Part shown: positions 1 through 64,000 of the stretch, piece after piece
How positions within the stretch are numbered: position 1 is the first letter of the stretch
Layout: the number at the start of each line of letters is the position of its first letter
Assembly (NCBI GenBank): GCA_045577755.1
Contig: JAZNJA010000252.1
Location: forward strand, 14,271 to 78,270
Length of the DNA stretch: 64,000 nucleotides
Origin: Eubacteriales bacterium
Lineage (GTDB): Bacteria; Bacillota; Clostridia; Oscillospirales; CAG-272
Direction of reading: 5' to 3'
Notes under the pieces: model-generated
What the model was told of the DNA's origin: nothing
What the model saw: only the letters and a program-made list of their open reading frames with translations
Database searches by the model: none
Made by a program: the position numbers and the translations under genes

Positions 1-445
1 TCTCCACACGGAAGGCGAAGTACTCGTCCTTGGTGATGGGGGACTTGAGCTTCAGCTCGTCGGCGTTCTCCTTGTAGCGGGCGAACATATATCCGTCGGC
101 ATAGCCGCTGTCCTCGTAGATCATGGTGAAGGTACCGCCCGAGGTGATGGATACCTCGGACTCCTCCAGGTAGATGAAGGAATCATTGCTGTCGATGGCC
201 GTCAGCTTGGCCACGCCCTTCTGGTCATAGGTCGCGCCGCCGATATCCATTTTCATGATCATGGTCTGCTCCATGGTGAAGGAGAAGGCGGTATCGGCCT
301 TTTGGTTGGACATCTCGAAGAGCTTGACGGCGCGGTCGGGCTCATCCATGCGGTTGAGTCTTGCGGCGGGGGAGCAGGAGGACAGGGGGAGGGCCGCGGA
401 CAGCAGAAGGGCGGCGGTAAGAACCAGGGTCAGGATTCGTTTCAT
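1..445 (-). CDS. Secreted lipoprotein, tandem-paralog family member 1 (3' end beyond window)
   Basis: Absent from the ORF track because there is no stop in the window. Minus-strand ATG at 443-445 behind an AAGGAGA RBS. My translation starts MKRILTLVLTAALLLSAALPLSSCSPAARLNRMDEPD (signal peptide plus lipobox). It contains SGYADGYMF, the motif shared with the next two genes. Confidence 0.75.
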   Translation of the reverse strand, partial: MKRILTLVLTAALLLSAALPLSSCSPAARLNRMDEPDRAVKLFEMSNQKADTAFSFTMEQTMIMKMDIGGATYDQKGVAKLTAIDSNDSFIYLEESEVSITSGGTFTMIYEDSGYADGYMFARYKENADELKLKSPITKDEYFAFRVE

Positions 446-473
446 AGGTATCTCCTTTCTGAAATGGGTGCCG

Positions 474-1916
474 TCAGTCGGGGAAGGTGACGGTGACGGC
501 GGCGTCCAGAGTCAGCGGGGTGCCGTCGACGGTGGACTCGGCGTGGATGGTGAGGGTATGAGATTTGAGGATCCCGTCGGGGATCTCGGCGTCCAGACGG
601 CAGGTGAAGGCGGTCAGCTTCACGTTCCCCTCGGGGAAGGCGTTACTGAGGATGATGGAGGCTACCCGTCGGGCGCTGTCCTCGCTCAGGGTATAGCGGT
701 AGAATCCGCTCCCCTCCGAGATCAGCTCCGCCGTCTCCACGTCTCCCTTGGAAAGGCTCTGGGTATTCATGATATCCGACACCAGCACGCGGGCCTGGGC
801 ATCCATCATCTTGACAGATTGCTCGCTGAGCTTACGCCCGTTCTCGGCATAGACCGTCTCAAAGGCATCGGTTCCCGCGTAGGCCAGCTCGTAGCGGCCC
901 CCGCCCTCCACGCCGTATTTCAGGGTGAAGCGGTAGCCTCCCGCGTTGGCGTAGGTAACGTTCTGGGTCAGGCTGCCGGTTTGGGTCTGTCCTCCCACGG
1001 TCACGGTGGTGGCGGTCTCCACGGTGAATTCTCCCTGCGCGGCCCTTTCGCGGGCGCTCACGGCGTCAAAGTAGGCGTTGAGGATGCCCATATCGGACAG
1101 CTCGGTGTACCCGGAGAGGTTGACGTCGCGGATATTCGTCACGGCCACCGAGTCCTCCCCCAGGTCAAGCTCGTATTGGACCGTCACCGTGGGGCGGGCC
1201 ATGTAATTCTCCCGGCTCTTGTGGAAGGTCACCTCGGCAGAGATCGCGGTGGGGGTATAGTCCTCCGCCAGGGTCAGCGTGACTCTCAGATCCATGGGCT
1301 TGTGGGTGGAGGTCAGATTCAGGGCGTAGTCATGCTGACGGCTGAGGAAGCTCCGGGCGCGGTCCTCTCCAAAGCCCTCGAAGGTGACGACCCAGGTGCC
1401 GTCCTCCCGCTTTTCGGCGGTCTTGGTCTCACAGTGTCCGTCCTCGATGCAAAAGGGGGCGGGATATCCTCGGTTGCTCTTGACCTCCGCTATGCGGATG
1501 GTTTCCCCGTCGGCGGGGGCCTTGAAGTAGGATTCACCGACGCTCTCGGTGTGGCTTGAGAAGGCGTAGCCGTCCTTGTAGCCTGTCTCGGCGGTATAGA
1601 TGACTCCTTCACTCCCCAACCGCATGACCTGATGGACGTTTTCCCGGTAGGCGAATTCGTCCTTGCCATTCAGAAGATCCAGGGTCCGGGTCACGGAGCA
1701 GGAGGAGGAGTAGTAGGGATTCTTAATGAAAAGCCTGCTCGAAAGATGGAGGCGCTCTGCTTTCTCCAGGGCCTCCTCGGCCAGCTCGGCCAGGCGGACG
1801 GCCTTCTCAGACTCCTCCATGCGCTCCAGACGCTTTTCCTCAGAGCAGGAGGACAGAGACAGGGCTACCGACGCGATCAGCGCCGCAGTCAGCAGAAATA
1901 CGGTAAAGCGTTTCAT
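474..1916 (-). CDS. Secreted lipoprotein, tandem-paralog family member 2 (unknown function)
   Basis: ATG 1914-1916 with AAAGGAA RBS. Signal peptide plus lipobox (ALSLSSC). Motif TGYKDGYAF and overall layout shared with neighbours. No family recognised. Confidence 0.8.
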   Translation of the reverse strand: MKRFTVFLLTAALIASVALSLSSCSEEKRLERMEESEKAVRLAELAEEALEKAERLHLSSRLFIKNPYYSSSCSVTRTLDLLNGKDEFAYRENVHQVMRLGSEGVIYTAETGYKDGYAFSSHTESVGESYFKAPADGETIRIAEVKSNRGYPAPFCIEDGHCETKTAEKREDGTWVVTFEGFGEDRARSFLSRQHDYALNLTSTHKPMDLRVTLTLAEDYTPTAISAEVTFHKSRENYMARPTVTVQYELDLGEDSVAVTNIRDVNLSGYTELSDMGILNAYFDAVSARERAAQGEFTVETATTVTVGGQTQTGSLTQNVTYANAGGYRFTLKYGVEGGGRYELAYAGTDAFETVYAENGRKLSEQSVKMMDAQARVLVSDIMNTQSLSKGDVETAELISEGSGFYRYTLSEDSARRVASIILSNAFPEGNVKLTAFTCRLDAEIPDGILKSHTLTIHAESTVDGTPLTLDAAVTVTFPD

Positions 1917-1950
1917 GAGGGCGGTTCCTTTCTGTCTTTTGGTGAATGCT

Positions 1951-3423
1951 TCAGACGGGGGCGGGGGTGGAGAGCTGATCCGAGAAGGTACAGGTGATCT
2001 TCAGCTCATAGCGATGGGCTTCGGCTGTGTCGGTATAGCCCTCGGCCAGCACGTACAGGTAGACGTGGGTCAGAGTGCCGTTCTTCATGGTCACGTCCAT
2101 GTAGGCGTCCATATATTTCATGGAACCGTTCAGCTCGTAGAAGTAGGAGCAGTACTCCGCCTGGAGAGAGGCGCCCAGGTGGAAGCGGTACTTCCCCGCC
2201 TCGGGGTCGATCGCCTCGATACGGGTGACGTACACGGGAGAAAAGTCACGCAGATTCAGCTCGCTTCGGATGTGGTACCGCATATCTCCCTCGGAATACT
2301 CAAAGGAATCCCCCGCGATCTCCCCGCGGTAATCGGTCTCGCGGTACTCCATGATGCCGTCCTCGTAGATAACACGGGTGCGGGTCAGCTTCCCCTCATA
2401 GCCGTAGCTCCCCTCGGAGGAGTAGTACAGGGCGTTCTGATAGGTATCGAGACTCATGTTGACGTTGTAGAGCCAGACCGAGGGCTTGCCGTCCTCCTCG
2501 ATGTTCTCGCGGGAGGCATACGTATAGGTTCCTCGCTCGGCGTAGACCCGATCCTCAAAGCAGGCAACGTAATCGTCCAGCACGGTCAGGTCCCCGATAT
2601 CGTCAAAGGTAGAGAGATCCACCCCCTTGAAATCCTCGGGGATCTCATAGGCGAAGGTCTGCTCGGTATTCACCGTGAATTGGCGCTCGCCCAGGTAGCC
2701 CTCGGCGGCGTACTGGGTGTAGGTCAGGGTGAAGGCTGCGCTCTTGAAGCGGAGGTCGGGGGTGGAATGGAAGACCACGGTGGCGTCGGAGGGGTAGATG
2801 GACTCGCCCATGGCGCTCAGATCCAGGCCGTACTGATTGGTCAATTCATACACGCCTTCCTGGTTCAGCCCCGAGAAGGTGGCTGTGAAGGAGCCGTCCT
2901 TGTTCCTTACGCAGGTCACGGTCTGACAGTCCCAATACGTGGGATAGAGCAGAAGCTCCTCGGAGAGGAGCGTGTAATCCAGCTCGGCCACGGGAACGGC
3001 GGTCTTTGCCTTGACGGTGTAGCCGCTGACCTGGTTGGACTTGTAGAGATAGCCGTCGGCATAGCCGCTGATCAGACGGGTCTCCACGTACTGCTCACCG
3101 TACCGGGTAAGATGGGTCTCCTCGTAATGATCCATGCGGGCGGCACCGTAAGGGCTCTTGCTGATCCGCTTTACGTTGTGGGTCAGCTGATACTCCTGCC
3201 CGTCCAGGCGGCCGCGGAAGGTGGTGGAGCTTTCCTCCGTAAAGGCGAGGGCCGACAGGAGACTGTTGGCCATATGCTCGTAGAGCTCGTAGGCGCGGGA
3301 CTCCTCGTCCAGCTTCATGAGCTCCTGAACCTCCCGACTGCCTGCGGTACAGCCGGGGAGGGCGGAGAGCAGTATGCTCAGCAGAAGCGCGAGGACCAAA
3401 GGGCGTGTCACGGTTGTTTTCAT
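1951..3423 (-). CDS. Secreted lipoprotein, tandem-paralog family member 3 (unknown function)
   Basis: Track ORF 1951-3465 trimmed to the internal ATG at 3421-3423, giving MKTTVTRPLVLALLLSILLSALPGC (lipobox). Motif SGYADGYLY as in the paralogs. Confidence 0.8.
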   Translation of the reverse strand: MKTTVTRPLVLALLLSILLSALPGCTAGSREVQELMKLDEESRAYELYEHMANSLLSALAFTEESSTTFRGRLDGQEYQLTHNVKRISKSPYGAARMDHYEETHLTRYGEQYVETRLISGYADGYLYKSNQVSGYTVKAKTAVPVAELDYTLLSEELLLYPTYWDCQTVTCVRNKDGSFTATFSGLNQEGVYELTNQYGLDLSAMGESIYPSDATVVFHSTPDLRFKSAAFTLTYTQYAAEGYLGERQFTVNTEQTFAYEIPEDFKGVDLSTFDDIGDLTVLDDYVACFEDRVYAERGTYTYASRENIEEDGKPSVWLYNVNMSLDTYQNALYYSSEGSYGYEGKLTRTRVIYEDGIMEYRETDYRGEIAGDSFEYSEGDMRYHIRSELNLRDFSPVYVTRIEAIDPEAGKYRFHLGASLQAEYCSYFYELNGSMKYMDAYMDVTMKNGTLTHVYLYVLAEGYTDTAEAHRYELKITCTFSDQLSTPAPV

Positions 3424-3589
3424 GGCAGTAACCTTTCTCGTATCGTTGAAGTTATGATAGCACAAATTTCGGATAATTGGGCGAAAGTGGGATAATCGGT
3501 CGCGTTTTGGGACGATCGGTAGGTCTTCACTTCATAAGACACCAAAAAAGCCGAAATATTACAAGTTTACAGAAATATTTTACTATATA

Positions 3590-3618
3590 ATTGTAAATAA
3601 AGTGTGAACTTCGGTCAA
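3590..3618 (-). promoter_or_regulatory. SigA-type promoter, lipoprotein-paralog operon
   Basis: Minus strand: TTGACC (3613-3618), 17 nt, TACAAT (3590-3595). About 165 nt upstream of ATG 3423. Confidence 0.5.
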
Positions 3619-3664
3619 CCTCCAATGAGCATTTGTTTTTTTCCTCCGAATCGGGCCAAATTTG

Positions 3665-3693
3665 TTGACAAAACCCGGAATCGGGAGTATAAT
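3665..3693 (+). promoter_or_regulatory. SigA-type promoter, MBL/alpha-beta hydrolase operon
   Basis: TTGACA (3665-3670), 17 nt, TATAAT (3688-3693). 31 nt upstream of ATG 3725. Confidence 0.8.
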
Positions 3694-3724
3694 GGAGGCA
3701 ATTCAACACACAGGAGGCACCATT

Positions 3725-4558
3725 ATGGCCAAGCTTCATTTTCTGAAATCGGTCACCGATACCATCAACACGTCCTTCATTCTGGAGAGCGGAGACACCC
3801 TCCTCATGGTGGACGGGGGCTTCCCCTCCGAGACCCCTTACCTGTACGAGTACCTCAAGGGTCTGGGCGGCCACGTCACCGCCTGGTTCATCACTCACTT
3901 CCACGACGACCACATGGGCGCTCTCTGGACTCTGCTCCGCGAGCACCCCGACATCCGGGTGGACGGCGTGTACTGCCACCTGCCCTCGGACGAGTTCCTC
4001 ATCCACCACGCCCCCACACAGGACGAGTTCACCACCGAGGAGCTTCTGAACGGTCTGCGGGGTGAGATGGCCAAGAGAGGCACTCCCGAGATCGTGGTAC
4101 AGGCGGGAGAGGACTACGCCTTTGACGGCGGCTCCGTCAACGTCCACGTCGTCCATACCCCCGACGAGACCCTGGTCCGCAATCCCATCAACGATTCCTC
4201 CATCGTCTTCCGCTTTGAGGCCGACGGCAAGCGCATTCTCTTCCTGGGTGATCTGGGTCCCGAGGGAGGCGTGCAGCTTCTGGAGGACGTGGACCACGCC
4301 GAGCTGAAGGCGGATTTCGTCCAGATGGCCCACCACGGTCAGGGCTGTGTAAACCGCGACTGCTACGCCGCCATTCAGCCCACCTACTGCCTGTGGCCTA
4401 CCCCCTCCTGGCTCTGGGACAACATGGGCCCCGGGGGCTACGATACGGGTCATTTCGGCACGGTGGTCACCCGCGGCTGGATCAGCTCTCTGCGCTGTGT
4501 CAAGCGACACTACCTCATGATCCACGGCACCCAGGTCATCGACTTGACGGAGGTGTAA
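3725..4558 (+). CDS. MBL-fold metallo-hydrolase
   Basis: HxHxDH motif (THFHDDHMG) with later His/Asp ligands (MAHHGQG). Start moved to ATG 3725 behind an ACAGGAGG RBS. Consensus promoter upstream. Confidence 0.85.
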   Translation: MAKLHFLKSVTDTINTSFILESGDTLLMVDGGFPSETPYLYEYLKGLGGHVTAWFITHFHDDHMGALWTLLREHPDIRVDGVYCHLPSDEFLIHHAPTQDEFTTEELLNGLRGEMAKRGTPEIVVQAGEDYAFDGGSVNVHVVHTPDETLVRNPINDSSIVFRFEADGKRILFLGDLGPEGGVQLLEDVDHAELKADFVQMAHHGQGCVNRDCYAAIQPTYCLWPTPSWLWDNMGPGGYDTGHFGTVVTRGWISSLRCVKRHYLMIHGTQVIDLTEV

Positions 4559-4559
4559 G

Positions 4560-5516
4560 ATGCTCTGGCTCTGGATCGGGCTGGGGGTGCTTTCGGTGGT
4601 CTTGTCCTTCGTGATCTCGGTCACCCTGGTCTGCTACTACCGTATGTTCCATTCCAAGCCCCGGGTACATCCCAAGGAGGACGAATACACCATTCCCGAC
4701 GGAGAGATCTATGAGGTCTTCCGCGAGGACATGATCGGCTGGACTAAGATGATCCGCGCCTATCCCTATCAGGAATACGCCATCAAGTCCTTCGACGGCC
4801 TGACGCTTCGGGCCAAGTTCTACGAGCTGACGCCCGGAGCGCCCATCGAGCTGATGTTCCACGGCTACCGCGGCTGTGCAGAGCGGGATCTCAGCGGCGG
4901 AGTGGAGCGTGCCTTTCAGCTGGGCCACAGCGCCCTGCTCATCGACCACCGGGCCGCGGGCTTCTCAGACGGCCGTGTGATCACCTTCGGTATTCTTGAG
5001 AAGCGGGACTGCCGCGATTGGATCGACTTCGCGGTGAAGGAGTTCGGGAAGGATTCCCGATTGATCCTCACAGGCGTCTCTATGGGCGCGGCTACGGTCA
5101 TGATGACGGCGGGTCAGCCCCTGCCGCCACAGGTCCAATACGTGCTGGCGGATTGCGGCTACACCTCCCCCAGGGAGATCATCTCCAAGGTCATGGCGGA
5201 TATGCACCTGCCTCCCGTGCTGGTCTACCCCTTCGCCAGACTGGCCGCCCGCCTTCTCGGGCATTTCGATCTGGACGGGGACTCCCCCATAGAGGCCATG
5301 AAGCGGTGTACGATCCCCGTGGTATTCGCTCACGGCGATACCGATGACTTCGTGCCCTACGACATGAGCGTGCGGCTCTGCGAGGCCTGTACGGGACGGC
5401 ACAAAAAGCTCGTGACCATTCACGGCGCGGGGCACGGCCTGGCCTTCCCCGTGGGGCGGGATGAATACGTGAACGCCCTGGCGGAGTTCAAGCGGGAATG
5501 CGGCTTTGACTTCTGA
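4560..5516 (+). CDS. Membrane-anchored alpha/beta-fold hydrolase
   Basis: N-terminal TM helix, GxSxG nucleophile elbow (GVSMGA), acid/His region (HGDTDDFVP ... GAGH). ATG 2 nt after the MBL stop, with a GGAGGTG RBS inside the MBL 3' end. Confidence 0.8.
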   Translation: MLWLWIGLGVLSVVLSFVISVTLVCYYRMFHSKPRVHPKEDEYTIPDGEIYEVFREDMIGWTKMIRAYPYQEYAIKSFDGLTLRAKFYELTPGAPIELMFHGYRGCAERDLSGGVERAFQLGHSALLIDHRAAGFSDGRVITFGILEKRDCRDWIDFAVKEFGKDSRLILTGVSMGAATVMMTAGQPLPPQVQYVLADCGYTSPREIISKVMADMHLPPVLVYPFARLAARLLGHFDLDGDSPIEAMKRCTIPVVFAHGDTDDFVPYDMSVRLCEACTGRHKKLVTIHGAGHGLAFPVGRDEYVNALAEFKRECGFDF

Positions 5517-5536
5517 CGGCCGCGACACGGACAACG

Positions 5537-5575
5537 AAAAAGGACAGAGAATTTTTCGGTTCTCTGTCCTTTTTC
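5537..5575. terminator. Bidirectional intrinsic terminator between convergent hydrolase and kinase genes
   Basis: AAAAAGGACAGAGA (stem 5541-5550), loop, TCTCTGTCCTTTTT (stem 5561-5570). A-run before and T-run after. Confidence 0.85.
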
Positions 5576-5635
5576 TCGTGATTTGCGAGTTTTACCCGGG
5601 TAAGACTCGGGCCGTCCATCGGAGGTCGGGTTCGG

Positions 5636-6745
5636 TCATACGACGTGCTTGGGCAGCTCTACCGTGAAGGTATTCATGCCCTCCTCGGAGCAGACCTCGA
5701 TGCTGCCCACGTGCAGCTCCACCACCCGCTTCACCACGGCCAGGCCGATGCCGTTCCCCTCGGTGGCGTGGGATTCGTCGGCCTGGTAGAACTTGCCGAA
5801 TATCTTGCCCATCTGCTCGGTGGGGATCTCGGCGCCTGTGTTGCTCACCGACACCGAAAGGGTCTCGCCGCCGTCACGGACGTCAACTATGACCGTACCG
5901 CACCGCGGGGAGAACTTGATGGCGTTGTCGATCAGGTTGATCCACACCTGCTTGAGCAGCTCCTCGTTGCCCTCTACGGTATACTCACGGAAATCCAGCT
6001 GCAGCTCAATGCTCTTCTCCATCCATTTTCCCTCCAGAAGCAGGACCGCCGAGCGGATCTGCTCCGACAAATTGAAGGCGGTCACGTCGGTCAGGATGGT
6101 CTGATTTTCCACCTTGCTGAGGTTCAGCACGTTGGTCGCCATGTAGGACAGCCGTCTTGATTCCTCTTCAATGGAGGTCAGGTAGGCTTCTCTTTGCGAC
6201 TCGGTCAGGTTCCCCCGACGCAGAAGCTTGGCGAAGCCCGCTATGGAGACGATAGGGGTCTTGAATTCATGGGAAAAATTGTTAATGAAATCACTGCGCA
6301 GCACCTCGGTATGCTCCAGCTCCTCGGCCAGCTTGTTGAAGCTCTCCCGAATATCTGTGACAGCCGGGTGGTTGGCGATCATACCCTTGGGCTCCATGCG
6401 AGTGGAGTAATCCCCCTGGGCCAGACGGTTCATGAGGGAAATGAGGGTATGGATGGGGCGCAGGGGAATGCGGATGCTGAAGAAGATCAGCACCCAGGCC
6501 AGAATCAGGCTGATGACCGACATGATCAGCACCACGGTGGCCAGGCCCATGTCCTCATCCATGCTGCCGATCACCCCCGCCCAGCGGAGAATGTAAACCC
6601 CCAGGACCGCCAGGCCGATGGCGGCACCCAGGATGCAGAAGACCAGAAGAGCTAACAGCAGGGTCAGGGTAGTCAGCCGTTTACGCTCGGACCGCGCGCG
6701 ATTGCGGACTCGGGTGGACAGGGACAGGATCTTCTTGACGCTCAT
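5636..6745 (-). CDS. Sensor histidine kinase (two TM helices, very short outer loop)
   Basis: H-box FSHEFKTP, N-box DNAIKFSP, G-boxes (DVRDGG, GNGIGLAVVK). HAMP-like segment after TM2. Start overlaps the response-regulator stop by 4 nt (ATGA). Confidence 0.9.
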   Translation of the reverse strand: MSVKKILSLSTRVRNRARSERKRLTTLTLLLALLVFCILGAAIGLAVLGVYILRWAGVIGSMDEDMGLATVVLIMSVISLILAWVLIFFSIRIPLRPIHTLISLMNRLAQGDYSTRMEPKGMIANHPAVTDIRESFNKLAEELEHTEVLRSDFINNFSHEFKTPIVSIAGFAKLLRRGNLTESQREAYLTSIEEESRRLSYMATNVLNLSKVENQTILTDVTAFNLSEQIRSAVLLLEGKWMEKSIELQLDFREYTVEGNEELLKQVWINLIDNAIKFSPRCGTVIVDVRDGGETLSVSVSNTGAEIPTEQMGKIFGKFYQADESHATEGNGIGLAVVKRVVELHVGSIEVCSEEGMNTFTVELPKHVV

Positions 6746-7416
6746 ACCCGCTTCACCGCCTTATAGCCCAGGCCGCGAACCGACTCGATCTGGAATTCCT
6801 CCCAGCCCTCAAAGCGCTTGCGGAGCCGCCCGATATGGACCGTAACGGTCTCCCAGCCGGTTTCGCTGTCAGCCCCCCAGATCTCGTCCATGAGCTGGAT
6901 GCGGGTAAAGATCTTGCCCGGATAGGAGAGGAGCTTGTAGAGGAGCTGGAATTCCTTCTGAGGAAGCTCCTGGACCGTGTCTCCCTTGCGTACGGTGAAG
7001 GTGTCGTAATCCAGCACCACCTGACCCACACGGATGCGCCGCTCGGAGGCAATGCGGGCACGGCGGAGAAGGGCCTTGATGCGGTAGACCATCTCCTCGT
7101 CGTCGATGGGCTTGGTCATGTAGTCGTCTGTCCCCATTGTGAAGGCCTTATGCTTGTCGGCGGGGAGCTGCTTGGCCGAGACCATGAGAATGGGGAGGTC
7201 GTTATCCGATTCCCGCAGGAGTCGGGTGAACTCATAGCCGTCCATTCTGGGCATCATGATGTCCAGAACCACCAGATCGACGTGGGCGCGGTCCATGCAG
7301 GACAGGGCTTCCTCGCCGTTGGCGGCGGTGGTCACGGTGAAGCCCGCGTTCTCCAGCACGGCCTGCAAAAACAGTCTGGTATTCTTATCGTCATCTACGA
7401 CTAAGATATGCAACAT
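6742..7416 (-). CDS. OmpR-family DNA-binding response regulator
   Basis: Receiver domain (MLHILVVDDD ... DLVVLDIMMP ... SAK) plus a C-terminal winged helix (TVTVHIGRLRKRF ... RGLGYK). Track ORF trimmed to ATG 7414-7416 behind an AAGGAAG RBS. Confidence 0.9.
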   Translation of the reverse strand: MLHILVVDDDKNTRLFLQAVLENAGFTVTTAANGEEALSCMDRAHVDLVVLDIMMPRMDGYEFTRLLRESDNDLPILMVSAKQLPADKHKAFTMGTDDYMTKPIDDEEMVYRIKALLRRARIASERRIRVGQVVLDYDTFTVRKGDTVQELPQKEFQLLYKLLSYPGKIFTRIQLMDEIWGADSETGWETVTVHIGRLRKRFEGWEEFQIESVRGLGYKAVKRV

Positions 7417-7510
7417 GATTCTACTTCCTTGCCCGAGGACTCTTGTGAGCGCCTCGTATTGATGGAACGGCATCCCCGCGGGGGGCGCGGCGGCTTCCGA
7501 TCCTCACGTC

Positions 7511-7540
7511 ATTATAGCACAGATCACCCCGTCTTGTCAA
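7511..7540 (-). promoter_or_regulatory. SigA-type promoter, response regulator/kinase operon
   Basis: Minus strand: TTGACA (7535-7540), 18 nt, TATAAT (7511-7516). Confidence 0.6.
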
Positions 7541-7698
7541 GGGTAGACTCCCTGTTTCGGGATCCTGCCGCCAAAGGAACGGGTGATCTTACCATCCACC
7601 TCCTCCCTCACGGGCTTTCTGTTGCCCTCTGTCCCCGCCTCTTGGGAAATTGACGGAAAGAGGCGTACGCGGTCGGAAAATATCGGCTACCTTTGACA

Positions 7699-7727
7699 TT
7701 GACTTTTCATGACAAAGCAGGTATAAT
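7699..7727 (+). promoter_or_regulatory. SigA-type promoter, multi-OB lipoprotein gene
   Basis: TTGACT (7699-7704), 17 nt, TATAAT (7722-7727). A second overlapping TTGACA lies at 7693-7698. Confidence 0.75.
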
Positions 7728-7761
7728 GTAGGATAGAAAAATTTATAGTGAGGTGACCGCC

Positions 7762-9975
7762 ATGCGATCCATTTCCATCCGCGCTCTTGCTTCCCTGCTG
7801 GCACTCCTGATGCTGTTCTCCTGCGGCCTCATGGCCTGTGACAAGGGAAACACCCCCGACGACACCACCGACACGACTACCGAGGACACCACCAAGGCCC
7901 CCGAGACCGACGCCGACACCGAGGCACCCACCGAGGGTGAGACCGAGGCCGACACCGAGCCCGGTACCGAGGCTGACACCGAAGCCGGCACCGAGGACAC
8001 CACCGAGGCCGATACCGAGGGCGGCGACGAGCCTGCTCCCGAGATCCAGGTCATTACCATCGCCGAGGCGCTTGAGCTCTGCGGCAACGAGTCGGGCTTC
8101 ATCTCCACCGAGCGTTACTACATCCGCGGTATCATCCAGACCGTGACCAACGGCACCTACGGCGCTATGGTCATCGCCGACGAGACCGGCTCCATCTCGG
8201 TCTACGGCACCTACTCCGCTGACGGCTCCATCGGCTACGCCGAGTTCGAGTACAAGCCCGCCAAGGGCGACGAGGTGCTGCTCCACTGCATCCTCCAGAA
8301 CTACAACGGCACCAAGGAGGTCAAGAACGCCCGCCTGATCGAGTACAAGAACAACCAGGCCGACATCGACGTCTCCCAGTACAAGGAGGCCACCCTCTCC
8401 GAGGCCCGCGACGCCGAGAAGGGCGCCAACCTCAAGATCACGGGTACCGTCGCCCGCATCACCTACGCCACCGGCATGAAGCCCAGCGGCTACATCCTTG
8501 TCAATAACGGCGTGTCCATCTACGTCTACGACGGCGATTCCGCCCAGCGTGTCAGCATCGGTAACACCGTCACCGTAGCGGGTACCAAGGACTACTGGAT
8601 CCTTGACTCCGAGATCGACGGCGCACAGAAGTTCGGCTACAAGGGCTGTAACCAGCTCACCGATTGCATCCTGGTCTCCAACGACAATAAGGTCTCCGAG
8701 ATCGACTTCAGCGGCGTTTCCGAGATCACCGTCAAGGAGCTTCTGAACACCCCCGTCACCGAGGACATCACCACCCAGATCTTCAAGGTCAACGCTCTGG
8801 TCAAGGAGGTTCCCGGTAACGGCTTCACCAACTACTACTTCTTCGACATCGACGGCGAGACCGGCAACTACACCTACTCCCAGTGCAACGGTAATGATTT
8901 CGAGTGGCTCCGCGCCTTCGACGGCAAGATCTGCACCGTCTACATCACCGCTCTCAACGCCAAGTCCACCGGCACCTCCTGCAACTTCCGCTTCCTCCCC
9001 GTGGCCGTGATCGACGAGGGCTACAAGTTTGACACAAGCAAGGCTCCCGAGTACGTGCTGGAGTACCATATTATGGATCTCTTCAAGACCGAGTACACGG
9101 GCAACCCCTTCATGGAGGTCCCCACCTCTGTCTCCTCCTCTCTCCTGGGCTTTGAGAACGCTACCGTGACCTACAGCTCCTCCAATGAGGCTTCGGTCAA
9201 GTTCGTCAACACCGACGGCAAGCTGGTCATGGAGTGTCTCGCCGCAGGCAAGGCGACCGTCACCGTGACTGTGACCTACAATGGCAAGTCCGCCTCTGAG
9301 ACTCTGGAGATCACCGTGGTGGATCCCGCCGTCATGGATGCCACCAACGTGCAGGACGCTATCCAGTCCGAGCTGGGCGAGGAGATCTCGGTCAAGGGCA
9401 TCGTCGGTCCTTCCCTGGTCAACCGCAACGGCTTCTACCTCATCGACGAGACGGGTCTGATTGCCGTCATCGTCAACGACGTGGCCATCTTCGCCGATAT
9501 TGAGATCGGCCAGGAGATCGTCATCAAGGGTAAGCGGGACAAGTTCCACAACAATGAGGGCAGTCACGCGGGTCAGACCGCCATTACGGGGGCTACCGTC
9601 ATCGCCAACTACTACGGTCAGCACGCCTACGACGATTCCCTCTTCGTTACCGACAAGACTCTGGCTGATTTCCATAATCTGGACGTCACCGTGGACTACT
9701 CCACCACCGTCTTCGTGGTGAAGGCCACCGTCAACTTCCAGGAGACCGCCTACTACACCAACTGCAACCTGACCGACGCAAGCGGCAACAAGGTCACCCT
9801 GTACTGCTCCAGCGGTAAGCAGTACGGCTTCCTGAAGCAGTTCGCGGGTCAGGAGGTCACCCTGGAGCTGGCCGCCTGCAACTGGAATAACAAGACCTTC
9901 TGGGCCGGCTGTGTGCTGTCGGTCATTACCGAGGACGGGAAGGTCGTCAACAGTTTGAATTTCGATAACAACTGA
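7762..9975 (+). CDS. Large lipoprotein with acidic T/E/D linker, several OB-fold-like modules and an Ig-like segment; no catalytic domain seen
   Basis: Track start 7753 is GTG; ATG 7762 sits 6 nt after GAGGTG. Lipobox LFSCGLMAC. About 55-aa TE/TD-rich linker. Recurrent modules of the type found at N-termini of secreted nucleases (ITIAEALEL..YYIRGIIQTVTNGTYGAMVIADETGSISVYG; KITGTVARITY..GYILVNNGVSIYVYD; ISVKGIVGPSLVNRNGFYLIDETGLIAVIV). ATVTVTVTYNGKSASETLEITVVD looks Big_2-like. Confidence 0.7.
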   Translation: MRSISIRALASLLALLMLFSCGLMACDKGNTPDDTTDTTTEDTTKAPETDADTEAPTEGETEADTEPGTEADTEAGTEDTTEADTEGGDEPAPEIQVITIAEALELCGNESGFISTERYYIRGIIQTVTNGTYGAMVIADETGSISVYGTYSADGSIGYAEFEYKPAKGDEVLLHCILQNYNGTKEVKNARLIEYKNNQADIDVSQYKEATLSEARDAEKGANLKITGTVARITYATGMKPSGYILVNNGVSIYVYDGDSAQRVSIGNTVTVAGTKDYWILDSEIDGAQKFGYKGCNQLTDCILVSNDNKVSEIDFSGVSEITVKELLNTPVTEDITTQIFKVNALVKEVPGNGFTNYYFFDIDGETGNYTYSQCNGNDFEWLRAFDGKICTVYITALNAKSTGTSCNFRFLPVAVIDEGYKFDTSKAPEYVLEYHIMDLFKTEYTGNPFMEVPTSVSSSLLGFENATVTYSSSNEASVKFVNTDGKLVMECLAAGKATVTVTVTYNGKSASETLEITVVDPAVMDATNVQDAIQSELGEEISVKGIVGPSLVNRNGFYLIDETGLIAVIVNDVAIFADIEIGQEIVIKGKRDKFHNNEGSHAGQTAITGATVIANYYGQHAYDDSLFVTDKTLADFHNLDVTVDYSTTVFVVKATVNFQETAYYTNCNLTDASGNKVTLYCSSGKQYGFLKQFAGQEVTLELAACNWNNKTFWAGCVLSVITEDGKVVNSLNFDNN

Positions 9976-9986
9976 TCGTATTCTCC

Positions 9987-10023
9987 AAAGGATACCTGCT
10001 TTTCGCGGGTATCCTTTTTTTTT
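9987..10023 (+). terminator. Intrinsic terminator of the multi-OB lipoprotein gene
   Basis: 10-bp stem GGATACCTGC / GCGGGTATCC (9990-9999 / 10005-10014) followed by nine T. Confidence 0.85.
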
Positions 10024-10358
10024 CAAATTTGGGTTTATCGGTGGGTTGCCACGTCCTTTGCCTTCTCCAGCGGAGAAGGGGGACCGCGAAGCGGTGGATG
10101 AGGAGAGCATTTGTAACCCAACTTATTGGGATTACAATTACGTTCCTACAACCATACGGATATGCTCGCCAAAATGGTTGATACAACTGTATTTTTGAGG
10201 TTTCTGAAATCCGAAAAGCGGTAGGAAAGTTAGCTGCTCACCCGGAACGCTGGCCTACAAGTGCTCTCCTCATCCACCGCTTCGCGGTCCCCCGCATCCG
10301 CACGCGGATGGCACCGCATGGGGAAGGCAAGGGAACGGACCGATAAACTGCAATTTCT
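10023..10358. repeat. Repeat-family copy A (long inverted-repeat type)
   Basis: Termini TCAAATTTGGGTTTATCGGTG (10023-) and ACCGATAAACTGCAATTT (-10356). Perfect 32-bp inverted repeat GGGGGACCGCGAAGCGGTGGATGAGGAGAGCA at 10078-10109 / 10262-10293 around a 152-bp AT-richer centre. Arms carry short GC hairpins (CCTTCTCC-AGC-GGAGAAGG, CCGC-GAA-GCGG). Confidence 0.8.
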
Positions 10359-10416
10359 CCTCCATTCTCCCCCCTTTCGGCAATATGCCGATATTTGTGA
10401 AAATCGCCCGTATCGG

Positions 10417-10445
10417 TTGACAAAAAAGCGCTCCCATTGTATAAT
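10417..10445 (+). promoter_or_regulatory. SigA-type promoter, 1425-aa lipoprotein gene
   Basis: TTGACA (10417-10422), 17 nt, TATAAT (10440-10445). 43 nt upstream of ATG 10489. Confidence 0.8.
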
Positions 10446-10488
10446 ATAGGTAATCTCCGGCTCTGTCCGCTGAAAGGAAGCTGATACC

Positions 10489-13400
10489 ATGAAACTCAAA
10501 CGTCTGCTGATCCTGACCCTATGCCTGACCATGACCCTGGGAGGAGCCTTGACCTCCTGCCGTCAAGGCGGCGGAGACACCGACACCTCGGGGCAAGCCA
10601 CCGATACCCCCACCTCCCCCTCCGAGACCGATTCCGACGGCTCCGGGGAGGGTACCGAAAAAGACACCGAAAAGGAGGACGAGCCCGTGATCGAGCCTAC
10701 CCTGACAGGCCCCTACGCCGACACCATCATGCTGTCCAACCGACTCTCCAACGGTGTCCGGGCCTACTATGCCAACCCCAAGCGCACCCATTACCGCATT
10801 GAGAACCGGAATATGGCCCTGGAGTACGCCCTCTCCTCCTCCAAGGACAATCTGGTGACTGCCCTGACCACCCCCGACGGGAAGGTCTACCTGGAGAACA
10901 CCATGGACGTCTTCGTCCGCATGGAGAACGGCAAGACCTACATGGCCTCCCAGTCCACCGCCGCTCCCCATACCAACCTCTACCGCCTGGGCTACTACTA
11001 CTACGACGCCCACATCATGGGGCAGAACTTCATGGGCGGCTCCAGCGTGGTCAAGGAGATGGATTTCATAATCAATAAAGCCTCCATCAAGAACCACGAC
11101 GTGAGAGAGTTCTCGGTCAAGGATGGGGTCATCACCTACACCGCCACGGGCGTCGATCCCTACGTCTACACCCCTCTCAACAAGAGCAAGGAGGGCTTCT
11201 GCTTCCCCGCCGAGGAGTACAACGCGGTGCAGTTCTCGGTGAAGGCCGCCTCCAGCAGCGAGGGCTACCTCTACTTCATCGCGGGCGACCGCAACGGCCA
11301 CAGCTCCGAGCAACAGGTCCGCTTCGATCTGGAGGCCAACGGCGAGTGGAACACCTACACCGTGGCCATCAACACCGTGGAGGACTACTTTGGCATCGTC
11401 ACCTCCCTGCGCTTCGATATCGGCAGCGAGGGCGAGCAGATCCAGATCAAGGACATCAAGGCGGTCAAGCTCAACACCGAGGCTCCCGCTCTGCTTCTCG
11501 ACCGCACCTTCCACACCTACTCCGACAAGATGAACCAGGTGCTCCACTTCGTCGCCACCGAGGAGATCTCGGGCATCGACGGGCTGGGCATGATCACGAG
11601 CATTCCCGCCGACAAGGTGGCCAAGCTCATCGTCAAGGACGCCAAGGGGACTCATGAGTCTCTTGACGGCGTGGACTTCGCCACCTGCGAGTATCTGGCC
11701 TTCGATATCACCGACGCGGGTATCCTGGGCTTCATCCTCCTGCCCCACGAGAACAGCGGCAAGCTGGAGGTGACTCTCGCGGAGGGTATCTATACCGTCA
11801 CCCAGACCGCAAGGCCCGAGGACGGCGTGATCCGCTTCGATCCCAATACCACCGCCGACGACTTCTACATGGGTCACCGCCTCTACACCGAGCAAACTCA
11901 TGACTTCGCCAACTTCCTCCGCGAGGCCGAGTTCGAGCGGCATCCTCTGGAGACGGTCAGTGGTAGCTCCTACGCGGGCTACGACGTGCTCCGCGGTGCC
12001 TACAAGTTCAACATCGGCGGCACCGGCTTCAACGAGCCCTTCTTCACCGAGCAGAACCGTCATTACTCCTCCGACGTGACCGTCCAGGGTGGGGACACCG
12101 ACCGCAACATCTACGTCTACACCTACTTCACGGGTGGCTGTGGCGAGAACGCCCTGGTCCTGGACAAGAACGATATGCTCCTGCCCATCCCCGTCATGAT
12201 CTACAAGAACTTCAAGGGCGAGAACGAGGAGCCTATCTTCGATCCCGGCGATCCCTCCTACTCCGAGGCCTACTTCCCCGTGTCGGTGAAGGCGGGTGCC
12301 ACCACCGAGCTGACGGTGCTGAACCTCTACATGAACTGGGGTCTGGTGCCTCTGAAGCAGCTCTCCTCCATCCAGTTCTTCTGGCCCTACTATCATCTGT
12401 CCCTGGGTACCACCGAGACCAGCTGTATCAGCCCTCTGTACGGTGCCCGCGATCTCTGGACCCTCCCCGACTTCCGCTCCATGTCCATGCCCTACTGGTT
12501 CGAGCTGCCCGAGGGCGAGGGCTACGGCAATCAGCCCCAGCACACCCACGGCGGCTACCAGTATTTCCTCCAGTACACCGACAAGGACGGAAGCTACGCC
12601 GCCACCGAGAACTACCAAAACACCATTCTCTCCTCGGGTCCCGTCTACACCGACGTCAAGATGGACTATATCTCGGACGACGGCCGCATCAAGGTCTCCT
12701 ACAACCACCTGGAGATGCCCGAGACCGACGAGCTGCGGGCCTACTACGAGATCCACTACGAGGTGCTGGAGGATATCTCCATCGCCGACTTCTCCCACGA
12801 TTTCTCCTTCTACTCCCTGGAGGGCTACGCGGGCAAATACCGCAAGATCGGCTATGTGGGTGAGGGCAACCAGATCGTCCACGGCAACACCAACATGAAG
12901 GACACCCCCGAGGTGCTCAAGCTGGGCGATCTCTTCCCCTACGTGGCTCTGTACGATCTGGGCAACGCCGCTTCGGGCTGGGAGAAGAACAACGTCAACC
13001 TGGGCTTCATGATCTACGATTCCGACTTCACCATCGGCGGTCAGAAGTGCGACGCGGGCTTTGTCATGGTGGGCGCCAACGCCCGATACAGCCTGTCCCT
13101 GGATCTGGATGCCGTCACCCTCAAGAAGGGCGACACCATGAAGCTCTGCCTCATCATCTCCCCTTGGGGCTTCTACAACTCCACAGATGATTCCAATATG
13201 CAGAGAATGCGGGAGAATACCTGCGTGAATGGTCTGAAGCTGACGGTGCAGGACGGCGAAGCTATGGAGAGCGTGTATCTGCCCAAGGTCAAGTCCACCA
13301 ATGGTAAGTCCGCCGAGTTCACTATCTCGGGCGGCTCCAACAACAAGGCCGTCCGCGTGTACGGCTTTGAGAAGATGACCGCGCCTGTGGTCTATGAGAA

Positions 13401-14766
13401 GGTGGACGGCAAGTGGGTGGAGCTGACGATCAACTCCTCCAAGACCCCCGACAAGAAGGGCCACGCCCACTACTACGACGGCTACGCCATCTACTACGAC
13501 CGAAACGGCACCTACTCCTACGCCTTCGCCTTCAACATGGACGGCGCCGAGAGCCGCACCTTCAGGATCGTGGCCGAATCCGACTTTGCGGGCTGGCCAG
13601 GCTCCGAGGAGGATATCCTCACCAACTCCATGAACGTCTATCACGAGGCCGAGGTCCTGCTTCAGGCCACCAAGACCTCCAACTTCCCCGGTAAGGCCGA
13701 GCTTTCCGAGGATAAGACCTACGTCCGTCTCTACGGCCCCGGGGACGCCGCAAGCGAGGCCTTCTTCCAGGCCTACTCCAACTCGGATATGAGCCCCACG
13801 GGTCAGTATCTGGCGGTAAAGTACCGTCTGCCCAAGGAGAACTCCGAGAAGGTGAATTTCGAGTTCTTCATCAGCACCGAGCATCACAGCGCCCACGCGG
13901 GGGACAGCTTCCACGTCAACGAGCTGATCGCTGACGGGAGCTGGCACGTGCTGCTGGTGGACGTGGCGGATCAGCATCTGCCCACCTTTGAGGCCGACTC
14001 CTCCGGCTCCTACACCGCGCTCCACGTCCGCTTTGACGTCTTCAACGTCACCACCTCCCCCGAGACCTACGTGGATATCGCCTACCTGGGTCTGGCCGAC
14101 AGCCTGGAGGATATCTGCCGACTCAACACCAAGGGTGTGGGCGAGATCTACAGGGGCGGCGCCATCGCGGGCACCATCGACTTCTCCACAGGCGAAGCCC
14201 CCGAGGCTGACGACAGCACCAGCCCGGGCTACTACGTGGATCCCACCTCGGGCTGGACGGTTTCCGACGTGCGCTACGCCTCCATGATCGACTTCATCAA
14301 CGGTCACGGCGACGGAGACGGTCCTTATAACTCCCGCGGCACCAACACCGACAAGCCTCTGGACTTCATCGACTACAAGAACACCACCGTGGACGGCGGT
14401 AAGCTGGCTCTGGCGGGTTGGGCCATCGCCGAGGGCGGTATTGACAAGTATATGTGGACCGCTGACGGCGGCAAGACCTGGAACGAGTGTACCCTGTACA
14501 ACCGAGGCGGCTTCTCCGACGTGACGGGCAATCCCGGCATCTACGATTCCGCCAAGCAGTTCTTCTCCTCCACGGGCTACGACGTGGCCACCCATCCCGA
14601 CAAGATCGTGTTCCAGGGCTCGGAGAATATTCCTTCGGGTGTATGCGCCGACCTCTCCGCCTTCGCGGGGCAGACCGTTGACGTGGTCTTCGCTCTGGTG
14701 CCCAACGAGGACGCCGACGGGCTCTGCGTCATGGCGGTGATCCGCGGGGTTGAGGTGACTCCTTGA
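10489..14766 (+). CDS. Giant (1425 aa) secreted lipoprotein, unknown function
   Basis: ATG behind an AAAGGAAG RBS and a perfect promoter. Lipobox LTSC followed by a D/T/S/E-rich linker. Two similar beta-sandwich-like segments ending ...LRFDIG / ...HVRFDVF. One Asp-box-like motif (TADGGKTW) near the C-terminus. No enzyme family recognised. Confidence 0.75.
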   Translation: MKLKRLLILTLCLTMTLGGALTSCRQGGGDTDTSGQATDTPTSPSETDSDGSGEGTEKDTEKEDEPVIEPTLTGPYADTIMLSNRLSNGVRAYYANPKRTHYRIENRNMALEYALSSSKDNLVTALTTPDGKVYLENTMDVFVRMENGKTYMASQSTAAPHTNLYRLGYYYYDAHIMGQNFMGGSSVVKEMDFIINKASIKNHDVREFSVKDGVITYTATGVDPYVYTPLNKSKEGFCFPAEEYNAVQFSVKAASSSEGYLYFIAGDRNGHSSEQQVRFDLEANGEWNTYTVAINTVEDYFGIVTSLRFDIGSEGEQIQIKDIKAVKLNTEAPALLLDRTFHTYSDKMNQVLHFVATEEISGIDGLGMITSIPADKVAKLIVKDAKGTHESLDGVDFATCEYLAFDITDAGILGFILLPHENSGKLEVTLAEGIYTVTQTARPEDGVIRFDPNTTADDFYMGHRLYTEQTHDFANFLREAEFERHPLETVSGSSYAGYDVLRGAYKFNIGGTGFNEPFFTEQNRHYSSDVTVQGGDTDRNIYVYTYFTGGCGENALVLDKNDMLLPIPVMIYKNFKGENEEPIFDPGDPSYSEAYFPVSVKAGATTELTVLNLYMNWGLVPLKQLSSIQFFWPYYHLSLGTTETSCISPLYGARDLWTLPDFRSMSMPYWFELPEGEGYGNQPQHTHGGYQYFLQYTDKDGSYAATENYQNTILSSGPVYTDVKMDYISDDGRIKVSYNHLEMPETDELRAYYEIHYEVLEDISIADFSHDFSFYSLEGYAGKYRKIGYVGEGNQIVHGNTNMKDTPEVLKLGDLFPYVALYDLGNAASGWEKNNVNLGFMIYDSDFTIGGQKCDAGFVMVGANARYSLSLDLDAVTLKKGDTMKLCLIISPWGFYNSTDDSNMQRMRENTCVNGLKLTVQDGEAMESVYLPKVKSTNGKSAEFTISGGSNNKAVRVYGFEKMTAPVVYEKVDGKWVELTINSSKTPDKKGHAHYYDGYAIYYDRNGTYSYAFAFNMDGAESRTFRIVAESDFAGWPGSEEDILTNSMNVYHEAEVLLQATKTSNFPGKAELSEDKTYVRLYGPGDAASEAFFQAYSNSDMSPTGQYLAVKYRLPKENSEKVNFEFFISTEHHSAHAGDSFHVNELIADGSWHVLLVDVADQHLPTFEADSSGSYTALHVRFDVFNVTTSPETYVDIAYLGLADSLEDICRLNTKGVGEIYRGGAIAGTIDFSTGEAPEADDSTSPGYYVDPTSGWTVSDVRYASMIDFINGHGDGDGPYNSRGTNTDKPLDFIDYKNTTVDGGKLALAGWAIAEGGIDKYMWTADGGKTWNECTLYNRGGFSDVTGNPGIYDSAKQFFSSTGYDVATHPDKIVFQGSENIPSGVCADLSAFAGQTVDVVFALVPNEDADGLCVMAVIRGVEVTP

Positions 14767-14787
14767 TCTCATAGTCCTCTTTTAGGC

Positions 14788-14831
14788 AAAAAAAAGAGCA
14801 GGCTTCCCTTTTGGGGAGGTCTGCTCTTTTG
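14788..14831. terminator. Bidirectional intrinsic terminator
   Basis: Stem AGAGCAGGCTTCCC / GGGGAGGTCTGCTCT (14795-14808 / 14813-14827). Eight A upstream (a U-run for the minus strand) and TTTT downstream. Confidence 0.8.
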
Positions 14832-14834
14832 ATT

Positions 14835-15119
14835 ATAGTTGAGGTCAAATTTGGGTTTGGCGGTGGGTTTGTTAACCGAAACAAGGATAAAACCGCTATG
14901 CACGCGTACTCCTTCACCCGCCTGCGGGCGGGAGCTCCCTCCCGGAGGGAGCCTTAGGAGCGCGGGGCAAAATCACTTGTCGGATAACGAATTTCCGCGG
15001 GTCTGGGCAAAAGGCTCCCTCTCCGAGGGGGCTCCCGCGAAGCGGGTGGGGGAGTCATCACGAGAAGTGAGGCACTCTTTTCTGTCAGCCCGATAAACCC
15101 CAATATGAATCTCAACTAT
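14835..15119. repeat. Repeat-family copy B (long inverted-repeat type)
   Basis: Termini ATAGTTGAGGTCAAATTTGGGTTTGGCGGTG (14835-) and GCCCGATAAACCCCAATATGAATCTCAACTAT (-15119). Arms about 14911-14953 / 15013-15056 with hairpins CCCGCC-TGCG-GGCGGG, CTCCCTC-CCG-GAGGGAG, CCCGC-GAA-GCGGG. Core CCGCGAAGCGG(G)TGG shared with copy A. Confidence 0.8.
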
Positions 15120-17569
15120 CCCCCCTTCGCCACAAGCTGCCCGTTTTTCACCGTATAGTACGGATTCCCGGGGTCAACCGTGACCGTGACCAGAAGCCCT
15201 GACAGGGCGTTGTCCCAGACGTAGCGGACGGTCTTGGGGATATACACGGAGGTGGTGAACAGGGGGAGGAGGCGGCCCTTCATGTAGATGCCGTCCTCGC
15301 TGATGAGACCGATGGATACGACGGTGTAGAGGCGGTCGCCATAGGCGACGGTCTCGGGGACGGTGAGCTGTCTTCCGCTTGTTACCTCCACCAGCTGGAC
15401 TTGGTTATAGCCCACGACGGCGTAGGTCATGCCCTCCACACGGAAGATCTCACGCAAGGTGGGATCGCTTCCCTTGTAGGGGCTCTCGGCACGGGGTGGG
15501 ATGGCGTCGGACATATCCAGAGTGAGCTGGGGATCCCACCGCACCGTATGGTCGTCCATAAAGGTGGCGGAGCCTGTGAAGGTGTAATCATACCCCGCCT
15601 CGATACCGTCGCGGACGTAGTAGTAGAGGACGTCCTGCGTGTCGGTGACGAGGAAATACTTGTAGTCGGTACCCAAGGGGGAGTGGGTTTTGTCGTCCCA
15701 GGTGATGTCGCACCAGTACCATTGGCCGTCGTCCATGCGTACCAGATTCCAAAGGTGACCAACGCCGCGGGAAAGCCCCGGGACCTGGATGCAATCCACC
15801 CCGTGGAAATTCAGCATGAGGCTGTAGGCCTCGGCAAAGCCCTCGCAGACCACGCCGCGGAGGTCCTTATCGAAAAGCCCGATGATATTGTGGGCCCAGG
15901 GATCGTCCCGTGGAGTCTCTCCGTCCTCCTCGTAGGCGTAGTCGGCGGTGGCCAGAAGCATTTCATAGTAGGCCAGGGCGATACGGTAGGGTGAGGCCTC
16001 GCCATAGACCGACGCGGCCATCTCGGCGGCACCGCTGTAGACGATCTCGTTGCAGGCGGCGCGATCCTCTCCGTCGGCGTACGCCTCGTCGATGCAGAAG
16101 TATAGATGAGTGGAGCTGTATACGTAGAAATTGGACACCCAGTAGAACAGGGGGTGGTCGTAGACGTAGCAGAACCGCACCGATGCCGCCTCCTCCAGGG
16201 TGAGACCGTACCGCTTGTAGTCCATCTTGGCGGCGTAGTAGCGGACGGAGCCATCGGACAGCTTGACCGTATTCGCATAGTCCATTCGGGTGTGGAAGGC
16301 GGTCATTTCGCTGTGGACATCCTTGTAGAAGCTCTGCAGGGCGGCGGCGTTGGGCTTGGTACCCAGATATTCGTAGAAGTAATCGGAATGGTAGCGCTCC
16401 GGATCGCGGAAGGCCTCCTCCAGCTCGGCCTCGGCAGGCTTGACCAGGATCTCCAGGGTAGCGGCCTCGCTGTCACGGTACTTGCCCAGGGGGTCGCTGA
16501 CGGTCACCGACAGGGTGTAGGTGCCTTCACGGGTCAGAAGATCGGCTCCCAGTGTGACGGCGGAGCTCTCGCCGTCCGTCAACCGAAGCGCTTCCTCTCC
16601 TTCGGGCGTGCGGAGTATAGTGGTGTAGGTATAGAGGCCATCCTCTTCGGGGGAATTCCAGGTGACCGTCACCGGCTTACCGACGTAGGTGACTATGCGC
16701 GTACCCGTGATGAAGGCGGGAGGCTCCAGTGGGTGGCGCATGGGGACGTATACCTTCAGCTCGGCCGGAGCTTGGGCGGTTTCGGGAACTCCATGCCCCT
16801 CCTCAGCGTAGAGCGCGTAGAGTCGGAGTGTGTAGGTGGCCCCTTCCGCAGGGAGAATCAGGGTATGGGAGGTGGCGTCGGTATCCGCCAGGATGGTTGC
16901 TTCCTCGCCGCCCTCCTCGGTCACCGTCAGGGTGTAGACAACGGGATAAAGACCGTCAGCCTCCTGCCAGGTGAGGGTCAGGCTTTCACCGAAGGGGTGA
17001 GTCAGCTCACCGCTCTCGTTGAAGGCGGGGGTGGGACAGGTGGCACGGTGGCCGCAGATCCCGCACAGGTAGGCGGTGTAAGCGTGACCTGTGGGAGGGA
17101 TCTCTGTGGGGTTTCTCAGGATCTCACCGCAGTCTCCACAGACTGCGCCCTCGGTTTTGCCCGCCTCGGTGCAGGTTGAGGGTACCGACGGGACGGGTAC
17201 GGGAGTATGGGGGCACGGTGGGACCTCCGGAAACGTAGTCACCTCCGGCGCGGTCTCGGTGTCGGCGGAGCTGTCCGTTTCGACGTCCTGTGAGGGATCC
17301 TCATCGGTGGCCGCACAGGACTCATCGGAAGAGGTCTGTGCGGGGGGCATGACGGTCTCTTCCTCGGTATCGATATGAGTCGAGGTCTCGGTCGTCTCCT
17401 TCGTAACGGTCTCGGCGGGAGGCAGGGTGTCGGCGGGAGGGCCGGGAAGGATATCGCAGGACACCAAAGCCGTCAGTAGGACCGGCACGACCGCCGGCAG
17501 CAGCCACTTGATCAGCCCGACTCCTTTGCGGTCGCGGCCTCCCCTGTGCGTAGCTTGTGATTTCACCAT
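15116..17569 (-). CDS. Membrane/lipid-anchored protein with Cys-rich segment, Ig-like repeats, transglutaminase-like Cys-protease core and C-terminal BspA-type LRR
   Basis: N-terminal hydrophobic segment ending LTALVSC. CxxC-rich stretch (AVCGDCGE...LCGICGH). Cys-His-Asp core pattern VCEGFAEAY ... GHLWNLV ... WYWCDITWDD. C-terminal VPETVAY...YTVVSIG...IPKTVRYV LRR_5-like units. ATG overlaps the upstream gene stop (ATGGTGA), GGAGGT RBS. Confidence 0.65.
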   Translation of the reverse strand: MVKSQATHRGGRDRKGVGLIKWLLPAVVPVLLTALVSCDILPGPPADTLPPAETVTKETTETSTHIDTEEETVMPPAQTSSDESCAATDEDPSQDVETDSSADTETAPEVTTFPEVPPCPHTPVPVPSVPSTCTEAGKTEGAVCGDCGEILRNPTEIPPTGHAYTAYLCGICGHRATCPTPAFNESGELTHPFGESLTLTWQEADGLYPVVYTLTVTEEGGEEATILADTDATSHTLILPAEGATYTLRLYALYAEEGHGVPETAQAPAELKVYVPMRHPLEPPAFITGTRIVTYVGKPVTVTWNSPEEDGLYTYTTILRTPEGEEALRLTDGESSAVTLGADLLTREGTYTLSVTVSDPLGKYRDSEAATLEILVKPAEAELEEAFRDPERYHSDYFYEYLGTKPNAAALQSFYKDVHSEMTAFHTRMDYANTVKLSDGSVRYYAAKMDYKRYGLTLEEAASVRFCYVYDHPLFYWVSNFYVYSSTHLYFCIDEAYADGEDRAACNEIVYSGAAEMAASVYGEASPYRIALAYYEMLLATADYAYEEDGETPRDDPWAHNIIGLFDKDLRGVVCEGFAEAYSLMLNFHGVDCIQVPGLSRGVGHLWNLVRMDDGQWYWCDITWDDKTHSPLGTDYKYFLVTDTQDVLYYYVRDGIEAGYDYTFTGSATFMDDHTVRWDPQLTLDMSDAIPPRAESPYKGSDPTLREIFRVEGMTYAVVGYNQVQLVEVTSGRQLTVPETVAYGDRLYTVVSIGLISEDGIYMKGRLLPLFTTSVYIPKTVRYVWDNALSGLLVTVTVDPGNPYYTVKNGQLVAKGG

Positions 17570-18336
17570 GCCTTACCTCCGTAGGTCTGCTTAGCCTTTC
17601 GCAGGCTCTCCTCAACGGGTTCCAGGGGGCTGTATTCCAGACCGCAGGCTCCCGTGTAGCCTGCCTGGTCGATGGCTTTAAAGATATACCGATAGTTCAG
17701 CTCCCCGTACCACAGCTCATGTCGGCCGGGGTGGCCCGCGGCATGGAGGTGGGCTATGAGATCCAGATTGTGGGTAACGGTGGGGATGATATCCCCCTCG
17801 GTGATCTGCTGATGGTAGATATCGTAGATAACCTTGACGTAGGGGGAGTCCACCTCGCGGACTATGTCAAAGGCCTCGGCGGCGGTGGTGAGGTAGTAGC
17901 CCGGGTGGTTGACCTTGATATTGAGGGGCTCGGGCATGACGGTTATGCCGTAGTCCTCCAGGATGGGCTTGGCCAGGCGGAAGGTCTCCACGATGGCTTC
18001 GTGTTGCCGCGCTCGTGGAGCACCTGTGTCGGGGCCTACCTGGGTAATGAGCCGCTTGGTACCCAGGCGGGAGGCGGCCTCGCAGGCCTCCTTCAGGGCA
18101 TTGAGCCAGTTCTCTCGGTAAGCGGGATGAGTCATACGGGTCTCCATGACCAAAAGGCTGACCAGCTCCACACCGCACTCCTCAAGCACGGGCTTGATTT
18201 CTTTGGGATCAAAGCCGTGCCAGTCGTAGGCCTCCACCGCGTCGTAGCCAAGGGCGGCCACGGTACGGATCGCTGAGATGATCTCCTGGGTACTGTTCAG
18301 GGAAAAGTGACAGGGGAGAGGAACGCATAGTCTCAT
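17563..18336 (-). CDS. Sugar phosphate isomerase/epimerase (xylose-isomerase-like TIM barrel, hydroxypyruvate-isomerase-like)
   Basis: Length and motifs typical of the AP-endonuclease-2/Hyi TIM-barrel family (GYDAVE..., EPLN..., AHLHAAG...PGRHELWYGELNY). GGAGG RBS and perfect promoter upstream. Confidence 0.75.
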   Translation of the reverse strand: MRLCVPLPCHFSLNSTQEIISAIRTVAALGYDAVEAYDWHGFDPKEIKPVLEECGVELVSLLVMETRMTHPAYRENWLNALKEACEAASRLGTKRLITQVGPDTGAPRARQHEAIVETFRLAKPILEDYGITVMPEPLNIKVNHPGYYLTTAAEAFDIVREVDSPYVKVIYDIYHQQITEGDIIPTVTHNLDLIAHLHAAGHPGRHELWYGELNYRYIFKAIDQAGYTGACGLEYSPLEPVEESLRKAKQTYGGKAW

Positions 18337-18413
18337 GGGAAGCCTCCATAAAGCGGGATTTGGGAGGATGGAAGGACGGAACGCCGGGCGGTCCCTCTCC
18401 TCCTCTCCTCCAC

Positions 18414-18442
18414 ATTATACCATTCACCGGGCCGTTTGTCAA
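18414..18442 (-). promoter_or_regulatory. SigA-type promoter, isomerase/transglutaminase-like operon
   Basis: Minus strand: TTGACA (18437-18442), 17 nt, TATAAT (18414-18419). Confidence 0.8.
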
Positions 18443-18519
18443 GAGTGTCCCCCTGCCGCGGACCATATTGCCGGAATTCTCTGTTATCCGTCCTTTTCCC
18501 CTTTATGTCCTCCGCCCCC

Positions 18520-18548
18520 TTGACAAAATCCGCGGAATATACTATAAT
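18520..18548 (+). promoter_or_regulatory. SigA-type promoter, MFS transporter gene
   Basis: TTGACA (18520-18525), 17 nt, TATAAT (18543-18548). Divergent from the promoter at 18414-18442. Confidence 0.8.
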
Positions 18549-18585
18549 GTTGGTGTGAATTTCCCCACCCGTAAGGAGTGCTGCC

Positions 18586-19842
18586 ATGACCACGAATTTC
18601 AAACGAACCCGATTCGCCTGCTACGCGGCTTATTTCACCATGTCCTCCATCTTTTGCGTCCCCCCGCTTCTGTTCGTTACCCTTCGGGAGACCTACGGCA
18701 TATCCTATACCCTCCTCGGGACCCTGGTTCTGACCAATTTCTGTACCCAGCTGGGGATCGATCTCATCTTTACCTTCTTTACCAAATACTTCAACACCAA
18801 ACGGGTGGTACGGCTGATGCCTCTCATTACCTCCCTGGGCCTTGCGCTGTATGCCCTCATTCCCACCCTCATGCCTCGGTTCGCTTACGTCGGGCTTTTG
18901 CTGGGTACCGTGATTTTCTCGGTCTCGGCCGGACTATCGGAGGTACTGCTCAGCCCCACCATCGCCGCTATGCCCTCGGACAATCCTCAAAGGGATATGA
19001 GCGCCCTCCATTCCCTCTACGCCTTCGGTGTCTTTGCCATGGTGCTGTTTAGCACCCTGTTTCTGCGGGTGTTCGGCAACGAGCGCTGGCAGGTACTGGT
19101 ATGGATCCTGGCCTGCCTGCCCGTGATCCCCGCGATCCTGTTCATGGTCTCGCCCATGCCCGATATGGATCTGCAGAGCGACAGCACCGCTCAGGGAGGC
19201 ACCAAACGCCGTGCCCTGGCTATGGCCCTCTGCGTTGGGTGTATTTTCTTAGGCAGCTGCGCCGAGAACGCCATGAGTAACTGGATCTCGGGCTTTATGG
19301 AAAACGCCCTGCGCATCGACAAGGCCCTGGGCGATATTCTGGGTGTGGCGGCCTTCGCCATTCTTCTGGGTCTGGCCCGCATCGCCTACGCCCGCTTTGG
19401 CAAGCGTATCATGGGGGTTCTTTTCATCGGGATGGCGGGAGCGACTCTCTGCTACCTCACCGTTGGATTGACGCGCAGCACCGCCGTAGCCTTTGTCGCT
19501 TGTATTCTGACGGGTCTGTTCACCGCCATGCTGTGGCCCGGCACGCTCATCATGATGGAGGAGAATATCCCCCACGTGAGTGTGGCCGCCTACGCGCTTA
19601 TGGCGGCGGGCGGGGATCTGGGTGCCTCCATCGCCCCCCAACTGCTGGGCATCGTTGTCGACAAGGTCTCGGTCTCCTCTCTAGCCGCGGATCTAAGCTT
19701 CAGAACGGGCTTGGCACCTGAACAGATCGGCCTTAAGGCAGGAATGCTTGTCTGCGCCCTGTTCCCTCTTCTGGGCACGGTGCTGGTGCTGGTCATCATG
19801 CGGTTTTTCCGCAAAAACGCGCCCAACGCCTCCAATTCGTAA
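18586..19842 (+). CDS. MFS-type transporter (putative)
   Basis: 418 aa, about 12 hydrophobic helices in a 6+6 arrangement with a central loop. AAGGAG RBS and perfect promoter. Substrate not inferable. Confidence 0.6.
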   Translation: MTTNFKRTRFACYAAYFTMSSIFCVPPLLFVTLRETYGISYTLLGTLVLTNFCTQLGIDLIFTFFTKYFNTKRVVRLMPLITSLGLALYALIPTLMPRFAYVGLLLGTVIFSVSAGLSEVLLSPTIAAMPSDNPQRDMSALHSLYAFGVFAMVLFSTLFLRVFGNERWQVLVWILACLPVIPAILFMVSPMPDMDLQSDSTAQGGTKRRALAMALCVGCIFLGSCAENAMSNWISGFMENALRIDKALGDILGVAAFAILLGLARIAYARFGKRIMGVLFIGMAGATLCYLTVGLTRSTAVAFVACILTGLFTAMLWPGTLIMMEENIPHVSVAAYALMAAGGDLGASIAPQLLGIVVDKVSVSSLAADLSFRTGLAPEQIGLKAGMLVCALFPLLGTVLVLVIMRFFRKNAPNASNS

Positions 19843-19847
19843 AGTAA

Positions 19848-19881
19848 GGGTGTCTCACCGTAGGTGAGGCACCCTCTTTTT
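19848..19881. terminator. Intrinsic terminator between convergent MFS and apbE genes
   Basis: 12-bp stem GGGTGTCTCACC / GGTGAGGCACCC (19848-19859 / 19863-19874) followed by TCTTTTT. Confidence 0.8.
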
Positions 19882-19891
19882 CTTGCGTTTT

Positions 19892-20953
19892 TCAGGATAC
19901 GTCTACTTTTCTTTCCTCAAAGCCCTGTGAATAGAGCTGTGTCCCGTCGGGCAATACCCAGACAGCCTCGGTATCGGGAAGGGCGTTCACCAGGGCCACG
20001 CCCTCCTCGTAGGTCATGCAGAACAGGGCTGTGGATAGGGCGTCACCATCGGCGGAGCTTTTGGTGAGCACGGAGACTGAGGTAAAGCCCACGGCGGGCA
20101 TGAGGGTCTCGGGGTCAATGATATGGTGGTAGGGCTTACCGTCCACCAGGTAGTATCGCTGATAGGAGCCACTGGTGACCAAGGATTCCCCAACCAGGTG
20201 AAGGTAGGCGATGTAGGGCTCCTCGGCCTCCTCGAAGGGGGTCTCGATCCCCGCTACCCAGGGCGCACCGTCTCCCTTGACGCCTACGGTGCGTACGTTC
20301 CCCCCTACGTTGATGACGTATCCGCTGATCCCCCGCGCCTCCAGGGTCCGCGCCGCCATTTCCACGGCGTAGCCCTTTGCGATGGCCCCCACGTCCAGGG
20401 TCATGGCGGGGTCGGAAATGTGAACGGTGCAGTTCTCCTCGTCGATGATCAGGCTTTCCATGCTGGTATGGCGGGCGGCTTCTCTGAGGGCCTCCATGGG
20501 AGGCAGCTCAGCGGAGGCGGGATCGCTCATGCCAAGAGTACGGTAGTCGTGCCAGATAGACAGGACGCTGCCCATGGCGATATTGACGCGGCCGCCCGTC
20601 CTTTCGTGCATCTCCTTGGCGTAGAGCAAGAGGTCGATGACGCGTCGATCCACCCGCACGGTACGGTGGCTGCCATCCACCAGCTCGTTGACGGTGCAGA
20701 GATTCTCCAGGCCGTCGAAGCGGTGGTAGATGGTGAAGAGGCGGTGGTATTCCCGCAGCTCAGCCAGCACACCGTTGGCGATCTCGTCAAAGGCCTCACG
20801 GCTTTCGGCATAGCCCGTGACCGTGGTGACGGTATCGAAATAATCAAAGGAGTGCGCGGAATAGGAGGAGGGCTTTGGGCTGCAGGCAGACAGGCCAAGA
20901 CCGCCCAAAAGCAGACAGATCGACAGCGAAACACATAATAGTTTGGACTTCAT
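19892..20953 (-). CDS. apbE: FAD:protein FMN transferase (ApbE family) lipoprotein
   Basis: Lipobox GLSAC. ApbE signatures DVGAIAKGYAV, VTSGSYQRYY...YHHIIDPETL, DGDALSTALF. Track ORF trimmed to ATG 20951-20953 behind a GGAG RBS. Confidence 0.88.
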   Translation of the reverse strand: MKSKLLCVSLSICLLLGGLGLSACSPKPSSYSAHSFDYFDTVTTVTGYAESREAFDEIANGVLAELREYHRLFTIYHRFDGLENLCTVNELVDGSHRTVRVDRRVIDLLLYAKEMHERTGGRVNIAMGSVLSIWHDYRTLGMSDPASAELPPMEALREAARHTSMESLIIDEENCTVHISDPAMTLDVGAIAKGYAVEMAARTLEARGISGYVINVGGNVRTVGVKGDGAPWVAGIETPFEEAEEPYIAYLHLVGESLVTSGSYQRYYLVDGKPYHHIIDPETLMPAVGFTSVSVLTKSSADGDALSTALFCMTYEEGVALVNALPDTEAVWVLPDGTQLYSQGFEERKVDVS

Positions 20954-20968
20954 GAAATACTCCGTGTG

Positions 20969-20996
20969 CAAAAACGGGAGGCTGAGCCCCCCGTTT
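20969..20996 (-). terminator. Weak terminator/attenuator between the FMN_bind-like lipoprotein gene and apbE
   Basis: Imperfect stem AACGGGAGG / CCCCCCGTT with a TTTTT run on the minus strand. Sits 15 nt after the stop at 21011. Confidence 0.45.
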
Positions 20997-21010
20997 CGTT
21001 TGGTTGTGGA

Positions 21011-21988
21011 TCAGCCGATCTTGGCGGCGGCCTTGGTCAGGCCGTTGACCAGGATGGTGCAGCCTGCGGTCTTGACCTCGTCGGTGCCGTAGTTGTCAGC
21101 GGCGCAAAGAGCCTTGATCTCAGCGGCGGTCTTGCCCACGCAGAGAGCGTTGAAGGCATCGGCCTGCTCGAACCACTCCTTAGCGGCGCCACCATAGGCG
21201 ACCATGCCGTAATTGGCACCGGCCTCACGCTTGGAGGAGATGGTCTTGGTGGTGTCCAGGGTAGAAGCACCGGTTGCGTTGAAGGTAAACTTGACCTGAA
21301 CGCAGTCGGAAGCGGCAACCAGAACCTTACCCTCGGCATCCACGGCGGCGGCGAAGATGGTGGTCTCGACCTGGTTGGAGCCATCCTTCTCCTCGGTGGC
21401 GTCGGCGGTGGTCTGCTCCACGTTCATGCCCAGCTTGAGGGCGGACTCGGCGGTAGCGGCAGAATCGGTCAGGTTCGCAAAAGCCTTCTCGATGGCGCCC
21501 ACGAACTCGTGGATCATGATGGTGCAGCCTGCGGCGATCACGTCAGAGTTGCCCTTGTTGCCCTCGGCGACCAGAGCCTTGATCTCGTCCAGGGTCTTGC
21601 CGACCACGAATGCCTCAAAGGCATCGGCCTGCTCGAACCACTCCTTGGCGGCACCGCCGTAGGTGACCATGTTGTAGTCCTTGCCCTGCTCGTACTTGGT
21701 CTTGAAGCCATCGTTTGCTACAGCCTTACCGTCAGCGGTGAACTTCACGGTGAGGTCGGCGGTGTCCAGCTGGCAGGCCACGACCTTACCCTCGGCATCC
21801 ACGGTGATGACGGCGGCGGTGATGGCAACCTTACCCTGACCGTCCTTGTCCTCGGAGGCGTCGGCGGTGGTGGGGGTTGCGGTGTAGACACCCAGACCCA
21901 TCTTCACGGTGGCGGGAGCCTTCTCACAGCCAACGAAGGCAGCGGTGAGCATGAGAATGCTGAGAACAATGCAGATAAGCTTTTTCAT
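21011..21988 (-). CDS. Lipoprotein made of two tandem FMN_bind-like domains (PplA-like candidate flavinylation substrate)
   Basis: Lipobox FVGC. Internal duplication of about 145 aa. Both halves contain YGGAAKEWFEQADAF and end in AAGCTI / TAGCTI followed by a helix, resembling the (S/A)GAT flavinylation end of FMN_bind domains. Next to apbE. Confidence 0.5.
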   Translation of the reverse strand: MKKLICIVLSILMLTAAFVGCEKAPATVKMGLGVYTATPTTADASEDKDGQGKVAITAAVITVDAEGKVVACQLDTADLTVKFTADGKAVANDGFKTKYEQGKDYNMVTYGGAAKEWFEQADAFEAFVVGKTLDEIKALVAEGNKGNSDVIAAGCTIMIHEFVGAIEKAFANLTDSAATAESALKLGMNVEQTTADATEEKDGSNQVETTIFAAAVDAEGKVLVAASDCVQVKFTFNATGASTLDTTKTISSKREAGANYGMVAYGGAAKEWFEQADAFNALCVGKTAAEIKALCAADNYGTDEVKTAGCTILVNGLTKAAAKIG

Positions 21989-22037
21989 GAGTATTCTCCT
22001 TGATTTTTCATGGATTTCCGTATTTACATACAGATAG

Positions 22038-22066
22038 ATTGTATCACATCAAGTCATATTTGTCAA
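22038..22066 (-). promoter_or_regulatory. SigA-type promoter, FMN_bind-like lipoprotein (and apbE)
   Basis: Minus strand: TTGACA (22061-22066), 17 nt, TACAAT (22038-22043). About 50 nt upstream of ATG 21988. Confidence 0.65.
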
Positions 22067-22113
22067 TGGCTTTCATATGACTTTTTTGGGCTATTTTTTG
22101 CATTTTGTAGGAA

Positions 22114-22608
22114 TCACCGAATCCGCACCCGTTTGACCGCGAAACTACCGCAAAGACCAACAAAAACACCCGATACGATGCCCGTGACCGCCAGTACGAT
22201 CATGTAGTAGCCCAGCCCCGCCGTGCTCAAAAGGAGCATGGCCATGAGGATCTGACCTACGTTATGGAGCACTCCTCCCGCCACGCTGACGCCCGTGACC
22301 GAAAAGAGCCCGGTCTTTTTCAGAAGTGACATCCCCAAAAGGCTCAAAAAACCTCCCGCCAGGCTGTAGGGGAGAGTGGCGGGATTGAAGATGAGGGAGA
22401 CGGCCAGGATACGGACGAAGGAAACGGCGGCGGCCTCCCTCCAGCCAAAGCGGTAGAGGATGAAGATGATGGCGACGTTGGGGAGTCCCAGCTTGATGCC
22501 CGGGACGGCGGTGGTCAGCGGGGGAAGCTGACTTTCCACCCAGGCCAGCACCATGGCGATGGCGGTACAGAGGCCCAGCAGGGCGAGCTTTTTGGCAGGG
22601 TGCTTCAT
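22114..22608 (-). CDS. Gx transporter family membrane protein (PF07456-like)
   Basis: Track ORF 22114-22917 trimmed to ATG 22606-22608 behind an AGGAGG RBS; the upstream 100 codons are a read-through of a repeat element. MKHPAKKLALLGL..., PGIKLGLPNV, VSVAGGVLHNVGQI are typical of this family. Confidence 0.8.
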   Translation of the reverse strand: MKHPAKKLALLGLCTAIAMVLAWVESQLPPLTTAVPGIKLGLPNVAIIFILYRFGWREAAAVSFVRILAVSLIFNPATLPYSLAGGFLSLLGMSLLKKTGLFSVTGVSVAGGVLHNVGQILMAMLLLSTAGLGYYMIVLAVTGIVSGVFVGLCGSFAVKRVRIR

Positions 22609-22649
22609 GGGGGGCCTCCTTTCGGGGAAATGGGGGATGAGTGGTTGTT

Positions 22650-22916
22650 GAAAATTTGGGCTTGTCGGTAAGATCTTATCTCGCGCGAAGCGCATATCGA
22701 GTCCCGCAGGGACATATCGAATGCCGTAAGGCATATATCGAGTCCCGCAGGGACATATCGACATACGACCTTTTGTCGATATACCCCCTTTGGGAGTTCG
22801 ATATGCCTTTGGCTCGATATGCCGCTCTCGCGGCTCGATATGCCGCTCTCGCGGCTCGATATGCCGCTCTCGCGGCTCGATATGCACCCTTCGGATGCGG
22901 GATAAACCCAAATTCA
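22650..22916. repeat. Repeat-family copy C (hairpin-array type, ATATCGA/TCGATAT heptamers)
   Basis: Termini TGAAAATTTGGGCTTGTCGGT (22650-) and CGGGATAAACCCAAATTCA (-22916). Four [hairpin + ATATCGA] units (heptamers at 22694, 22714, 22735, 22755), centre 22762-22775, six [TCGATAT + hairpin] units (22776, 22798, 22814, 22835, 22856, 22877). Confidence 0.85.
22814..22876. repeat. Perfect 3 x 21-bp tandem repeat inside copy C
   Basis: TCGATATGCCGCTCTCGCGGC at 22814-22834, 22835-22855 and 22856-22876. It translates as the artefactual HIEPRER x3 in the track ORF. Confidence 0.95.
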
Positions 22917-23330
22917 CGCGATCACATCGGGTGCCTCTTCCCCGCCGATGACCGTAATAATCACCTTATGGGGCAGGCAGACAATGCTCTCTCCCTCGCG
23001 GGAGATGGGCTTGTGGGCGGCGCAGATGCCGTCGGGACAGGTGGCGGTGGTGACGGTGGCTTTGCCATCCTTGATGACGAGGAGGTTCAGCTCCTCCCGG
23101 TTCGCCCCTGTGACGATCCTCACCTCGCGGTCCACCGACAAGGGATAGGTACCCATAAGGGTGCCGTCCACCTCTACCCGTACTGCGCTTCCCTCCCCCC
23201 GCAGGAGAAACAGGCAAAGCGCCGCGACGGCCACGGCGGCCAGGATAGCGGCGATGAGGAGCAGGTCGTTTCTGAACTTACGCCCACCGCCGTGGGCGGT
23301 GGGCTTGGTGGTTTGATTGGTTTGATTCAT
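22914..23330 (-). CDS. NusG domain II-containing protein (DUF1312-like), N-terminal TM anchor
   Basis: TM helix then VEVDGTLMGTYPLSVDREVRI...LNLLVIKDGKATVTTATCPDGICAAHKPISREGESIVCLPHKVIITV. Starts 5 nt after the rnfB stop. Confidence 0.75.
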   Translation of the reverse strand: MNQTNQTTKPTAHGGGRKFRNDLLLIAAILAAVAVAALCLFLLRGEGSAVRVEVDGTLMGTYPLSVDREVRIVTGANREELNLLVIKDGKATVTTATCPDGICAAHKPISREGESIVCLPHKVIITVIGGEEAPDVIA

Positions 23331-23334
23331 AGAA

Positions 23335-24192
23335 TTACTCGACGAAATCCTGATTGATCAGCTCGCTCGGATGGACGTCCTCGGGGATATCGGGGAAGAT
23401 AACCTGCTTCATGGCGCCCGTGGGACAGGCCTCGGCGCAGAGGCCGCAGCCCTTACACTTATCATAATCAATTTTCGCCAGATTATTCGTGACGGTGATG
23501 GCATCGTGGGGGCAGACCTTCTTGCACTTCATACAGCCGATGCAGGCGTTCTTACAGGCCTTACGGGCGTCGGCACCCTTATCGGTGTTGCTGCACATGA
23601 CGGCGGCCTCGGTCTCCTGGGGGATCATGGAGATGATGTGCTTGGGGCAGATGGTGGTGCAGAGACCGCAGCCCAGACAGCGGGAGGTGTCCACGTGGGC
23701 GATACCATCCTTCAGGCAGATGGCGTCGGCGGGACAGGCCTTGGCGCAATCCCCCAGACCCAGACAGCCGAAGCGGCAGGCGTCGGGACCGCCGTAGAGC
23801 ATGGAGGCGGCCTTACAGGTGGTGATGCCCTCGTAGGCGGCCTTCTTGGTGGTGGCCTCGCAGTTTCCGTTGCAGTGGACGTAGGCCACCACGTCCTCGG
23901 GGGCCTCGACCTCAATACCCAGGATCTCCCCCAGCTCCTTGGCGGTAGCCTCAGCGCCGGGAACGCAGAGATTGGGCTTGGCGGAGCCGTCGGCCACGGC
24001 GGCGGCGTAATCGTCACAGCCCTTGTAGCCGCAGGCGCCGCAGTTGACACCGGGGAGGCAGGCGCGGACGGCCTTGACCTTTTCGTCCTCCGGGACGGCG
24101 AAGAAGTGGGAGATGAGGGCCAGCAGGACGCCCAGGATCAGGGCGACACCCGCGACCACGCCAAAGGCGACGAGAATACTCATGAAATCCAT
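23335..24192 (-). CDS. rnfB: Rnf complex subunit B (polyferredoxin)
   Basis: N-terminal TM helix, CxxCxxxC-type N-terminal cluster (CGACGYKGC) and several CxxCxxCxxxCP 4Fe-4S motifs. Position after rnfA. Confidence 0.92.
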   Translation of the reverse strand: MDFMSILVAFGVVAGVALILGVLLALISHFFAVPEDEKVKAVRACLPGVNCGACGYKGCDDYAAAVADGSAKPNLCVPGAEATAKELGEILGIEVEAPEDVVAYVHCNGNCEATTKKAAYEGITTCKAASMLYGGPDACRFGCLGLGDCAKACPADAICLKDGIAHVDTSRCLGCGLCTTICPKHIISMIPQETEAAVMCSNTDKGADARKACKNACIGCMKCKKVCPHDAITVTNNLAKIDYDKCKGCGLCAEACPTGAMKQVIFPDIPEDVHPSELINQDFVE

Positions 24193-24207
24193 AGTCTCGG
24201 CACCTCC

Positions 24208-24807
24208 TTACGCGAAGATCGCGTCCACGATCCCCGCAAAGCCCATGAAGGCCAGGGAGATGAAGGAGGCGGCGATGAGGGTAACGGCCAGGCCGCGGAA
24301 GGGTCTCGGAATATTGGTCTCATCAATGCGGGAGCGCAGACCCGAGAACAGGACCATGGCCAGAAGGAAGCCCAGTCCCACGCCCAGGGAGCTGACCAAA
24401 GACTCGATGAAGCTGTAGCCGTCGGTGATGTTGTTGATGGCCACGCCCAGGACGGCGCAGTTGGTGGTGATCAGGGGCAGGTACACGCCCAGGCCCTTGT
24501 GCAGGGAGGGAGAGAACTTCTTCAGGAGCAGCTCCAGCATCTGCACCAGGGAGGCGATGACCAGGATGAAGACGATGGTCTGCATATAGCCCAGGCCCAC
24601 CTTATCCAGCAGGAAGTACTGGATGGGCCAGGTCACGGCGGTGGCCAGGAGCATGACGGCGGTGACCGCAATACCCATGCCGGTGGCCTGATCCAGCTTC
24701 TTGGAGACGCCCAGGAAGGGGCAGATGCCCAGGAAGCGGGCCAGGACGTAGTTATTGACCAGGACCGAGGAGAGCAGGATCACGATGAGGGACTTGAACA
24801 TTTCCAT
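24208..24807 (-). CDS. rnfA: Rnf complex subunit A
   Basis: Polytopic; VLVNNYVLARFLGICPFLGVS is a characteristic RnfA/NqrE N-terminus. One-nt overlap with the rnfE stop. Confidence 0.93.
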   Translation of the reverse strand: MEMFKSLIVILLSSVLVNNYVLARFLGICPFLGVSKKLDQATGMGIAVTAVMLLATAVTWPIQYFLLDKVGLGYMQTIVFILVIASLVQMLELLLKKFSPSLHKGLGVYLPLITTNCAVLGVAINNITDGYSFIESLVSSLGVGLGFLLAMVLFSGLRSRIDETNIPRPFRGLAVTLIAASFISLAFMGFAGIVDAIFA

Positions 24808-25523
24808 TACTGTGCATCTCCTTTCTCGGTGGATTCAGCGGCGGCGGGAGCCTCTTCGCAGCTGCCGGTCTGGCAGAGGGCGGCGTTGGGACAGCCCGCG
24901 CAGGAGAAGGACTTCTTCAGGGGAGCCTTGCCGCTGGTGATGGCGTAGACCAGGGCGATGAGCATACCGTAGACCAGCATACCGCCGGGGGCCTTGACCA
25001 GGAAGGCGATCTTGAATGGCTCCAGGGCGGGGATGGCGATCCCGGCGAAGGAGGCGTTGCCCAGGACCTCGCGGATAGTGGACATGGCCACCAGAGCCAG
25101 GGTGAAGCCGATGCCCATGCCGATGCCGTCCAGGGCGGACTTGCCCACGGAGTTCTTGCCCGCGAACATCTCTGCGCGGCCCAGGATGATGCAGTTGACC
25201 GTGATCAGGGGGAGGTAGACGCCGAGCATATCGTAAAGGGCGGGGAGATAGGCCTGGACGATCATCTGGACGATGGTGACGAAGCCCGCGATGACCACGA
25301 TATAGCAGGGGATGCGGACGCTGTCGGGGATGATCTTGCGGAGCAGGGAGATGAGGATGTTGGAGCAGACCAGCACCGCCAGAGCGGCGATGCCCATGCC
25401 GAAAGCACCCGCCACGTTGGTGGTGGTAGCCAGGGTCGGACAGGTACCCAGGATCAGGACGAACACGGGGTTCTCCTTGAGGATGCCCTTCCAGAGGACG
25501 GACAAGCAGCTATTCTTTTTCAT
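24807..25523 (-). CDS. rnfE: Rnf complex subunit E, with Cys-rich C-terminal tail
   Basis: NPVFVLILGTCPTLATT motif, polytopic. C-terminal SCAGCPNAALCQTGSCEE extension. Confidence 0.92.
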   Translation of the reverse strand: MKKNSCLSVLWKGILKENPVFVLILGTCPTLATTTNVAGAFGMGIAALAVLVCSNILISLLRKIIPDSVRIPCYIVVIAGFVTIVQMIVQAYLPALYDMLGVYLPLITVNCIILGRAEMFAGKNSVGKSALDGIGMGIGFTLALVAMSTIREVLGNASFAGIAIPALEPFKIAFLVKAPGGMLVYGMLIALVYAITSGKAPLKKSFSCAGCPNAALCQTGSCEEAPAAAESTEKGDAQ

Positions 25524-26698
25524 CAGTTGCTTCCTCCTTTCAGGGTGTTCAGGGCCTCGAAGGCTCGCTCGATGGCCTTCAGGTAGCCGTTGGTGGTGAG
25601 GGTCGCGCCCGCGATGGCGTCGACGTCCTTGTAGTCGGACTCGGTCTTGCCGTTAAACTGGCTGTAATAGGCTTCGTCGCCACAAAAAGCTCCGTATCCT
25701 CCGCTTTCCTCCTGAGAAACCGTGAGACACTTCAGTATTTTTCCATCGGGAGAAAGTAACACGCAAATTTCAATGGGGATTTCTTTGCCGGGCTGATACA
25801 TACTCTCGTCGCCGAAATAGGCAAAGCCGAGACCGTTGACGTTGATGAGATAGTTCCCGTCGGCGGTCATCTGGACTCTGGTAACATTCTTATTGATTCC
25901 GGTGTCGGTGGTATCCAGTGTAGTCTGAGACAAAGCAAGAGCGGCCTTGCTCTGAGCAAGGGTTGCATCCTCAGCAGACACGCCCTCCACCGTCACGTTG
26001 CATTCAGCATCCATGCCAATGAAACGATCCTCAATCACGTAGACGTATCCTGTACCGTTATCAGCCGCGTAGATAAAGTCAAAGTTGTTGTCGGCATCAG
26101 CGATGAAGAGCTTGGTGAACTTACCCTCACCGGCAGGCAGGGCGGCGGAGAGGTTATCGTTCAGGATCTGGGCGGGATCACGGAGATCCACCGAGCCGCC
26201 GCCCAGGATGATGGCGGTGTTCAGGGCGTCCTTGACAGCGTTCTTGTAGGCCTGGGTGGTCTTGGTGGCGCCCGAAACCGTGTCGGTGGCGTCCACGCCG
26301 GCGGCGTCCTTACCGATGAAATTGGCTCCGAAGGTCTTCTCGTAGCCCAGGGTTTCGGTGGAGGCGAGGCAGACGGTACCCGTGACGGTGCCGTCGGCGG
26401 ACACGCCGCACATGATGACAAAGCCTGAGCCGTAGCCCGTGGTGGTAAGGGTGACGACGTATCCGCCGTTCTTCTCCTTGTAGACCTCGGTTACCGTGGC
26501 GGGAAGCTCGTAGGAGGAGAGATCCATCTTCTCAAAGCTCTCACCCTCGGGCATGACCTGCAGGAGCGCCTCGTTGGCGGCGGCCTCCTGGTTCTTTTGG
26601 ATGATGGGAGCGGTGATGGAGTTGGTAAGGGCCAGCAGGATGGCTATGACGGCGCAGATGGAGACCAGCACGAGGGTGCTTGTTACAGACTTTTTCAT
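25523..26698 (-). CDS. rnfG: Rnf complex subunit G, duplicated (two FMN_bind domains)
   Basis: N-terminal TM anchor. Two flavinylation-type motifs, DTVSGATKTT (about aa 160) and DAIAGATLTT (about aa 370). About twice the usual RnfG length. Confidence 0.88.
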   Translation of the reverse strand: MKKSVTSTLVLVSICAVIAILLALTNSITAPIIQKNQEAAANEALLQVMPEGESFEKMDLSSYELPATVTEVYKEKNGGYVVTLTTTGYGSGFVIMCGVSADGTVTGTVCLASTETLGYEKTFGANFIGKDAAGVDATDTVSGATKTTQAYKNAVKDALNTAIILGGGSVDLRDPAQILNDNLSAALPAGEGKFTKLFIADADNNFDFIYAADNGTGYVYVIEDRFIGMDAECNVTVEGVSAEDATLAQSKAALALSQTTLDTTDTGINKNVTRVQMTADGNYLINVNGLGFAYFGDESMYQPGKEIPIEICVLLSPDGKILKCLTVSQEESGGYGAFCGDEAYYSQFNGKTESDYKDVDAIAGATLTTNGYLKAIERAFEALNTLKGGSN

Positions 26699-27621
26699 GC
26701 TTTCTTACCTCCTACTCCGAATACCTTATGCTTTGTCCAGGAGCTGATGAAGGGCGTGATGATATTCATGAATAGGATGGCGAAGGAGACACCCTCGGGA
26801 TACACGCCGAAGTAGCGGATGAGGAAGGTGATCAGACCCGCGCCGATACCGAAAATGATCTTGCCCCAGGGGGTGGCGGGGGAGGTCACGTAGTCGGTTG
26901 CCATGAAGATAGCGCCGATGAGCAGACCGCCCGACAGAATAGCCGCCAGGGCGGTGGTGGCCTCCATGCCCTCCATGAAAAGGGAGGTCAGGAATACGGT
27001 ACCGATGAAGGCCACGGGGATGTGCCACGTGATGACGCGGCGGACAATGAGGTAGATACCGCCCAGCAGCAGGGCAACGGCGCAGACCTCACCGATGGCA
27101 CCGCCGTGGAGACCCAGGAGCAGGTCGGTCAGGGGAGTGGCCGTCTCGGAGGCCAGGGGAGTAGCGGAGGAGGCGGTATCCACGACCGTGGGGAATGCGG
27201 CCTGTGCCATGGCGCCAAAGGCCACCAGCATGAAGACGCGGGCGGTGATGGCGGGGTTGACGGGGTTTGCGCCTAAGCCTCCGAAGAGGCACTTGACCAC
27301 CACGATGGCGAAGAGGGCACCCACCACGCATTGCCACAGAGGAATATTGGCGGGGAGATTCAGAGCCAGGAGCAGACCCGTGACGGCGGCGGAAAGGTCG
27401 CCCACGGTGACAGGCTTCTTGCGGATGAGGCAGAACAGGGCCTCAAAGCCCACGCAGGAAAGGACGGTCACCGCCACCACCAGAAGGGCACGGAGGCCAA
27501 AGATCACGATACCCGCTACGGTCGTGGGGAGCAGAGCGATCAGCACGTCCAGCATAATGCGGCGGGTGCTTCTGCCGCTGTGGATGTGAGGGGATACGGC
27601 GAGCTTCAGGGGTTGATTCAT
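26695..27621 (-). CDS. rnfD: Rnf complex subunit D
   Basis: Track ORF trimmed to ATG 27619-27621 (MNQPLKLAVSPHIH...), which overlaps the rnfC TGA (ATGA). Polytopic. SSATPL flavinylation-type site and FMATDYVTSP motif. Confidence 0.92.
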   Translation of the reverse strand: MNQPLKLAVSPHIHSGRSTRRIMLDVLIALLPTTVAGIVIFGLRALLVVAVTVLSCVGFEALFCLIRKKPVTVGDLSAAVTGLLLALNLPANIPLWQCVVGALFAIVVVKCLFGGLGANPVNPAITARVFMLVAFGAMAQAAFPTVVDTASSATPLASETATPLTDLLLGLHGGAIGEVCAVALLLGGIYLIVRRVITWHIPVAFIGTVFLTSLFMEGMEATTALAAILSGGLLIGAIFMATDYVTSPATPWGKIIFGIGAGLITFLIRYFGVYPEGVSFAILFMNIITPFISSWTKHKVFGVGGKKA

Positions 27622-28940
27622 GACTTGCTTCCCTCCTTTGCTTTCTCTTCTTTCAGGAACACCTTTGCCAGCTTGTTGGTCTGGACCAGGGGTCTGTTGG
27701 CGGGGCAGACGAAGCTGCAACAGCCGCATTCCATGCAGGCGTTGACCGACAGCTCCTCCAGCTTGGCGGCGTCCTTTTTGTCATAGGCGCGGGCGATGGC
27801 CGCCGGGGCGAGGCCGAAGGGACAGGTGTTGGTACAGGAGCCGCAACGGATGCAGTTGGTGGTCGTCGGGAGCTTGGTCTCCTTGGCGGTGAGGGCCAGG
27901 ATAGCGTTGGTGTTCTTGAGGATGGGGGCACCGATATCGGGAACCGTGATGCCCATCATGGGGCCTCCGTACAGCACCTTGTCGGGATCCTCGGTGAGTC
28001 CGCCGCAGAAGTCAAAGACGGCGGACAGGGGAGTACCGATGGGGACGATGACGTTTTTCGGCTCCTTGACCGCTCCGCCGTCCACGGTGACGCACTTTTG
28101 CACCAGAGGCATACCCGTGGCGAGATACTCGCCGATGGCGGCCAGGGTGGTGCAGTTGACCACCACACAGCCCACGTCAATGGGGAGCTTGCCTACGGGC
28201 ACGGTACGGCCCACGGTGTGGTAGATCAGCACCTTCTCGCCGCCCTGGGGGTAGACGGCGGGGAGAGATTTAACGGTGAAGGTACAGCCCTCGCAGGTCT
28301 CCTTCATGAGCTGTCTCATGGAGGCGATGGCTTCCTTTTTATTGTTCTCGATGCCAATGACGATGTTCTTGATCCCGAAGTACTTCTTCATGGCCTCCAG
28401 CGCCCGCTTCATATCCTCCGTGCGATCCAGCATGGTGCGGGTATCCGAGGTGATGTAGGGCTCGCACTCGGCGCCGTTGACGATGAGGTACTCAATGCGG
28501 TCAGTATCCACGTTGAACTTGACGTGGGTGGGGAAGCCCGCACCGCCCAGGCCTACGACGCCGCTCTGCTTGATAGCCTCCAGGAGGGACTCGCGGGAGT
28601 CCACCGCGGGGGGAATCAAGGCGGGATCGGGGGTCATGAGGCCGTCGGACTCAATGACCACGGCAGGGACGGTCTGACCGCTTGACAGAAGACAGTCAGC
28701 GATCTTGGTGACCTTGCCCGAAACCGAAGCGTGGATGGGTGCGGAAACGAATCCGCCTGCCTCCGCGATGAGGGTACCCACCGACACGAGATCCCCCACC
28801 TTGACGCAGGGCTTGGCGGGCGCGCCGATGTGCATGGACATGGGGATGGTGACCGTCTTAGGGGGCGTCATGACCACGGGCGGCATATTTCGGGTATTTT
28901 TTCTGTGGGGCACGTGTACCCCGTGAAGAGAAAACGCCAT
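27618..28940 (-). CDS. rnfC: Rnf complex subunit C
   Basis: GLGGAGFPTHVK nucleotide-binding motif. Two C-terminal CxxCxxCxxxCP ferredoxin motifs (CIRCGSCTNTCP, CMECGCCSFVCP). First gene behind a perfect promoter. Confidence 0.93.
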   Translation of the reverse strand: MAFSLHGVHVPHRKNTRNMPPVVMTPPKTVTIPMSMHIGAPAKPCVKVGDLVSVGTLIAEAGGFVSAPIHASVSGKVTKIADCLLSSGQTVPAVVIESDGLMTPDPALIPPAVDSRESLLEAIKQSGVVGLGGAGFPTHVKFNVDTDRIEYLIVNGAECEPYITSDTRTMLDRTEDMKRALEAMKKYFGIKNIVIGIENNKKEAIASMRQLMKETCEGCTFTVKSLPAVYPQGGEKVLIYHTVGRTVPVGKLPIDVGCVVVNCTTLAAIGEYLATGMPLVQKCVTVDGGAVKEPKNVIVPIGTPLSAVFDFCGGLTEDPDKVLYGGPMMGITVPDIGAPILKNTNAILALTAKETKLPTTTNCIRCGSCTNTCPFGLAPAAIARAYDKKDAAKLEELSVNACMECGCCSFVCPANRPLVQTNKLAKVFLKEEKAKEGSKS

Positions 28941-29040
28941 TTGTATCTACCTTTCTGCATAAGACCGTACCGAGGCACGGTCGGAAGCACCGTCACGATT
29001 CCTGAGGCTCTTCCGTTTTTGCGCATGAATATTCTTATAC

Positions 29041-29069
29041 ATTATACATGAAAAACGCTTTTTTGTCAA
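29041..29069 (-). promoter_or_regulatory. SigA-type promoter, rnf operon
   Basis: Minus strand: TTGACA (29064-29069), 17 nt, TATAAT (29041-29046). About 95-nt leader to the rnfC ATG at 28940. Confidence 0.8.
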
Positions 29070-29169
29070 TGGGATTCGGCAAAATATCGAGATATTTCAA
29101 TGGATGCGCATCCATTTTCGGGTATTTTTCTTAAAACCGCAACAGGAGGGATCACTTCCCTTCTCCACC

Positions 29170-29201
29170 AAAAAAGAGGTGTCACACAGGCGTGACACCT
29201 C
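29170..29201 (-). terminator. Intrinsic terminator of fucI
   Basis: Stem GAGGTGTCAC / GTGACACCTC (29176-29185 / 29192-29201) followed on the minus strand by TTTTTT (29170-29175). Confidence 0.85.
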
Positions 29202-29214
29202 TGAAGGGATACGA

Positions 29215-31047
29215 TCAGTTCTTATAGAGAGGGCCGTAGGTAGCGCAGGCTCTGTAGTCCTGGCCCTCCTTGTCCATGCCGAAGGCGTTCCAGCAGGCGG
29301 GACGGTAGATGTCCTCCTCGGGGACGTTGTGCATACAGACGGGGATACGGAGCATGGAGCACATGGTGATGAGGTCGGCGCCGATGTGGCCGTAGGAGAT
29401 GGCACCGTGGTTGGCACCCCAGTTCATCATGACCTCGTAGGCGGTCTTGAAGGGGGATCCCTCCTTGCCGTCACAGCGGGGGGCGAACCAGGTACAGGGC
29501 CAGGTGGGGTTGGTGCGCTCCATGAGCTTGTCCGAGACCTCGTCGGGGAGTCTCACCGTCCAGCCCTCGGCAATCTGGAGGACGGGGCCAAGACCCTTGA
29601 CCAGATTGAGGCGGATCATGGTGCAAGGCATTTCTGCCTTGGTGGTATAGTGGCTGGAGAAGCCGCCGCCGCGGAAGTTGTCGAAGCCCGCCTCGCACCA
29701 CACGGTGGCCGCGGTCATCTTCTCGATGTCCTCCTCGGTAACCTCCCACCAGCGCTTCATGATCGCGTTGCCCTCCTCGTCGGTGCACTCACCGCAGGCA
29801 TCCAGGCAGGCGGCGCCCGAGTTGAGCAGGTGGATGATACCGTCGGACTCGGCGGCCTTGCCCTCGAGCTTGTAGCCCGTGACCCGCTCGGTGGCCTCCC
29901 CCGACCAGTAGGTACGGACGTCGGCGAAGATCTGGGCGCGGTGGGTCAGCAGGCGCATCATGAGCATACCCATGCCGTTGAGGATGTCGTTCTCGGTGGC
30001 CAGGGTGTAGGGCTCGCGGGCACCCTGATAGTCGAAGGTGGAGGACAGCAGAGCCTCGGGGTAGTCGCAGTTGGGCCAATGGTCGGTCCACTGTCTCTGG
30101 CCCTGGAAGCCGCCCGCGATGGCGTTGTGGCCCACGCGCTCCTCCACGAAGGCGTCGGGGAGGTCGGGGTTGCCCGCCATGAGGTCCTTGATGATGCAGT
30201 ACATCTTGACGGTAAACTCCCACTGCTTCTCCTTTTCCTCATCGGTGAACTTGATCTTTCGATCCTCACCGAGGAACTGCACCGACTCGGGGTTATCGTC
30301 GCGGCCCTCCTTGCAGTGGGCTTTCGTCCATGCCAGAGCCTTTTGGTACTCCTCCTCGTTGTAAATGCCCTCCTCCATGCGGCGGAGGATCTCCACTTCA
30401 TCCACGGACTCCACACGCATACCGAAGTACTCCTCCATCATATCCTGATCCATGATGGAGCCGGCGATGCCCATGCACTGGGAGCCGATCTGGAGGTAGG
30501 ACTTGCCCTTCATGGTGGCCACGGCCAGAGCGGCGCGGCCGAAGCGGAGGAGCTTTTCCTTGACGTCTTCGGGGATATCGGTGATCTGATCCAGATCCTG
30601 CACCTCGTGGCCGTAGATGCCGAAGGCAGGGAGCCCCTTCTGTGCGTGGCCGGCCAGGACGGCGGCGAGGTAGACAGCACCGGGACGCTCGGTGCCGTTA
30701 AAGCCCCAGACGCCCTTGATGGTATGGGGATCCATGTCCATGGTCTCGGAGCCGTAGCACCAGCAGGGGGTCACCGACAGGGTGATGCTGACACCCTCGC
30801 GGCGGAACTTGTCGGCGCAAGCGGCGGTCTCGGGGACGCGGCCGATGCAGGTGTCGGCCATGACCACCTTCACGGGCTCGCCGTTGGAATAGTAGAGATT
30901 CTCCTCAAAGAGCTTCTTGGCGGCCTCGGCCATAGCCCAGACCTGGGGCTCCAGAGACTCGCGGAGCTGCATGGGGCCGCGGCGGCCGTCCACGATGGGG
31001 CGGATTCCGATGACGGGATATTGACCGACGTAACGGTTGGTTGCCAT
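29215..31047 (-). CDS. fucI: L-fucose isomerase
   Basis: End-to-end similarity, from memory, to E. coli FucI. Shared segments include [91 protein letters not shown]. Confidence 0.95.
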
Positions 31048-31082
31048 AATGATACCTCCGTAATGTTGAATACAGTAGCTTT

Positions 31083-31111
31083 ATTATACCATATGTCTTC
31101 ATGTTTTGCAA
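31083..31111 (-). promoter_or_regulatory. SigA-type promoter, fucI
   Basis: Minus strand: TTGCAA (31106-31111), 17 nt, TATAAT (31083-31088). Confidence 0.6.
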
Positions 31112-31190
31112 GGGGGCAGAATGAATTTCGGATATCTTTCACAAAAAGCTGTTGCGGGCCTTCTACGGAAATCCTGATCCTCAACGGCGC

Positions 31191-31222
31191 AAAGGGCATA
31201 CCGCACAAGCGGTATGCCCTTT
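31191..31222 (-). terminator. Strong hairpin after the lipoprotein gene (terminator-like, poor U-tract on the gene strand)
   Basis: Perfect 14-bp stem AAAGGGCATACCGC / GCGGTATGCCCTTT (31191-31204 / 31209-31222), 11 nt after the stop at 31233. The T-run lies on the plus-strand side only. Confidence 0.5.
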
Positions 31223-31232
31223 GGGGATTTTT

Positions 31233-32681
31233 TCACTCGGTGAAGCCGGCCAAAAGGAGGTACATATAGCTTCCGAAGGCGGATTCCTCCACCAGCTCGA
31301 TCTTGCAGTAGGTCGCGCGGACGTAGGTTCCCTCGGCGGGATAGCCCTCGCCCTTAGCGGATTCGGGGATCTGGAAGGAGAGGACCGTGGTATAGTCCTC
31401 CTCCTCGGCACCGGGACGGCGGAGGGAGATCAGACCCTCCAGGGCTCCCACGTGGGCGGGGAGGGTGGCGGTCTCCTCGTCCACCACGTAGGTATCGATG
31501 AGGTATCCCTCCACGTGGATCAGCACGCCGCTTTCCGTAAATTCATCGGCATGGTCGTAGATATAGAGGATCTGCCGCTCTCGGAGGGCGGGATCCGTTG
31601 AGAGGGTCACGCAGTTCTCCGCATCGGGTACAAGATCCAGCATATCGGCGGTCTCCATGCCGAAGATCACCCGCCAGTCCTCCTCGGCATAGCTGTCTGC
31701 ATCGGCGGGAGGGGTAACGGTCTGTCCACCCACCTTGACCGAGAAGCTTCCCTTGATCTGCAGGTCGCTCTTGGTGTTCACACCCTCTGCGGTCTCCTCC
31801 ATGGACAAGGTGATATCCACGGCGGTGGAGGTGAGGGTGCCGTTCTTATCGAAGATGAAGGTGACCTTCATGGTCTCCTCGTTCAGACCCGTCAGAAGCC
31901 CGATGACCTCGGCCAGGGTAGCGGCAGGATCGGTGATCAGCTCACCGCTTTCGTCCCACTCGCCGCCTCCCACCAGTCCCATGCTCTCCAGCATGGGCTG
32001 AAGCAGGGGGGCGAGATCGGTTGAGAGCCGTGTGTTGAAGCCCTTCCCCGTGATGAGGAGCTCCCCGCTCGTGCTGTCAACCTCGGACGTCACCAAGGCG
32101 AAAAGCTCCGAGGGCTTCAGATCCGCGATACCGGGAAGCTCGGGGACGGCGGGTTCCTCCTCTCCGCCCGTCTCACCGAGACCGAACAACAGGGTGGCAA
32201 CCTCCCCGAATTCCTCGGGGGTCATGGGGGAGCGGAGCTTGCTCAGCTCATCGACGTCCTCTAAGGAGGTCATGTAGAGCATACCGTCACAGTAGGTCAG
32301 CTCGGCGGCGGAGCCCAGAAGATTCCCGTTGACGTACAGGCGCTCCCCATCCATGACCAGGGTGATCTTGACGGGCAGGGTGGTCGTGCTCTGCATACCG
32401 TCCATGGTCATGCAGACGATCATGTTGACATCCACGTCGATCTTCCCGTTCTCCATGTCGGAGGGATCCGAGGGGGTCTCGGTATCCTGTAAGGCCATGA
32501 GCTGATCCAGGGCCTCGGCGGCGGGAAGGTCAGCCCAATCTTTCTTTTCTTCGGTCTCCGCGGCGGTTACGGTCTCGGTATCCGAGTCCGCGGAGGGTTT
32601 CTTGTCCCGCTCACAGCCCACAGCCGTGAGCATGACGGCCATCAGGAGCAGTAGGGCAAGGAGGGTACTGATTCTTTTCAT
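31233..32681 (-). CDS. Secreted lipoprotein, fourth member of the paralog family seen at 1-3423 (weaker similarity)
   Basis: Track ORF trimmed to ATG 32679-32681 (MKRISTLLALLLLMAVMLTAVGC lipobox) behind an AAAGGAAA RBS. Lies 32 nt downstream of the anti-sigma gene. Layout resembles the tandem lipoproteins (helical N-region, then beta-rich with LTYCDGMLYM in place of GYADGY). Confidence 0.7.
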   Translation of the reverse strand: MKRISTLLALLLLMAVMLTAVGCERDKKPSADSDTETVTAAETEEKKDWADLPAAEALDQLMALQDTETPSDPSDMENGKIDVDVNMIVCMTMDGMQSTTTLPVKITLVMDGERLYVNGNLLGSAAELTYCDGMLYMTSLEDVDELSKLRSPMTPEEFGEVATLLFGLGETGGEEEPAVPELPGIADLKPSELFALVTSEVDSTSGELLITGKGFNTRLSTDLAPLLQPMLESMGLVGGGEWDESGELITDPAATLAEVIGLLTGLNEETMKVTFIFDKNGTLTSTAVDITLSMEETAEGVNTKSDLQIKGSFSVKVGGQTVTPPADADSYAEEDWRVIFGMETADMLDLVPDAENCVTLSTDPALRERQILYIYDHADEFTESGVLIHVEGYLIDTYVVDEETATLPAHVGALEGLISLRRPGAEEEDYTTVLSFQIPESAKGEGYPAEGTYVRATYCKIELVEESAFGSYMYLLLAGFTE

Positions 32682-32713
32682 AACGGTGTTTTTCCTTTCT
32701 TGGGTAGGTTGCT

Positions 32714-33865
32714 TCAATGCTTCAGGGCGCCGTCGGCACAATGGACGGTGCATCCGGCGGGAAGGGGGTCTGCATTCTCTGTCAGAGCGCGCCATCCCTC
32801 GCGTGCGCCCGTATAGACAACGGTACGCAAGGAACCGCAATCGCGGAAGGCGTCCCCGCTCAGAATCTCCAGAGAAGCGGGGAGAGTGACCGAGACCAGG
32901 GATACGCATTTGTCAAATGCCAGGCTCTCCAGCGTAGTCAGTCCCTCCCCCACGCTCACCGACATGAGTCCCCCGCACTGCGCGAATGCGCCCTTGGACA
33001 GGGTGTGCAGAGTCGCGGGAAGGGTCAGGGATGTCAGGGATCCACAGCCGTAAAAGGCACTGTATCCGATGGAGGTCACGCCCTCGGCCAGAGTCAGTTC
33101 CTCCAGGGCGGCGCAATGGTAGAAGGCCCACTGAGGGATCATCCCGAGGCTTCCCGGCACCGTGACCCTTTGGAGTGAGATGCAGGAGCTGAACGCGCTG
33201 TCCCCCAGGTGGGTGAGCCCCTCGGGAAGCCGCACCTCGGACAGGGCCGTGCACTCCAGAAACGCCGCCGTTCCGATGGAGGTCACGCCCGCGGGCAGGA
33301 CCACGGTCTCCAGGGTCTCGCATTCGGCGAAGGCCCATTGGCCTATGGTCTCCAGGCCCTCGGGCAGAGTCACCGAGCGGAGGGTCTTTTTCCAGAGGAA
33401 GCCGTAATCCTCGACCGCGGTGACCTGATCGCCGTCGGGGGAGACAGCGGGAATGACGAGGTGGCTGTCCTCTGCCCTGCTTCCGAAATCCTTGGAGGCC
33501 TTGACCGAGCAGGTGCCGTCTCCGCGGCTGACAAACACGAGAGACGGGAACGCTTTGTCCTCGGTGACAGGCTCTTCACCGGATTCGGGGGGCTTGACGG
33601 TAACCCCCTCGGTGCCGACGGGAGGGATGGGGGGATTTTGCCCCAGATAGATCATACCCCAGAGAGTCGCGGCCGAGACCAGCGCACAGACGGCGGCGAC
33701 CAGCCAGCCTCCCGTGAAGAGCCTTCCGAGAGATCGATCGCGCTCCCGCCCGCCGCGGGAGGACGAGACAGGGACGGGGGGATCCGCCACGGGGGGAAGA
33801 GCCGAATCCAGCACAAAGGAATCCCGCACGTCGGTGAGAGCGGTCAGTACGTCCAAAGCTTTCAT
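32714..33865 (-). CDS. Single-pass membrane protein, putative anti-sigma factor with extracellular BspA-type LRR domain
   Basis: 4-nt overlap (ATGA) with the sigma-factor gene. Short cytoplasmic N-region, TM (WLVAAVCALVSAATLWGMIYL), then about 10 LRR_5-like units (LPEGLETIGQWAFAECETLETVVLPAGVTSIGTAAF...). Confidence 0.6.
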   Translation of the reverse strand: MKALDVLTALTDVRDSFVLDSALPPVADPPVPVSSSRGGRERDRSLGRLFTGGWLVAAVCALVSAATLWGMIYLGQNPPIPPVGTEGVTVKPPESGEEPVTEDKAFPSLVFVSRGDGTCSVKASKDFGSRAEDSHLVIPAVSPDGDQVTAVEDYGFLWKKTLRSVTLPEGLETIGQWAFAECETLETVVLPAGVTSIGTAAFLECTALSEVRLPEGLTHLGDSAFSSCISLQRVTVPGSLGMIPQWAFYHCAALEELTLAEGVTSIGYSAFYGCGSLTSLTLPATLHTLSKGAFAQCGGLMSVSVGEGLTTLESLAFDKCVSLVSVTLPASLEILSGDAFRDCGSLRTVVYTGAREGWRALTENADPLPAGCTVHCADGALKH

Positions 33866-34404
33866 AGCGGGTATCCTCCTTGTTCCAGATATGCGCGGAG
33901 CTTTTCCTTGGTCCTGTGGAGACGGAGGGAGACCGCGTTGGGAGTCATGCCGTAGTGGTCGGCCAGGCGGCTCACGGGCTGGGCGTGCCAGTACCGCCCC
34001 ATGAACAGCCGTCTCTCCATAGGTTCCAGGCTTGAGAGAAAGCCATCCAGCAGGGCGGTCAGGGCAGAGGACTCCTCCTCCCTTGCGGGGAGGTAGGGCT
34101 CCAGCTCGGATACCAGGATCTCCAGGTCGCTGTCATGGCGGCCGATGTGCTTGTGGCGGACGCGGTCGATGGAGAGATTGCGGGTGATCTTTGCGAGGAA
34201 GGCCTTCAGCGAGCCGGGGCGCTTGGGCGGGATGCTGTTCCAGACACGCAGGTAGGCGTCGTTGACGCATTCCTCCGCATCCAAGGGATTACCCAGGATC
34301 CCCTCGGCCAGACATTCGCAAAATTCTCCGTATTTTTCAGCGGTCTCGCGGATAGCCGCTTCGTCCCTTTCAAAATACAGAGCGATGATTTCGTGATCCT
34401 CCAT
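33862..34404 (-). CDS. Sigma-70 family (ECF-like) RNA polymerase sigma factor
   Basis: Region 2 (DAEECVNDAYLRVWNSIP) and region 4 HTH (VSRLADHYGMTPNAVSLRLHRTKEKLRAYL). Track ORF trimmed to ATG 34402-34404, 8 nt after AGGAGG. Confidence 0.85.
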   Translation of the reverse strand: MEDHEIIALYFERDEAAIRETAEKYGEFCECLAEGILGNPLDAEECVNDAYLRVWNSIPPKRPGSLKAFLAKITRNLSIDRVRHKHIGRHDSDLEILVSELEPYLPAREEESSALTALLDGFLSSLEPMERRLFMGRYWHAQPVSRLADHYGMTPNAVSLRLHRTKEKLRAYLEQGGYPL

Positions 34405-34523
34405 GGAGACATCCTCCTTTCCCGCCGTCGGCGTGTATTGTGTCCTCATTGATTAAGACGAAATTTCTCTGTCGAATCTTTCACGGATGGGGTGACTTTT
34501 TCAAAAAAATTTTTGAATCCAAG

Positions 34524-34560
34524 TCAAAAGGGCGCTCACAGACCGTGAACGCCCTTGTTT
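34524..34560 (-). terminator. Intrinsic terminator of the Gfo/Idh/MocA gene
   Basis: Long interrupted stem AAGGGCG.TCAC / GTGA.CGCCCTT (34528-34556), then TTTGACTT on the minus strand. Confidence 0.65.
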
Positions 34561-34571
34561 TGGTGGCGTGA

Positions 34572-35672
34572 TCAGCTCTCAAAGACTCCGTGGGGTGCGG
34601 CGGGATCCATGGGGGCGGGGCGCTCATAGGTGGATTCCAGATTCAGGAACCCACCGTCCTTGAAGGCGCGCTCAAAGCCCGTAAGGATCTCCAGAACGTG
34701 GAGGGTCTGCTTGTAGGAGGCGCGGGGATCGCGGCCGCTCTCCAGGGCGGCGGCCATGTCAGCCAGACCCAGGGCGCGGGAATTCTCGGTGTAATCAAAG
34801 GCCAGGGGGATCTCTCTTTCTCCGCCCTCGGGAGTGTACATCCAGACGTGACCGCCGAAGCCGTTGGGATCGGGGACACGGATGGTGCCGTTCGTGCCAT
34901 AGATCTCGATGGTGGGCAGATGGGCCATGTAGACGTCGAAGGATGTGGTGATGGACCCCACCACGCCCGAGTCGAATTCCAGTATGCCGTAATAGGAGGT
35001 GGGTACCTCTACCTCGATGACCTCGCCGAAATGCTCCTTGCATCCCGCCACGCGCTTTTTCTGGGGAATGGAGACCATACCGCCCAGGCGCTTGACTCCG
35101 CCCAGAAGATTGATCAGCGCTGTGACGTAGTAGGGACCCATATCCATCATGGGGCCGCCACCGTACTTGTAGAAGAACTCGGGATCGGGATGCCAGCCCT
35201 CGGGGCCGCGGCTCATGAGGAAGGCAGTGGCGCCCGCGACGTCACCGATGGCGCCCTCGTCGATGAGCTTACGGCAGGTCTGGATGCCCGCGCCCAGGAA
35301 GGTATCGGGAGCGCCGCCGATCATGAGGCCCTTTTCCTCGGCCAGCTTGACCAGCTCCGCGCCCTCCTCCCAGGACGCGCCCAGGGGCTTTTCGGAATAG
35401 ACGTGCTTCCCTGCCAGGAGAGCCGCCTTAGTGACGTCGTAATGCTGGTAGGGGCGGGTGAGGTTGAGGACGATATCCACCTCGGGGTCGGCGAAGAGCT
35501 CGTACATATCCTCGTAGAGCTTGGGGATACCGTACTCCTTGACGGCGTTCTCAGCACGCTCGCGGATGAGGTCGCAGACACCGATGACCTCGATGTTTTG
35601 GAACAGGGTGGTGATGTTCTTCAGATAGATGCCGGAAATGCAACCGACACCAACAATACCGATCTTTTTCAT
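34572..35672 (-). CDS. Gfo/Idh/MocA family NAD(P)-dependent oxidoreductase
   Basis: Track ORF 34572-35966 trimmed to ATG 35670-35672 (MKKIGIVGVGCISGIY Rossmann start, AGGAGA RBS); upstream codons read through a repeat element. EKP motif (VYSEKPLG). Confidence 0.9.
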   Translation of the reverse strand: MKKIGIVGVGCISGIYLKNITTLFQNIEVIGVCDLIRERAENAVKEYGIPKLYEDMYELFADPEVDIVLNLTRPYQHYDVTKAALLAGKHVYSEKPLGASWEEGAELVKLAEEKGLMIGGAPDTFLGAGIQTCRKLIDEGAIGDVAGATAFLMSRGPEGWHPDPEFFYKYGGGPMMDMGPYYVTALINLLGGVKRLGGMVSIPQKKRVAGCKEHFGEVIEVEVPTSYYGILEFDSGVVGSITTSFDVYMAHLPTIEIYGTNGTIRVPDPNGFGGHVWMYTPEGGEREIPLAFDYTENSRALGLADMAAALESGRDPRASYKQTLHVLEILTGFERAFKDGGFLNLESTYERPAPMDPAAPHGVFES

Positions 35673-35716
35673 AGTCGTTTCTCCTTGTCTGTTCGTGGTT
35701 TGGCGTGTAGGGTGCT

Positions 35717-35965
35717 TCAAATTTGGGTTTGGCGGTGTGTTCTTGCGCCAAAGGCGCATATCGAGCCGCGAAAGCGGCATATCGAGCCGAAGGCCCATGC
35801 CGGAGGCATATCGAACACCCGAAGGGTGTATATCGACAAAAACTCCGGGTCGATATGTCCCTTCGGGACTCGATATGTGCCTTGTAGCACTCGATATATC
35901 CCTTCGGGATTCGATATGCCCCCTGCGGGGGCGTGACGGGCTTCGCCCGATAAACCCCAATTTCA
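35717..35965. repeat. Repeat-family copy D (hairpin-array type, ATATCGA/TCGATAT heptamers)
   Basis: Termini TCAAATTTGGGTTTGGCGGTG (35717-) and CCCGATAAACCCCAATTTCA (-35965). ATATCGA at 35758, 35779, 35808, 35830; centre 35837-35849; TCGATAT at 35850, 35870, 35891, 35911. Every inter-heptamer segment is self-complementary. Confidence 0.85.
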
Positions 35966-37099
35966 CTCTTCCTCGATCTTAACGTCGATCCCATTGACCT
36001 CCACGCCACTGTCCGCGCGGATGAGGACGTATTTGACACCGTCGATGATGCGAGTCTCCACAAGATCGGTGCGGGCGGGATTACATTTGATGACTACATC
36101 GGGGGTGCGGACCTCGAATTTCCCGGTTTCCACGATATTGCGGGGGGACAGGGCGGCGTTCTGACCGAAGCCCTTATCGAACTTCTCCTCGAAACGCTCG
36201 ATATTCTCCTCGGGGACACCACAGAAGCCCAACATATCGCGGATGACGTACTTATCCACCACCAAGGGCTCGGGTTCCTTGGAAATTTTGTGATCCTCCA
36301 TAGCCTGGTGGAGCTGGGCGTGGACCGAGCGTACCATGGGCAGGGAGCAGGCCTCCCCCGTGGCATCGGCCAGGACTGAGCGGAAGGTCTCCTTTTGCTC
36401 TGTGGCGGGCATGGGCAGCTCCCCCGCGTTGAAAATGGCGTCGGTGAACTCCTTGTGGCTGTTATCGGTGGCTCTGGTGTAGTACAGAGCACCGTAGAGA
36501 TTGGTAGAGCGGTTATCAAAGGCCGGGAACATGAAGCCCAGGGCGGGGGGCGAGATCACCGAGTCGGCCACCACGTTTCGGAAGCAGTTTTCCCGCACGT
36601 AGTAGCTGAGAGTAGGCTTCGCCATCTTGATGGGGCAGACGCAGCAAAGGATATAGCGGAACAGCTCGGAGGATTCGTCATCCTTGGCACCGTCCTTCCG
36701 ATAGGTAAAGACGTCGTAGGAGTCATAGGCCAAAAGGATCATGTAGTTCCCTTCCAGCCGGAGGGAGTCGATGATCTTTTGATAGAAGGCATGGATCAGG
36801 TCGTTGTCCCGGAGGGCTGTCTCGCGGAGATTGCAGAGGAGCTTATGCTCGGGGGACTCCATGACCTGTTGCGTGGAAAAATGGATGTCGAGCAGGTTGG
36901 TGTCCACCTTACCCGACAGGGTCTTTTTCAGGAGGGACAGGACCTCGTCGGTCTCGGTCTCGCTCATAAGGGCAACGGACTGGTCCAACTCGGAGATGAT
37001 CTCCCGCTTTTCGTTGACGTAGGCGCCGCGGATGCGGCTGATGCTGGTCTTGTCCGCGCGGAAGCGGCGTCGCAGCTCGGCGATTTCTTTATCGTTCAT
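35963..37099 (-). CDS. DUF4317 domain-containing protein
   Basis: Trimmed to ATG 37097-37099 (MNDKEIAELRRRFRADKTSISRIRGAYVNEKREII...LLKKTLSGK). This N-terminus is characteristic of the clostridial DUF4317 family as I remember it. Promoter TTTACA-17-TATAAT upstream. Confidence 0.72.
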   Translation of the reverse strand: MNDKEIAELRRRFRADKTSISRIRGAYVNEKREIISELDQSVALMSETETDEVLSLLKKTLSGKVDTNLLDIHFSTQQVMESPEHKLLCNLRETALRDNDLIHAFYQKIIDSLRLEGNYMILLAYDSYDVFTYRKDGAKDDESSELFRYILCCVCPIKMAKPTLSYYVRENCFRNVVADSVISPPALGFMFPAFDNRSTNLYGALYYTRATDNSHKEFTDAIFNAGELPMPATEQKETFRSVLADATGEACSLPMVRSVHAQLHQAMEDHKISKEPEPLVVDKYVIRDMLGFCGVPEENIERFEEKFDKGFGQNAALSPRNIVETGKFEVRTPDVVIKCNPARTDLVETRIIDGVKYVLIRADSGVEVNGIDVKIEEE

Positions 37100-37132
37100 G
37101 GGCTTTCTACCTCTCTTTTTTGGGATGAGGTT

Positions 37133-37161
37133 ATTATAGCATGAAAACCCGGATTTGTAAA
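37133..37161 (-). promoter_or_regulatory. SigA-type promoter, DUF4317 (and Gfo/Idh/MocA) transcript
   Basis: Minus strand: TTTACA (37156-37161), 17 nt, TATAAT (37133-37138). Confidence 0.7.
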
Positions 37162-37195
37162 GAGGAAAGGGGGGATTTTTTCGGGCTCTCCGATC

Positions 37196-37224
37196 TTGAC
37201 AACAGACCCGAAATGGGCTATAAT
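37196..37224 (+). promoter_or_regulatory. SigA-type promoter, ProX-like gene
   Basis: TTGACA (37196-37201), 17 nt, TATAAT (37219-37224). Back-to-back with the promoter at 37133-37161. Confidence 0.8.
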
Positions 37225-37253
37225 AGAAGCATTCCATGACCGAGGTGTATCCT

Positions 37254-37820
37254 ATGTGCGATTCTTTGATTCCCGACAAAACAGTTTACGAGGGCAGACC
37301 CACCGATCTGACGGGGCGCTTGCCTCGGGAGCTTGCGGCCTACGATCTGCTGGATTCCCTGGAGATCCCCTATGTCCGTCTGGATCACGAGGCCTTATTC
37401 ACCATTGAGGCCTGCCATGAGGCGGACGTTCTGCTGGGTGTCTCCATGTGCAAGAATCTTTTCCTTTGCAACCAGAACAAGTCCCAATTCTACCTCCTGC
37501 TCATGCCCGGGGAAAAGCGGTTCCAGACCAAGGTGTTCTCCCGTCTCATAGGCTCGTCGCGGCTGAGCTTCTCTCCCGAGTCCTATATGGAGGAGCTTCT
37601 GGGGCTGACCCCGGGGTCGGTGACGGTGCTGGGGCTGATGAACGATACCAAGGGCCGTGTAGCTCTGTACATCGACAAGGATCTTTTGTCCGAGGCGTAT
37701 ATGGGGTGCCATCCTTGCATCAATACCTCCAGTGTAAGGATCCGCACTGAGGATCTCATCCGAAAGCTGCTTCCCGCCATGGGACATGGGTACTCGGTGG
37801 TGGAGCTGCCTTGGGAATAA
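37254..37820 (+). CDS. Prolyl-tRNA synthetase-associated (YbaK/ProX-type) deacylase domain protein
   Basis: KNLFLCNQNKSQFYLLLMPGEKRF ... LGLTPGSVTVLGLMND ... ALYIDKDL pattern of the ProX/YbaK family. ATG 37254 chosen (GAGGTG 6 nt upstream); the track start 37236 would lie about 5 nt from the predicted TSS. Confidence 0.78.
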   Translation: MCDSLIPDKTVYEGRPTDLTGRLPRELAAYDLLDSLEIPYVRLDHEALFTIEACHEADVLLGVSMCKNLFLCNQNKSQFYLLLMPGEKRFQTKVFSRLIGSSRLSFSPESYMEELLGLTPGSVTVLGLMNDTKGRVALYIDKDLLSEAYMGCHPCINTSSVRIRTEDLIRKLLPAMGHGYSVVELPWE

Positions 37821-37830
37821 GTACATAGCA

Positions 37831-37869
37831 AAAGACCACCCTTCCGTTCAACACGGTCGGGTGGTCTTT
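37831..37869. terminator. Bidirectional terminator between convergent ProX-like gene and MoxR-operon end
   Basis: AAAGACCACCC (37831-37841), loop, GGGTGGTCTTT (37859-37869). Confidence 0.8.
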
Positions 37870-37883
37870 CTGTTTACCGCGGC

Positions 37884-38915
37884 TTACTCGCCAAGGGTCA
37901 GGGTAAACGTCACGGGGTTGGTCTCGGCCTGCTTGTCGCCGCCGATGACGGAAACTACGATGGTGATGACGTCACCCTCAGCCACCTCCAGGCTGACCGA
38001 CTCGGCACCGTTTGTAAAGTCTGTGACCTTGGAGTTGGCCAGATTGTTCAGGCTGATGTTGTTGATGGTGTCAAGAGAGGTAACGGTGAGCTTGCCCGCG
38101 GCGGTGGCGGTCCAGCGGTAGTAGACCATGCCGTCCTGGGGGACGCTCGCGTTGACGGCCTCGCCCAGGGTCTCGATGACGATGGGGTTATCCATGGCGC
38201 CGGGATCCGAGAGGATGGTCACGGTCATCTCGCGCTCCTCAGCCGAGGTATTGGTGACGGCGAAGAAGGAGGGATCGCGGGCGGACTCGGTCTTCATGCG
38301 GATGGCGATCTTACCCTCGGCATCGGGCTTATAGGTGGAATCGTTGTAGAAGACCTCGGCGGCGGGGTCGTTCATGGTCAGGGTGCGGTTATGGGCGCCG
38401 AAGAGGGTGAAATGGTAGGTCACGCCCGCGGGGATTCGGACGGTGGCGGTATCGTCGGGAATGACGAAGGGACGGTCCACCGAGCCGTTGGGGGTGTTGT
38501 CGGTAACCTCCAGAGCCACGGGCTCCATGCCGGCTTTGACGGTGAGGGCGGTGTCGATGCCCAGGACGTACTCGGGGAGAACGTCAAAGCGGACGGTGTA
38601 GTCTCCCTCGGGGAGGGTCACGGAGACCTTGCCCTCGTTATCGGCGGTGAGGGTGGCGGATTCTCCGTCATCCGTGGCGGGGAGAATGGTAATCACGGCT
38701 TGGGACATGGGGTTGCCATCCTGATCCTTGATGCTCAGGGTAACCTCCACCTTGCTTGCGGGGGCCTCGGTGGGTGCCTCGGTGGCAGGACCGTTCCCCT
38801 CCGCGGTGGTATCGGAGGGGGTGCTTTCGGAGGGCTCGCCACCGTTACAGGCAACAAATGCCAGGGCGGACAGAAGAAGGACCAGCAGAACCGCGATCAA
38901 ACGGATGTGTTTCAT
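37884..38915 (-). CDS. Secreted lipoprotein (CarboxypepD_reg-like beta-sandwich plus PPC-like modules), last gene of the MoxR operon
   Basis: Lipobox FVAC. KVEVTLSIKDQDGNPMSQAVITILPA...GKVSVTLPEGDYTVRFD resembles a carboxypeptidase-regulatory-like domain. 24-nt gap to the upstream gene. Confidence 0.7.
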   Translation of the reverse strand: MKHIRLIAVLLVLLLSALAFVACNGGEPSESTPSDTTAEGNGPATEAPTEAPASKVEVTLSIKDQDGNPMSQAVITILPATDDGESATLTADNEGKVSVTLPEGDYTVRFDVLPEYVLGIDTALTVKAGMEPVALEVTDNTPNGSVDRPFVIPDDTATVRIPAGVTYHFTLFGAHNRTLTMNDPAAEVFYNDSTYKPDAEGKIAIRMKTESARDPSFFAVTNTSAEEREMTVTILSDPGAMDNPIVIETLGEAVNASVPQDGMVYYRWTATAAGKLTVTSLDTINNISLNNLANSKVTDFTNGAESVSLEVAEGDVITIVVSVIGGDKQAETNPVTFTLTLGE

Positions 38916-38939
38916 GGTTACGGTTTCCTTTCGGGAAGC

Positions 38940-41741
38940 TTATTTCTGGGTGATAACCAGATCGATGGTATCCTCGGTCAGGTTCATGACGTCGGTGGTG
39001 TAGACGGTAAAGGTGATGCTCTGTCCCGCGTCCAGGGTGAACACGTAGGGCATGACCACGCTCTCGGCGGTGAACTCGTCGGCGATCACCAGGTCGGCGT
39101 TCATCTCCCCGTCGGCGGGGGAGATGAGGTAGGTGGCCGCGGTCTGGGCGGTGAAGGTCACGACGGTGCCCGCGCAGAAATTGTTCTCCACGGTGACGTG
39201 GATGGCGTTATCGCCCACCTTCAGGACGCTTCCGTCGGCGGGGGTATCGTCATCGCTGTCGGGCACGTAGGGATCCTCCAGGGTAAACTGAACGTCGGCG
39301 GCGGAGGCACCGTTGTAGACCACGGTGAGGCTGTAATATTCGCTGTAGCGGTCGATCTTCCCGCCCGAGGTGATGGAAGCGGCACCGAAATAGACCGTCA
39401 GATCGGGATCATTCCAGCTGAGGATATAGCTTACGTAGTGGGCCTCGTCAGCGGAACCCCGCAGGAATACGGTATACTCCTTACCGGGGATCATGGTGTG
39501 GGTGTAGGTACCCACGTGGAGGGTGAACTCGTAGGCGATGCGCTCCACCGTGACCTGTACCGTATCCGACCCGGAGGAAGACTTGACCAGGTAGGAGATG
39601 AAGCCGAAGTCAGGAACCGAGATCTGGACCGATTCTGCCCAGGTCTTGCCGCCGTCCACGCTGATCATATCCCCGCTCTGGGCGGTCAGGACAAAGTCGG
39701 AGGCCTCAAACTCGCTGACGTAGCTGTTGACGGTATCTGTCTTTGCGTCGTACACACCCGAGCCCGAGGGCACGAAGCCGAGGTAGGAGACGGTGACGGT
39801 ATCGGTGATATCCTCGGTTCCGTCGTACTCGTAGATGTCTACACTGATGTAGAAGGCGAACTTATCCCCCGCATTCAGGGTGACGGTATGGACGTTGCCG
39901 AGACCGTTCATGGTGCCGGTGCTCTCGTTCCAGATAAAGAAGCGGAAGTAGGGGTTGTTTGCGTGAATCATGTAGGATCCGTCCTGAGCGGCGGTCACGG
40001 CCACGGCCAGATAGGAGCCGTAGGGCGCGGTGACGGTATTCTCGCCCTCCTCAAGGGGGGCGGCCTCCATGGAGACGATATCACAGTCGAAGACGTAGGA
40101 GGGGGCGGTGGTGTTCTCATAGCGGACCGTGAAGGACATGAGCTGGTTGTCCTCGGTGGCGGTGAGGACGATGGAATCCTGCATATAGTCGTTCCAGCAG
40201 AGACCCAGGGTGGAGGAGCTGATCTGGTAGCGGCCTGCCTTGGGGGCGGTGAAGTAGACCGTCACGTCGGCGTTGGTGGGGAGGGTATAGCCCTCAGCCC
40301 GCAGGGAGCTCAGGGTGATCTCGGAGTCGATCTTGGCGACGATGTAGGTGTAATCCATCTTGCCACCCTCGGGCACAGACCAGGGGAAGTAGCGGGACTG
40401 GAGGGAGACGGTGCCGGGCTCGGTGACGTCCATGTAGTACACCTTGGTGTAGATGGGATAGCCGTCCTCGCCCATCTCGCCGATACCGAACTGGACGGTC
40501 TCATGGCTGGTGGAGAAGATCATGTAGCGGCCCGCGGAGGGAGCCTCAAAGGTAATATCCTGGAAAGCGTACCGGAATTCGCCCTCGATGGTCAGGCTTC
40601 CCTGTCCGTTGGAGATAATCATCTCGATGGCGGAGAGCTTATTGCCCGTGATCGTTACGGCGGTATCCTGGGTCACACCGTCCAGCTTGAAGGTATAGAC
40701 GTTGTACTCACCGTCGGGGGTGGGCTTGCCCTCCTGCTTGGCGCCGCGGATCTCCACGATCTCGGCATAGGTGGGAACGGCCACCTTGAAGGTGACGGGG
40801 GTGTTCTCCTTGACGATGAAGGAGCTTGTCACAGAACCGTCGGGGGCGTAGACCGTAACGTACTCGGGAACGGTCACGGTGACGGTGTAGAGGCGGAAGA
40901 CCACGTGGGCGCAGACATCGCAGACGCCGTCCTCCTCGTGACCGCTGTGGGGAGCCTCGTCCTTCTTGACGTCATGGCCGCAGGTGGAGGCGTACCAGTG
41001 GTTGACGCCGTCGGAGGTGAGGGTTTCGGCGAAGGTATGGAAGTGGGGAGGGGTATACCCGCAGATATCGCAGGTGCCGTCGCCCTTCTCGTCGGCGTGG
41101 ACGCTCTTATCGGCAACGGGGATATCGTGGCCGCAGGTGACCTCGCGCCAATGCTCGTCCTCGGTGGTGGTCCAGGAGTCGCTGTAGGTATGCTCGTGGC
41201 CGCCGTTCTCGCCGCAGACGTCGCAGTTACCGTCGTTGTTCTCGTCGGTATGGGGAGTCAGCTCAGAGCCGTCCACGGTGTGACCGCAGGTGGGGGCGTG
41301 CCAGTGGCCCTTCTCGCCCACCGAGACCCAGGCCTCGTCGTAGGTATGGGCATGGTCGTAATCGTAGGTGCAGACGTCGCAGATGGCGTCGTTGTTGGCG
41401 TCGTTGTGCTTGGCCTCGCTGTCCTTGACGTTGTGGCCGCAGGCGGACTTATGCCAGTGGGTGGACTCGTTCCAGGTCCAGCCCTCGTCGTAGGAGTGGG
41501 TATGGTCGGCGATGTAGCCGCAGACGTCGCAGATATCGTTGCCGTCGTTGTCCGTATGGTCGGCGCGGTCGGACTCCAGGTCGGTATGCTCGCAGGTGGC
41601 GGCGTGCCAATGCTGGGCGTTGTCGTAGAGCCAGACCGAATCAAAAGTATGCTCATGGAGAGGCTCCTTACCGCCGTCACAGGCAACAAGGACTGCTGTG
41701 ACAAGGGTCAGAAGGAGGAGCAGAGCGAATACCTTTTTCAT
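38940..41741 (-). CDS. 933-aa lipoprotein with five tandem Cys/His-rich modules followed by repeated beta-sandwich modules
   Basis: Lipobox LVAC and GGAGG RBS. Five modules of about 50 aa: HxH[TS][FY]..W..HW..[TA]C[GE]H..H.D..D..CD[VI]C. Later recurrent ...AP(S/K)AGRY(M/Q)I... modules and one Asp-box-like SVDGGKTW. Confidence 0.75.
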   Translation of the reverse strand: MKKVFALLLLLTLVTAVLVACDGGKEPLHEHTFDSVWLYDNAQHWHAATCEHTDLESDRADHTDNDGNDICDVCGYIADHTHSYDEGWTWNESTHWHKSACGHNVKDSEAKHNDANNDAICDVCTYDYDHAHTYDEAWVSVGEKGHWHAPTCGHTVDGSELTPHTDENNDGNCDVCGENGGHEHTYSDSWTTTEDEHWREVTCGHDIPVADKSVHADEKGDGTCDICGYTPPHFHTFAETLTSDGVNHWYASTCGHDVKKDEAPHSGHEEDGVCDVCAHVVFRLYTVTVTVPEYVTVYAPDGSVTSSFIVKENTPVTFKVAVPTYAEIVEIRGAKQEGKPTPDGEYNVYTFKLDGVTQDTAVTITGNKLSAIEMIISNGQGSLTIEGEFRYAFQDITFEAPSAGRYMIFSTSHETVQFGIGEMGEDGYPIYTKVYYMDVTEPGTVSLQSRYFPWSVPEGGKMDYTYIVAKIDSEITLSSLRAEGYTLPTNADVTVYFTAPKAGRYQISSSTLGLCWNDYMQDSIVLTATEDNQLMSFTVRYENTTAPSYVFDCDIVSMEAAPLEEGENTVTAPYGSYLAVAVTAAQDGSYMIHANNPYFRFFIWNESTGTMNGLGNVHTVTLNAGDKFAFYISVDIYEYDGTEDITDTVTVSYLGFVPSGSGVYDAKTDTVNSYVSEFEASDFVLTAQSGDMISVDGGKTWAESVQISVPDFGFISYLVKSSSGSDTVQVTVERIAYEFTLHVGTYTHTMIPGKEYTVFLRGSADEAHYVSYILSWNDPDLTVYFGAASITSGGKIDRYSEYYSLTVVYNGASAADVQFTLEDPYVPDSDDDTPADGSVLKVGDNAIHVTVENNFCAGTVVTFTAQTAATYLISPADGEMNADLVIADEFTAESVVMPYVFTLDAGQSITFTVYTTDVMNLTEDTIDLVITQK
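40896..41657 (-). repeat. Five tandem coding repeats (about 150 nt each) encoding Cys/His-rich modules
   Basis: aa 29-282 of the 933-aa lipoprotein: HEHTFDSVW...HWHAATCEH...CDVCG; HTHSYDEGW...HWHKSACGH...CDVCT; HAHTYDEAW...HWHAPTCGH...CDVCG; HEHTYSDSW...HWREVTCGH...CDICG; HFHTFAETL...HWYASTCGH...CDVCA. Confidence 0.9.
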
Positions 41742-41769
41742 GTTGGTATACCTCCAAAATTAGGGAAAG

Positions 41770-43368
41770 TTATTTTTCTTTGTAGTAGCCGCAGGCAAAC
41801 AGCCACTGGTCCGCCTCGGCGGCATAGACCGATACCGAGGGGTTGGTCTCCACGAAGCCGTTGCCGTCGAAGAAGAGGAGCTGGTTGACGCTGTACTTCT
41901 GGAGGAACTGCTTGAGCTCCTCGGTGACGGCGGCGACACCGTCGGAGTTGCAGTAATCACCGTAACCGCTCATACCGAAGGCCTCGGTGGGACAGCGGCG
42001 GCAGTCCACGTGGCACTTGTCGCAGGCCTCGGAGCAGGCACCGTTGGCAAAGCCCAGCTTCGCGCTCTCGCACTCATTGTTTTCACGGCAAGGGCAATTG
42101 GTGACGCAGAAGTAGGGGCCGTTGTCACCGGGGGGATCCACCACGAGACCGCCAAAGCCCTCGATGAAGAGCTTGTAGTTCTCGGTGCCGTTCGATACCG
42201 TCAGGGCCTTGTTGCCTCGCATCTCCACGGTGGTGAAGGAGGCGTCCATGAAGCGGCAGGCGGCGGAGACGTAGGCGTAGAGAACGGGGCCGTAGCCGTG
42301 GGTCTCGGGGTACTTGGTTTCGTCGTAGAGGTGGTAGTAATTATCCCCGCCCTCGGAGAGAGGCCAGAGCTTGTAGTTCTTACCGTCGAAGACGTTGGCG
42401 GTATTGGCACCCACGGTCTGGGCAAACTCGGCGCCCACGAACTCGTACTTGCTGCTGTCGTAGTCGGGGGCTCTCTCCAGATGCTCGTCGGAGGGGTACA
42501 TCATCTGCGATTTGGAGAGATTCAGAGAGAACTCGCCGTCCAGAGTGATGGCGAAATAGACCTTGATGGGGTACTGATTGTCGGTGGAGGAGGACAGGAC
42601 GCCGAAGCTGAAGGTGACCTGGCCGCCGTCCGAGATCATCTCGTCGGCGATCTTGACGTCCAGCTTGAAGTTCTTGGTGTAGGTGCCCTCGGCACCGCCG
42701 TCGTCGGCTGTGTGCTGGTACTGCTTGAAGAAGCGGTTGGCTCCGTAGAACTTGGCCTGGGGGTTGACCTTATTCTCAATGGTGTCCATCCAGGATTCCA
42801 CCGAGTAGGTGCCGCTCTTGGGGGGAGCAAATTCAAAGAAGATCTCGTGGGTAGGGCTTGTCAGCTCCACGCAGTACAGGCCCGTATTCTTGATCTCGAT
42901 GGCGTTATAGAGCTGGTCGCCGTTTCCGCGGGTGGTGACGATGCGGTACAGCTCGATCTCCAGATTCCTGTCGTTGTTGGTGGCGTTGTAGACGTTGGGG
43001 TTGTAGGTATAGCCCGCGGGAATGGCGGTGAGGCGGACGCGGTAGTCGCCGTCCAGGCCTCCAACGCGGGCGGTGCCGTCCTTCCCTACGGGTGCGGTAT
43101 GGATGGAGTACCCATCGCTCCATTGTACCGAGATGGGATGCTCCTCCGAAGGGACGTAGACCTCCCCCTCCACCATCAGGGTGACGGTAAACGGATTCTC
43201 GTCAAGATTCCCCTGGGCATCGGTGACGGCTCCCTCGGGGAGAGTCTCCGCGCCTCCCCCGTGGTTATTGCCGGGGAGCTTGACCGCGGGGTTATACTCG
43301 CCGCAGGCTGTCAGCAGGAGGGCTGTGAGCATGAGCAGGGGAAGCAGCGCGCAAAGGATGCGTTTCAT
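41770..43368 (-). CDS. 532-aa lipoprotein with CarboxypepD_reg-like module and Cys-rich C-terminal region
   Basis: Lipobox LTAC. GDYRVRLTAIPAGYTYNP module. C-terminal cluster CVTNCPCRENNECESAKLGFANGACSEACDKCHVDCRRCP. Starts 2 nt after the upstream stop. Confidence 0.72.
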   Translation of the reverse strand: MKRILCALLPLLMLTALLLTACGEYNPAVKLPGNNHGGGAETLPEGAVTDAQGNLDENPFTVTLMVEGEVYVPSEEHPISVQWSDGYSIHTAPVGKDGTARVGGLDGDYRVRLTAIPAGYTYNPNVYNATNNDRNLEIELYRIVTTRGNGDQLYNAIEIKNTGLYCVELTSPTHEIFFEFAPPKSGTYSVESWMDTIENKVNPQAKFYGANRFFKQYQHTADDGGAEGTYTKNFKLDVKIADEMISDGGQVTFSFGVLSSSTDNQYPIKVYFAITLDGEFSLNLSKSQMMYPSDEHLERAPDYDSSKYEFVGAEFAQTVGANTANVFDGKNYKLWPLSEGGDNYYHLYDETKYPETHGYGPVLYAYVSAACRFMDASFTTVEMRGNKALTVSNGTENYKLFIEGFGGLVVDPPGDNGPYFCVTNCPCRENNECESAKLGFANGACSEACDKCHVDCRRCPTEAFGMSGYGDYCNSDGVAAVTEELKQFLQKYSVNQLLFFDGNGFVETNPSVSVYAAEADQWLFACGYYKEK

Positions 43369-43369
43369 A

Positions 43370-46000
43370 TCACTTGATTCCTCCTTTCGCGGGGCTTTTA
43401 CCGAAGAAGCTCTTAATATCGCTCCATTTCAGTTTGCGGATCATGATATCGATGACGTAAAGCGCCACGGCGGCGATCATCAGGGGAGCGACGAAGCGCA
43501 GCACGTAGGTCGCCACCTCCTTATCGTCGTTCTCCAGCGAGGGGATGCTGCCCTCGTAGACGCCACCGCGGTTGCGGATGGCGGCGTGGAGAGAGGCGGG
43601 ATCAAAGACCTCGAAGGCGTTGTACTCGGGGGAATAGCCCACGTGGAAGGCGGCCTCGGACTGAAAGCTCTTATCGGCGTAGGCGTAGGTCACGCTGATG
43701 AGGTACCGGCCGCGAAGGGGGGTCTCGAAGCGGTAGAAGTAGCGGGCGGTATCAAAGGTCAGGCGCTCGGTGACGGCGGAGCCGTCGGGGAGGGTGACCG
43801 TAACGTCGGTGGTGGCGTAGGGATTGAGGACAACGGGTATGATCTCCACCTCGGAGTAGGAGCCGTCGTAGGTGACCTCGATGGAGTAGGGGTAATCCAC
43901 CCGCTCGGCGGGGGTATTGGTCCTCAGAACGTTTTCAAAGAAGCGGTTCCCGCTGTCGTTCTCCCAGGTAACGGCCCAGTCTCCCGTGAAGGCGGAGGTA
44001 AAGCTGGATACGCGGCCGTTTCCGTAGGCCCAGTAGGCATACAGGGGGGCTTCCACGGTATTCCCGCTGGATTTCACGTAATCCACTGTCAGCACCGTGG
44101 TGGCGGAGGCCTTTGCCTTGGCGTAGGCGTAACCCATGACGTCGGGGACCGAGGCGATACCGCTCAGAACCGTGTCGTGCTCCCGTTTGATATGGACAGG
44201 GGTCTGTCCCTCGATGACCGACTGAGTCAGGTCGTCGGCGATCTCCGAGAACATGATCTCCAAGAGGGATTCCTCGGTGATGATCTCGAAGTAGCTTCCG
44301 CCTCCCGCCTCGGCGATGCCCTTCAGGGTAGCTACACCCTCCTCGCGGGCGGCGGGATGGATGACCGAGGTGGTAATGTCGTGGTCCTTCAGTCGGGTCA
44401 CCACGTCGGCGGGGGTATCGCTCTCCAGGGTGTAGGACATACCGTCCGATATGAGCATGATCTGCTTATCGTCGTAGGCCATGTCGATCATGAGGTCGCC
44501 CGCCTTGTCCAGGGCGGTACCGATGACGGTTCCCTGGTAAGGCTGGATGGCGTTGATCTTGGCAGCGATCTCATCCCGATGGATGGCCTTTTCGGGAGAT
44601 TGGAGCACGTTGATCTCGCCCCAGAAGTTGACTACCATGACGTAGTCGTCATCCGAGAGCATATGTAAAAGCTGGATGGCGGCCTGCTTGGCGATCTTGA
44701 GGCGGGAGAAGTTCTGCATACTGCGGGAGGTATCGATTACGATGGCGTAGAGCTTGGGGTCCTGGTCGCTGTTGCCGTACTTAACGGGGAGCATATCCTC
44801 CAGGTCCTTCAGAACGTCGTCGGATTTGTTCTGGATCTTGAGGTCGCCCATGGTGACCAGGGACTTTCCGAAGCGGGAGACCATCTTCTCCACGCCGTCA
44901 ATGAAGGCGGTGTAGTTGTGCAGCTCGCGGATATCCACGTCGGAGATCACGATCTCGTCATACTCGCACAGCTCCTCCACGGTACAAGGGACGGCGGGGT
45001 TTTGGATATAGGGGACGATCTCAGCGCTGTCGCCGTAGAGCTGCCGGGCCTTGGTCAAATCTGCCTCGTCGTTGGACACCAGCAGGACCTTGAGACCCGC
45101 CACGATGGTCTGGGTGAAGTCGTAGGTATTGTTGGACGTGCAGTAGTCTCCGTCAGCGGTGATGGCCACGCGGTAGTCGTAGCGGCCTGTGGAGCCTGTG
45201 GGGAGGTCTACGTAGATGACGTTATAGCCGCGTCGGAGCTTGACAGCCTGATTGCTGACCCGCTCGCCCTCCACGTAGAGCACGGCGATGGCGCCCGTGT
45301 CGTAGCTGGACTGGATCAGCACCTCGGCCTTTGCCTCATGGTCCATGTAGGTGGAGGCGGCGTAGGCCACGTCGGAGATCTGGACCTCCTTCTGATCCTC
45401 GGCCAAGTTATTGTCCAGATAGATGGCGTCGATATAGATATCGTTGGCGTAGACGTTCTCTACAGCCGAGACCAGCTTCCCCGCCGCGTCGGCGTGAGTC
45501 TCCTTACCGTCGGAGATGAGGATCATGCGCTTGATGACCCCTTCTCCGTAGAGGGAGACGGCGTAGTCCAGGGCTTGAGAGATATCGGTGGCGCTGTGGT
45601 CGATACCGCTTCCCTTGACCGAGGGAACTGTCTCGGCATCAAAGTCCGCCAGGAGCTTGACGTCCTTGCCGAAGACCACAACCGCCATTTTGGCATTCTT
45701 GGGGAGCTTTTCCCGTATCTCCGCGATATACTCGTCCACCGCGTCCAGGTTGCGGTTGGCGGAATAGGAGACGTCGGCCACCACCACCACCTGGGTCTCG
45801 GTCATGACGGTGGTATAGACGGTCCCCGCCACGGCGAGGGTGACCAGCACCGAGATGAGGATATGGAGCGCCAGGGAAATGAACACGCTCTTGCTCTTGT
45901 TCTCCTTTCGGATGGCAATGGCAATGGGAATGATCAGAGCCAGGAGCAGGGGAATCGCGAGGAGCAGCAGATAGGGATTATCGAAGCTGATATTTTTCAT
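43370..46000 (-). CDS. Membrane protein with two von Willebrand factor A domains
   Basis: N-terminal TM pair, two MIDAS motifs (VVADVSYS; VIDTSRSM), C-terminal TM helix (FVAPLMIAAVALYVIDIMI). Confidence 0.8.
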   Translation of the reverse strand: MKNISFDNPYLLLLAIPLLLALIIPIAIAIRKENKSKSVFISLALHILISVLVTLAVAGTVYTTVMTETQVVVVADVSYSANRNLDAVDEYIAEIREKLPKNAKMAVVVFGKDVKLLADFDAETVPSVKGSGIDHSATDISQALDYAVSLYGEGVIKRMILISDGKETHADAAGKLVSAVENVYANDIYIDAIYLDNNLAEDQKEVQISDVAYAASTYMDHEAKAEVLIQSSYDTGAIAVLYVEGERVSNQAVKLRRGYNVIYVDLPTGSTGRYDYRVAITADGDYCTSNNTYDFTQTIVAGLKVLLVSNDEADLTKARQLYGDSAEIVPYIQNPAVPCTVEELCEYDEIVISDVDIRELHNYTAFIDGVEKMVSRFGKSLVTMGDLKIQNKSDDVLKDLEDMLPVKYGNSDQDPKLYAIVIDTSRSMQNFSRLKIAKQAAIQLLHMLSDDDYVMVVNFWGEINVLQSPEKAIHRDEIAAKINAIQPYQGTVIGTALDKAGDLMIDMAYDDKQIMLISDGMSYTLESDTPADVVTRLKDHDITTSVIHPAAREEGVATLKGIAEAGGGSYFEIITEESLLEIMFSEIADDLTQSVIEGQTPVHIKREHDTVLSGIASVPDVMGYAYAKAKASATTVLTVDYVKSSGNTVEAPLYAYWAYGNGRVSSFTSAFTGDWAVTWENDSGNRFFENVLRTNTPAERVDYPYSIEVTYDGSYSEVEIIPVVLNPYATTDVTVTLPDGSAVTERLTFDTARYFYRFETPLRGRYLISVTYAYADKSFQSEAAFHVGYSPEYNAFEVFDPASLHAAIRNRGGVYEGSIPSLENDDKEVATYVLRFVAPLMIAAVALYVIDIMIRKLKWSDIKSFFGKSPAKGGIK

Positions 46001-47846
46001 AACAGTACACCATCCAATCTGCCAGGAATATGACGAGGAGCGAAATAAAGAGGATCGTCATGGGATCGAATTTGCCGTCGAAGCCGCCGTCGGTGGCGGT
46101 ACCGGCCAGCAGCACCGAGGCCTCGGTCACGGTGGGGTCACACTCCGCGGGATCCATGGCCGAGAAGATACGGAACTCTCTGGGCGAGCCCGCGACCGTC
46201 ATGGTGACGGTGTAAATGCCCACCTCGCTCAGGCGGATGCTGTCCGAGGCGACGTCGGTCTTGAGGTAGGTGACCTCTCCCGAGGGAGCGTCCACGCGGA
46301 TGCTCTCGCAGTTTGTGATGACATTGACCGTAGCGGACTCGCCGCAGACATAGGTGGTCTTCTCGATCATGTCCGGGAAGGAGTAGGCGAGGAGGTTCCC
46401 TACCATGGCGGGGAAATCGTAAAGCAGCGGGAGGTTGGAGTCGTGGATATCGAAGGCGATGACCGCCTCGCGGTTGCCGTACTCGGTCACGCCCGCAAAG
46501 ACCGCGGGATTGCCCCGGTAGGAAAGGAGGGTGGTGAAATTGCGGTAGAAGCCGCACTTGATATAGCGGGTGACGTAAATGCCGTCTCCCTTGACTCCCT
46601 CAAGGAGAGCACGGGTTGCGGAGGAGGAGGAGGTTGCCGGGGAGAGGGTCTCGGCCTTGCTGAGGGTCACCTCGCCCTGTACGGTGTAGCCCGAGCCCTC
46701 CACGCTCCCCGCTACGTTGACCATCCAGACGGTACCGTCTGTGGGGAGGGTGAGGTTCTTGGGATCCACGGTATCGAAAACGTAGAGGCCGTAGCCGCTT
46801 TGTCCCACGTACTCCTCGGGCTTGACAACCTCCACCGTGGCGTTGAGTTGACTGCGCAGCACCGACTCCAGAAAGAAGGGGCGGTCGCTGACAAGGAGGG
46901 TGCTGTAGGAGTTCTCGCTGGTGACGTTATGGATGAGAAAGCTATTGTCCAGGGGTTGTGCGTCAGTCTGCTCGATCTGCAGTCTAACCGAGGAAAAACC
47001 GTTGGTCCCGACCTCCAAAGTGAAGACGGCAGGCGTACCCGCGGTGACCTGCAGGGTCTCGGTACGGGCAGGAGTCTCGGCGCCGTCCAGGTAGAGGTGG
47101 AGGGTCAGAGCGGCGTCGCTCTCATGGGAGGTGATCTGCCCCGTGACGGCCAGGGTATCCCCAAAGAGGGTATGGGTGACGTCCGAAAGGCTGTAATTGT
47201 CCACGGGGACCGCCACGTTGATGACCTCCATGTTCTCGACGGTGGTATAGGTACTGTCGGTGACGAGGTAGGTCTTGAGGGAGGTGTTCTTGTTGAAGTA
47301 GCCCTGGGCAATTCCGAGGGCATCGGTGAGGCGGAGGGTCCCGCAGGCGGGGGTCAGCTCCTCCAGAAGCAGGAGGGCCTGCTCCTTGTCATCGGTCTTC
47401 TCAAAGATGATCCCCGTGGTATCCCCCGCGTAGACCAGGGTGAAGATACTGCCGTCCACGGCCTCACCGATCCTTTCACGGATGGCGTTCTTTCCCGCCT
47501 CAAAGCGGGTGATGACCTGTCCGTCCTCAGTTCGGCCGGCCTCCATACTCATGCTGCCCGAGCCATCCAGGATGAAGCAGTACTCGTTTGCCGCATTGGG
47601 CACCGTGATGACAGGGTGGGCAACGATCAGGGAGATGAGGGTCACCGCCAGGATCTGCAGGATCAGGCTGATGATACCGGCCAAGGGGCTGGGTCTCCGC
47701 TTGCGCTTGAGGAATCGCTCTGAGAGGATCCACAGGTAAGTCGAGGCCACCGTCTGCTCGGTGTATTTACTTTTGATTATGTAGACCAGGATCAGAATGG
47801 GAATTCCGATCAGGCCGAGTAATCCAAGAGGATAGAGAAAACTCAC
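45978..47846 (-). CDS. BatA-N-terminal-like / VWA domain membrane protein
   Basis: GTG start overlapping the DUF58 stop (GTGA). MSFLYPLGLLGLIGIPILILVYIIK is an aerotolerance-regulator (BatA) type N-terminus. MIDAS ILDGSGSM. C-terminal TM. Confidence 0.78.
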   Translation of the reverse strand: MSFLYPLGLLGLIGIPILILVYIIKSKYTEQTVASTYLWILSERFLKRKRRPSPLAGIISLILQILAVTLISLIVAHPVITVPNAANEYCFILDGSGSMSMEAGRTEDGQVITRFEAGKNAIRERIGEAVDGSIFTLVYAGDTTGIIFEKTDDKEQALLLLEELTPACGTLRLTDALGIAQGYFNKNTSLKTYLVTDSTYTTVENMEVINVAVPVDNYSLSDVTHTLFGDTLAVTGQITSHESDAALTLHLYLDGAETPARTETLQVTAGTPAVFTLEVGTNGFSSVRLQIEQTDAQPLDNSFLIHNVTSENSYSTLLVSDRPFFLESVLRSQLNATVEVVKPEEYVGQSGYGLYVFDTVDPKNLTLPTDGTVWMVNVAGSVEGSGYTVQGEVTLSKAETLSPATSSSSATRALLEGVKGDGIYVTRYIKCGFYRNFTTLLSYRGNPAVFAGVTEYGNREAVIAFDIHDSNLPLLYDFPAMVGNLLAYSFPDMIEKTTYVCGESATVNVITNCESIRVDAPSGEVTYLKTDVASDSIRLSEVGIYTVTMTVAGSPREFRIFSAMDPAECDPTVTEASVLLAGTATDGGFDGKFDPMTILFISLLVIFLADWMVYCYEKYQLR

Positions 47847-48727
47847 TGGAATACCCCCATATTGACTAATTTTTCAAAGAGGACGTCCTGCGGCTTGTCC
47901 TCGGCGGAGACCAGGAGGTAGTCGGCGCCGCGGGCGTTGCAGTAGTCACGGATGCGGCTCGTGGCATACTCCAGAGCCCGCTTGTAGGCCTTGGCGATCT
48001 CACGGTCCACGTCCTTGCGGTAGAAGAGGCCGGGATTCTCGGAATCAAAAAGATGCACCTTGCCTCTGGTCTGAGGTGAAAGCTCACCCATGGACAGAAT
48101 CTGAAGGCAGAAGACGTCCCGGTGCTTCCCGATGAGGTGGTCGATGGCGGCCTCGTAGTCGTTGTCGGTGAGGAAATCCGAGATGATGACCGACAGGCCG
48201 TCGCCATAGCCCACGTTTTCAGGGACGATGGCCTCGCTGATGAAGCTATCGCCGTCAAAGGTGATCTCCTCCAGCTTGTTTATGGAGGACAGGAAGGCTT
48301 CCTTCCCCACCATGCTCCGTATGATCTCGTGGACGGCCTTATCCTTGATGACGTAAATGGACACCTTATCCATCTCGCAGACAGACAGGTAGGCCACGGT
48401 GGCGGCGTAGAGGAGGGCGCGCTCGGCCTTACCGGGGTCGCCGTACTCCATGGAGCGGCTGGCGTCGATATAGATGCGGGTGTGCATCTGGCGCTCGTCC
48501 AGGAACAGCTTCAGGTACAGCTTATCGAAGCGGGCGTAGGCGTTCCAGTCCAGCTTGGTTGTATCGTCCCCGTCCAGGTAGTCGCGGTAGTCGGCGAACT
48601 CACAGGAGGAGCCGTAGGTACGGCTCTTGTGGTTGCCGCCGAACATACCCGCCACGTTGTTCTTCAGGAGCATCTGCAGATTCTCGATCTGGGACAGAAG
48701 CTCCTCGGTGATCTCAAACTTGGCCAT
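47843..48727 (-). CDS. DUF58 domain protein
   Basis: FADYRDYLDGDDTTKLDWNAYARFDKLYLKLF...YIDASRSM is the typical DUF58 core. Follows moxR with a 1-nt overlap. Confidence 0.82.
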   Translation of the reverse strand: MAKFEITEELLSQIENLQMLLKNNVAGMFGGNHKSRTYGSSCEFADYRDYLDGDDTTKLDWNAYARFDKLYLKLFLDERQMHTRIYIDASRSMEYGDPGKAERALLYAATVAYLSVCEMDKVSIYVIKDKAVHEIIRSMVGKEAFLSSINKLEEITFDGDSFISEAIVPENVGYGDGLSVIISDFLTDNDYEAAIDHLIGKHRDVFCLQILSMGELSPQTRGKVHLFDSENPGLFYRKDVDREIAKAYKRALEYATSRIRDYCNARGADYLLVSAEDKPQDVLFEKLVNMGVFQ

Positions 48728-49719
48728 TACTTCTTGGTCTCCCCAACCAGCTTGGCGATGACGTCGTCCACCGTGAGCTTATCGTTGATAGCGGTGTAGT
48801 TGATCTTGATACGGTGGCGCAGGACGGGGAGGGCCAGGGCCTTGATATCGTCGTAGGAGACGTTGAAGTTACCGTTCATGAGTGCGCGGACCTTGGCGCA
48901 GGTGATCAGGGCCTGGGCGGCGCGGGGGGAGGCGCCGTACTTGATGTATTTCTTGGCGGTTTCGGATGCGCCGCTGATCTCGGGATGGGTACCCGACACC
49001 AGGCGGACGGCGTAGTCCAGGACCTCGTCGATGACGGGGACCTGAGAGGCCAGCTCCCGCATCTCCAGGATATCGTGGCCGTCCATAGCCACTTCGGCAG
49101 TCTCGGCCATGGTGATCTGGGTCATCTTCACGATGTCCATCAGCTCCTTGTCCGAGGGGAATTTCATGAGAAGCTTGAACATGAAGCGGTCCATCTGGGC
49201 TTCGGGCAGGGGGTAGGTACCGTCCTGCTCAATGGGGTTCTCGGTAGCCAGAACGAAGAAGGGCTCCTCCAGCTTGTAGGTGTTGCCCGCCACGGTGACC
49301 TTATGCTCCTGCATGACCTCCAGCATAGCCGACTGGGTCTTGGGGGTAGCGCGGTTGATCTCGTCGGCCAGGACCAGGTTAGCGAAGATGGGGCCGCGGC
49401 GGAATTCGCTTTGCATATTGCCCTGCTCGTCCTTGCGCATGATCTCGGTACCCGTCACGTCGGAGGGCATGAGATCGGGGGTGAACTGGATGCGGGAGAA
49501 GGGCAGATTCAGAGTCTTACCCAGGGAGCGGACCAGACGGGTCTTACCCACACCGGGGACACCCTCCAGAAGGACGTTACCACCGGCGATGATGGCGATG
49601 ATGACGTTATCCACCACCTCGTCCTGGCCCACCAGGTCGCGGCGGAGCTGGGTCTTGACATTCTGAACGGCGGCATTGAATTTCTGTACGCGCTCGGCGT
49701 TGACGTTTACGTTTTCCAT
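48727..49719 (-). CDS. MoxR-family AAA+ ATPase
   Basis: Walker A GVPGVGKT, Walker B VLADEINRATPKTQSAMLEVMQE, MoxR-type C-terminal lid (GASPRAAQAL). Confidence 0.92.
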   Translation of the reverse strand: MENVNVNAERVQKFNAAVQNVKTQLRRDLVGQDEVVDNVIIAIIAGGNVLLEGVPGVGKTRLVRSLGKTLNLPFSRIQFTPDLMPSDVTGTEIMRKDEQGNMQSEFRRGPIFANLVLADEINRATPKTQSAMLEVMQEHKVTVAGNTYKLEEPFFVLATENPIEQDGTYPLPEAQMDRFMFKLLMKFPSDKELMDIVKMTQITMAETAEVAMDGHDILEMRELASQVPVIDEVLDYAVRLVSGTHPEISGASETAKKYIKYGASPRAAQALITCAKVRALMNGNFNVSYDDIKALALPVLRHRIKINYTAINDKLTVDDVIAKLVGETKK

Positions 49720-49813
49720 GGTATTTCTTTCCTTTTCGTTCGTGATATCCGGATGCGCCGGAAATATTCTGTATGCGGTCGGGTAAAGGCTCGCCTGTGC
49801 GCGCCCTCACCGT

Positions 49814-51235
49814 TCAGGGAGAATTCTCTTTGTTCTCAGAGCCATTGAAGAGAATGGCAAAGTAATCGCCCAGGGCCTCCTCCAGCTCCGGGGGGAGGTT
49901 CCCGTCCACCAGCAGCTCGGAGATCTTGGCGTAGTAGCCTCCGATGACCTCGCCGTAGGTGACGTAGGCGTCAAGATCGGGATCGTAGATGGTATCGTCC
50001 GAGCCGAAGATCATCTCACCCGAGCCAAGGCCGCCCGCGTGGATCTGATCGAGATCGTCCTCGGGCTCATAGTCCTCCTCGCGGCGGGGATCATCGGGGT
50101 CGTTGAAGATATGCTCGGGCAGCTCGGAGGCCTTGATGCCGAAGATGGACAGAAGGGTATAGATGGTCTCGTCCTCCACCTCCTCGTTGACGGCCTGGAT
50201 GTACAGGGCGCTGTTGAGCGCCTCCTCGGCCTCGGAGAAGAGGGCCTTCAGCCCATCCTCGTCGGCGGGATCGCTGACGGCGGCGAGCTTGACCGTAAAG
50301 GCCAGTAGGGCAATATGCACCTCGTTTTCGGAATTCACGCCCGAAAGGGTCAGAGATCGGGTAATACCCGTAGCCAGGTCGGTGGCGGCGACGGTCCGGT
50401 CCAGGATAGCGGATTGGGTCTGATTCATCCACTCACCGACGAGCAGTGCCCGGAGGGAGTCAATGGCGCCGCCCAGATCCGCGACAGTATCCGAGGGAGA
50501 AGCCAGCATGGCCGCGGCGATGGCGTCGTAGGTGTTGTGGTCCGAGACGACGGCGTGGATGCCCTCAACGCAAGCGACGACGGCCTCCTTCATGGCGGGT
50601 TCCTTACGGATACTGCCCAGCTTGACGAGCAGGCTCTCCAGCTGCTTGACGGTGGCTTCCTTGGGCTCCTCCTCCATATCCGAGGTCTTGACTCGCTGGA
50701 TAAGGTCCTTCAGCGCCTGGGTCTGCCAGGGGGTGATGGCGAAGCTGTTCTCCACCACGGGCGGGGGCTCCGGAGGCTCCTTGGCAGGGACCAGTACCGT
50801 ACCTGTGAAGGCCAGGACTGCCACCACAGGCAGGAGGATAAAGAGCCAGGTGCAGACGCCCTTGACCTTGCGGACGGGGGTCTCCCGGAGGATGCGGTCG
50901 GTGTCCTCCCGCTGGAGGGCGGCCATGGGGCTTGGATCCTTACGGAAGGCCAGCATGGTCTGGGTCTTTTCTCCCAAGGACAGATGGGCATCTACGCGCT
51001 TGGCCACCCTCTTCCCTGTGGGCAGCAGGAGCAGCATCATGATCCCGAAGCCCACCGCGGCCACGGCGGCGGCGCAGAGGGCGTAGCTCAGAAATTCCGT
51101 CTCGGCTGCGGTCAGCTTATCCCTCAGCCAGAGAGCCGCGAAGGCTACAAGCCCCAAGGACAGCCCGAAAACCACCGCTCGCAGAACGGCGCCCACCGAG
51201 AGCCTTCGCTTGAATTTAGAGAATCCTTTTCCCAT
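49814..51235 (-). CDS. Three-TM membrane protein with acidic C-terminal domain, first gene of the MoxR operon
   Basis: AAGAGGAA RBS and a perfect promoter 70-98 nt upstream. TM helices near aa 20, 55 and 125. Acidic tail (DPDDPRREEDYEPEDDLD). No family recognised with confidence. Confidence 0.65.
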   Translation of the reverse strand: MGKGFSKFKRRLSVGAVLRAVVFGLSLGLVAFAALWLRDKLTAAETEFLSYALCAAAVAAVGFGIMMLLLLPTGKRVAKRVDAHLSLGEKTQTMLAFRKDPSPMAALQREDTDRILRETPVRKVKGVCTWLFILLPVVAVLAFTGTVLVPAKEPPEPPPVVENSFAITPWQTQALKDLIQRVKTSDMEEEPKEATVKQLESLLVKLGSIRKEPAMKEAVVACVEGIHAVVSDHNTYDAIAAAMLASPSDTVADLGGAIDSLRALLVGEWMNQTQSAILDRTVAATDLATGITRSLTLSGVNSENEVHIALLAFTVKLAAVSDPADEDGLKALFSEAEEALNSALYIQAVNEEVEDETIYTLLSIFGIKASELPEHIFNDPDDPRREEDYEPEDDLDQIHAGGLGSGEMIFGSDDTIYDPDLDAYVTYGEVIGGYYAKISELLVDGNLPPELEEALGDYFAILFNGSENKENSP

Positions 51236-51304
51236 GAAATTCCTCTTTTCTGTGTATAGTCACGATAAAAGACGATAAATAGCCATAATAATGCATGATA
51301 CTAT

Positions 51305-51333
51305 ATTATAGCTTTTTTTCGTCATTTTGTCAA
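51305..51333 (-). promoter_or_regulatory. SigA-type promoter, eight-gene MoxR/VWA/lipoprotein operon
   Basis: Minus strand: TTGACA (51328-51333), 17 nt, TATAAT (51305-51310), inside an AT-rich gap. Confidence 0.8.
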
Positions 51334-51480
51334 CGGATAAACGCGTAAATATAGTGAATTGATTGTAAACACTTCATTCTCCCAATGGGTATGATTCCCT
51401 TTTCTCGGCGTGTTCCGTTCTCTGTACGCATCCCCTCCGAGGACACCCGCCTCCCTGTTTTTCAAGGCCCTTACGGCATA

Positions 51481-51510
51481 GAAAAAGTGACCCGCGCGGG
51501 GTCACCTTTT
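51481..51510 (-). terminator. Intrinsic terminator ending the four-gene LRR/TIR-like operon
   Basis: Stem GTGACCC / GGGTCAC (51487-51493 / 51499-51505) flanked by AAAAA and TTTT. 15 nt after the TAA at 51521. Confidence 0.8.
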
Positions 51511-51520
51511 CGTATGGGCT

Positions 51521-53410
51521 TTATCGGTTATTGGGGATGCTGATCTCAATGGAGGGCACCACGGCGACGGTGGTACAGTCGGAGGGCATTTCGCCCGCCT
51601 TGCCTGTGACCGAGGGGAAGATGACCGCGGCGCGGTCGGCGTCGAGGTAATCCCCGGACTCCACCCAGTAGGCGTTGACGTTGCCGTCAAAGATGCTGCC
51701 GCCGATACAGCGGAAGTAGTCGGTGCCGCCGATGTTGAAGCTGCCGACGGTGCGGCGGGCCTCGGGGCTCTGCATTTCTCTGTCCACGTTCAGAAGGCCG
51801 AGCTTACGTCCGTCGAAGCTGAAGAGCCACTCCTGCTCCTCGGGGGTGAAGAGGAGGTCGGCAAACTCGCCGTTCATCCAATCCGCCAGAGTGGAATAGC
51901 GCCACTCGTTGTCGTACCGGTTCTCGTTGAAGGCCATGGCGTCCAGGCCTCTGGAGCAGACCAGAATAGCGGTCTCGACACCGCTGCGCATCCGGCGCAG
52001 GACGTACCAGGTCACGGGCTCAAAGCGGAAGACGTAGATATCACGGTTGAGGTAGTTGTTCTTTCTCTGGCTCTCGGCTCTGGGGTTCTCCTCGTTGACG
52101 GTGAAGACGTCACGGTAGCGGGAGAAGTAGACCGCTCGGTAGCGGACACCGTCCACCTCGTCGTCCACGTACCAGCTATAGGGCTGGCCGTTCCTTCTGT
52201 CCAGGTACAGAGGATTCCAGGCACTGGGAGCGGCGGGATTGGGACGGCCGTACTTGTCGAAGAAGAACTTCTTGACGGTCAGACTCATTTCCCGGGACTG
52301 GGGGTAGTTGCCGAAGACCACGTGGTTGTCATCGATGAATACGGGGGGATGGGAGGTGCCTACCGAATCCCTCCGCACAGGCACAGGGTCAGGAACAGGC
52401 ATCCCTGTAGGCACGGGGACAGGCACGGGGATGGGCTTTATGCCGCGTATATTGTTAGCCGCCAGAACGAAATTGATGATCTGATCCTCATCGTCACGCT
52501 GGAAAATATTCTCCTGCACTCGCTGGTTATTCAGATGGATCTGATACTGACCGCTGTAGCGCACGAAGCCGAGCTGAATGCGCTTACTGCGGTTGACCGG
52601 GTCGTTGCGGATGGCGTCAAAGCGGGAGTACATCTCTATGAGACGGTTGTCCACGTCGCGGTCCACCAGAGCCAGCATACACTGGGAATGGTTCAGAGCG
52701 TACAGGATCTTGGCCTCGTAGGTGATCATGTTCTCATCGGCCTCATCGGGATTGGGACAGAATACCCGATTGATCTTCTGGGCATTTGCCATGAGCTTAT
52801 GGATGGTCGTAGCCATGTGGTAGGCCTCGGCGCGGTCCTTGGAAAGGTCCTCAAAGGCAATGAAGAGCTGATACTCCTTCCCCTCCCGCTCCAGGCGGTT
52901 GTAGTAGTCGTTGATACCGTCGATGTATTCCGCAAAGGCCATGAGTCGCTTCATTTTCCGCTCGCGGTGGGCTCTGTCGGGAATGGATTCGACCAGCTCC
53001 ACGGCAATCAGAAAGTCGTTGGCATCCTGGAAGCGCTCCTTGTGAGGGGTATGGCAGATGATGACGGGAGGCTTTGCCTCGTCCATTCCGATCTGCTCGT
53101 TGTAGACGATCTGGACGTCGAACTGGGACAGGGCGCGGCCCAGGTGGGCATCCACGTAGGACAGGTCCTTGATGGTACCGCTTCTGTCCTCGTGCTTGAG
53201 GTCCAGGGCGTAGCCGAAATGCTTGGTGGCTTCGGTGTAGCGGCCCGAGGCCAGGGCATTGTAGCCGTTGGTCACGTGGGAAACGTGGATGGACTTGAAT
53301 TCAAACTCAATGCCGCAATACTTACATTTGACTGCGGTAGTATTATCGGGCTTGGTCGTGAATTGCTTCGTGTCGAAGCATCCGCCGCATTGGGGGCAGG
53401 TATACAGCAT
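51521..53410 (-). CDS. Cytoplasmic zinc-ribbon / TPR-like / TIR-like / Pro-rich linker / DUF6273-like protein
   Basis: CPQCGG...CKYCG zinc ribbon. GRYTEATKHFGYALDL TPR-like helix pair. Flavodoxin/TIR-like strand-helix pattern (YQLFIAFED...NRVFCP...YEAKILYALNHSQCMLALVD). PIPVPVPVPTGMPVPDPVPV linker. C-terminal WYVL..ILVCSRGLDAMAF..W..STLADWMNGEF..LFTPEE pattern as I recall for DUF6273. No signal peptide. Domain calls are from pattern memory only. Confidence 0.6.
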   Translation of the reverse strand: MLYTCPQCGGCFDTKQFTTKPDNTTAVKCKYCGIEFEFKSIHVSHVTNGYNALASGRYTEATKHFGYALDLKHEDRSGTIKDLSYVDAHLGRALSQFDVQIVYNEQIGMDEAKPPVIICHTPHKERFQDANDFLIAVELVESIPDRAHRERKMKRLMAFAEYIDGINDYYNRLEREGKEYQLFIAFEDLSKDRAEAYHMATTIHKLMANAQKINRVFCPNPDEADENMITYEAKILYALNHSQCMLALVDRDVDNRLIEMYSRFDAIRNDPVNRSKRIQLGFVRYSGQYQIHLNNQRVQENIFQRDDEDQIINFVLAANNIRGIKPIPVPVPVPTGMPVPDPVPVRRDSVGTSHPPVFIDDNHVVFGNYPQSREMSLTVKKFFFDKYGRPNPAAPSAWNPLYLDRRNGQPYSWYVDDEVDGVRYRAVYFSRYRDVFTVNEENPRAESQRKNNYLNRDIYVFRFEPVTWYVLRRMRSGVETAILVCSRGLDAMAFNENRYDNEWRYSTLADWMNGEFADLLFTPEEQEWLFSFDGRKLGLLNVDREMQSPEARRTVGSFNIGGTDYFRCIGGSIFDGNVNAYWVESGDYLDADRAAVIFPSVTGKAGEMPSDCTTVAVVPSIEISIPNNR

Positions 53411-53442
53411 ATTTGAGTCTCCTTGCGGTATTTTCGGTTTTT

Positions 53443-53475
53443 GGCGGGCGGTTCGGAATATCCGCTCCGCCCGCC
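53443..53475 (-). other. GC-rich intercistronic hairpin without U-tract
   Basis: GGCGGGCGG (53443-51) / CCGCCCGCC (53467-75) with inner CGGA/TCCG pairing. Lies between the LRR-gene stop (53497) and the RBS of the downstream gene. Confidence 0.7.
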
Positions 53476-53496
53476 GTGGGGGGGTCTTTTTTGTGA

Positions 53497-56400
53497 TTAC
53501 TGTCCGAACTGCCCCTCGTACAGAGCGGCGATGCTCTCGGGGATGTCGTACTTGGCGAACAGGCAGCCCTTGAAGGCGTTCTTGTTCACCATGGTCATGC
53601 TCTCCGAGAAGGTGATGTCACGCAGGGCGAGGCAAGCGCCGAAGGCGTTGTTCTCAACCGTGACGAGTCCCTCGGGGAAGGTGACGGCCTTCAGGGAGGT
53701 ACAGGTGCTGAACGCGTTCTTTTCGATGGTGTTGAGCAGACCCATGTCGTTGAAGTCGATCTCCTTGAGAGAGGTGCAACCGTTGAAGGCGTCGGCGGGG
53801 ATGACCGTGAGGCTTGCGGGGATGTGGATGTAGGTCAGGGCGGTGCAGGTCTCGAAGGCACCGACGCCCATGGTGGTCAGGGTATCGGGGAGGCTGACGC
53901 TGTTCAGGAACAGGAAGCCCTTGAACGCGCCCTTCTCAATGGTGGTGGTACCCTCGCCAAGAGTCAGGGAGTTGAGGATGAGGGCCGCGCCGTTGAAGCT
54001 GTCGTTTTCCACGGTCTTCATGGCGGTGACAGTCACGTCCTTAACGCGGGAGTTGCCGAAGACGTGGGTATAGCCCTTGGACACGTCGGAGGGGGAGGCA
54101 CCCACGAAGGGCAGAGTCGCGGTCTTCAGATCGGAGCAATCCGAGAACGCGTCCTTACCGACGGAGGCAAGCCCCTTCGGCAGGGTGATCTCTTCAAACT
54201 CACATCCGGAGAAGGCCTTCTCGCCGATGGTGAGGAGGGATTCGGGGAGGACCAGGTGGCTGCCGTACACCGAGGTATTGGCGAAGGCGGAAGCACCGAT
54301 GGAGTTCAGGGGGAGACTGACCAGGTTGACGTACTCCAGGTATTCGCTGTTGCTGCCCATGCCGTCGGGGATCTGCGTAACCGAGGCGGGCAGATCCAGA
54401 GTAGCCAGTCTTGCGCAGTCGGCGAAGGCGTAGGTACCGATCTTCTTGACGGCGGTAGCGGAGAGATCCAGGGCATAGAGGGAATCGCAGTTGCGGAAGG
54501 CCTCGTCACCCAGGGTCGTCACGGCTCCGGGAAGGGTAATGTCGACAAGGCTTACACAGTCACGGAAGGCACCGTTTCCGATGGTATGGAGAGTGTCGGG
54601 CAGGTAGACGTACTCCAGGGAGCTTTCAGCGAAGGCGTAGTCCGAGAGGGTATTGAGTTGAGACTCGAACATCACGGAAGTGAGGTTGGGGCAGTCCTTG
54701 AAGGCGTAGGCGCCGATGTTCTCGATGCTGCGGAGGGTTTCTACGTTGGCCAGGCTGGAACAGCCCTCGAAGCAGTTATTGCCGATGGTCTTGACACGGC
54801 TGAGGTCAATGGCGGCCAGCTGGTTGACGTTCTTGAAGGCGCCCTCACCCATAACGGTGACCGAATCCATGCCGTTGATCTCGGTCAGGCTCTTACAGTC
54901 AGCGAAGGCGTAAGCACCCAGGCTCGTGACGCTGGCGGGAAGGGTGATGGATCTCAGATTCATGCCCCGGAAGGCGGAATCGGCGACGGCGGTCATGGGA
55001 GACGCGATACGCAGGTCGCGGACCGACGCGCAATCCTTGAAGGACTCGGCGCTCAGGTCGGTCATGACGGTCACGGTGACGGTGATGGACTTTGCGGAAT
55101 CGTCACAGTAGAAGATATCGCTGAGGGATTCACGATTGGAGGACTTAAGGGTGGTTCCCGTGAAGGGGACCGTGATGGATTCGATTTTGGTGATATCGGC
55201 GAAGGCGTTCTTGCCCACCAGGGTGGCGGAGGCAGGGACGACGACCTCGGTGAAGCTGACACAGCCGCGGAATGCTTCCCTTCCAATGGTCTTCAGGCTG
55301 TTGCTGAAGGTGACGTTGGGCAGGAGCTTGCATTCCTTGAAAGCGCCGTTGCCGATCTCGGTGACCGCGATCAGGCCCTCGAAGTCGGTCAGGCGGACAC
55401 AGCCGCGGAAGGCGTTCTTGCCGATCTTGTCAACGGAGGAGGCATCCTTGACCGACTGGAGTTTCACACAGCCGTCGAAGGCGCCCTCTGAGATGGTCTT
55501 GATACCGCCGGGCAGATAGACGGACATGAGGCTCAGCTCCTTGCAGGCGTTCTTGCCCAGGGTATCGCAAGCGCTGAGGGTCAGGGTGGCGATTCCGTCG
55601 GCACCGCGCAGGGAGCCGCGGTTGACGGTCTTCATGGCGGTGATCTCCACCGTCAGCTTCTTGGTGGCGTCGCCACAGCTGACCATACCTGTCAGAGAGC
55701 GGTTGTTACTGTTCTCCGGGGTAGTGCCCGTGAAGGGGACCGAAATGGTCTCCAGGTTGGGCAGATCGCGGAAGGCTCCCTGGCCGATGGTGGTAACGGA
55801 CACGGGAACCGTAACGTTCTTGAAGAGGGTACATCCGCGGAAGGCGTTGGCACCGATGGTCTTCAAAGACGGGGAGAAGCTGACGTCGTCGAGCTTTACA
55901 CAAGAGCGGAAGGCACTGCTGCCGATCTCGGTGACCTGATCCAGTCCCACGACCATGGTCAGATTCTTACAATCCATGAAGGCGCCGTTACCGATGCTCT
56001 TGAGGGAGTCGAAGCTCACGGTGGTGAGGGACGAGCACTCGCGGAAGGCGTTGTCGCCCAGCAGCTCGACGTCCTCCGCACCGATGATCTCCTGCAGCTT
56101 GGTACAGCCGTAGAAGGCATTCGCGCCGATCTCGAGAACGTGCTTCGGAATGGAAACCGTCTTGACAAAGGAGAGGTCACGGAAGGCATTATCATGGATC
56201 TCGGTAACGCCGTCACCCAGATGGATGGCGGAGCACCAGTTGAAGTCATCGAAGGAATGCTCACCGATGAGGGTGTTACCCGTTACGGTCAGGGTGATGC
56301 CGTTCTTCTTACTGTCGTACTTCATCACGTCCTTCAGGGATCCCTGCGCTGCCTCCTCGGGCGTGTGGCCCAGATAGGGGATGTTCAGGGTAACGACGTT

Positions 56401-58737
56401 CTGGCAATAATCGAAGGCGTGCTTGCCGATATAGGTCACGCTGTTGGGCACGGTGATGCTGCGGAAGGCGTTACAGCGGTTGAAGGCACCGTCACCGATG
56501 GTCTTCAGAGACTGAGAGAGCTCGATGTCCTGCAGCTGCAGACAGCCGTTGAAGGCGTTGTTGCCGATCTCGGTGACCTTCTCCAAGCCAACCAGGGAGG
56601 TCAGCTTTTCGCAGCCACGGTAAGCGCCGTCGGGGATGGACGTGATCGCGGTGGCAGTCAGATCCACCGATAGGATGCCGGACTCGCGGAAGACGTCGTT
56701 GCCGAGGGTCTCCAGGGTGTCGGGCAGGACCAGCTCCTTGAGGCGGGTACAGCCTCGGAAGGCGTGGCGGTTCATCGTAGTCAGACCCGTATTGAGGGAG
56801 ACCTTCTGGAGGAAATCGCAATTGAGGAAGGCACCTCTGTCCACGGTCTTGACCGACTCAGGGAGGGTCACGCCCGTGATGTTATCACCGAAGAAGGCGA
56901 AGAGGTCGATCTCGGTGACGGTCTTGCCGTCGATGGAATCGGGGATCTTACAGTCGGTCAGCTTATCGTTGAAGCGTCCCGCGATGGCGATGCCGCCGTC
57001 GTCCAGGTCACGGTAGAAGTAGTTCTTATCGTAGCCGTCGTAGCGCTCGTAGAACAGGGTACAGGACAAGAGGACGAAGATGGCAGCCAGGGCGTATACC
57101 TTACAGGCGTTCCGAACGGGACGGATGAAGTAGTAGTAGCCCTTGCGGCGGGTCTTGCGGCGATGGACCGCGCGGATGGCGGCGATGATGATGGTAGGAA
57201 TGGTGACCGCCCACAGGCCCAGAAGCCCCATAATGATCCAGGTCATGAGCTGGTTCTTGATGAGGGTGTACTGGTAGATATAAGCGACCACGGCGGTGGC
57301 GGTCAGGTTGAGGAAGCCCGAAATGAAGGGCATATACCGCAGGCGGCGGTCTCTTCTTCTGGCCAGGTCCTCCTTGAAGGCGGCGTTGAGCTGCTCCACG
57401 ATGTGGCCCATCTCATGGTCAATGAGGAGGTTCTTGATCTCATAGGGCGTATACTTGCGGATATCGTTGAGGTAGCGGATGCCGCTCGCCCGCAGGACCT
57501 CGGCGTCGGCGTCCGAGAAGATACCGCCCTGCTTCCGCTCCAGGGGTACCTTATAGAGGTACTTGCGGATCTTCCCCCAGACGGACTCCAGGTGTTGGTT
57601 CTGTCTGGCCTCCGCCAGCATGGCCAGCTGCATGAGCTTAATGGCGTTGCTGGAGCGATGGAGGAAGGCGGTCTGGAAATCCATCTCGCTGAGCAGCCAG
57701 ATCTCCTCCAGGCAGACGGGACCCGTACGGTCCTCGGTGCGTCTGGACTCCACGAAACGGCAGACCCGCTCCAGATCCGCGTTCCATTGGACCTCAGTAT
57801 ACTCATGGTTCAGGGGATAGTCGGCGTTCTTGAGTCCGTAGCCCCGTCTTCTTCCCTTCTTCTTACAGGCGGCGCGCTCTTTGAGGAGGGCATTCGCCTC
57901 CTCGCCGTGGGCGATACGCCAGATATACTTCAAGGGGATGCGGGACAGGAAACCGTACTCCTCCACGCAATAGCGATCCATGACCAGGAAGCGATCCGTC
58001 TTCTTGGACTTGCCCAGATTGCACTCCATGCGGTTGAGCAGCACCGCTGAGTTATTGAGCACGGGAGGCGTGCGGCGACCCATGTAGAGACCAGCCTCCG
58101 AGATGGAGGGGATCGGCTCGACGGGCATCGCGTAGACGTCGACGGTATCGCGGAAGCTGATGTCATCGTTGGGACCCACATAGATCTGGGGACCCGCGGC
58201 GGCTTTCGCCTCGGCATCTGCCAGCACCTGGCTCAGGACGTTGACCAGCTTGGTACCGACCGTGGATAGGGCCTCGGCCTCGGCGGCCTTTCTTCCCTTC
58301 CGCTTTTTCTTTTTCGCGACGGTACTCGCCACAGAGGCGGGCGGGGTCAGCAGGATCTCGGCGGGGACGGGCTCGGCGGGCTCCTCTTCGGCAGTCTCCG
58401 CGGCCGCGTCGGGTGCGGCGGCTTCGGCGGCGGGGGTCTCGGCAGGAGCCGACGGGGCATCATTGGCGGTGGGAGCGGCGGCTTCGACGGAGGGAGCCTC
58501 CGCGGCCTGAGCGCCGTTTTCGGGGGTCTCGGCGGGAGCCATCTCCTCGAGCTCCTTCAGCAGCTGATTCATCTGCTCAAGCAGCTCGTCCAGGGCCTTA
58601 TCGGTCTCAGCCTCCTCCCCCAGAGGGAGGTCCGCCGCCTGATTCTCCGCCTCGGCGGCCTCAGGAGCGATGGGCTGCTTGACCTCCGCGGCGGGACGCT
58701 TTTGGGCGGGGGCGCGGTTCTTTTTCTTCTTACTCAT
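53497..58737 (-). CDS. 1746-aa transmembrane protein: about 470-aa cytoplasmic N-domain, three TM helices, about 1150-aa extracellular BspA-type LRR array
   Basis: Lys-rich N-terminus, A/E/P low-complexity region, HhH-like LRASGIRYLNDIRKYTPYEIKNL. TM1/TM2 then HRRKTRRK, then TM3 (positive-inside rule puts the LRRs outside). Dozens of LRR_5 units (...IGxxAFxxCxxLxxVxLP...). Confidence 0.75.
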   Translation of the reverse strand: MSKKKKNRAPAQKRPAAEVKQPIAPEAAEAENQAADLPLGEEAETDKALDELLEQMNQLLKELEEMAPAETPENGAQAAEAPSVEAAAPTANDAPSAPAETPAAEAAAPDAAAETAEEEPAEPVPAEILLTPPASVASTVAKKKKRKGRKAAEAEALSTVGTKLVNVLSQVLADAEAKAAAGPQIYVGPNDDISFRDTVDVYAMPVEPIPSISEAGLYMGRRTPPVLNNSAVLLNRMECNLGKSKKTDRFLVMDRYCVEEYGFLSRIPLKYIWRIAHGEEANALLKERAACKKKGRRRGYGLKNADYPLNHEYTEVQWNADLERVCRFVESRRTEDRTGPVCLEEIWLLSEMDFQTAFLHRSSNAIKLMQLAMLAEARQNQHLESVWGKIRKYLYKVPLERKQGGIFSDADAEVLRASGIRYLNDIRKYTPYEIKNLLIDHEMGHIVEQLNAAFKEDLARRRDRRLRYMPFISGFLNLTATAVVAYIYQYTLIKNQLMTWIIMGLLGLWAVTIPTIIIAAIRAVHRRKTRRKGYYYFIRPVRNACKVYALAAIFVLLSCTLFYERYDGYDKNYFYRDLDDGGIAIAGRFNDKLTDCKIPDSIDGKTVTEIDLFAFFGDNITGVTLPESVKTVDRGAFLNCDFLQKVSLNTGLTTMNRHAFRGCTRLKELVLPDTLETLGNDVFRESGILSVDLTATAITSIPDGAYRGCEKLTSLVGLEKVTEIGNNAFNGCLQLQDIELSQSLKTIGDGAFNRCNAFRSITVPNSVTYIGKHAFDYCQNVVTLNIPYLGHTPEEAAQGSLKDVMKYDSKKNGITLTVTGNTLIGEHSFDDFNWCSAIHLGDGVTEIHDNAFRDLSFVKTVSIPKHVLEIGANAFYGCTKLQEIIGAEDVELLGDNAFRECSSLTTVSFDSLKSIGNGAFMDCKNLTMVVGLDQVTEIGSSAFRSCVKLDDVSFSPSLKTIGANAFRGCTLFKNVTVPVSVTTIGQGAFRDLPNLETISVPFTGTTPENSNNRSLTGMVSCGDATKKLTVEITAMKTVNRGSLRGADGIATLTLSACDTLGKNACKELSLMSVYLPGGIKTISEGAFDGCVKLQSVKDASSVDKIGKNAFRGCVRLTDFEGLIAVTEIGNGAFKECKLLPNVTFSNSLKTIGREAFRGCVSFTEVVVPASATLVGKNAFADITKIESITVPFTGTTLKSSNRESLSDIFYCDDSAKSITVTVTVMTDLSAESFKDCASVRDLRIASPMTAVADSAFRGMNLRSITLPASVTSLGAYAFADCKSLTEINGMDSVTVMGEGAFKNVNQLAAIDLSRVKTIGNNCFEGCSSLANVETLRSIENIGAYAFKDCPNLTSVMFESQLNTLSDYAFAESSLEYVYLPDTLHTIGNGAFRDCVSLVDITLPGAVTTLGDEAFRNCDSLYALDLSATAVKKIGTYAFADCARLATLDLPASVTQIPDGMGSNSEYLEYVNLVSLPLNSIGASAFANTSVYGSHLVLPESLLTIGEKAFSGCEFEEITLPKGLASVGKDAFSDCSDLKTATLPFVGASPSDVSKGYTHVFGNSRVKDVTVTAMKTVENDSFNGAALILNSLTLGEGTTTIEKGAFKGFLFLNSVSLPDTLTTMGVGAFETCTALTYIHIPASLTVIPADAFNGCTSLKEIDFNDMGLLNTIEKNAFSTCTSLKAVTFPEGLVTVENNAFGACLALRDITFSESMTMVNKNAFKGCLFAKYDIPESIAALYEGQFGQ

Positions 58738-58760
58738 GATCTGTCAGATCTCCTTTTTTG

Positions 58761-59519
58761 TCAGTCGAATCTGTTTACGCTGTAATCCTTGATGGCGTTT
58801 ACATAAATGATCTTATATGTTTTACGGGACATATCGTCACCGTCGATCTCCAGAATCGGTTCGGTCACGTAGTACTCCACCACTCCGTCCTCGGAGGTCT
58901 TGATGGGCTTGACGTAGAGTGTCGAGAGGTCCACGTATTTGGACGTGACCGTGCGGACCTCGTACTTGGCGCGGGTGCCGTCTCCCGTCTCCAGGTGGAA
59001 TTCATCCCGGGAGAAGAGACGCCCCAGCAGGCAGGCGTTATAGGCGTTGACAGCGGCGAACTCGTAGCTGTCTCTTTCGTATTCCACGCTCGGCCGATAG
59101 AAGAATCGGCAATCGAGGCGCTTTCCGATCTTGACCGTCATGGGATCAAGACCGAACTTGATGAAGTCGGATTCAATCTCGGCGAAGCCCGCCTCGAAAC
59201 GGTTTTTCCGCTCGTCTCGGGGGAAAACGTCGTAGGATTCGCCGACGGAGGGGCGGCAGACGTATATGTCCTTGGCCTCATTGTTATAGTCGGGGTAGGA
59301 GACGGAGCGGACGCGCTCAGCGCTTGCGATGGCGCTCAGGATATCCTCTCTTGTATACAGCTCCTTTTTGGGAAGCTTCATGGTCAGCAAGCGAACATTC
59401 TCCAGGGTTCTTCCCGCGGAGTATGCCACCACCAGGCAGGGGGGCTTTTTCCGCTCGGCCGGTGACGCTACACAGATGCCGATGCTGTCGACTGTCAGGC
59501 TCTTCAAGGATTCGCTCAT
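58761..59519 (-). CDS. Hypothetical cytoplasmic protein (252 aa)
   Basis: ATG with GAGGT RBS. No signal peptide, no TM, no recognisable motif. Coding-like composition, wedged between two giant genes on the same strand. Confidence 0.6.
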   Translation of the reverse strand: MSESLKSLTVDSIGICVASPAERKKPPCLVVAYSAGRTLENVRLLTMKLPKKELYTREDILSAIASAERVRSVSYPDYNNEAKDIYVCRPSVGESYDVFPRDERKNRFEAGFAEIESDFIKFGLDPMTVKIGKRLDCRFFYRPSVEYERDSYEFAAVNAYNACLLGRLFSRDEFHLETGDGTRAKYEVRTVTSKYVDLSTLYVKPIKTSEDGVVEYYVTEPILEIDGDDMSRKTYKIIYVNAIKDYSVNRFD

Positions 59520-59547
59520 GTCTGTTACCTCATGCTTCCTTTGGTTT

Positions 59548-59574
59548 CCCTCCGCCCCGTGGGGGGGCGGAGGG
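59548..59574 (-). other. GC-rich intercistronic hairpin without U-tract
   Basis: 11-bp stem CCCTCCGCCCC / GGGGCGGAGGG with a 5-nt loop, between the repeat-protein stop (59601) and the 252-aa gene start (59519). A second small stem GATCCG/CGGATC lies at 59585-59602. Confidence 0.7.
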
Positions 59575-59600
59575 TTTGTTGTCCGATCCGCGGTTACGGA

Positions 59601-62600
59601 TCAAGAGGGATCGGCCGGCTCGCTACCGGACTCAGGCTCGGTCTCGGGCTCGGTGATGCGGAGGGTCACGGTCATCTTTCTCGTGCCGTCCGTAAACTTA
59701 CAGTTGGCGTTGATCAGCTGAAGGGTGTACTCGTACTCGCCGGGCTCCACGTAGGAGGCCTCGGTCACGACGAAATCTCTACCCAGCTCCAGATCCGCGA
59801 TGGTAGCGGTCAGGGAGTGAGCGGCTCCGTCGTATACGACCTCGGTGTCGCCGCTCCAGATGCCTTCCACGTAGCGGGTGGTGATGGAGAAGGTTACGGT
59901 CTTCTGGCCAACTGCGTTGTCCATGGTGTAGTTGCTGTTGGACAGGGACTTGACGGTCACGCTATACTTGCCCACGTCGGTGAATGCGCGCATATTGGAG
60001 GCGTAGGTGAAGTCCACGGTCTTGCCATCCACGGCACCCTTAACGGTTGCGATGATCTCGTGATTCTGTCCGTCGTAGACGATATCATCATAGTTGTTCC
60101 AGGAGATGACCACCGCCTGGGGCTTGATGATGAGTGCGGGGGAGGTACGGGCCGAGCCCTCCTCCAGGGTGTAGTTCGTGCTCTGCAGCTCCTTGATGCT
60201 GACGGTGTAGGTACCGGCATTGGTGAAGCCACGGGTGTTGCTGTTGTAGGTGAAGGGCACGGACTTGCCGTCCTGAGCACCCACAACGGTAGCGCTCAGC
60301 TCATGAGACGTTCCGTCATAGGTCAGAGTGCCGCCGCCGGTCCAGGTAACGGTTACGGGCTGAGGAACAATGACCAGGTTGGGAGACGTCAGGTTCGTCG
60401 CGCCTGCGAGGGTGTAGTTGCTGTCGGACAGGGACTTGACGCTGATGCTGTAGGTGCCGACGTTGACATGAGAACGGGAACCTGCGGCGTAGGTGAAGTT
60501 CAGAGTCTTACCGTCCAGAGCGCCCTTGACCGTTGCGGTCAGGCTATGGTATGCTCCGTCGTAGATCTGGGTCTTACCGCCCGTCCAGGAGATGGTTACG
60601 CTCTGAGGCTCGATCTTCAGCACGGGGGAGGTCAGGTTGGAGGCGCCTGTCAGGGTATAGTTGCTGTTGGTCAGGGCCTTCACGCTGACGGTGTTGCTGC
60701 CCACGTTGGTGAAGCTGTTGGCGCCGTTGTAGGTGAAGGTGACGCTCTTACCGTCGGTCTTACCCAGGACGGTAGCGGTCAGGTAGTGGGCCGAGCCGTT
60801 GTAGGTAACGGTGCCGTTCCCTGCCCAGGTGATGGTGACGGGCTGCTTGGTGATGGTCAGGCCTGCGCCGAGGTTACCGCTTCCACCCTCCAGGGTGTAG
60901 TTGGGATCGTTCAGCTTAATCTCGGTGCGATAGTCGCCCGCGTTGGTGAAGCTGTTGGTGGCGGTGTAGGTAAAGTCGACGTTGCGGCTGTCGTTCTTAC
61001 CCTTGACGGTAGCGACCAGGGTATGGGCGCGGGAATCGAACTCATAGCTGCCGGTTCCGTTCCAGGTAATGACGACGGGCTGAGGCTTGATGGTGATGGT
61101 CATGCTGGTCTTGGCGCCTGCCTCCAGCACGTAGTTGCTGTCGTTCAGGGCGACCGTGACGGTGTGGGTACCGGCCGAGATGAAGGAACGGTCGGTGCTG
61201 AAGCTCAAGGAAACGGTCTTACCGTCCTTGGTTCCCTTAGCGGTGGGGGTCATGGTGTGGCTGCTTCCGTCATAGACCACGTTGTTCGTGCCGCTCCAGG
61301 TGATGGAGGCGGTCTGACGGTTGATGGTCATGGTGGAAGAGGTCTTGCCCGTGGCACCGGTCAGGGTGTAGTTGTTGTTGTTGAGGCGGAAGGAGACGGT
61401 GTAGGTGCCCGCGTTGGTATAGGAGGTACCGGTCTCGTAGGTGATGTTGACCGACTTGCCGTCGTTCTTACCCACGACCGTGGCGGTCAGGCTATGAGCC
61501 GAGCCGTCGTACTCCAGGGTGGTACTGCCGCTCCAGGTGATCTTGACTGCCTGCTGGTTGATGGTCAGGGTCTTGCCGGTATCACCGGTAGCGCCGGAGA
61601 GGGTGTAGTTGCCGTCAGCCAAGGTACGGACGGATACGTTGAGGGTACCCGCGTTGGTCAGGGAGTTGCCGCTCTGGTAGCTGCCGACCAGGACAGGCTT
61701 ACCGTCGTCGATACCCACGATGGTGGGCACCACAGTACGGGTCTGGCCGTCGTAGGTGTAGGTCAGGGTTGCGGGCCAGGTGATTCTGACCTTCTGAGGC
61801 GAGATGACCAGGTCGCAGCTGGTCTTGGAGGCACCGGTCAGGGTGTAGTTGCTGTCGCTGAGCTTGCTGACCTTGACGGTGTAGCTACCGGCGTTCAGCT
61901 GTGTGTTGGCGGTGGAGCCGTATTCGAAGCCGACGGCCTTGCCGCCCACACCGGTAACGGTGGCGATGACGGAATGGGGATTGCCGTCATAGGTGACCGA
62001 GGTGTTGCCGCTCCAGGACACGTTTACGGGTCTGGGATCGATTCTCAGGGTCTGGGACTTGGAGCCGGTGGCACCGGTCAGGGTGTAGTTGCTGTTCTCC
62101 AGGGCGGTGACCGTGATGGTCTGGGAGCCCGCGTCGGTACGGCTGTAGCTGCCGTCGCGCTGGAAGACCACGGTCTTGCCGTCGTTGGTACCCTTGACGG
62201 TGGGGGTCAGGGTATGGACCTGGCCGTCGTAGGTGACGGTGGTGTTACCGCTCCAGGTGATGGTGACGGGCTGAGGATTGATGGTCAGGGTCTTGGAAAG
62301 GTTACTCGAGGGCAGCTTATAGTTGCTGTCCTCCAGGGAGGCGATCTCCACCTTGATGCTGCCCACGTTGGTCAGAGAGGTCTCGTTGGACTTGAGCTTA
62401 TGAGGCACCTTGTCCGAGCTGTTGACGCCCGTGACCGTGGGGATCAAGGAGTGAGCGCTTCCGTCGTAGGTGAAGGAGTTGGTACCCCAGCTGATGCTGA
62501 CGGTGCACTGGCTGATAACCACAGTCTCCTCGGCGTTGCTGGAGGAGGCATCCAGCTTATAGTTGGGGTTGGACAGCGCGGTGACGGCGAAGCTGTAGGA

Positions 62601-64000
62601 GCCTGCGTTGAGGATCTCACGGGATCCGGGATTGTAGGTGAACTCCACGGTATCGCCGGTGCAGAGGTTGGTGGCGTAGGCCTCGACGGTACGCTTGACC
62701 TTATCGTAGGTGAAGTTACCCACATTGGTATTGGTACCGCTGTAGCGCCAGTTGAGCTTGATGGTCAGGGGAGTAATGTTGTAGGTACAGGAAGCGTTAC
62801 CGCTGATGACGTAGTTGGAGTTATCCAGCTTGGTCGCGGTGATCTTGTACTCGCCCACGTTACGGCTGTTGACCGTGGTGTAGCCCGTGACGTTCACGTC
62901 GTTGGAGCCGCTGTAGGAGGCGGCGGGGGTCTGGACGTTGCCGTTGTACACGAAGGTATTGAAGTTCCAGGTCAGGCTGATGGGCTTGGGCGCGATGCTC
63001 CACTGGTAGGAGTTCCCCTGGCCAATGGAGTAGTTGCTGTTGGACAGGGCGGTGACCGTAGCGGTATAGGAGCCTGCGTTGGTCTTGGTGTTGTTGGTGT
63101 AGGTCATGGTGACCGCGTCACCGCTGTAGACCTTACCGTCGGTATCCGAGGCCGCGCCGGTCGCGAACTGGGCGTTCTGGATCTGGGCGGAGCCGTTGTA
63201 CACGAAGGAATTGGAGGCCCAGGTGAAGTTGATAGACTTCTTACCGATGCTCCAGGTCTTGGAGACGTTGGTGGTAGGCAGCTGGTAGTTTTCCGCGTGG
63301 GTACCGCTCAGGTCGGTGACGCGGGCGGTATAGCCGGTGGCGGAATAGTTACGTGCCACGTTGCCGGTGTAGACCAGCTTGACGTCAGCGGGAGCACCCA
63401 GGTGCTCCACCAGACCGCTCTGGATACCGGTGGTCAGGGTGAAGTCCTTGCTGTTGTACACGAGGGAGGTAGAGGAGCCATAGGTGCCGCTCTTACCGTT
63501 GCCCGCGTAGTTCCAGACGCCGCTGAGGGTCAGGGGACGCTTGGTGATGGCGAAGTCGAAGGAATCGGCCGCAATCACGTAATTGGGATCCACCACGTAG
63601 GAGCTTGTCTCGCTGTCGTAGCGGACGATGGAGGTGATGATGATCTCATAGTCACCAACGTTGACGGCGCGGTTGGCTCCGGCGAAGGAGTAGACGGCCG
63701 TGGATTCGGTGGACTTGATCTCAAAGCGGGTATCAGCGCTGTTGACCGTAGAGGCGATGAAGCGCCCGTCGGTCTCCAGCAGGCCGTTCACGGTAAACTG
63801 AGGACCCTGGTAGAGGCCGTTATAGACCGAGGACTTGGGAGCGGAGGCACTCCAGACCACGTTGACGGTCTTGGGCTGAATGCTCCAGGTCAGGGTCTTG
63901 CCGGTACCCAGGACGTAGTTCGTGTTGCTGACACCCGTGACCGTGACCTCGTAGGTACCCACGTTGGTGCGGTCGTTCTCTGTCTTGCCGTAGGTCAGGT
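59601..64000 (-). CDS. Giant repeat protein with at least 17 YDG/MBG-type adhesin-like repeats (5' end beyond window)
   Basis: The frame stays open to the window edge; the track M at 63962 is an internal GTG, and upstream codons read LTYGKTENDRTN. Repeats of 80-87 aa: (I/V)(T/S)W..... Y(D/N)G..H......G..DGK.V.F.Y.....NAG.Y.V....L.(D/N)SNY.L. C-terminus TEPETEPESGSEPADPS. No LPXTG visible. Confidence 0.8.
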   Translation of the reverse strand, partial: LTYGKTENDRTNVGTYEVTVTGVSNTNYVLGTGKTLTWSIQPKTVNVVWSASAPKSSVYNGLYQGPQFTVNGLLETDGRFIASTVNSADTRFEIKSTESTAVYSFAGANRAVNVGDYEIIITSIVRYDSETSSYVVDPNYVIAADSFDFAITKRPLTLSGVWNYAGNGKSGTYGSSTSLVYNSKDFTLTTGIQSGLVEHLGAPADVKLVYTGNVARNYSATGYTARVTDLSGTHAENYQLPTTNVSKTWSIGKKSINFTWASNSFVYNGSAQIQNAQFATGAASDTDGKVYSGDAVTMTYTNNTKTNAGSYTATVTALSNSNYSIGQGNSYQWSIAPKPISLTWNFNTFVYNGNVQTPAASYSGSNDVNVTGYTTVNSRNVGEYKITATKLDNSNYVISGNASCTYNITPLTIKLNWRYSGTNTNVGNFTYDKVKRTVEAYATNLCTGDTVEFTYNPGSREILNAGSYSFAVTALSNPNYKLDASSSNAEETVVISQCTVSISWGTNSFTYDGSAHSLIPTVTGVNSSDKVPHKLKSNETSLTNVGSIKVEIASLEDSNYKLPSSNLSKTLTINPQPVTITWSGNTTVTYDGQVHTLTPTVKGTNDGKTVVFQRDGSYSRTDAGSQTITVTALENSNYTLTGATGSKSQTLRIDPRPVNVSWSGNTSVTYDGNPHSVIATVTGVGGKAVGFEYGSTANTQLNAGSYTVKVSKLSDSNYTLTGASKTSCDLVISPQKVRITWPATLTYTYDGQTRTVVPTIVGIDDGKPVLVGSYQSGNSLTNAGTLNVSVRTLADGNYTLSGATGDTGKTLTINQQAVKITWSGSTTLEYDGSAHSLTATVVGKNDGKSVNITYETGTSYTNAGTYTVSFRLNNNNYTLTGATGKTSSTMTINRQTASITWSGTNNVVYDGSSHTMTPTAKGTKDGKTVSLSFSTDRSFISAGTHTVTVALNDSNYVLEAGAKTSMTITIKPQPVVITWNGTGSYEFDSRAHTLVATVKGKNDSRNVDFTYTATNSFTNAGDYRTEIKLNDPNYTLEGGSGNLGAGLTITKQPVTITWAGNGTVTYNGSAHYLTATVLGKTDGKSVTFTYNGANSFTNVGSNTVSVKALTNSNYTLTGASNLTSPVLKIEPQSVTISWTGGKTQIYDGAYHSLTATVKGALDGKTLNFTYAAGSRSHVNVGTYSISVKSLSDSNYTLAGATNLTSPNLVIVPQPVTVTWTGGGTLTYDGTSHELSATVVGAQDGKSVPFTYNSNTRGFTNAGTYTVSIKELQSTNYTLEEGSARTSPALIIKPQAVVISWNNYDDIVYDGQNHEIIATVKGAVDGKTVDFTYASNMRAFTDVGKYSVTVKSLSNSNYTMDNAVGQKTVTFSITTRYVEGIWSGDTEVVYDGAAHSLTATIADLELGRDFVVTEASYVEPGEYEYTLQLINANCKFTDGTRKMTVTLRITEPETEPESGSEPADPS
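59640..64000 (-). repeat. Coding tandem repeats of about 250 bp (at least 17 copies) of the YDG/MBG-type protein
   Basis: Periodic recurrence of ...ACCTGGAGCGG... / TACGACGG-type codons on the coding strand. At protein level, 17 W...Y(D/N)G...SNY units. High inter-repeat identity in the central units. Confidence 0.85.

What the first reader, a model, noticed from the sequence alone, without database searches (positions are those of the whole stretch)
22650..22916. Second hairpin-array copy (C) inside the rnf-to-apbE gene string, with unit-number expansion and stem-preserving substitutions
Same termini and ATATCGA/TCGATAT grammar as copy D, but with 4 left and 6 right units. The right side includes a perfect 3 x 21-bp tandem (TCGATATGCCGCTCTCGCGGC).

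The hairpin segments differ from copy D in sequence yet remain self-complementary. For example, GTCCC-GCA-GGGAC here compares with GTCCC-TTC-GGGAC in D, and GCGC-GAA-GCGC compares with GCGCC-AAA-GGCGC. The conserved properties are therefore the heptamer and the ability to form hairpins, not the hairpin sequence. That is the signature of a structure-selected element that grows by unit duplication.

The element separates the NusG_II gene from the Gx-transporter gene. From my memory of other genomes, these two are normally adjacent partners.
Basis: seen in the sequence. Interest (0 to 1): 0.68.

Follow-up and report, generated by a model that had tools for sequence, protein, structure and literature searches.

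The report
Modular hairpin repeat element in operon
The finding is real: it is one copy of a high-copy, apparently undescribed family of small fold-back DNA repeats in uncultured gut Clostridia, with conserved ends and an interior built of a fixed 7-base word alternating with ever-changing mini-hairpins, inserted between two normally adjacent genes.

Summary
Window 22652-22915 holds 4 ATATCGA and 6 TCGATAT heptamers, separated by self-complementary segments, and a perfect 21-bp x3.6 tandem.

It is one of four elements in the window (A 10025-10356, B 14847-15106, C, D 35719-35963). All share about 17-21-nt polar ends: AAATTTGGGTTTRTCGG ... CCGATAAACCCCAATTT.

The family is multi-copy in about 20 gut Clostridia/Oscillospiraceae MAGs and also occurs in a phage contig. 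Interiors differ completely between copies but always fold back.

A more distant relative has an empty NusG_II/Gx site with a 23-nt spacer. Two close relatives carry the same ATATCGA element, differing from the window by whole-unit indels of 42 and 41 nt. Other relatives carry the same ends at the same site with unrelated interiors.

Across 38 distinct inter-heptamer segments, stem positions 1-4 are 95-100% Watson-Crick with 3-4 pair types each.

I found no target-site duplication, transposase, Rfam match, terminator or promoter.

Best reading: a non-autonomous MITE/REPIN-like fold-back element that inserts without duplication and evolves by gain and loss of units. Selection for structure is not separated from palindrome-maintaining mutation. 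The mobilising enzyme is unknown.

The parts
22652..22668 (+). Left terminus AAATTTGGGCTTGTCGG, 2 mismatches to the family consensus AAATTTGGGTTTATCGG
   Evidence: consensus from 37 copies
22683..22693 (+). First mini-hairpin GCGC-GAA-GCGC, directly 5' of the first heptamer
   Evidence: read
22694..22761 (+). Left arm: 4 x ATATCGA (22694, 22714, 22735, 22755) alternating with hairpins GTCCC-GCA-GGGAC, ATGCC-GTAA-GGCAT and GTCCC-GCA-GGGAC
22762..22775 (.). Central loop CATACGACCTTTTG. The innermost heptamers pair as ATATCGAC/GTCGATAT.
22776..22883 (-). Right arm: 6 x TCGATAT (22776, 22798, 22814, 22835, 22856, 22877) alternating with hairpins ACCCCC-TTT-GGGAGT, GCC-TTT-GGC and 3 x GCCGC-TCTC-GCGGC
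22811..22885 (.). Perfect 21-bp tandem, 3.6 copies. It is a recent expansion: the orthologous elements L294 and L295 have one copy of this unit.
22884..22898 (+). Last mini-hairpin GCACCC-TTC-GGATGC. It has one C.A mismatch on +, which is a U.G wobble on the mRNA-sense strand.
   Evidence: same sequence in L294/L295
22899..22915 (-). Right terminus; reverse complement GAATTTGGGTTTATCCC, 3 mismatches to consensus
22914..22916 (-). TGA stop codon of the NusG_II gene, lying inside the right terminus
   Evidence: the same overlap occurs in 7 of 37 family copies
22609..22651 (-). Tail between the left terminus and the Gx start codon. It holds the RBS (GGAGG) of the Gx gene. Part of it is absent from the empty site of L167.
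22914..23330 (-). NusG_II domain gene (138 aa), upstream neighbour
   Evidence: PF07009, E 2.4e-26
22114..22608 (-). Hpre_diP_synt_I / Gx-transporter family gene (164 aa), downstream neighbour
   Evidence: PF07456, E 1.5e-34
35719..35963 (+). Copy D: same ends, 4+4 ATATCGA units, between the DUF4317 and GFO_IDH_MocA genes. The stop codon of the upstream gene lies in the right terminus.
10025..10356 (+). Copy A: same ends, unrelated interior (51-nt inverted arms plus an AT-rich loop), between a terminator and a promoter
14847..15106 (+). Copy B: same ends, another hairpin-rich interior, between convergent genes. A further 9-bp flanking inverted repeat CTCAACTAT is present.

Best explanation
Copy C is a member of a high-copy family of 95-350-bp non-coding fold-back repeat elements (MITE/REPIN-like) found in uncultured gut Oscillospirales.

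A member has two conserved but non-identical ends, consensus TTC|AAATTTGGGTTTRTCGGTG ... CACCGATAAAC(C/T)(C/G)CAATTT. Between them lies an interchangeable interior that is always a long imperfect palindrome.

In C the interior is a mirrored array of 20-21-bp units. Each unit is the fixed word Y-ATATCGA-R plus a 9-15-nt perfect mini-hairpin.

Shown:
- The element was gained at the NusG_II/Gx junction. A more distant relative has only a 23-nt spacer there.
- It sits exactly at the stop codon.
- It changes by gain or loss of whole units.
- The hairpins vary but keep their pairing.
- Interiors of different types occupy the same site in close relatives, and the same types recur at unrelated loci.

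Inferred:
- It spreads by a non-duplicative, sequence-targeted mechanism, inserting 3' of TTC. This is the style of single-strand HUH tyrosine transposases (IS200/IS605, RAYT/TIRYT) or of a site-specific recombinase. The enzyme would be supplied in trans and was not found.
- Heptamers serve as slippage and recombination joints.
- Hairpin pairing is kept by palindrome correction and/or by selection for a folded single strand.
- In the rnf-apbE transcript the element forms a very stable structure without terminating transcription, so it is tolerated. It may alter mRNA processing or stability.
For: Family and copy number:
- There are 8 terminus matches in the window against 0.04 expected.
About 88 come from about 20 Clostridia/Oscillospiraceae MAGs, with up to 15 contigs per MAG, and many hits lie at contig ends.
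- 35 complete copies were extracted outside the window.
- Two copies lie in a phage contig that encodes terminase, portal and capsid.

Ends:
- The right end was not used in the search, yet 14 of its positions are conserved in 34-37 of 37 copies.
- Position 6 is G at the right end and T at the left.

Gain at this site:
- L167/L168 have an empty 23-nt spacer.

Unit dynamics:
- The window differs from L294 by indels of 42 and 41 nt, giving 6+4 against 4+2 heptamers.
- The 21-bp tandem is perfect.

Hairpins:
-.

Interior turnover at fixed sites:
- The C site carries ATATCGA, AGATACA, AATGAAT and AAAGTTTT-type interiors.
- L098 and L135 share a site and ends but differ in interior.
- The sites flanking DUF4317 vary among contigs that encode an identical protein. 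One site is empty in 7 contigs and occupied in 2.

Recurrence of interior types at other loci and genomes:
-.

Insertion style:
- No target-site duplication appears at any boundary offset.
- TTC lies 5' of the left end in about 65-78% of copies. The right flank is GAA in 35%, or A.
- The right terminus overlaps the stop codon of an inward-reading gene in 7 of 37 copies.

No regulatory signal:
- No terminator or promoter lies in C.
- There is no Rfam family match.
Against: - No transposase or recombinase was found. None lies beside the elements: Pfam of 120 ORFs within 3.5 kb gave nothing relevant, nor did further ORFs.
- No full-length autonomous element with these ends was seen.
- Different interiors at the same site could reflect conversion between copies or allelic exchange between strains, rather than transposition.
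- Several comparisons rest on short metagenomic contigs that may be chimeric at repeats (L158, L294, L300, L303).
- Left-end conservation is inflated because the left end was the search pattern.
- At the C and DUF4317 sites, extra tails of about 20 nt accompany the ends, so exact boundaries and the TTC target remain uncertain.
Confidence: 0.6

Rival explanations
1. A cis-acting structured RNA selected at the RNA level. The operon transcript would present AUAUCGA words between stable hairpins, as a scaffold or sponge for an RNA-binding protein or nuclease, or as an mRNA stabiliser that tunes Gx/ApbE expression relative to rnf.
For: - The fold is very stable.
- Stem positions covary while the heptamer is invariant, even between genomes.
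- Loops are often GNRA, UUCG or GNA-like.
- About 13-15 of 38 copies lie just upstream of an RBS in one orientation.
- Four single stem substitutions in C, D and L295 give G.U on the mRNA-sense strand.
Against: - Both strands fold about equally: 22 against 15 copies, p 0.046. G.U pairs are only about 5% of pairs.
- Copies A and B lie after terminators or between convergent genes.
- Orientation relative to transcription is not fixed.
- The heptamer type at the C site is not conserved between close relatives.
- Both the heptamer and its complement are present, so the words would pair rather than stay single-stranded.
- There is no Rfam match.
- Counter-examples to the wobble bias exist in L125 and L139.
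Confidence: 0.12
2. A double-stranded DNA protein-binding array. The heptamers, phased every 20-21 bp (two helical turns) and mirrored in the two arms, would be binding sites. Candidates are transposase sites like the multiple end sites of Tn7 or Mu, or ribbon-helix-helix heptad arrays like those bound by omega of pSM19035. The comparison with these systems is a lead from memory.
For: - All heptamers are perfect: 10 of 10 in C and 8 of 8 in D.
- The flanking Y and R bases are constrained.
- Spacing is 20-21 bp.
- The same heptamer occurs in a second architecture without the family ends, in Oscillospiraceae-like contigs L206, L232 and L292.
- Plain tandem 7-bp arrays occur in sister elements.
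Against: - At least six different heptamers occur behind the same ends. That would need six different binding specificities.
- Many family members have no heptamers at all.
- No cognate gene is linked.
- The idea does not explain why the spacers must be perfect hairpins.
Confidence: 0.1
3. An invertible switch (inverton). Conserved inverted repeats would be recognised by a master invertase that flips the interior to control neighbouring genes.
For: - Conserved inverted ends flank 100-300 bp upstream of genes at many loci.
- The centre of L110 is the reverse complement of that of L071 and L144 relative to the polar ends.
- C's left-arm modules match the reverse complement of D's right arm (repeat I1).
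- L305 has opposite polarity at a site shared with L296.
Against: - The interiors are near-palindromes, so flipping changes little.
- No promoter or terminator lies inside C or A.
- Copies lie between convergent genes and inside an essential-looking operon.
- No invertase gene is nearby.
- Flip-flop is expected anyway from recombination between long inverted arms.
Confidence: 0.05
4. An ancient, immobile intergenic spacer, or an assembly artefact.
For: Several relatives are occupied at the same site. The MAG contigs are fragmentary.
Against: - An empty site exists in L167/L168.
- Strains encoding an identical DUF4317 protein show presence/absence.
- There are dozens of copies per MAG and copies in a phage.
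- Independent assemblies agree (L156 with L157; L159 to L166).
Confidence: 0.02

Closest known systems
REP / REPIN elements mobilised by RAYTs, and the TIR families linked to TIRYT tyrosine transposases (PMC3116915, PMC2817692, PMC3733652)
   Same: Short, non-coding, intergenic and high-copy. They fold back as a hairpin and make no target-site duplication. A short conserved word lies at one flank (GTAG there, TTC here). The enzyme is expected to be single-copy and to act in trans. Some sister copies contain GTAGGG-tagged hairpins, and some have a complete hairpin at each end (L001, L129, L163).
   Different: No RAYT or TIRYT was found. The ends are 17-21 nt and unlike any REP. The elements are 2-10 times longer. 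The interior is interchangeable and can be a heptamer/hairpin array. Copy C itself has no GTAG.
Bacterial MITEs that are co-transcribed and fold in mRNA (Correia/NEMIS of Neisseria, ERIC, RUP; review PMC3184786)
   Same: Delimited by terminal inverted repeats, 100-350 bp, non-coding, inserted between genes of operons, and forming long stem-loops.
   Different: Those elements make target-site duplications and have conserved interiors derived from a parent IS. Here there is no duplication, no parent IS was found, and interiors are unrelated between copies.
BOX elements of Streptococcus pneumoniae (boxA-(boxB)n-boxC); from my own knowledge
   Same: Modular, with a variable number of an internal unit between conserved end modules, and a stable predicted secondary structure.
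   Different: The boxB unit is a conserved 45-bp sequence. Here only 7-9 nt of each unit are conserved and the rest is a free-sequence hairpin. The two arms are mirrored.
IS200/IS605-derived palindrome-associated elements (PATEs); from my own knowledge
   Same: No inverted-repeat requirement for duplication-free insertion 3' of a short target word. Hairpins at the ends. Polarity.
   Different: Those ends are not complementary to each other. No TnpA was found in the DNA sampled here.
Integron attC sites; from my own knowledge
   Same: Conserved short ends, an interior conserved as structure rather than sequence, a polarity-defining mismatch in the folded form, and exchangeable content.
   Different: The R''/R' consensus (RYYYAAC/GTTRRRY) is not met. 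There is no integrase and there are no cassette ORFs. The elements are far longer and multi-branched.

Membership tests
MITE (DDE-transposase derived) | Terminal inverted repeats delimiting a short non-coding multi-copy element | tested here: met
MITE (DDE-transposase derived) | Target-site duplication flanking each copy | tested here: not met
   No direct repeat is enriched at any of 100 boundary offsets in 36 copies.
MITE (DDE-transposase derived) | Autonomous IS with the same inverted repeats in the same genomes | tested here: inconclusive
   None was found in about 0.7 Mb of loci. Whole genomes could not be searched.
REP/REPIN-RAYT | GTAG (or CGTC) tag at one end of the palindrome | tested here: not met
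   Copy C and the family ends lack it. GTAGGG hairpins occur only inside some sister copies. The criterion is taken from PMC3733652.
REP/REPIN-RAYT | A RAYT (Y1 HUH) gene flanked by the repeats | tested here: inconclusive
   tblastn gave no hit in the sampled loci, and Pfam of neighbouring ORFs gave none. The genomes are incomplete.
IS200/IS605-type non-autonomous element | No duplication and a conserved short target word 5' of the left end | tested here: met
   (TTC in about 65-78% of copies)
IS200/IS605-type non-autonomous element | A separate subterminal hairpin at each end | tested here: inconclusive
   Present only in a subset (L001, L129, L163). In C the two ends pair with each other.
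Any Rfam RNA family | Score at or above the gathering threshold | tested here: not met
   0 hits in the window. The best sub-threshold hit is Gut-1, at 20 bits against 50.
Intrinsic terminator | GC-rich hairpin followed by a T run | tested here: not met
   0 sites in 22000-23500
Inverton | Orientation-dependent promoter or terminator between inverted repeats, with both orientations present in a population | tested here: inconclusive
   No promoter or terminator was found. Flip-flop is seen only between different loci and strains. Read-level data are not available.
Integron attC | RYYYAAC ... GTTRRRY core sites with an integrase and cassettes | tested here: not met
   The ends read GATAAAC ... 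GTTTATC, and the neighbours are housekeeping genes.

The most novel reading that the evidence does not exclude
The conserved polar ends are the sites of an unidentified single-strand (HUH-like) or site-specific recombinase. This enzyme would both insert the element and swap interiors between the hundred or so copies of a genome: a 'hairpin-cassette exchange' system. The heptamers would be its secondary cleavage or strand-transfer sites. The mini-hairpins would be palindromic footprints generated de novo at those sites. The second architecture with the arms in reverse order (L206, L232, L292) would be a re-opened circular intermediate.
Probability: 0.12. Interest if true: 0.8.

Novelty: new variant of a known kind. 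Interest (0 to 1): 0.55.

Why it matters
If the family is what it seems, it is an abundant and active class of small mobile DNA in poorly known gut anaerobes.
- It breaks metagenome assemblies, since many contigs end in it.
- It sits inside core operons and phage genomes.
- It may mark rearrangement points.
- It offers a natural experiment on how palindromes are built and kept: a fixed 7-9-nt word, free-sequence hairpins and unit-number change.

The turnover of interiors at fixed sites, seen among strains with identical neighbouring proteins, points to a recombination activity that has not been characterised. Finding that enzyme could add a new tool-like recombinase or HUH nuclease.

For annotation, the consensus ends allow these regions to be masked and the breakpoints to be interpreted.

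Tried and rejected
- **Rfam.** Searched at gathering and at permissive thresholds. Nothing was found.
- **tRNA/tmRNA.** None.
- **Terminator and promoter scans of C and A.** No site was found in 22000-23500 that lies in C. In A's region the only full-consensus sites lie outside the element.
- **Viral scan with the terminus pattern.** 44 of 45 hits were chance singletons. One real phage contig, L001, was kept.
- **Metagenome scan with three heptamers.** No family member was found. Most hits were unrelated ATATCGATAT arrays. It did uncover the terminus-less architecture.
- **Phage database BLAST.** No useful relatives.
- **Search for an autonomous element.** The ORF between termini in L093 is a lipoprotein.
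- **Pfam of neighbouring ORFs.** 120 neighbouring ORFs, further flanked ORFs and the window's large genes were scanned. No transposase was found. The exception is an unrelated IS3 element inserted into one copy, L293.
- **tblastn with IS200, IS608 and RAYT sequences typed from memory.** Nothing. This is a weak test.
- **Target-site duplication scan.** Negative.
- **Extended flanking inverted repeat.** Significant (p <= 0.002) only in L093 and window B, with a weaker signal in L106b (p ~0.02).
- **Strand asymmetry of folding.** Marginal.
- **GC skew for replication direction.** Uninformative.
- **Literature searches.** Searches for the terminus string and for MITE/REPIN work in Clostridia or Firmicutes found no description.
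- **Ideas considered and dropped.** CRISPR array, type III toxin-antitoxin repeat RNA, retron msd, integron attC and riboswitch or leader. Each lacks its defining gene or motif.

Full report
**1. The observation**

Window 22652-22915 reads as described. Four ATATCGA lie on the + strand at 22694, 22714, 22735 and 22755. Six TCGATAT follow at 22776, 22798, 22814, 22835, 22856 and 22877. The window holds 27 ATATCGA sites against 5.7 expected. The two-heptamer pattern occurs 6 times against 0.01 expected.

Tandem Repeats Finder reports 22811-22885 as period 21, 3.6 copies and 100% matches. The quoted hairpins are in the sequence. As a single strand the region folds far better than shuffles: RNA -134.8 kcal/mol, z -7.45; DNA z -7.74.

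The neighbours, all on the minus strand, are RnfC, D, G, E, A and B, then NusG_II (22914-23330), the element, an Hpre_diP_synt_I/Gx protein (22114-22608), an unknown 325-aa protein and ApbE.

**2. What defines the element is its ends**

A 17-mer, AAATTTGGGTTTATCGG, matches 8 times in the window with up to 3 mismatches, against 0.04 expected. The matches form four convergent pairs: A 10025-10356, B 14847-15106, C 22652-22915 and D 35719-35963. Only C and D contain ATATCGA arrays. A and B have other hairpin-rich interiors.

About 88 come from about 20 MAGs of gut Clostridia, Eubacteriales, Oscillospiraceae and Acutalibacteraceae. Up to 15 contigs per MAG were hit, very often at contig ends, as expected for a repeat that breaks assemblies.

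I extracted 35 further complete copies of 95-353 bp. The right end was not part of the search pattern, yet it is conserved at 14 positions in 34-37 of 37 copies. It differs systematically from the left end: position 6 is G rather than T, and AAATTGCAG is a frequent variant. The element therefore has polarity. The ends are conserved in sequence rather than covarying.

Two copies lie in intergenic gaps of a phage contig that encodes terminase, portal and capsid.

**3. Interiors**

All interiors fold back, but they fall into unrelated types:
- An 'A-type' with GCCTTCCCCAGCGGGGAAGG...GGATGAGGAGAGC.
- GTAGGG-tagged hairpins.
- AAAGGGACTTTT-type.
- Mirrored heptamer arrays.

The heptamer arrays use ATATCGA (window C and D, L125, L139, L294, L295), GTGAAGT (L001), AGATACA (L062, L083, L114, L151, L156, L293), AATTCGT (L064, L131, L137), AATGAAT (L129, L163) or AAATGCA (L132). 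Some are plain tandem 7-mers. Some carry one hairpin. Some carry a hairpin after every heptamer.

Each heptamer type recurs at several loci and in several genomes.

**4. The heptamer/hairpin grammar**

I took 43 inter-heptamer segments, from C, D and L139 and from a second architecture in L199, L206, L232 and L292. Of these, 39 form a Watson-Crick stem of at least 4 bp anchored exactly at the heptamer borders. In shuffles the figure is 2.5%.

Among the 38 distinct segments, paired positions 1-4 are 95-100% Watson-Crick with three or four pair types each. Permuting the partners gives 31-48% and never reaches the observed value in 5000 trials.

**5. Orthologous sites**

*A site gained.* In L167/L168 (NusG_II 69% aa identity) the two genes are 23 nt apart.

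*Unit dynamics.* L294 and L295 carry the same ATATCGA element after NusG_II. The window differs from L294 by two indels of 42 nt (2 x 21) and 41 nt (20 + 21), giving 6+4 heptamers against 4+2. The remaining differences are a few point changes. The triple 21-bp unit is single-copy in both relatives.

*Turnover at the C site.* Other relatives carry the same ends with different interiors. These are an AAAGTTTT-type (L154), AGATACA (L156, L157, and L293, where an IS3-family IS has landed in it) and AATGAAT (L163, whose flanks are 93-97% identical to loci with yet another spacer). Decayed spacers also occur.

*Turnover elsewhere.* The same pattern is seen for L098 against L135.

*The DUF4317 gene.* It is clearest around this gene. 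Ten contigs encode the identical protein. The downstream site is empty in seven and occupied by two different interiors in two. The upstream site shows three interiors, one of them in opposite polarity, plus a remnant.

*Caveat.* Some of these short contigs may be chimeric at repeats.

**6. Insertion style**

No target-site duplication appears at any of 100 boundary offsets. TTC precedes the left end in about two thirds to three quarters of copies. GAA or A follows the right end.

In 7 of 37 copies, C and D among them, the stop codon of an inward-reading gene overlaps the right terminus by 1-3 nt. In 14 of 37 it lies within 12 nt. No such overlap occurs at the left end. The left end is often 10-40 nt from the RBS of an outward-reading gene.

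These features fit a duplication-free, word-targeted insertion of the IS200/IS605, RAYT or TIRYT style (PMC3733652), or a site-specific recombinase. They do not fit a DDE transposase.

I found no enzyme. Pfam of 120 ORFs within 3.5 kb of elements gave none, nor did other ORFs. A weak tblastn test was negative. No long version of the element was seen.

**7. RNA or DNA?**

Top and bottom strands fold about equally (22 against 15 copies, p 0.046), and only about 5% of pairs are G.U. Copies occur after terminators and between convergent genes.

No Rfam family matches. C contains no terminator or promoter. This favours palindromy at the DNA or single-stranded-DNA level.

A few substitutions that give G.U on the sense strand are too few to decide, and there are counter-examples.

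Flip-flop of centres and modules relative to the polar ends is what recombination between inverted arms would give.

**8. Verdict**

The finding is real and more interesting than a single odd spacer. It is a member of a large family of fold-back repeats with conserved polar ends and interchangeable, modular interiors. I found no description of the family in the searches I could run.

It was inserted at the NusG_II stop codon. It now evolves by unit gain and loss.

Still open are the enzyme, whether the heptamers are recognition sites, and whether hairpin pairing is selected or self-maintained.

Noticed in passing
L206:419-600, L292:1296-1470, L232:1166-1330, L199:839-915 and 1427-1500: A second architecture uses the same heptamer but lacks the family ends. 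The two arms are in reverse order: [TCGATAT+hairpin]x4, a centre (GCCCTGCGGGGCGAGAGGGGATTTGGATC), then [ATATCGA+hairpin]x3-4. The L292 copy lies between the rpiB stop codon and its terminator, in an Oscillospiraceae-like organism. It could be a circular permutation of the C/D type.
   Followed up: partly
L293:580-1715: An IS3-family IS (HTH_Tnp_1 + rve) is inserted into the TGTATCT array of the AGATACA-type element at the orthologous NusG_II site. The element serves as a landing pad for another mobile element.
   Followed up: partly
L093:340-640: An outer inverted repeat, GTAACTATTCAGCC...GGCTGAATAGTTAC, encloses one family copy. It is itself inserted into the left terminus of a neighbouring copy, with an 8-bp duplication ATTTGGGT. 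The same outer motif flanks one side of copies in L077, L122, L298 and L299. This may be a separate DDE-type MITE or a longer subfamily end.
   Followed up: partly
L159-L166 spacer (e.g. L159:2921-3028) and L132:~1440-1863: A TTTTGCA x4 array (ATTTTGCATTTTGCATTTTGAATTTTGCATTCT) occurs without clear termini in the NusG_II/Gx spacer of several relatives. It also forms the right arm of the element at the D-orthologous site in the same MAG.
   Followed up: no
L299:1-1500: A CRISPR array lies directly upstream of the variable site before DUF4317. It has the repeat GTCGCAATTCGCGCTTGTGGCTGTGGTGCAAG, at least 5 units, and sits next to a Cas12f1-like_TNB/TnpB-type gene.
   Followed up: no
L296-L304, downstream of DUF4317 (e.g. 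L296:2640-2950): A consensus promoter plus a long structured leader precedes a leucyl-tRNA synthetase-like gene. It looks like a T-box leader but was not tested.
   Followed up: no
L177:3360-3500, L183:598-770 and other Ga0307488/Ga0307489 contigs: Unrelated arrays of the full palindrome ATATCGATAT, or of ATATCGA+TACTGTCATCTCCC, recur every 21 nt in environmental contigs.
   Followed up: no
window 25523-26698 (-): The RnfG homologue is unusually long (391 aa) and has two FMN_bind stretches.
   Followed up: no
window 7850-8043; 53497-58737; 59601-63962: There is a coding 12-nt (TE/PE-rich) repeat, a 1746-aa BspA-type LRR protein and a 1453-aa MBG/Ig-repeat protein. The many direct-repeat families come from these genes.
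   Followed up: no
alignment A1 (ORFs within 3.5 kb of elements in L047-L105): 6 of the 120 neighbouring ORFs are ECF-type sigma-70 factors and 4 are Xre-type HTH proteins. I did not compare this with the genomic background.
   Followed up: no
L300, L303 against L296 (upstream of the element before DUF4317); L294 downstream flank: The same element interior is joined to different flanking genes in different contigs, and the first 10 nt of the terminus vary with the flank. This reflects either rearrangements at the elements or chimeric assemblies.
   Followed up: no

Follow-up and report, generated by a model that had tools for sequence, protein, structure and literature searches.

What is the 249-bp segment of short hairpins and repeated heptamers that separates a DUF4317 gene from a Gfo/Idh/MocA oxidoreductase gene in this Eubacteriales genome, and does it serve its two neighbors or belong to something larger? 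We addressed this question in the window, that is, the whole 64,000-nucleotide stretch of DNA analyzed here, and in related genomes and metagenomes.

Architecture and genomic context of element D

The initial annotation had proposed that the segment at positions 35717 to 35965, hereafter element D, follows a mirror grammar of two termini, four plus four units, and a 13-nt center. Our parse agrees with that grammar base for base: element D consists of 4 × [mini-hairpin + ATATCGA], the center, and 4 × [TCGATAT + mini-hairpin], with a terminal inverted repeat (TIR) at both ends. The element and its neighboring genes are as follows.

35717 to 35737, no strand: left TIR of D ("T-end"), TCAAATTTGGGTTTGGCGGTG, parsed TC-AAATTTGGGTTTGGCGG-TG
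35745 to 35836, no strand: left arm, with hairpins at 35745-57, 35765-78, 35786-807, and 35815-29 and ATATCGA heptamers at 35758, 35779, 35808, and 35830
35837 to 35849, no strand: center, 13 nt, CAAAAACTCCGGG, where the heptamer orientation flips
35850 to 35932, no strand: right arm, with TCGATAT at 35850, 35870, 35891, and 35911
35937 to 35949, no strand: subterminal hairpin CGGGC-TTC-GCCCG, abutting the right TIR
35946 to 35965, no strand: right TIR ("G-end"), CCCGATAAACCCCAATTTCA, also written CCCGATAAACCCCAATTT-CA
35963 to 37099, minus strand: upstream gene, DUF4317 family, 378 aa (Pfam PF14199, E = 5e-128)
34572 to 35672, minus strand: downstream gene, Gfo/Idh/MocA oxidoreductase, 366 aa, with its ATG 44 nt past D

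All of the stem-loops listed in the initial annotation are present, the third segment, GCCGAAGGCCCATGCCGGAGGC, being a double or imperfect hairpin. On the given strand, the left-arm loops are AAA, GAAA, and GAA. The TIR-abutting subterminal hairpin also occurs in elements of three other contigs (L034, L080, and L249). The heptamers recur with a period of 20 to 21 bp, and each arm unit of D and of its sister copy C comprises a perfect mini-hairpin of 4 to 7 bp and the heptamer ATATCGA. The window contains 27 such heptamers versus 5.2 ± 2.3 expected, a count reached in 0 of 100 shuffles, and 18 of the 27 lie in the arrays of copies C and D. The folding check suggested with the initial annotation gave a positive answer for both polymers, with z = −6.3 for RNA and z = −7.4 for DNA relative to dinucleotide shuffles, and the minus-strand RNA of D has a predicted folding energy of −119 kcal/mol. 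The non-randomness of D is far beyond chance.

D fills the gap between its neighbors, as had been noted; both genes are on the minus strand, and the TGA of the DUF4317 gene (35963-35965, minus strand) is formed by the last bases of the right TIR of D. The resulting C terminus, ...KIEEE, is the native end in 35 of 120 homologues. Open reading frames (ORFs) cross D only where the Gfo/Idh/MocA frame extends upstream; the Pfam domain of the 366-aa protein begins at residue 3, in line with the earlier view that D is non-coding. An exact-sequence look-up of this protein gave no record. We predicted no sigma-70-like site in positions 35400 to 36300, which bears out the claim that no promoter lies ahead of the downstream gene, and over the same interval the single terminator-like site is inside the DUF4317 gene. 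Since neither a promoter nor a terminator is predicted between the two co-directional genes, it is plausible that D is co-transcribed with them, and an RNA-level side effect of D, for example in processing or stabilization, would also be plausible.

A dispersed family of palindromic repeats with a common TIR

The label "copy D" in the initial annotation was apt, for four elements of the window (A, B, C, and D) have a common TIR. The shared portion is 17 nt long, AAATTTGGGTTT(AT/GG)CGG; the 17-mer of the left TIR of D has an exact duplicate at 14847 and versions that deviate by 2 mismatches at 10025 and 22652. The three sister copies are as follows.

10023 to 10358, no strand: copy A, D-type TIR, arms corresponding to the mirrored hairpin module that precedes a DUF559 gene in contig L337
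14845 to 15109, no strand: copy B, D-type TIR, arms matching the module that precedes a DUF559 gene in contig L044
22650 to 22916, no strand: copy C, D-type TIR, 4 × ATATCGA and 6 × TCGATAT units, three of which are identical tandem copies

Copies C and D both lie directly after a stop codon and 40 to 44 nt ahead of the next start codon, the G-end of C overlapping the TGA of a NusG_II-domain gene. Copies A and B are positioned after terminators and between convergent genes; their interiors are wholly unlike those of C and D and contain no heptamers, yet they are mirror-symmetric.

The family consensus of the TIR is TTC|AAATTTGGGTTTaTCGG, which can also be written (TTC)AAATT[T/G]GGGTTTATCGG, and spans 17 to 21 nt. 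A pattern scan of one genome per species yielded matches in many contigs of MAGs assigned to gut Clostridia, Eubacteriales, Acutalibacteraceae, and Faecousia; many of these MAGs had several matching contigs, and the matches were frequently located at the ends of contigs. By our own calculation, about 555 chance matches are expected in the scanned collection, so the matches outside Clostridia are regarded as noise. We extracted 45 and then at least 51 distinct TIR-paired elements, 140 to 520 bp long, from genomes of 41 to 64% GC. Across these elements, conserved termini enclose modular interiors that vary enormously but are palindromic in every case. Over 156 nt, D shares 85% identity with the elements of L034 and L064, two contigs that break off within an element of this kind, and along its entire length it shares 71.5% identity with that of L080. 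The initial annotation had reasoned that an absence of further copies would suggest assembly noise; copies exist both in the window (C) and in relatives (the at least 51 TIR elements elsewhere). A plasmid search gave no match to D. Only 2 viral contigs had real TIR pairs and 2 had ATATCGA arrays, numbers so low that the TIR element is not phage-specific.

The termini of D could be read as stem partners in RNA. Across the family, however, the two TIR ends do not covary (679 matches versus 699 ± 7 on permutation), which rules out the TIR as a selected RNA stem. Position 6 of the TIR is anti-correlated: 40 of 58 elements have one end with T and the opposite end with G, and this difference between the ends gives the element a polarity. 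In elements oriented by position 6, TTC precedes the T-end in about 26 of 34 (at least 70%) and GAA follows the G-end in about 13 of 34. The T-end is at the low coordinate in A, B, and D, and most multi-copy contigs are co-oriented, L070 and L121 being exceptions; GC skew across the window is not monotonic. As judged from the lack of covariation and the difference between its ends, the TIR behaves like two slightly distinct sites for a protein or for recombination.

Turnover of the elements at the DNA level

Downstream of the gene for one DUF4317 protein (P0020), identical in all strains compared, the site is empty in contigs L109 and L113 and occupied in L110 and L112; the L110 and L112 elements have the same flanks but unrelated interiors. 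The site upstream of the same gene contains three different interiors next to an identical right flank (L109/L111, L110, and L121). At that site, the element is retained in L113, where the gene to its left is a different one, marking a recombination breakpoint at the element, and L112 has a Cas12f1-like gene with a CRISPR-like array in place of the element, of which only CCCAAATTT is left. Different interiors at an orthologous site were also found between two species-level genomes (L037 and L096). Because strains with an identical flanking DUF4317 differ at one site, the comparison of these alleles shows that TIR elements turn over as DNA. The proposal of an RNA element tied to this locus thus gives way to a dispersed TIR family with presence/absence and replacement polymorphism. 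Synteny did not reveal a clean empty site for D itself; relatives carry DUF4317 in other gene orders, so the comparison concerns other sites.

The empty and occupied alleles of L109 and L110 showed no clean footprint, the occupied allele having about 23 extra nt on each side. No consistent direct repeat that would represent a target-site duplication was found outside the TIR, and AAATT, which is part of a palindrome, is indistinguishable from such a duplication. Among the matches listed (108 genome loci, 45 viral loci, and unpaired TIRs), we found no autonomous TIR-transposase-TIR copy. A 1.7-kb TIR pair in L102 was rejected as an autonomous parent, being a chance match inside mreD/PBP2 genes, and the unpaired TIRs of L007, L021, L058, L073, L085, and L086 were rejected as autonomous ends, their partners being degenerate or absent and no transposase being present. 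All-against-all clustering of 1013 nearby ORFs identified no recurrent protein family beside the TIRs, and no RAYT gene was present in any locus examined.

Hairpins of free sequence between fixed heptamers

We analyzed the spacers between heptamers in window copies C and D and in 12 other arrays, a set with 54 distinct spacer sequences. A perfect stem of at least 4 bp spanned the whole spacer in 58 of 63 cases, versus 4.7% of shuffled spacers. In the 14 distinct 15-nt spacers, all of which were used without a pairing filter, 98.8% of cells were paired, compared to 58% in shuffles, and 39 cells were changed on both sides, compared to 12.6; these values were reached in 0 of 500 shuffles. The sequence of the hairpin is therefore free while the hairpin itself is strictly kept, an unusual structural rule that can be used in binding and structure experiments.

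The loops are also constrained. On the ATATCGA strand, the dominant loops are GAA, GCA, and GNNA, with G first in 68%, A last in 76%, and a C-G closing pair in 75%. In DNA, unusually stable loops include C-GNA-G and C-GNNA-G; in RNA, UUCG-type loops, which are the complementary form, and GNRA loops are stable. The bias in the loops reveals a polarity of each unit, and the relevant form could be either DNA or RNA.

A pattern search of the kind suggested with the initial annotation was run on metagenomes. A scan for three spaced ATATCGA copies gave 120 matches, most of them unrelated tandem repeats and about 10 with the hairpin grammar. These contigs are without the AAATTTGGG TIR, and their arms are ordered [TCGATAT arm][ATATCGA arm], the reverse of the order in D and hence a circular permutation of it.

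Relationship to Gut-1 and to known repeat systems

At the gathering score, Rfam recognized no family and no rRNA in the whole window; at the E-value level, only sub-threshold matches to Gut-1 and spurious miRNA matches appeared. For Gut-1 (RF01706; gathering score, 50 bits), D scored 19.0 and 18.2 bits, the latter at 35868-35943, and sub-threshold scores were also obtained for C (20.2 bits) and L149 (30.4 and 29.1 bits). Arrays upstream of PF05635 genes exceeded the gathering score (72.9 and 69.4 bits in L338 and 60.5 bits in L339). The initial annotation had stated that the grammar could not be matched to anything known. This still applies in that D falls below every Rfam gathering score, but it no longer does in that hits of 18 to 30 bits from D, C, and related arrays identify a relative, Gut-1. 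The narrower statement that D is, strictly speaking, none of REP/BIME, ERIC, BOX, RUP, CRISPR, and riboswitch is upheld, with no Rfam family at gathering score.

Gut-1 was reported as a probable non-coding RNA, judged by covariation and found only in human-gut sequence, with nothing further given (PMC2864571, Weinberg et al. 2010). Its consensus has three hairpins parted by GUGAAAU, and its seeds show a mirrored two-arm layout with GUGAUAU/AUAUCAC. Like Gut-1, D has at least three short variable hairpins separated by a conserved heptamer, and both come from gut Clostridia-type metagenomes. The D heptamer, UCGAUAU, differs from GUGAUAU and GUGAAAU, having only GAUAU in common with them. As described, Gut-1 is a free-standing sRNA of unknown function with one arm only, for which no TIR, dispersed palindrome, or PF05635 link was reported. 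On these comparisons, D is a diverged relative of Gut-1 and not a member by the Rfam threshold.

The Correia, RUP, bcr1, REP/BIME/REPIN, and neisserial NIME repeats are small, non-coding, multi-copy, and intergenic, with TIRs, strain-level presence/absence, and mosaic interiors, and bacterial MITEs and mosaic palindromic repeats are often located in 3′ UTRs or intercistronic regions. D resembles bacterial MITEs in being small (249 bp) and non-coding, in having a TIR common to many copies, and in the insertion polymorphism of its family between close relatives. It differs from them in that neither a parent IS nor a RAYT was found among the matches listed and no target-site duplication is evident, and in that interiors are far more diverse than termini and are swapped whole at a fixed site. 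The GTAG head of REP/BIME/REPIN is missing from D; GTAGGG-hairpin doublets occur in some of its sister elements. Eukaryotic Foldback (FB) transposons have long inverted arms of tandem short sub-repeats with a variable number of units, but the likeness is an analogy only, the host domain being different, no transposase being known here, and the sub-repeats of D being hairpins.

Another point of comparison is the 23S rRNA IVS of Coxiella and Leptospira, described as selfish, with a TIR stem around an S23p (PF05635) ORF that is cut by RNase III, and with an origin and mobility that are still unresolved (PMC4990558). D shares with the IVS a TIR-bounded, presumably selfish element and the association with PF05635, and gene-less forms exist among IVS. 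In contrast to the IVS, D lies between protein-coding genes and not in helix 9/25/45 of the 23S rRNA gene, and its arms are hairpin-heptamer arrays, not a simple stem. Unlike ORF-bearing IVS, D has no ORF; repeat units of the D type flank or lead PF05635 genes elsewhere. Literature searches by sequence string and by taxon plus MITE found nothing relevant, and no report linking Gut-1, PF05635 genes, and dispersed palindromic repeats was found.

Heptamer arrays adjoin PF05635 genes

A link that is not visible from the window alone emerged from related loci. In L156 and L157, the array immediately precedes a PF05635 "23S_rRNA_IVP" gene, and heptamer arrays adjoin PF05635 genes, which encode four-helix-bundle proteins, in 14 of 14 independent contexts examined, among them those of L337, L338, L339/340, L341-344, L345-348, L349-351, L352, L061, L113, and L357-364. 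In L345, L349, and L352, the layout is [R-arm][L-arm]-RBS-ATG-gene-[R-arm], which places the gene between an ATATCGA arm and a TCGATAT arm in the same convergent order as the arms of D. The first right-arm unit of D, TCGATATGTCCCTTCGGGACTCGATATG, is identical (28/28) to a unit of the arms that surround the PF05635 gene in L349-L351. In L352 and L345, good promoter matches are present a short distance ahead of the arrays, which are accordingly predicted to be 5′ leaders.

The heptamer varies with the PF05635 clade: ATATCGA, GTGAAAT (L338), TGATATA (L339), and AATGCGT or AATTCGG (L061 and L357-364). The last two types are contiguous and without hairpins, and their copy number varies between strains in L357-364. 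In MAG JAZQHZ01, the TIR element of L056 and the PF05635 cassette of L061 use one heptamer, AATGCGT. The AAATTTGGG TIR was not found at the PF05635 loci, and the window contains no PF05635 gene. The PF05635 protein matches PDB 2RLD (E = 2e-21), and the family was reported to be Avd-like (PMC10053308). In the literature on PF05635, we found no description of flanking arrays.

A similar relationship holds for DUF559 (PF04480) genes. The arms of copy A match the module directly upstream of the DUF559 gene in L337 with a score of 41 (best of 200 shuffles, 26), those of copy B match the module upstream of the DUF559 gene in L044 with a score of 52 (best of 200 shuffles, 32), and the differences between arms and modules are compensatory within hairpins. 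Judging from these alignments, what lies inside the TIR elements resembles the leader modules of small multi-copy genes, copied in mirror orientation.

Interpretation of element D

The data show that the family is multi-copy, that its TIR is conserved and its arms are modular and mirrored, and that its hairpins vary extensively in a compensatory manner; they also show an association of the arrays with PF05635 genes and a kinship with Gut-1. D is best explained as one copy of this dispersed non-coding palindromic repeat family of gut Clostridia, with MITE- or foldback-like behavior. More specifically, D is probably a MITE/IVS-like palindromic repeat that is capped by the TIR, contains no gene, and has arms made up of diverged hairpin-heptamer arrays of the Gut-1 type; as such, it would be a relative of the IVS-like PF05635 gene cassettes. 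The TIR delimits the element and presumably constitutes a cis site read by a trans-acting protein. Through their TIRs, such elements may spread or be exchanged as DNA; candidate routes are transposition or site-specific recombination by a TIR-recognizing enzyme, structure-specific single-strand recombination, and template switching between copies. Circular or hairpin junctions, CCGATAAACCCAAATTT|AAATTTGGGTTTATCGG, would be a sign of ongoing mobility. The arrays themselves may grow by slippage of units, as suggested by the tandem units of copy C and by the number of heptamers, which differs between strains in L357-L359. At the present locus, D is probably passively co-transcribed, and its local effect would be that of a very stable structure in the intercistronic RNA that could act as, for example, a processing or stabilization site rather than as a dedicated regulator.

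We considered whether D is instead primarily a functional cis-acting RNA between the DUF4317 and Gfo/Idh/MocA genes, a hairpin ladder or long imperfect duplex that would be processed (e.g., by RNase III) or protect the 3′ end of the upstream mRNA and so uncouple the two genes. The predicted lack of promoter and terminator between the genes, the stability of the minus-strand RNA (−119 kcal/mol; z = −6.3), and the placement of C and D right after a stop codon and 40 to 44 nt before the next start are all consistent with such a role. So are the related arrays that follow good promoter matches and are predicted to form the 5′ leaders of PF05635 genes, the assignment of Gut-1 as an RNA from covariation (PMC2864571), and the cleavage of IVS stems as RNase III substrates (PMC4990558). 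However, D is symmetric, with equal features on both strands and no strand preference, sister copies A and B sit after terminators and between convergent genes, and strains with identical flanking proteins are without the element or have an unrelated interior. Furthermore, the TIR ends lack covariation, and the covariation within hairpins is equally expected of DNA hairpins or palindromes. We therefore regard a primary cis-RNA role as unlikely. Less likely still is that D serves primarily as a binding-site array, an "orphan" operator or decoy most likely for a PF05635 protein of the same genome, in which the heptamers would be recognized about two helical turns apart or be presented between extruded hairpins. 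This would fit the 20- to 21-bp recurrence of the heptamers, the adjacency of arrays to PF05635 genes in 14/14 contexts, the different heptamers (ATATCGA, GTGAAAT, TGATATA, AATGCGT, and AATTCGG) of different PF05635 clades, the heptamer shared by the L056 element and the L061 cassette within one MAG, and the match of the protein to PDB 2RLD in a family reported as Avd-like (PMC10053308). Yet common descent alone may account for the correlation of heptamer and clade, a DNA-binding array leaves the perfect hairpins of free sequence unexplained, the window is without a PF05635 gene, and A and B carry the D-type TIR but no heptamers.

That D is an assembly artifact or a CRISPR-like array has next to no probability. 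Palindromes do break assemblies, as seen for L034 and L064, but homologues of D were recovered from numerous independent assemblies and studies, including those that are 85% identical to D over 156 nt (L034/L064) or 71.5% identical over the full length (L080), and these independent copies refute an artifact. A CRISPR array is at odds with a repeat of 7 nt, with "spacers" that are hairpins of 9 to 22 nt, and with the mirrored layout, and no Cas-like gene was found beside the heptamer-array loci examined, the sole Cas12f1-like gene (L112) being next to an unrelated array of 32-nt repeats.

The interpretation of D as a TIR-capped, gene-less repeat leaves its origin and its use to be considered. 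From the shared units, we infer that D may derive from a PF05635 gene cassette; this stays an inference because the PF05635 loci are without the AAATTTGGG TIR. A host function, instead of pure selfishness, could exist, since the TIR is conserved across genomes of 41 to 64% GC and elements occupy orthologous sites in different species. The predicted promoters, from which the related L352 and L345 arrays would be transcribed as leaders, leave room for an RNA function. A broader and speculative view, to which we assign a rather low likelihood, is that PF05635 proteins are the trans-acting partners of the arrays, each clade reading its own heptamer between DNA or RNA mini-hairpins. The gene and its arrays would then form a transposase-less selfish cassette, and gene-less derivatives such as D and the Gut-1 "RNA" would spread via the TIR. 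If true, this would explain the IVS elements and S23p proteins, whose nature has been in question from 1993 onward, and would amount to the definition of a new mobile-element class.

The orphan Rfam motif Gut-1, formerly known only from human-gut metagenomes, is now placed in genomes assigned to gut Clostridia, and its grammar gains a two-arm palindromic architecture, dispersed-repeat behavior, and PF05635 as its constant gene partner. The 23S rRNA IVS may be the same type of element as the inverted repeats bordering PF05635 genes, which makes the IVS/S23p system testable outside rRNA. For gut Clostridia MAGs, the results reveal a large unannotated repeat family that breaks short-read assemblies, marks points of rearrangement (L113), and overlaps the stop codons and leaders of ordinary genes, and that is therefore relevant to MAG quality, strain typing, and operon prediction.

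Replacement and rearrangement at element sites

L109, L112 and L113, contigs that encode an identical DUF4317 protein, differ at the sites of elements bearing the common terminal inverted repeat (TIR). At a site where sister strains have a TIR element, L112 holds a Cas12f1-like/TnpB gene and, after it, a CRISPR-like array, and the only remnant of the element is CCCAAATTT.

L112 539-1858: Cas12f1-like/TnpB gene, 439 aa (PF07282)
L112 about 2030-2400: CRISPR-like array with GTCGCAATTCGCGCTTGTGGCTGTGGTGCAAG as its repeat (5 or more copies) and spacers about 30-36 nt long

L113 and L109 share one element (2150-2420 and 2140-2420, respectively), identical in its interior and right flank. Its left TIR variant differs between the two contigs, as does the left-hand gene (ABC transporter in L113, Gfo/Idh/MocA in L109). 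The comparison indicates a rearrangement whose breakpoint lies inside the element.

Ends, units and interiors of the elements

In both heptamer-type copies of the window, C and D, the TIR variant at the G-end has its final base within the TGA stop of the upstream minus-strand gene, and 40-44 nt separate the opposite end from the next start codon. Copy C also contains a tandemly repeated unit.

Window 22914-22916, minus-strand gene: TGA at the G-end of C, flank GCGTGA / ATTTGGG
Window 35963-35965, minus-strand gene: TGA at the G-end of D, flank GAGTGA / AATTGGGG
Window 22814-22883: 21-bp unit TCGATATGCCGCTCTCGCGGC in copy C, three copies

These three units are identical and in tandem, a sign of recent unit slippage.

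Other linkers occur in two sister elements, and REP/REPIN-like doublets (GTAGGGG + hairpin ... hairpin + CCCCTAC) form the interior of many TIR elements.

L249 7146-7460: linker GTGAAGY + hairpin
L004 3059-3253: linker of tandem AATGAAT
L052 3594-3752, L096 1039-1266 and L112 3661-3818: examples of REP/REPIN-like interiors

Each end of the L249 and L004 elements bears a complete mini-palindrome in which 2-4 nt separate a TIR from an inverted TIR. The arrangement looks as if an element had entered a minimal TIR hairpin at its loop.

Small genes adjoining the repeats

The phage-like contig L149, with an HTH_39 gene and small ORFs, repeats an arm module 5' of successive small genes, each module ending in ATATCGAC, an RBS and ATG. 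The layout resembles that of a cassette array.

L149 734-910 and 1325-1500: [TCGATAT arm][ATATCGA arm] module

At three sets of loci (L357-L359, L360-L362 and L363-L364), genes of the 23S rRNA intervening-sequence protein family PF05635 are squeezed in among neighbours of housekeeping or toxin type (asd-dapA; HipA_C-Fic). There, inverted contiguous-heptamer runs (AATGCGT...ACGCATT; AATTCGG...CCGAATT) bracket the PF05635 genes and overlap the upstream stop codon, and heptamer number varies between strains encoding an identical PF05635 protein.

In copies A and B of the window, the arms correspond in mirrored form to two-hairpin modules that lie directly 5' of DUF559 genes (PF04480, endonuclease-like).

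Window 10023-10358 (A) and 14845-15109 (B): compared regions
L337 1790-1862: two-hairpin module 5' of a DUF559 gene
L044 about 260-370, minus strand: two-hairpin module 5' of a DUF559 gene

DUF559 could be a further small selfish gene using the same repeat system, or could even be the nuclease involved.

What the first reader, a model, noticed from the sequence alone, without database searches (positions are those of the whole stretch)
51481..59519. Split 'LRR receptor + TIR-like' gene neighbourhood in one operon
Three consecutive minus-strand genes end at a clean terminator and have no intervening promoters.
- A 252-aa unknown protein.
- A 1746-aa protein. Its topology (basic loop HRRKTRRK between TM2 and TM3) places about 1150 aa of BspA-type LRRs outside and a 470-aa domain inside.
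- A cytoplasmic protein with a zinc ribbon and a TIR-like strand-helix pattern.

An extracellular LRR array coupled to an intracellular TIR-like module resembles Toll-like-receptor logic distributed over two polypeptides. This is a hypothesis from pattern reading, not from a search. I am not aware of a described bacterial system with this arrangement.
Basis: inference. Interest (0 to 1): 0.62.

Follow-up and report, generated by a model that had tools for sequence, protein, structure and literature searches.

The report
LRR membrane protein with dead-TIR partner
Uncultured gut Clostridia carry a conserved, undescribed gene cassette that pairs a membrane protein displaying leucine-rich repeats outside the cell with a cytoplasmic TIR-domain relative lacking the residues TIR enzymes need to cleave NAD, so it resembles a Toll-like receptor plus adaptor split over separate proteins, though its function is untested.

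Summary
Three minus-strand genes (252 aa, 1746 aa, 629 aa) end at a clean terminator. The 1746-aa protein has about 468 aa inside, three conserved TM segments and about 1180 aa of BspA-type LRRs outside.

The 629-aa protein is a true TIR homologue. Its first 320 aa align (hhalign probability 100%, E 1e-56) with a zinc-ribbon/TPR/TIR family in which 46/47 members hit Pfam TIR_2. A pLDDT 86.5 model best matches the MyD88 TIR and deoxyribosyltransferases among compact folds. The catalytic Trp-x3-Glu is gone: Glu is replaced by I/M/V/L/T in all 44 subfamily members and the Trp is deleted. I predict a scaffold, not an NADase. Its C-terminus is a C-type-lectin-like DUF6273 domain.

Synteny is strong. 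About 14 lineages, down to roughly 27-32% identity and with different flanks, keep the order giant MBG-repeat membrane protein, p252, LRR protein, TIR-like protein. Two more conserved genes lie upstream, outside the window.

Catalytically intact relatives are often fused to LRR_5. Two of them have TIR inside, TM segments and LRR outside in one chain.

No defence-database hit and no paper describing this were found. Function and protein contacts remain inferred.

The parts
59601..64000 (-). 3' part (at least 1466 codons) of a giant MBG-repeat surface protein gene that runs off the window. Full-length orthologues are 2174-2774 aa, and the three whose N-terminus was read (L017, L019, L020) share a 5-TM N-terminal anchor. 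This is the first conserved cassette gene visible in the window.
   Evidence: MBG_3 E 8e-40 and MBG_2. The frame is open to the window end. Orthologues lie upstream of p252 in L001, L006, L010, L012, L013, L017, L019, L020 and L021. The 5-TM anchor is shown.
59548..59574 (-). GC-rich 11-bp hairpin between the giant gene and p252, with no T-run on the coding strand. It is not a canonical terminator.
   Evidence: RNA-derived contig 59453-59765 spans it.
58761..59519 (-). p252: a 252-aa cytoplasmic orphan protein and the most conserved cassette member. Invariant residues are Y33, C88, R89, G93, R101, A155, N158, A162, C163 and Y217; the motif is NAYNACLLG.
   Evidence: (100 clusters listed, nearly all ~245-300 aa plus a few fragments, none carrying a functional name). 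No Pfam, NCBIfam, PADLOC, PHROG or PDB hit.
58198..58737 (-). LRR protein aa 1-180: a lineage-specific low-complexity Ala/Glu/Pro/Lys-rich N-terminal extension.
   Evidence: Absent from distant orthologues. It swamped the word-index search.
57334..58125 (-). LRR protein aa ~205-468: a conserved cytoplasmic orphan domain, mostly helical by sequence pattern, ending in the invariant EDLARRRDRR.
   Evidence: Alignment A5 of 8 orthologues; 30-64% identity by tblastn. No Pfam or PDB hit. Unrelated to the TIR profile.
57049..57333 (-). LRR protein aa 469-563: three transmembrane segments with the basic loop HRRKTRRK between TM2 and TM3. Topology is N-in, C-out.
   Evidence: Hydropathy and charge flanks are conserved in 7 proteins.
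53497..57048 (-). LRR protein aa 564-1746: extracellular BspA-type LRR_5 array, plus the stop codon.
   Evidence: LRR_5 E 2e-263 with 13 stretches. NCBIfam HupY/LrrG-like repeats score below the cutoff.
53291..53410 (-). 629-aa protein aa 1-40: four-Cys zinc ribbon (C5, C8, C29, C32).
   Evidence: The Cys residues are at least 90% conserved in 95 sequences. Weak zinc-ribbon family hits. Strands in the model.
52883..53290 (-). 629-aa protein aa 41-176: helical TPR-like region plus a long helix. It is part of the conserved ZnR-TPR-TIR module.
   Evidence: hhalign covers aa 1-320. TPR_11 hits in 27/47 relatives. Helices in the model.
52445..52882 (-). 629-aa protein aa 177-322: TIR-fold domain lacking the catalytic Trp/Glu (a pseudo-TIR). 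M260 occupies the Glu position. The subfamily motif is D250-x-x-[IM]-D-x-R256-L.
52349..52444 (-). 629-aa protein aa 323-354: disordered Pro-rich linker.
   Evidence: pLDDT below 50 for aa 326-353. Pairwise identity 11%.
51521..52348 (-). 629-aa protein aa 355-629: DUF6273 (C-type-lectin-like) domain, plus the stop codon.
   Evidence: Pfam DUF6273 at 18.3 bits, below the 23.5 cutoff, but 25/46 subfamily members hit it. Foldseek matches phage DUF6273 proteins at E 4.8e-5, TMt 0.71. The C-lectin fold is reported in PMC10743442.
51481..51506 (-). Intrinsic terminator closing the cassette.
51305..51333 (-). Perfect sigma-70 promoter of the next, separate unit (473-aa membrane protein, MoxR, DUF58, BatA/VWA). 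It marks the cassette's 3' limit and is not part of the cassette.
   Evidence: 12/12 consensus match. Operon content. This operon is absent downstream in distant loci.

Best explanation
What is shown. The three genes are the 3' half of a conserved cassette of uncultured ruminant- and gut-associated Clostridia. The order is: [~870-aa protein] - [~590-aa multi-CxxC protein] - [giant 5-TM-anchored MBG-repeat surface protein] - p252 - [cytoplasmic orphan domain / 3 TM / extracellular BspA-LRR array] - [zinc ribbon / TPR-like / TIR fold / Pro linker / C-type-lectin-like DUF6273]. The first two genes lie beyond the window. The 629-aa protein descends from a family of zinc-ribbon-TIR proteins that keep the NADase Trp-x3-Glu motif and are often fused to LRR_5. 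Its own subfamily has lost both residues and gained DUF6273.

What is inferred. The cassette builds a cell-surface binding or receptor complex. Two membrane proteins present large repeat ectodomains (MBG fibre and LRR solenoid) to the gut environment. On the cytoplasmic side, the LRR protein's N-domain, p252 and the pseudo-TIR protein form a sub-complex. In that sub-complex the TIR fold works as a protein-protein scaffold, as in animal TLR/MyD88 TIRs. It does not work as an NAD-cleaving enzyme. The DUF6273 domain contributes a second binding surface.

What remains open. Information could flow outside-in (signalling) or inside-out (assembly or anchoring).
For: - Genes, topology and terminator.
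- TIR homology: a direct phmmer search with aa 1-345 gave 93 hits. 46/47 of the distant group hit Pfam TIR_2. hhalign between the subfamily and that group gives probability 100%, E 1.1e-56.
- Fold: AF2 model pLDDT 86.5 with a beta-alpha-beta pattern at aa 180-318. Foldseek finds MyD88 TIR 4dom (TMt 0.57, prob 0.99) and deoxyribosyltransferase 7o62 (TMt 0.65).
- Loss of the catalytic dyad: the family motif T-x-W-V-K-N-E-Y aligns with WTEYE of BtTir 7UXR. That Trp/Glu pair corresponds to AbTir W204/E208, where E208A is inactive (10.1101/2022.05.07.491051). The Glu column is I/M/V/L/T in 44/44 subfamily members and Glu in 48/48 of the others. Loss coincides with the DUF6273 motif (39/44 versus 0/48).
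- Selection: all globular domains show 31-34% pairwise identity and the linker 11%. This indicates purifying selection, not decay.
- Synteny: the order giant - p252 - LRR - TIR-like occurs in the window, L001-L014 and L017-L021, in about 14 lineages with no counter-example. Distant loci have gaps of 3-18 bp, and the flanks differ.
- Upstream genes.
- Rosetta-stone link: 21/47 catalytic relatives carry LRR_5, and P0077 and P0061 place TM segments between TIR and LRR.
- Expression: near-identical metatranscriptome contigs lie on the TIR-like and LRR genes and across the giant/p252 junction.
Against:
- The window protein itself does not pass any Pfam TIR model, and Foldseek E-values against the PDB are all above 1e-3. 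TIR identity therefore rests on profile homology plus fold.
- The cassette holds no recognisable output module such as a kinase, DNA-binding domain, cyclase or nuclease, so a signalling role has no visible endpoint.
- DUF6273/C-lectin domains are best known on extracellular or phage receptor-binding proteins, which sits oddly with a cytoplasmic location.
- A new conserved acidic/basic motif (D250, D254, R256; 'FIAYED' in betaA) replaces the old site and could mean a new activity rather than a pure scaffold.
- The RNA evidence is thin: low-depth contigs, possible DNA carry-over and some 90-95% matches.
Confidence: 0.5

Rival explanations
1. Assembly or anchoring machine. The cytoplasmic proteins (p252, the pseudo-TIR-DUF6273 protein and the upstream CxxC and ~870-aa proteins) are dedicated chaperones or assembly factors. 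They help insert, export or hold the two very large ectodomain proteins, which have polytopic anchors instead of signal peptides or sortase motifs. No signal is transduced.
For: Every conserved partner is co-linear with two giant membrane proteins. There is no output domain anywhere in the cassette. The window's giant protein ends without an LPXTG motif or C-terminal TM segment. Binding-type domains (TPR-like, TIR scaffold, C-lectin) would suit a chaperone or adaptor role.
Against: No ATPase, translocase or peptidase was detected in the cassette genes that could be scanned. The ancestry of the TIR module lies with sensor-fused NADase-type TIRs. Nothing specific ties these folds to export.
Confidence: 0.22
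2. One reading: an immune or defence system in which the extracellular LRR senses a phage or foreign ligand and the TIR partner answers enzymatically by NAD depletion or cADPR-type signalling, as in Thoeris or plant TNLs.
For: TIR ancestry and LRR association. One catalytic relative, P0077, lies near a phage terminase gene. In L007 a PnuC NMN transporter lies immediately downstream.
Against: The catalytic Glu and Trp are absent in 44/44 subfamily members. No PADLOC model hits the subfamily or its catalytic relatives beyond a weak zinc-ribbon match. The cassette contains no SLOG, SIR2, STING or other effector. All domains evolve at similar, moderate rates, with no hypervariable sensor. The constant partner is a giant adhesin-like protein.
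Confidence: 0.08
3. Repurposed pocket. The TIR-fold domain is neither a scaffold nor an NADase. It is a new enzyme or small-molecule (nucleotide) sensor that uses the subfamily-specific residues. It would be comparable to the related deoxyribosyltransferase/DNPH1 or SLOG-type folds.
For: The highest-TM compact Foldseek match is a 2'-deoxyribosyltransferase (7o62, TMt 0.65), and DNPH1 also matches. New residues are conserved where the old site was: D250 in 37/46, D254 in 25/46, R256 in 39/46, and betaA 'YED'.
Against: Sequence homology is to TIR_2-type proteins, not NDT. TIR and NDT share the same general fold, so the Foldseek ranking is not discriminating, and all E-values exceed 1e-3. No ligand evidence exists.
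Confidence: 0.15
4. No functional unit. The genes are neighbours by descent only, and the TIR/LRR adjacency is coincidental in a lineage rich in BspA-type LRR genes.
For: All loci come from one clade of Clostridia MAGs. LRR_5 genes are abundant there, and another lies at window 32714-33865.
Against: Gene order is kept at about 27-32% protein identity while both flanks are replaced. Distant loci have gaps of 3-18 bp. The LRR partner is a specific orthologue with its own conserved N-domain and TM block, not just any LRR_5 gene. LRR_5 fusion to the ancestral TIR module is independent supporting evidence.
Confidence: 0.05

Closest known systems
Animal Toll-like receptor plus TIR adaptor (TLR / MyD88)
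   Same: An LRR ectodomain lies outside, TM segments span the membrane, and a TIR-fold protein without NADase residues sits inside. MyD88 TIR is among the best compact structural matches. A non-catalytic scaffold role is the predicted mode.
   Different: Receptor and TIR are on separate polypeptides. The receptor's own cytoplasmic domain is not TIR-related. The orientation is inverted: the N-terminus is inside, there are 3 TM segments and the LRRs are C-terminal. The LRRs are of the BspA/LRR_5 type. There is no death domain or kinase downstream. No evidence of common descent of the whole architecture was obtained. No interaction is shown.
Bacterial zinc-ribbon/TPR/TIR_2 proteins with variable C-termini (group A4 here; the general class 'TIR fused to a repeat or sensor domain', PMC9153377)
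   Same: The N-terminal 320 aa are homologous over the zinc ribbon, the TPR-like helices and the TIR (hhalign probability 100%). Both are associated with LRR_5.
   Different: Those proteins keep the W-x3-E motif (48/48). They carry LRR_5, TPR or TM bundles in cis and never DUF6273. The two whose contexts were looked up (P0077, P0058) sit in unrelated gene neighbourhoods. The window subfamily lost W and E, gained DUF6273, and has its LRR partner in trans.
Catalytic bacterial TIRs (AbTir, BtTir, Thoeris ThsB)
   Same: They share the TIR fold and descent within the bacterial TIR_2 radiation. BtTir 7UXR is the only PDB sequence hit of the family's TIR profile.
   Different: Those are NADases or cyclases that depend on the alphaC Glu and Trp, and in Thoeris they pair with a ThsA effector. 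Here both residues are absent, there is no effector gene, and there is no PADLOC match.
BspA-type LRR surface proteins and adhesins (for example HupY/LrrG, TpLRR)
   Same: The LRR_5 repeat array is predicted to be surface-exposed.
   Different: The anchor is an internal 3-TM block preceded by a conserved ~270-aa cytoplasmic domain, not a signal peptide, lipobox or cell-wall anchor. The NCBIfam HupY model scores far below its cutoff (273 versus 1250 bits).
DUF6273 / C-type-lectin-fold DGR target proteins of gut phages (tentaclins, Faecalibacterium prophage targets)
   Same: The C-terminal domain has the same fold (Foldseek E 4.8e-5, TMt 0.71).
   Different: The window holds no template/variable repeat and no candidate reverse-transcriptase gene beside the locus. 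The domain is not hypervariable. It is fused to a cytoplasmic zinc-ribbon-TIR module rather than to a tail or Ig-like module.

Membership tests
TIR domain superfamily (Pfam TIR_2 / TIR) | Significant match to a curated TIR model | tested here: not met
   No TIR or TIR_2 hit for the window protein at E<=0.01. Only 2/46 sequences of alignment A3 hit TIR_2; one of them (P0046) is a catalytic-type sequence, the other was not identified.
TIR domain superfamily (Pfam TIR_2 / TIR) | Homology to bona fide TIR domains by a profile method | tested here: met
   hhalign between the subfamily and a group with 46/47 TIR_2 hits gives probability 100%, E 1.1e-56, and spans the TIR region. Direct phmmer hits range from E 1e-4 to 1e-7.
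TIR domain superfamily (Pfam TIR_2 / TIR) | Flavodoxin-like parallel beta-sheet with alternating helices | tested here: met
   AF2 model with block pLDDT mostly 83-97 over aa 180-320 shows a beta-alpha-beta-alpha pattern. Foldseek finds MyD88 TIR at TMt 0.57-0.58, prob 0.92-0.99, but with E above 1e-3.
Catalytic (NADase/cyclase) TIRs | Conserved alphaC glutamate (AbTir E208 equivalent) | tested here: not met
   M260 sits at that column. The column is I/M/V/L/T in 44/44 subfamily members and Glu in 48/48 relatives. The role of E208 is described in the paper read.
Catalytic (NADase/cyclase) TIRs | Aromatic residue four positions before the Glu (AbTir W204 equivalent) | tested here: not met
   The residue falls in a short (2-3 residue) deletion in the subfamily.
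Catalytic (NADase/cyclase) TIRs | NAD+ cleavage activity | not testable with these tools
   This needs a biochemical assay.
Toll-like receptor architecture | LRR ectodomain, TM segment and cytoplasmic TIR in one polypeptide | tested here: not met
   The parts are split over two genes, and the LRR protein's cytoplasmic domain is unrelated to TIR. The feature is met by the relatives P0077 and P0061, in inverted order.
Toll-like receptor architecture | Receptor-adaptor contact through cytoplasmic domains | not testable with these tools
Known TIR-based anti-phage systems (Thoeris and other PADLOC entries) | Match to defence-system models and presence of an effector partner | tested here: not met
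   PADLOC gives only a weak zinc-ribbon hit (PDC-M14A, E 7e-4, aa 2-60) and nothing for 8 family members. No SLOG, SIR2 or similar gene occurs in the cassette.
BspA-type LRR (Pfam LRR_5) | Repeated LRR_5 units | tested here: met
   E 2e-263 with 13 stretches.
DUF6273 (C-type-lectin-like) | Pfam model match and fold | tested here: inconclusive
   The window protein scores 18.3 bits against a 23.5-bit cutoff, while 25/46 subfamily members hit the model. Foldseek matches phage DUF6273 proteins at E 4.8e-5, TMt 0.71. The fold is supported; the curated threshold is not reached.
Diversity-generating retroelement target | Template/variable repeat pair and a nearby reverse transcriptase | tested here: not met
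   The 3' 880 nt of the gene have no repeat elsewhere in the window; a Y[AVLIM]DD motif scan flagged four distant long ORFs, none followed up, so no reverse transcriptase was identified.
MoxR-DUF58-BatA/VWA operon | Co-transcription and conserved linkage with the trio | tested here: not met
   A terminator and a perfect promoter lie in between. Linkage is seen only in relatives at 55% identity or more.

The most novel reading that the evidence does not exclude
This would be a bacterial split Toll-like receptor. Ligand binding by the extracellular LRR array (possibly together with the giant MBG fibre) would be relayed across the membrane to a non-catalytic TIR-fold adaptor that signals by assembly rather than by NAD chemistry. 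That would mean scaffold-type TIR signalling, so far regarded as an animal speciality, also arose in bacteria from NADase-type TIR-LRR ancestors. The single-chain TIR/TM/LRR relatives (P0077, P0061) would be the catalytic counterpart.
Probability: 0.15. Interest if true: 0.85.

Novelty: new variant of a known kind. Interest (0 to 1): 0.6.

Why it matters
TIR domains in bacteria are currently understood almost entirely as NAD-consuming enzymes of anti-phage systems. Non-enzymatic scaffold TIRs coupled to extracellular LRR receptors are treated as a hallmark of animal innate immunity.

Here a bacterial TIR lineage has lost its catalytic dyad yet stays under purifying selection. It is locked in an operon with an LRR-out membrane protein, and it has catalytically intact relatives that are fused to LRRs, some across a membrane. 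That combination offers a tractable test of how TIR domains switch between enzyme and adaptor roles. It also allows a test of whether bacteria use LRR ectodomains for sensing.

The work also defines a widespread but unannotated cassette in ruminant-gut Clostridia: at least 100 p252 clusters, with four orphan protein families. The cassette probably shapes the cell surface of abundant uncultured gut bacteria.

Tried and rejected
1. AF2 on the 629-aa protein with only 4 sequences gave pLDDT 44 and was discarded. The rerun with 46 sequences worked.
2. The word-index homologue search found only 3 relatives of the 629-aa protein and 1 for the LRR N-terminus, where the low-complexity region swamped the candidates. 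The exhaustive representative search was needed.
3. The window protein scored nothing useful against PDB sequences. The full A4 profile was swamped by LRR and TPR hits, so a TIR-only sub-alignment was used.
The genome scan found a single MAG and the metagenome scan found 4 short contigs.
5. For p252 and the LRR N-domain, the Pfam, NCBIfam, PADLOC, PHROG and PDB-profile searches that were run gave nothing, even with a 57-sequence p252 profile.
6. I tested whether the LRR N-domain or p252 is a hidden TIR, which would allow TIR-TIR pairing. hhalign probability was 0.2%, so this is rejected.
7. I tested for a DGR link of DUF6273. No repeat of the gene's 3' end was found and no reverse transcriptase was identified, so this is rejected.
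8. The 252-aa gene between two TIR-LRR paralogues in L025 is not a p252 homologue; it is a small LRR_5 protein.
10. I considered the MoxR/VWA operon as part of the system and rejected it.

Full report
OBSERVATION

The 1746-aa protein matches Pfam LRR_5 in 13 stretches (E 2e-263). p252 and the first ~575 aa of the LRR protein match nothing. The 629-aa protein gives only a sub-threshold DUF6273 hit and weak zinc-ribbon hits.

Fifteen nucleotides after the stop of the 629-aa gene the coding strand reads GGTGACCC-GCGC-GGGTCAC-TTTTTC, a textbook intrinsic terminator. A perfect TTGACA-17-TATAAT promoter at 51333-51305 then starts a separate unit: a 473-aa membrane protein, MoxR, DUF58 and BatA/VWA.

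The two internal gaps (23 and 86 bp) have Shine-Dalgarno sequences and no terminator. Upstream, the giant MBG-repeat gene is separated from p252 by 81 bp. That gap holds a GC hairpin without a T-run.

TOPOLOGY

Three hydrophobic segments (about aa 469-491, 497-523 and 544-563) are conserved in six orthologues from 76% down to about 30% identity. So are the basic run EDLARRRDRR before TM1, the short YQYTLIKN loop, the basic HRRKTRRK-type loop between TM2 and TM3, and a YERYDGY motif after TM3.

Only aa ~205-468 of the cytoplasmic part is conserved. The Ala/Glu/Pro-rich first 180 aa are specific to the window's lineage.

IS THE 629-AA PROTEIN TIR-LIKE?

The word-index search found only three relatives. 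An exhaustive phmmer search of 1.84 billion representatives with aa 1-345 found 93. They fall into two groups.

- About 45 are ~600-aa proteins like the query, with DUF6273 detected in 25/46.
- About 47 more distant proteins hit Pfam TIR_2 in 46 cases, TPR_11 in 27 and LRR_5 in 21.

Profile-profile comparison of the two groups gives probability 100% and E 1.1e-56 over the zinc ribbon, the TPR-like helices and the whole TIR region.

With the 46-sequence alignment AlphaFold2 gave a good model (pLDDT 86.5). It contains a zinc ribbon, a helical region, a beta-alpha-beta-alpha domain at aa 180-318, a disordered Pro linker and a beta-rich C-terminal domain.

Foldseek against the PDB gave no E below 1e-3 for the whole two-domain model. 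The compact, high-probability matches are the MyD88 TIR (4dom and 8yym, TMt 0.57-0.58) and nucleoside 2'-deoxyribosyltransferases/DNPH1 (TMt 0.52-0.65). These belong to the TIR/NDT flavodoxin-like fold class.

THE CATALYTIC SITE IS GONE

The TIR_2-positive relatives share T-x-W-V-K-N-E-Y-T-R-F. A TIR-only profile of them hits one PDB sequence, BtTir 7UXR, and aligns W-V-K-N-E with W-T-E-Y-E.

This Trp-x3-Glu pair corresponds to AbTir W204/E208. E208 is the key catalytic residue: E208A is inactive. The Trp is required for ADPR cyclisation (10.1101/2022.05.07.491051). The general importance of this Glu for TIR NADase activity is also stated in PMC7075850.

In the window protein the Glu column holds M260. 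Across the 44 members of its subfamily the column is I19/M14/V5/L4/T2 and never Glu. All 48 other sequences have Glu. The Trp falls in a short deletion.

The loss coincides with acquisition of the DUF6273 domain: the FGxY[PE]Q motif occurs in 39/44 versus 0/48. The domain is not decaying. Zinc ribbon, helical, TIR-fold and DUF6273 regions all show 31-34% mean pairwise identity against 11% for the linker. New subfamily-specific residues are conserved at the old site: D250, D254, R256 and 'FIAYED' in betaA.

THE C-TERMINAL DOMAIN

Foldseek against viral models matches phage DUF6273 proteins (E 4.8e-5, TMt 0.71). Published models describe DUF6273 as C-type-lectin-like and as a frequent target of diversity-generating retroelements in gut phages (PMC10743442 and PMC11792537). 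The window holds no template/variable repeat, and no reverse transcriptase was identified. The domain is not hypervariable.

SYNTENY

Contigs encoding relatives of the 629-aa protein at 55%, 34% and 31-33% full-length identity all carry an orthologous LRR gene immediately upstream. The gap is 4-18 bp in the distant loci L008, L010, L012 and L013, and larger (86 or 160 bp) in L001 and L007. Where the contig extends, a p252 orthologue and a giant MBG-repeat gene lie further upstream. tblastn confirms orthology of every part, including the LRR N-domain and the TM block.

Anchoring on p252 instead gave the same order in three more lineages, and the metagenome contigs agree with it. The p252 family itself spans 100 clusters at 90% identity, nearly all ~245-300 aa and none carrying a functional name.

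The flanks differ between loci:
- the MoxR operon only in close relatives;
- a PnuC NMN transporter in L007;
- an aminotransferase in L013;
- cysteinyl-tRNA synthetase in L019;
- an acetyltransferase in L020;
- an RNase T-like gene in L021.

I saw no counter-example in about 14 lineages.

The unit is larger than three genes. Full-length giant proteins have a conserved 5-TM N-terminal anchor. They are preceded by a ~590-aa multi-CxxC protein (about 50% identity among L017, L019 and L020) and a ~870-aa protein (about 24% identity). Both lie beyond the window's right end.

ROSETTA-STONE EVIDENCE

In the catalytically intact relatives, LRR_5 arrays are fused C-terminally to the zinc-ribbon-TIR module in 21/47 cases. 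Most of these have no TM segment.

P0077 is the exception with a single span: zinc ribbon, TPR, TIR, coiled coil, KRGLKKHKK, one TM segment, then LRR_5. P0061 has five TM segments between TIR and LRR_5. These are single-chain proteins with the TIR inside and the LRR outside.

Their gene contexts are unrelated to the cassette. P0077 lies near a terminase gene. P0058 sits with a second TIR-LRR paralogue inside the ffh-rpsP-trmD-rplS cluster. PADLOC recognises none of them.

EXPRESSION AND HABITAT

The locus is found in sheep, gut and faecal metagenomes. The one named genome hit is a Clostridia MAG from water-deer rectum.

Two gut metatranscriptomes contain low-depth contigs at 99% identity or better on the TIR-like and LRR genes, and a near-identical one (3 mismatches, 1 gap over 312 nt) spanning 59453-59765. 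That contig crosses the giant-gene/p252 junction. This is weak support for expression and read-through, because the depth is low and DNA carry-over is possible.

INTERPRETATION

Shown:
- the gene structures, the topology signals and the terminator;
- the TIR homology and fold, and the loss of the catalytic dyad;
- the DUF6273 fold;
- cassette conservation and the LRR_5 fusion in relatives.

Inferred: the products form one complex. The TIR fold acts as a protein-protein scaffold at the cytoplasmic face of an LRR-out membrane protein. The cassette serves surface binding or sensing.

The main rival is a non-signalling assembly or anchoring role for the cytoplasmic proteins, since no output domain is present. 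An enzymatic defence role is unlikely, given the lost Glu/Trp, the absence of an effector and the absence of any defence-database match. A repurposed ligand-binding or catalytic pocket cannot be excluded.

COMPARISON AND NOVELTY

The general class 'TIR fused to a repeat or sensor domain' is known across kingdoms (PMC9153377). Six full-text searches found no description of this cassette, of the DUF6273-bearing pseudo-TIR subfamily, or of bacterial TIR/TM/BspA-LRR proteins. Absence from that library is not proof of absence elsewhere.

The locus works like a split TLR-plus-adaptor in layout only. It is a member of the TIR superfamily by homology and fold, but it fails the defining features of catalytic TIRs and of single-chain TLRs. 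I rate it a new variant of a known kind, with moderately high interest.

Noticed in passing
beyond window end (>64000); L017:51-1415, L019:927-2726, L020:731-2476; L019:1-918, L020:3-716: Two further conserved genes precede the giant gene. One is a ~590-aa cytoplasmic protein with several CxxC pairs (about 50% identity among three loci). The other is a ~870-aa protein (about 24% identity). Neither has a Pfam family. The cassette is probably six genes.
   Followed up: partly
L017:1440-7964, L019:2765-9928, L020:2522-9862; window 59601-64000: The giant MBG-repeat proteins have a conserved five-TM N-terminal anchor followed by an LRR_5-like cap and Listeria-Bacteroides repeats. The window's copy ends without an LPXTG motif or C-terminal anchor.
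   Followed up: partly
P0077 (L022:1289-3298) and P0061: These are single-chain bacterial proteins with a zinc ribbon, a TIR that keeps Trp-x3-Glu, one or five TM segments and extracellular LRR_5. That is a TLR-like topology in inverted order. P0077 lies about 2.6 kb from a Terminase_6N gene.
   Followed up: partly
L025:3881-9585: Two TIR-LRR_5 paralogues (1089 and 523 aa) flank a 252-aa small LRR_5 protein. The three genes are inserted into the conserved ffh-rpsP-rimM-trmD ... rplS housekeeping cluster. The 252-aa protein is not related to p252.
   Followed up: yes
window 51305-51333 (-) and 41770-51235: A 12/12 sigma-70 consensus promoter drives a separate operon of a 473-aa membrane protein, MoxR (AAA_3), DUF58, BatA/VWA, VWA and a 532-aa protein. 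The operon is conserved next to the cassette only in relatives at 55% identity or more.
   Followed up: partly
window 59548-59574: An 11-bp GC-rich hairpin with no T-run on the coding strand lies between the giant gene and p252. A metatranscriptome contig (59453-59765) reads through it. It could be an RNA-stability or attenuation element.
   Followed up: no
L007:6869-7627: In one lineage a PnuC-type NMN transporter lies directly downstream of the TIR-like gene. This may be coincidental, but it relates to NAD metabolism.
   Followed up: no
window 52631-52663 (aa 250-260 of the 629-aa protein): The subfamily-specific conserved motif D-x-x-[IM]-D-x-R-L, together with betaA 'FIAYED', replaces the ancestral catalytic region. 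This suggests a new function for the pocket.
   Followed up: partly
window 32714-33865 (-): A second, small (383-aa ORF) BspA-type LRR_5 protein gene lies elsewhere in the window, with 25-39% identity to repeats of the 1746-aa protein.
   Followed up: no
window 10519-14772 (-) and 38940-41741 (-): Two large ORFs (1417 aa and 933 aa) have no Pfam match at E<=1e-4.
   Followed up: no
window 53847-56709 and 56121-61560: Metatranscriptome contigs show 'skips' between LRR repeats and between the LRR and MBG genes. These are most likely assembly artefacts across repeats.
   Followed up: no
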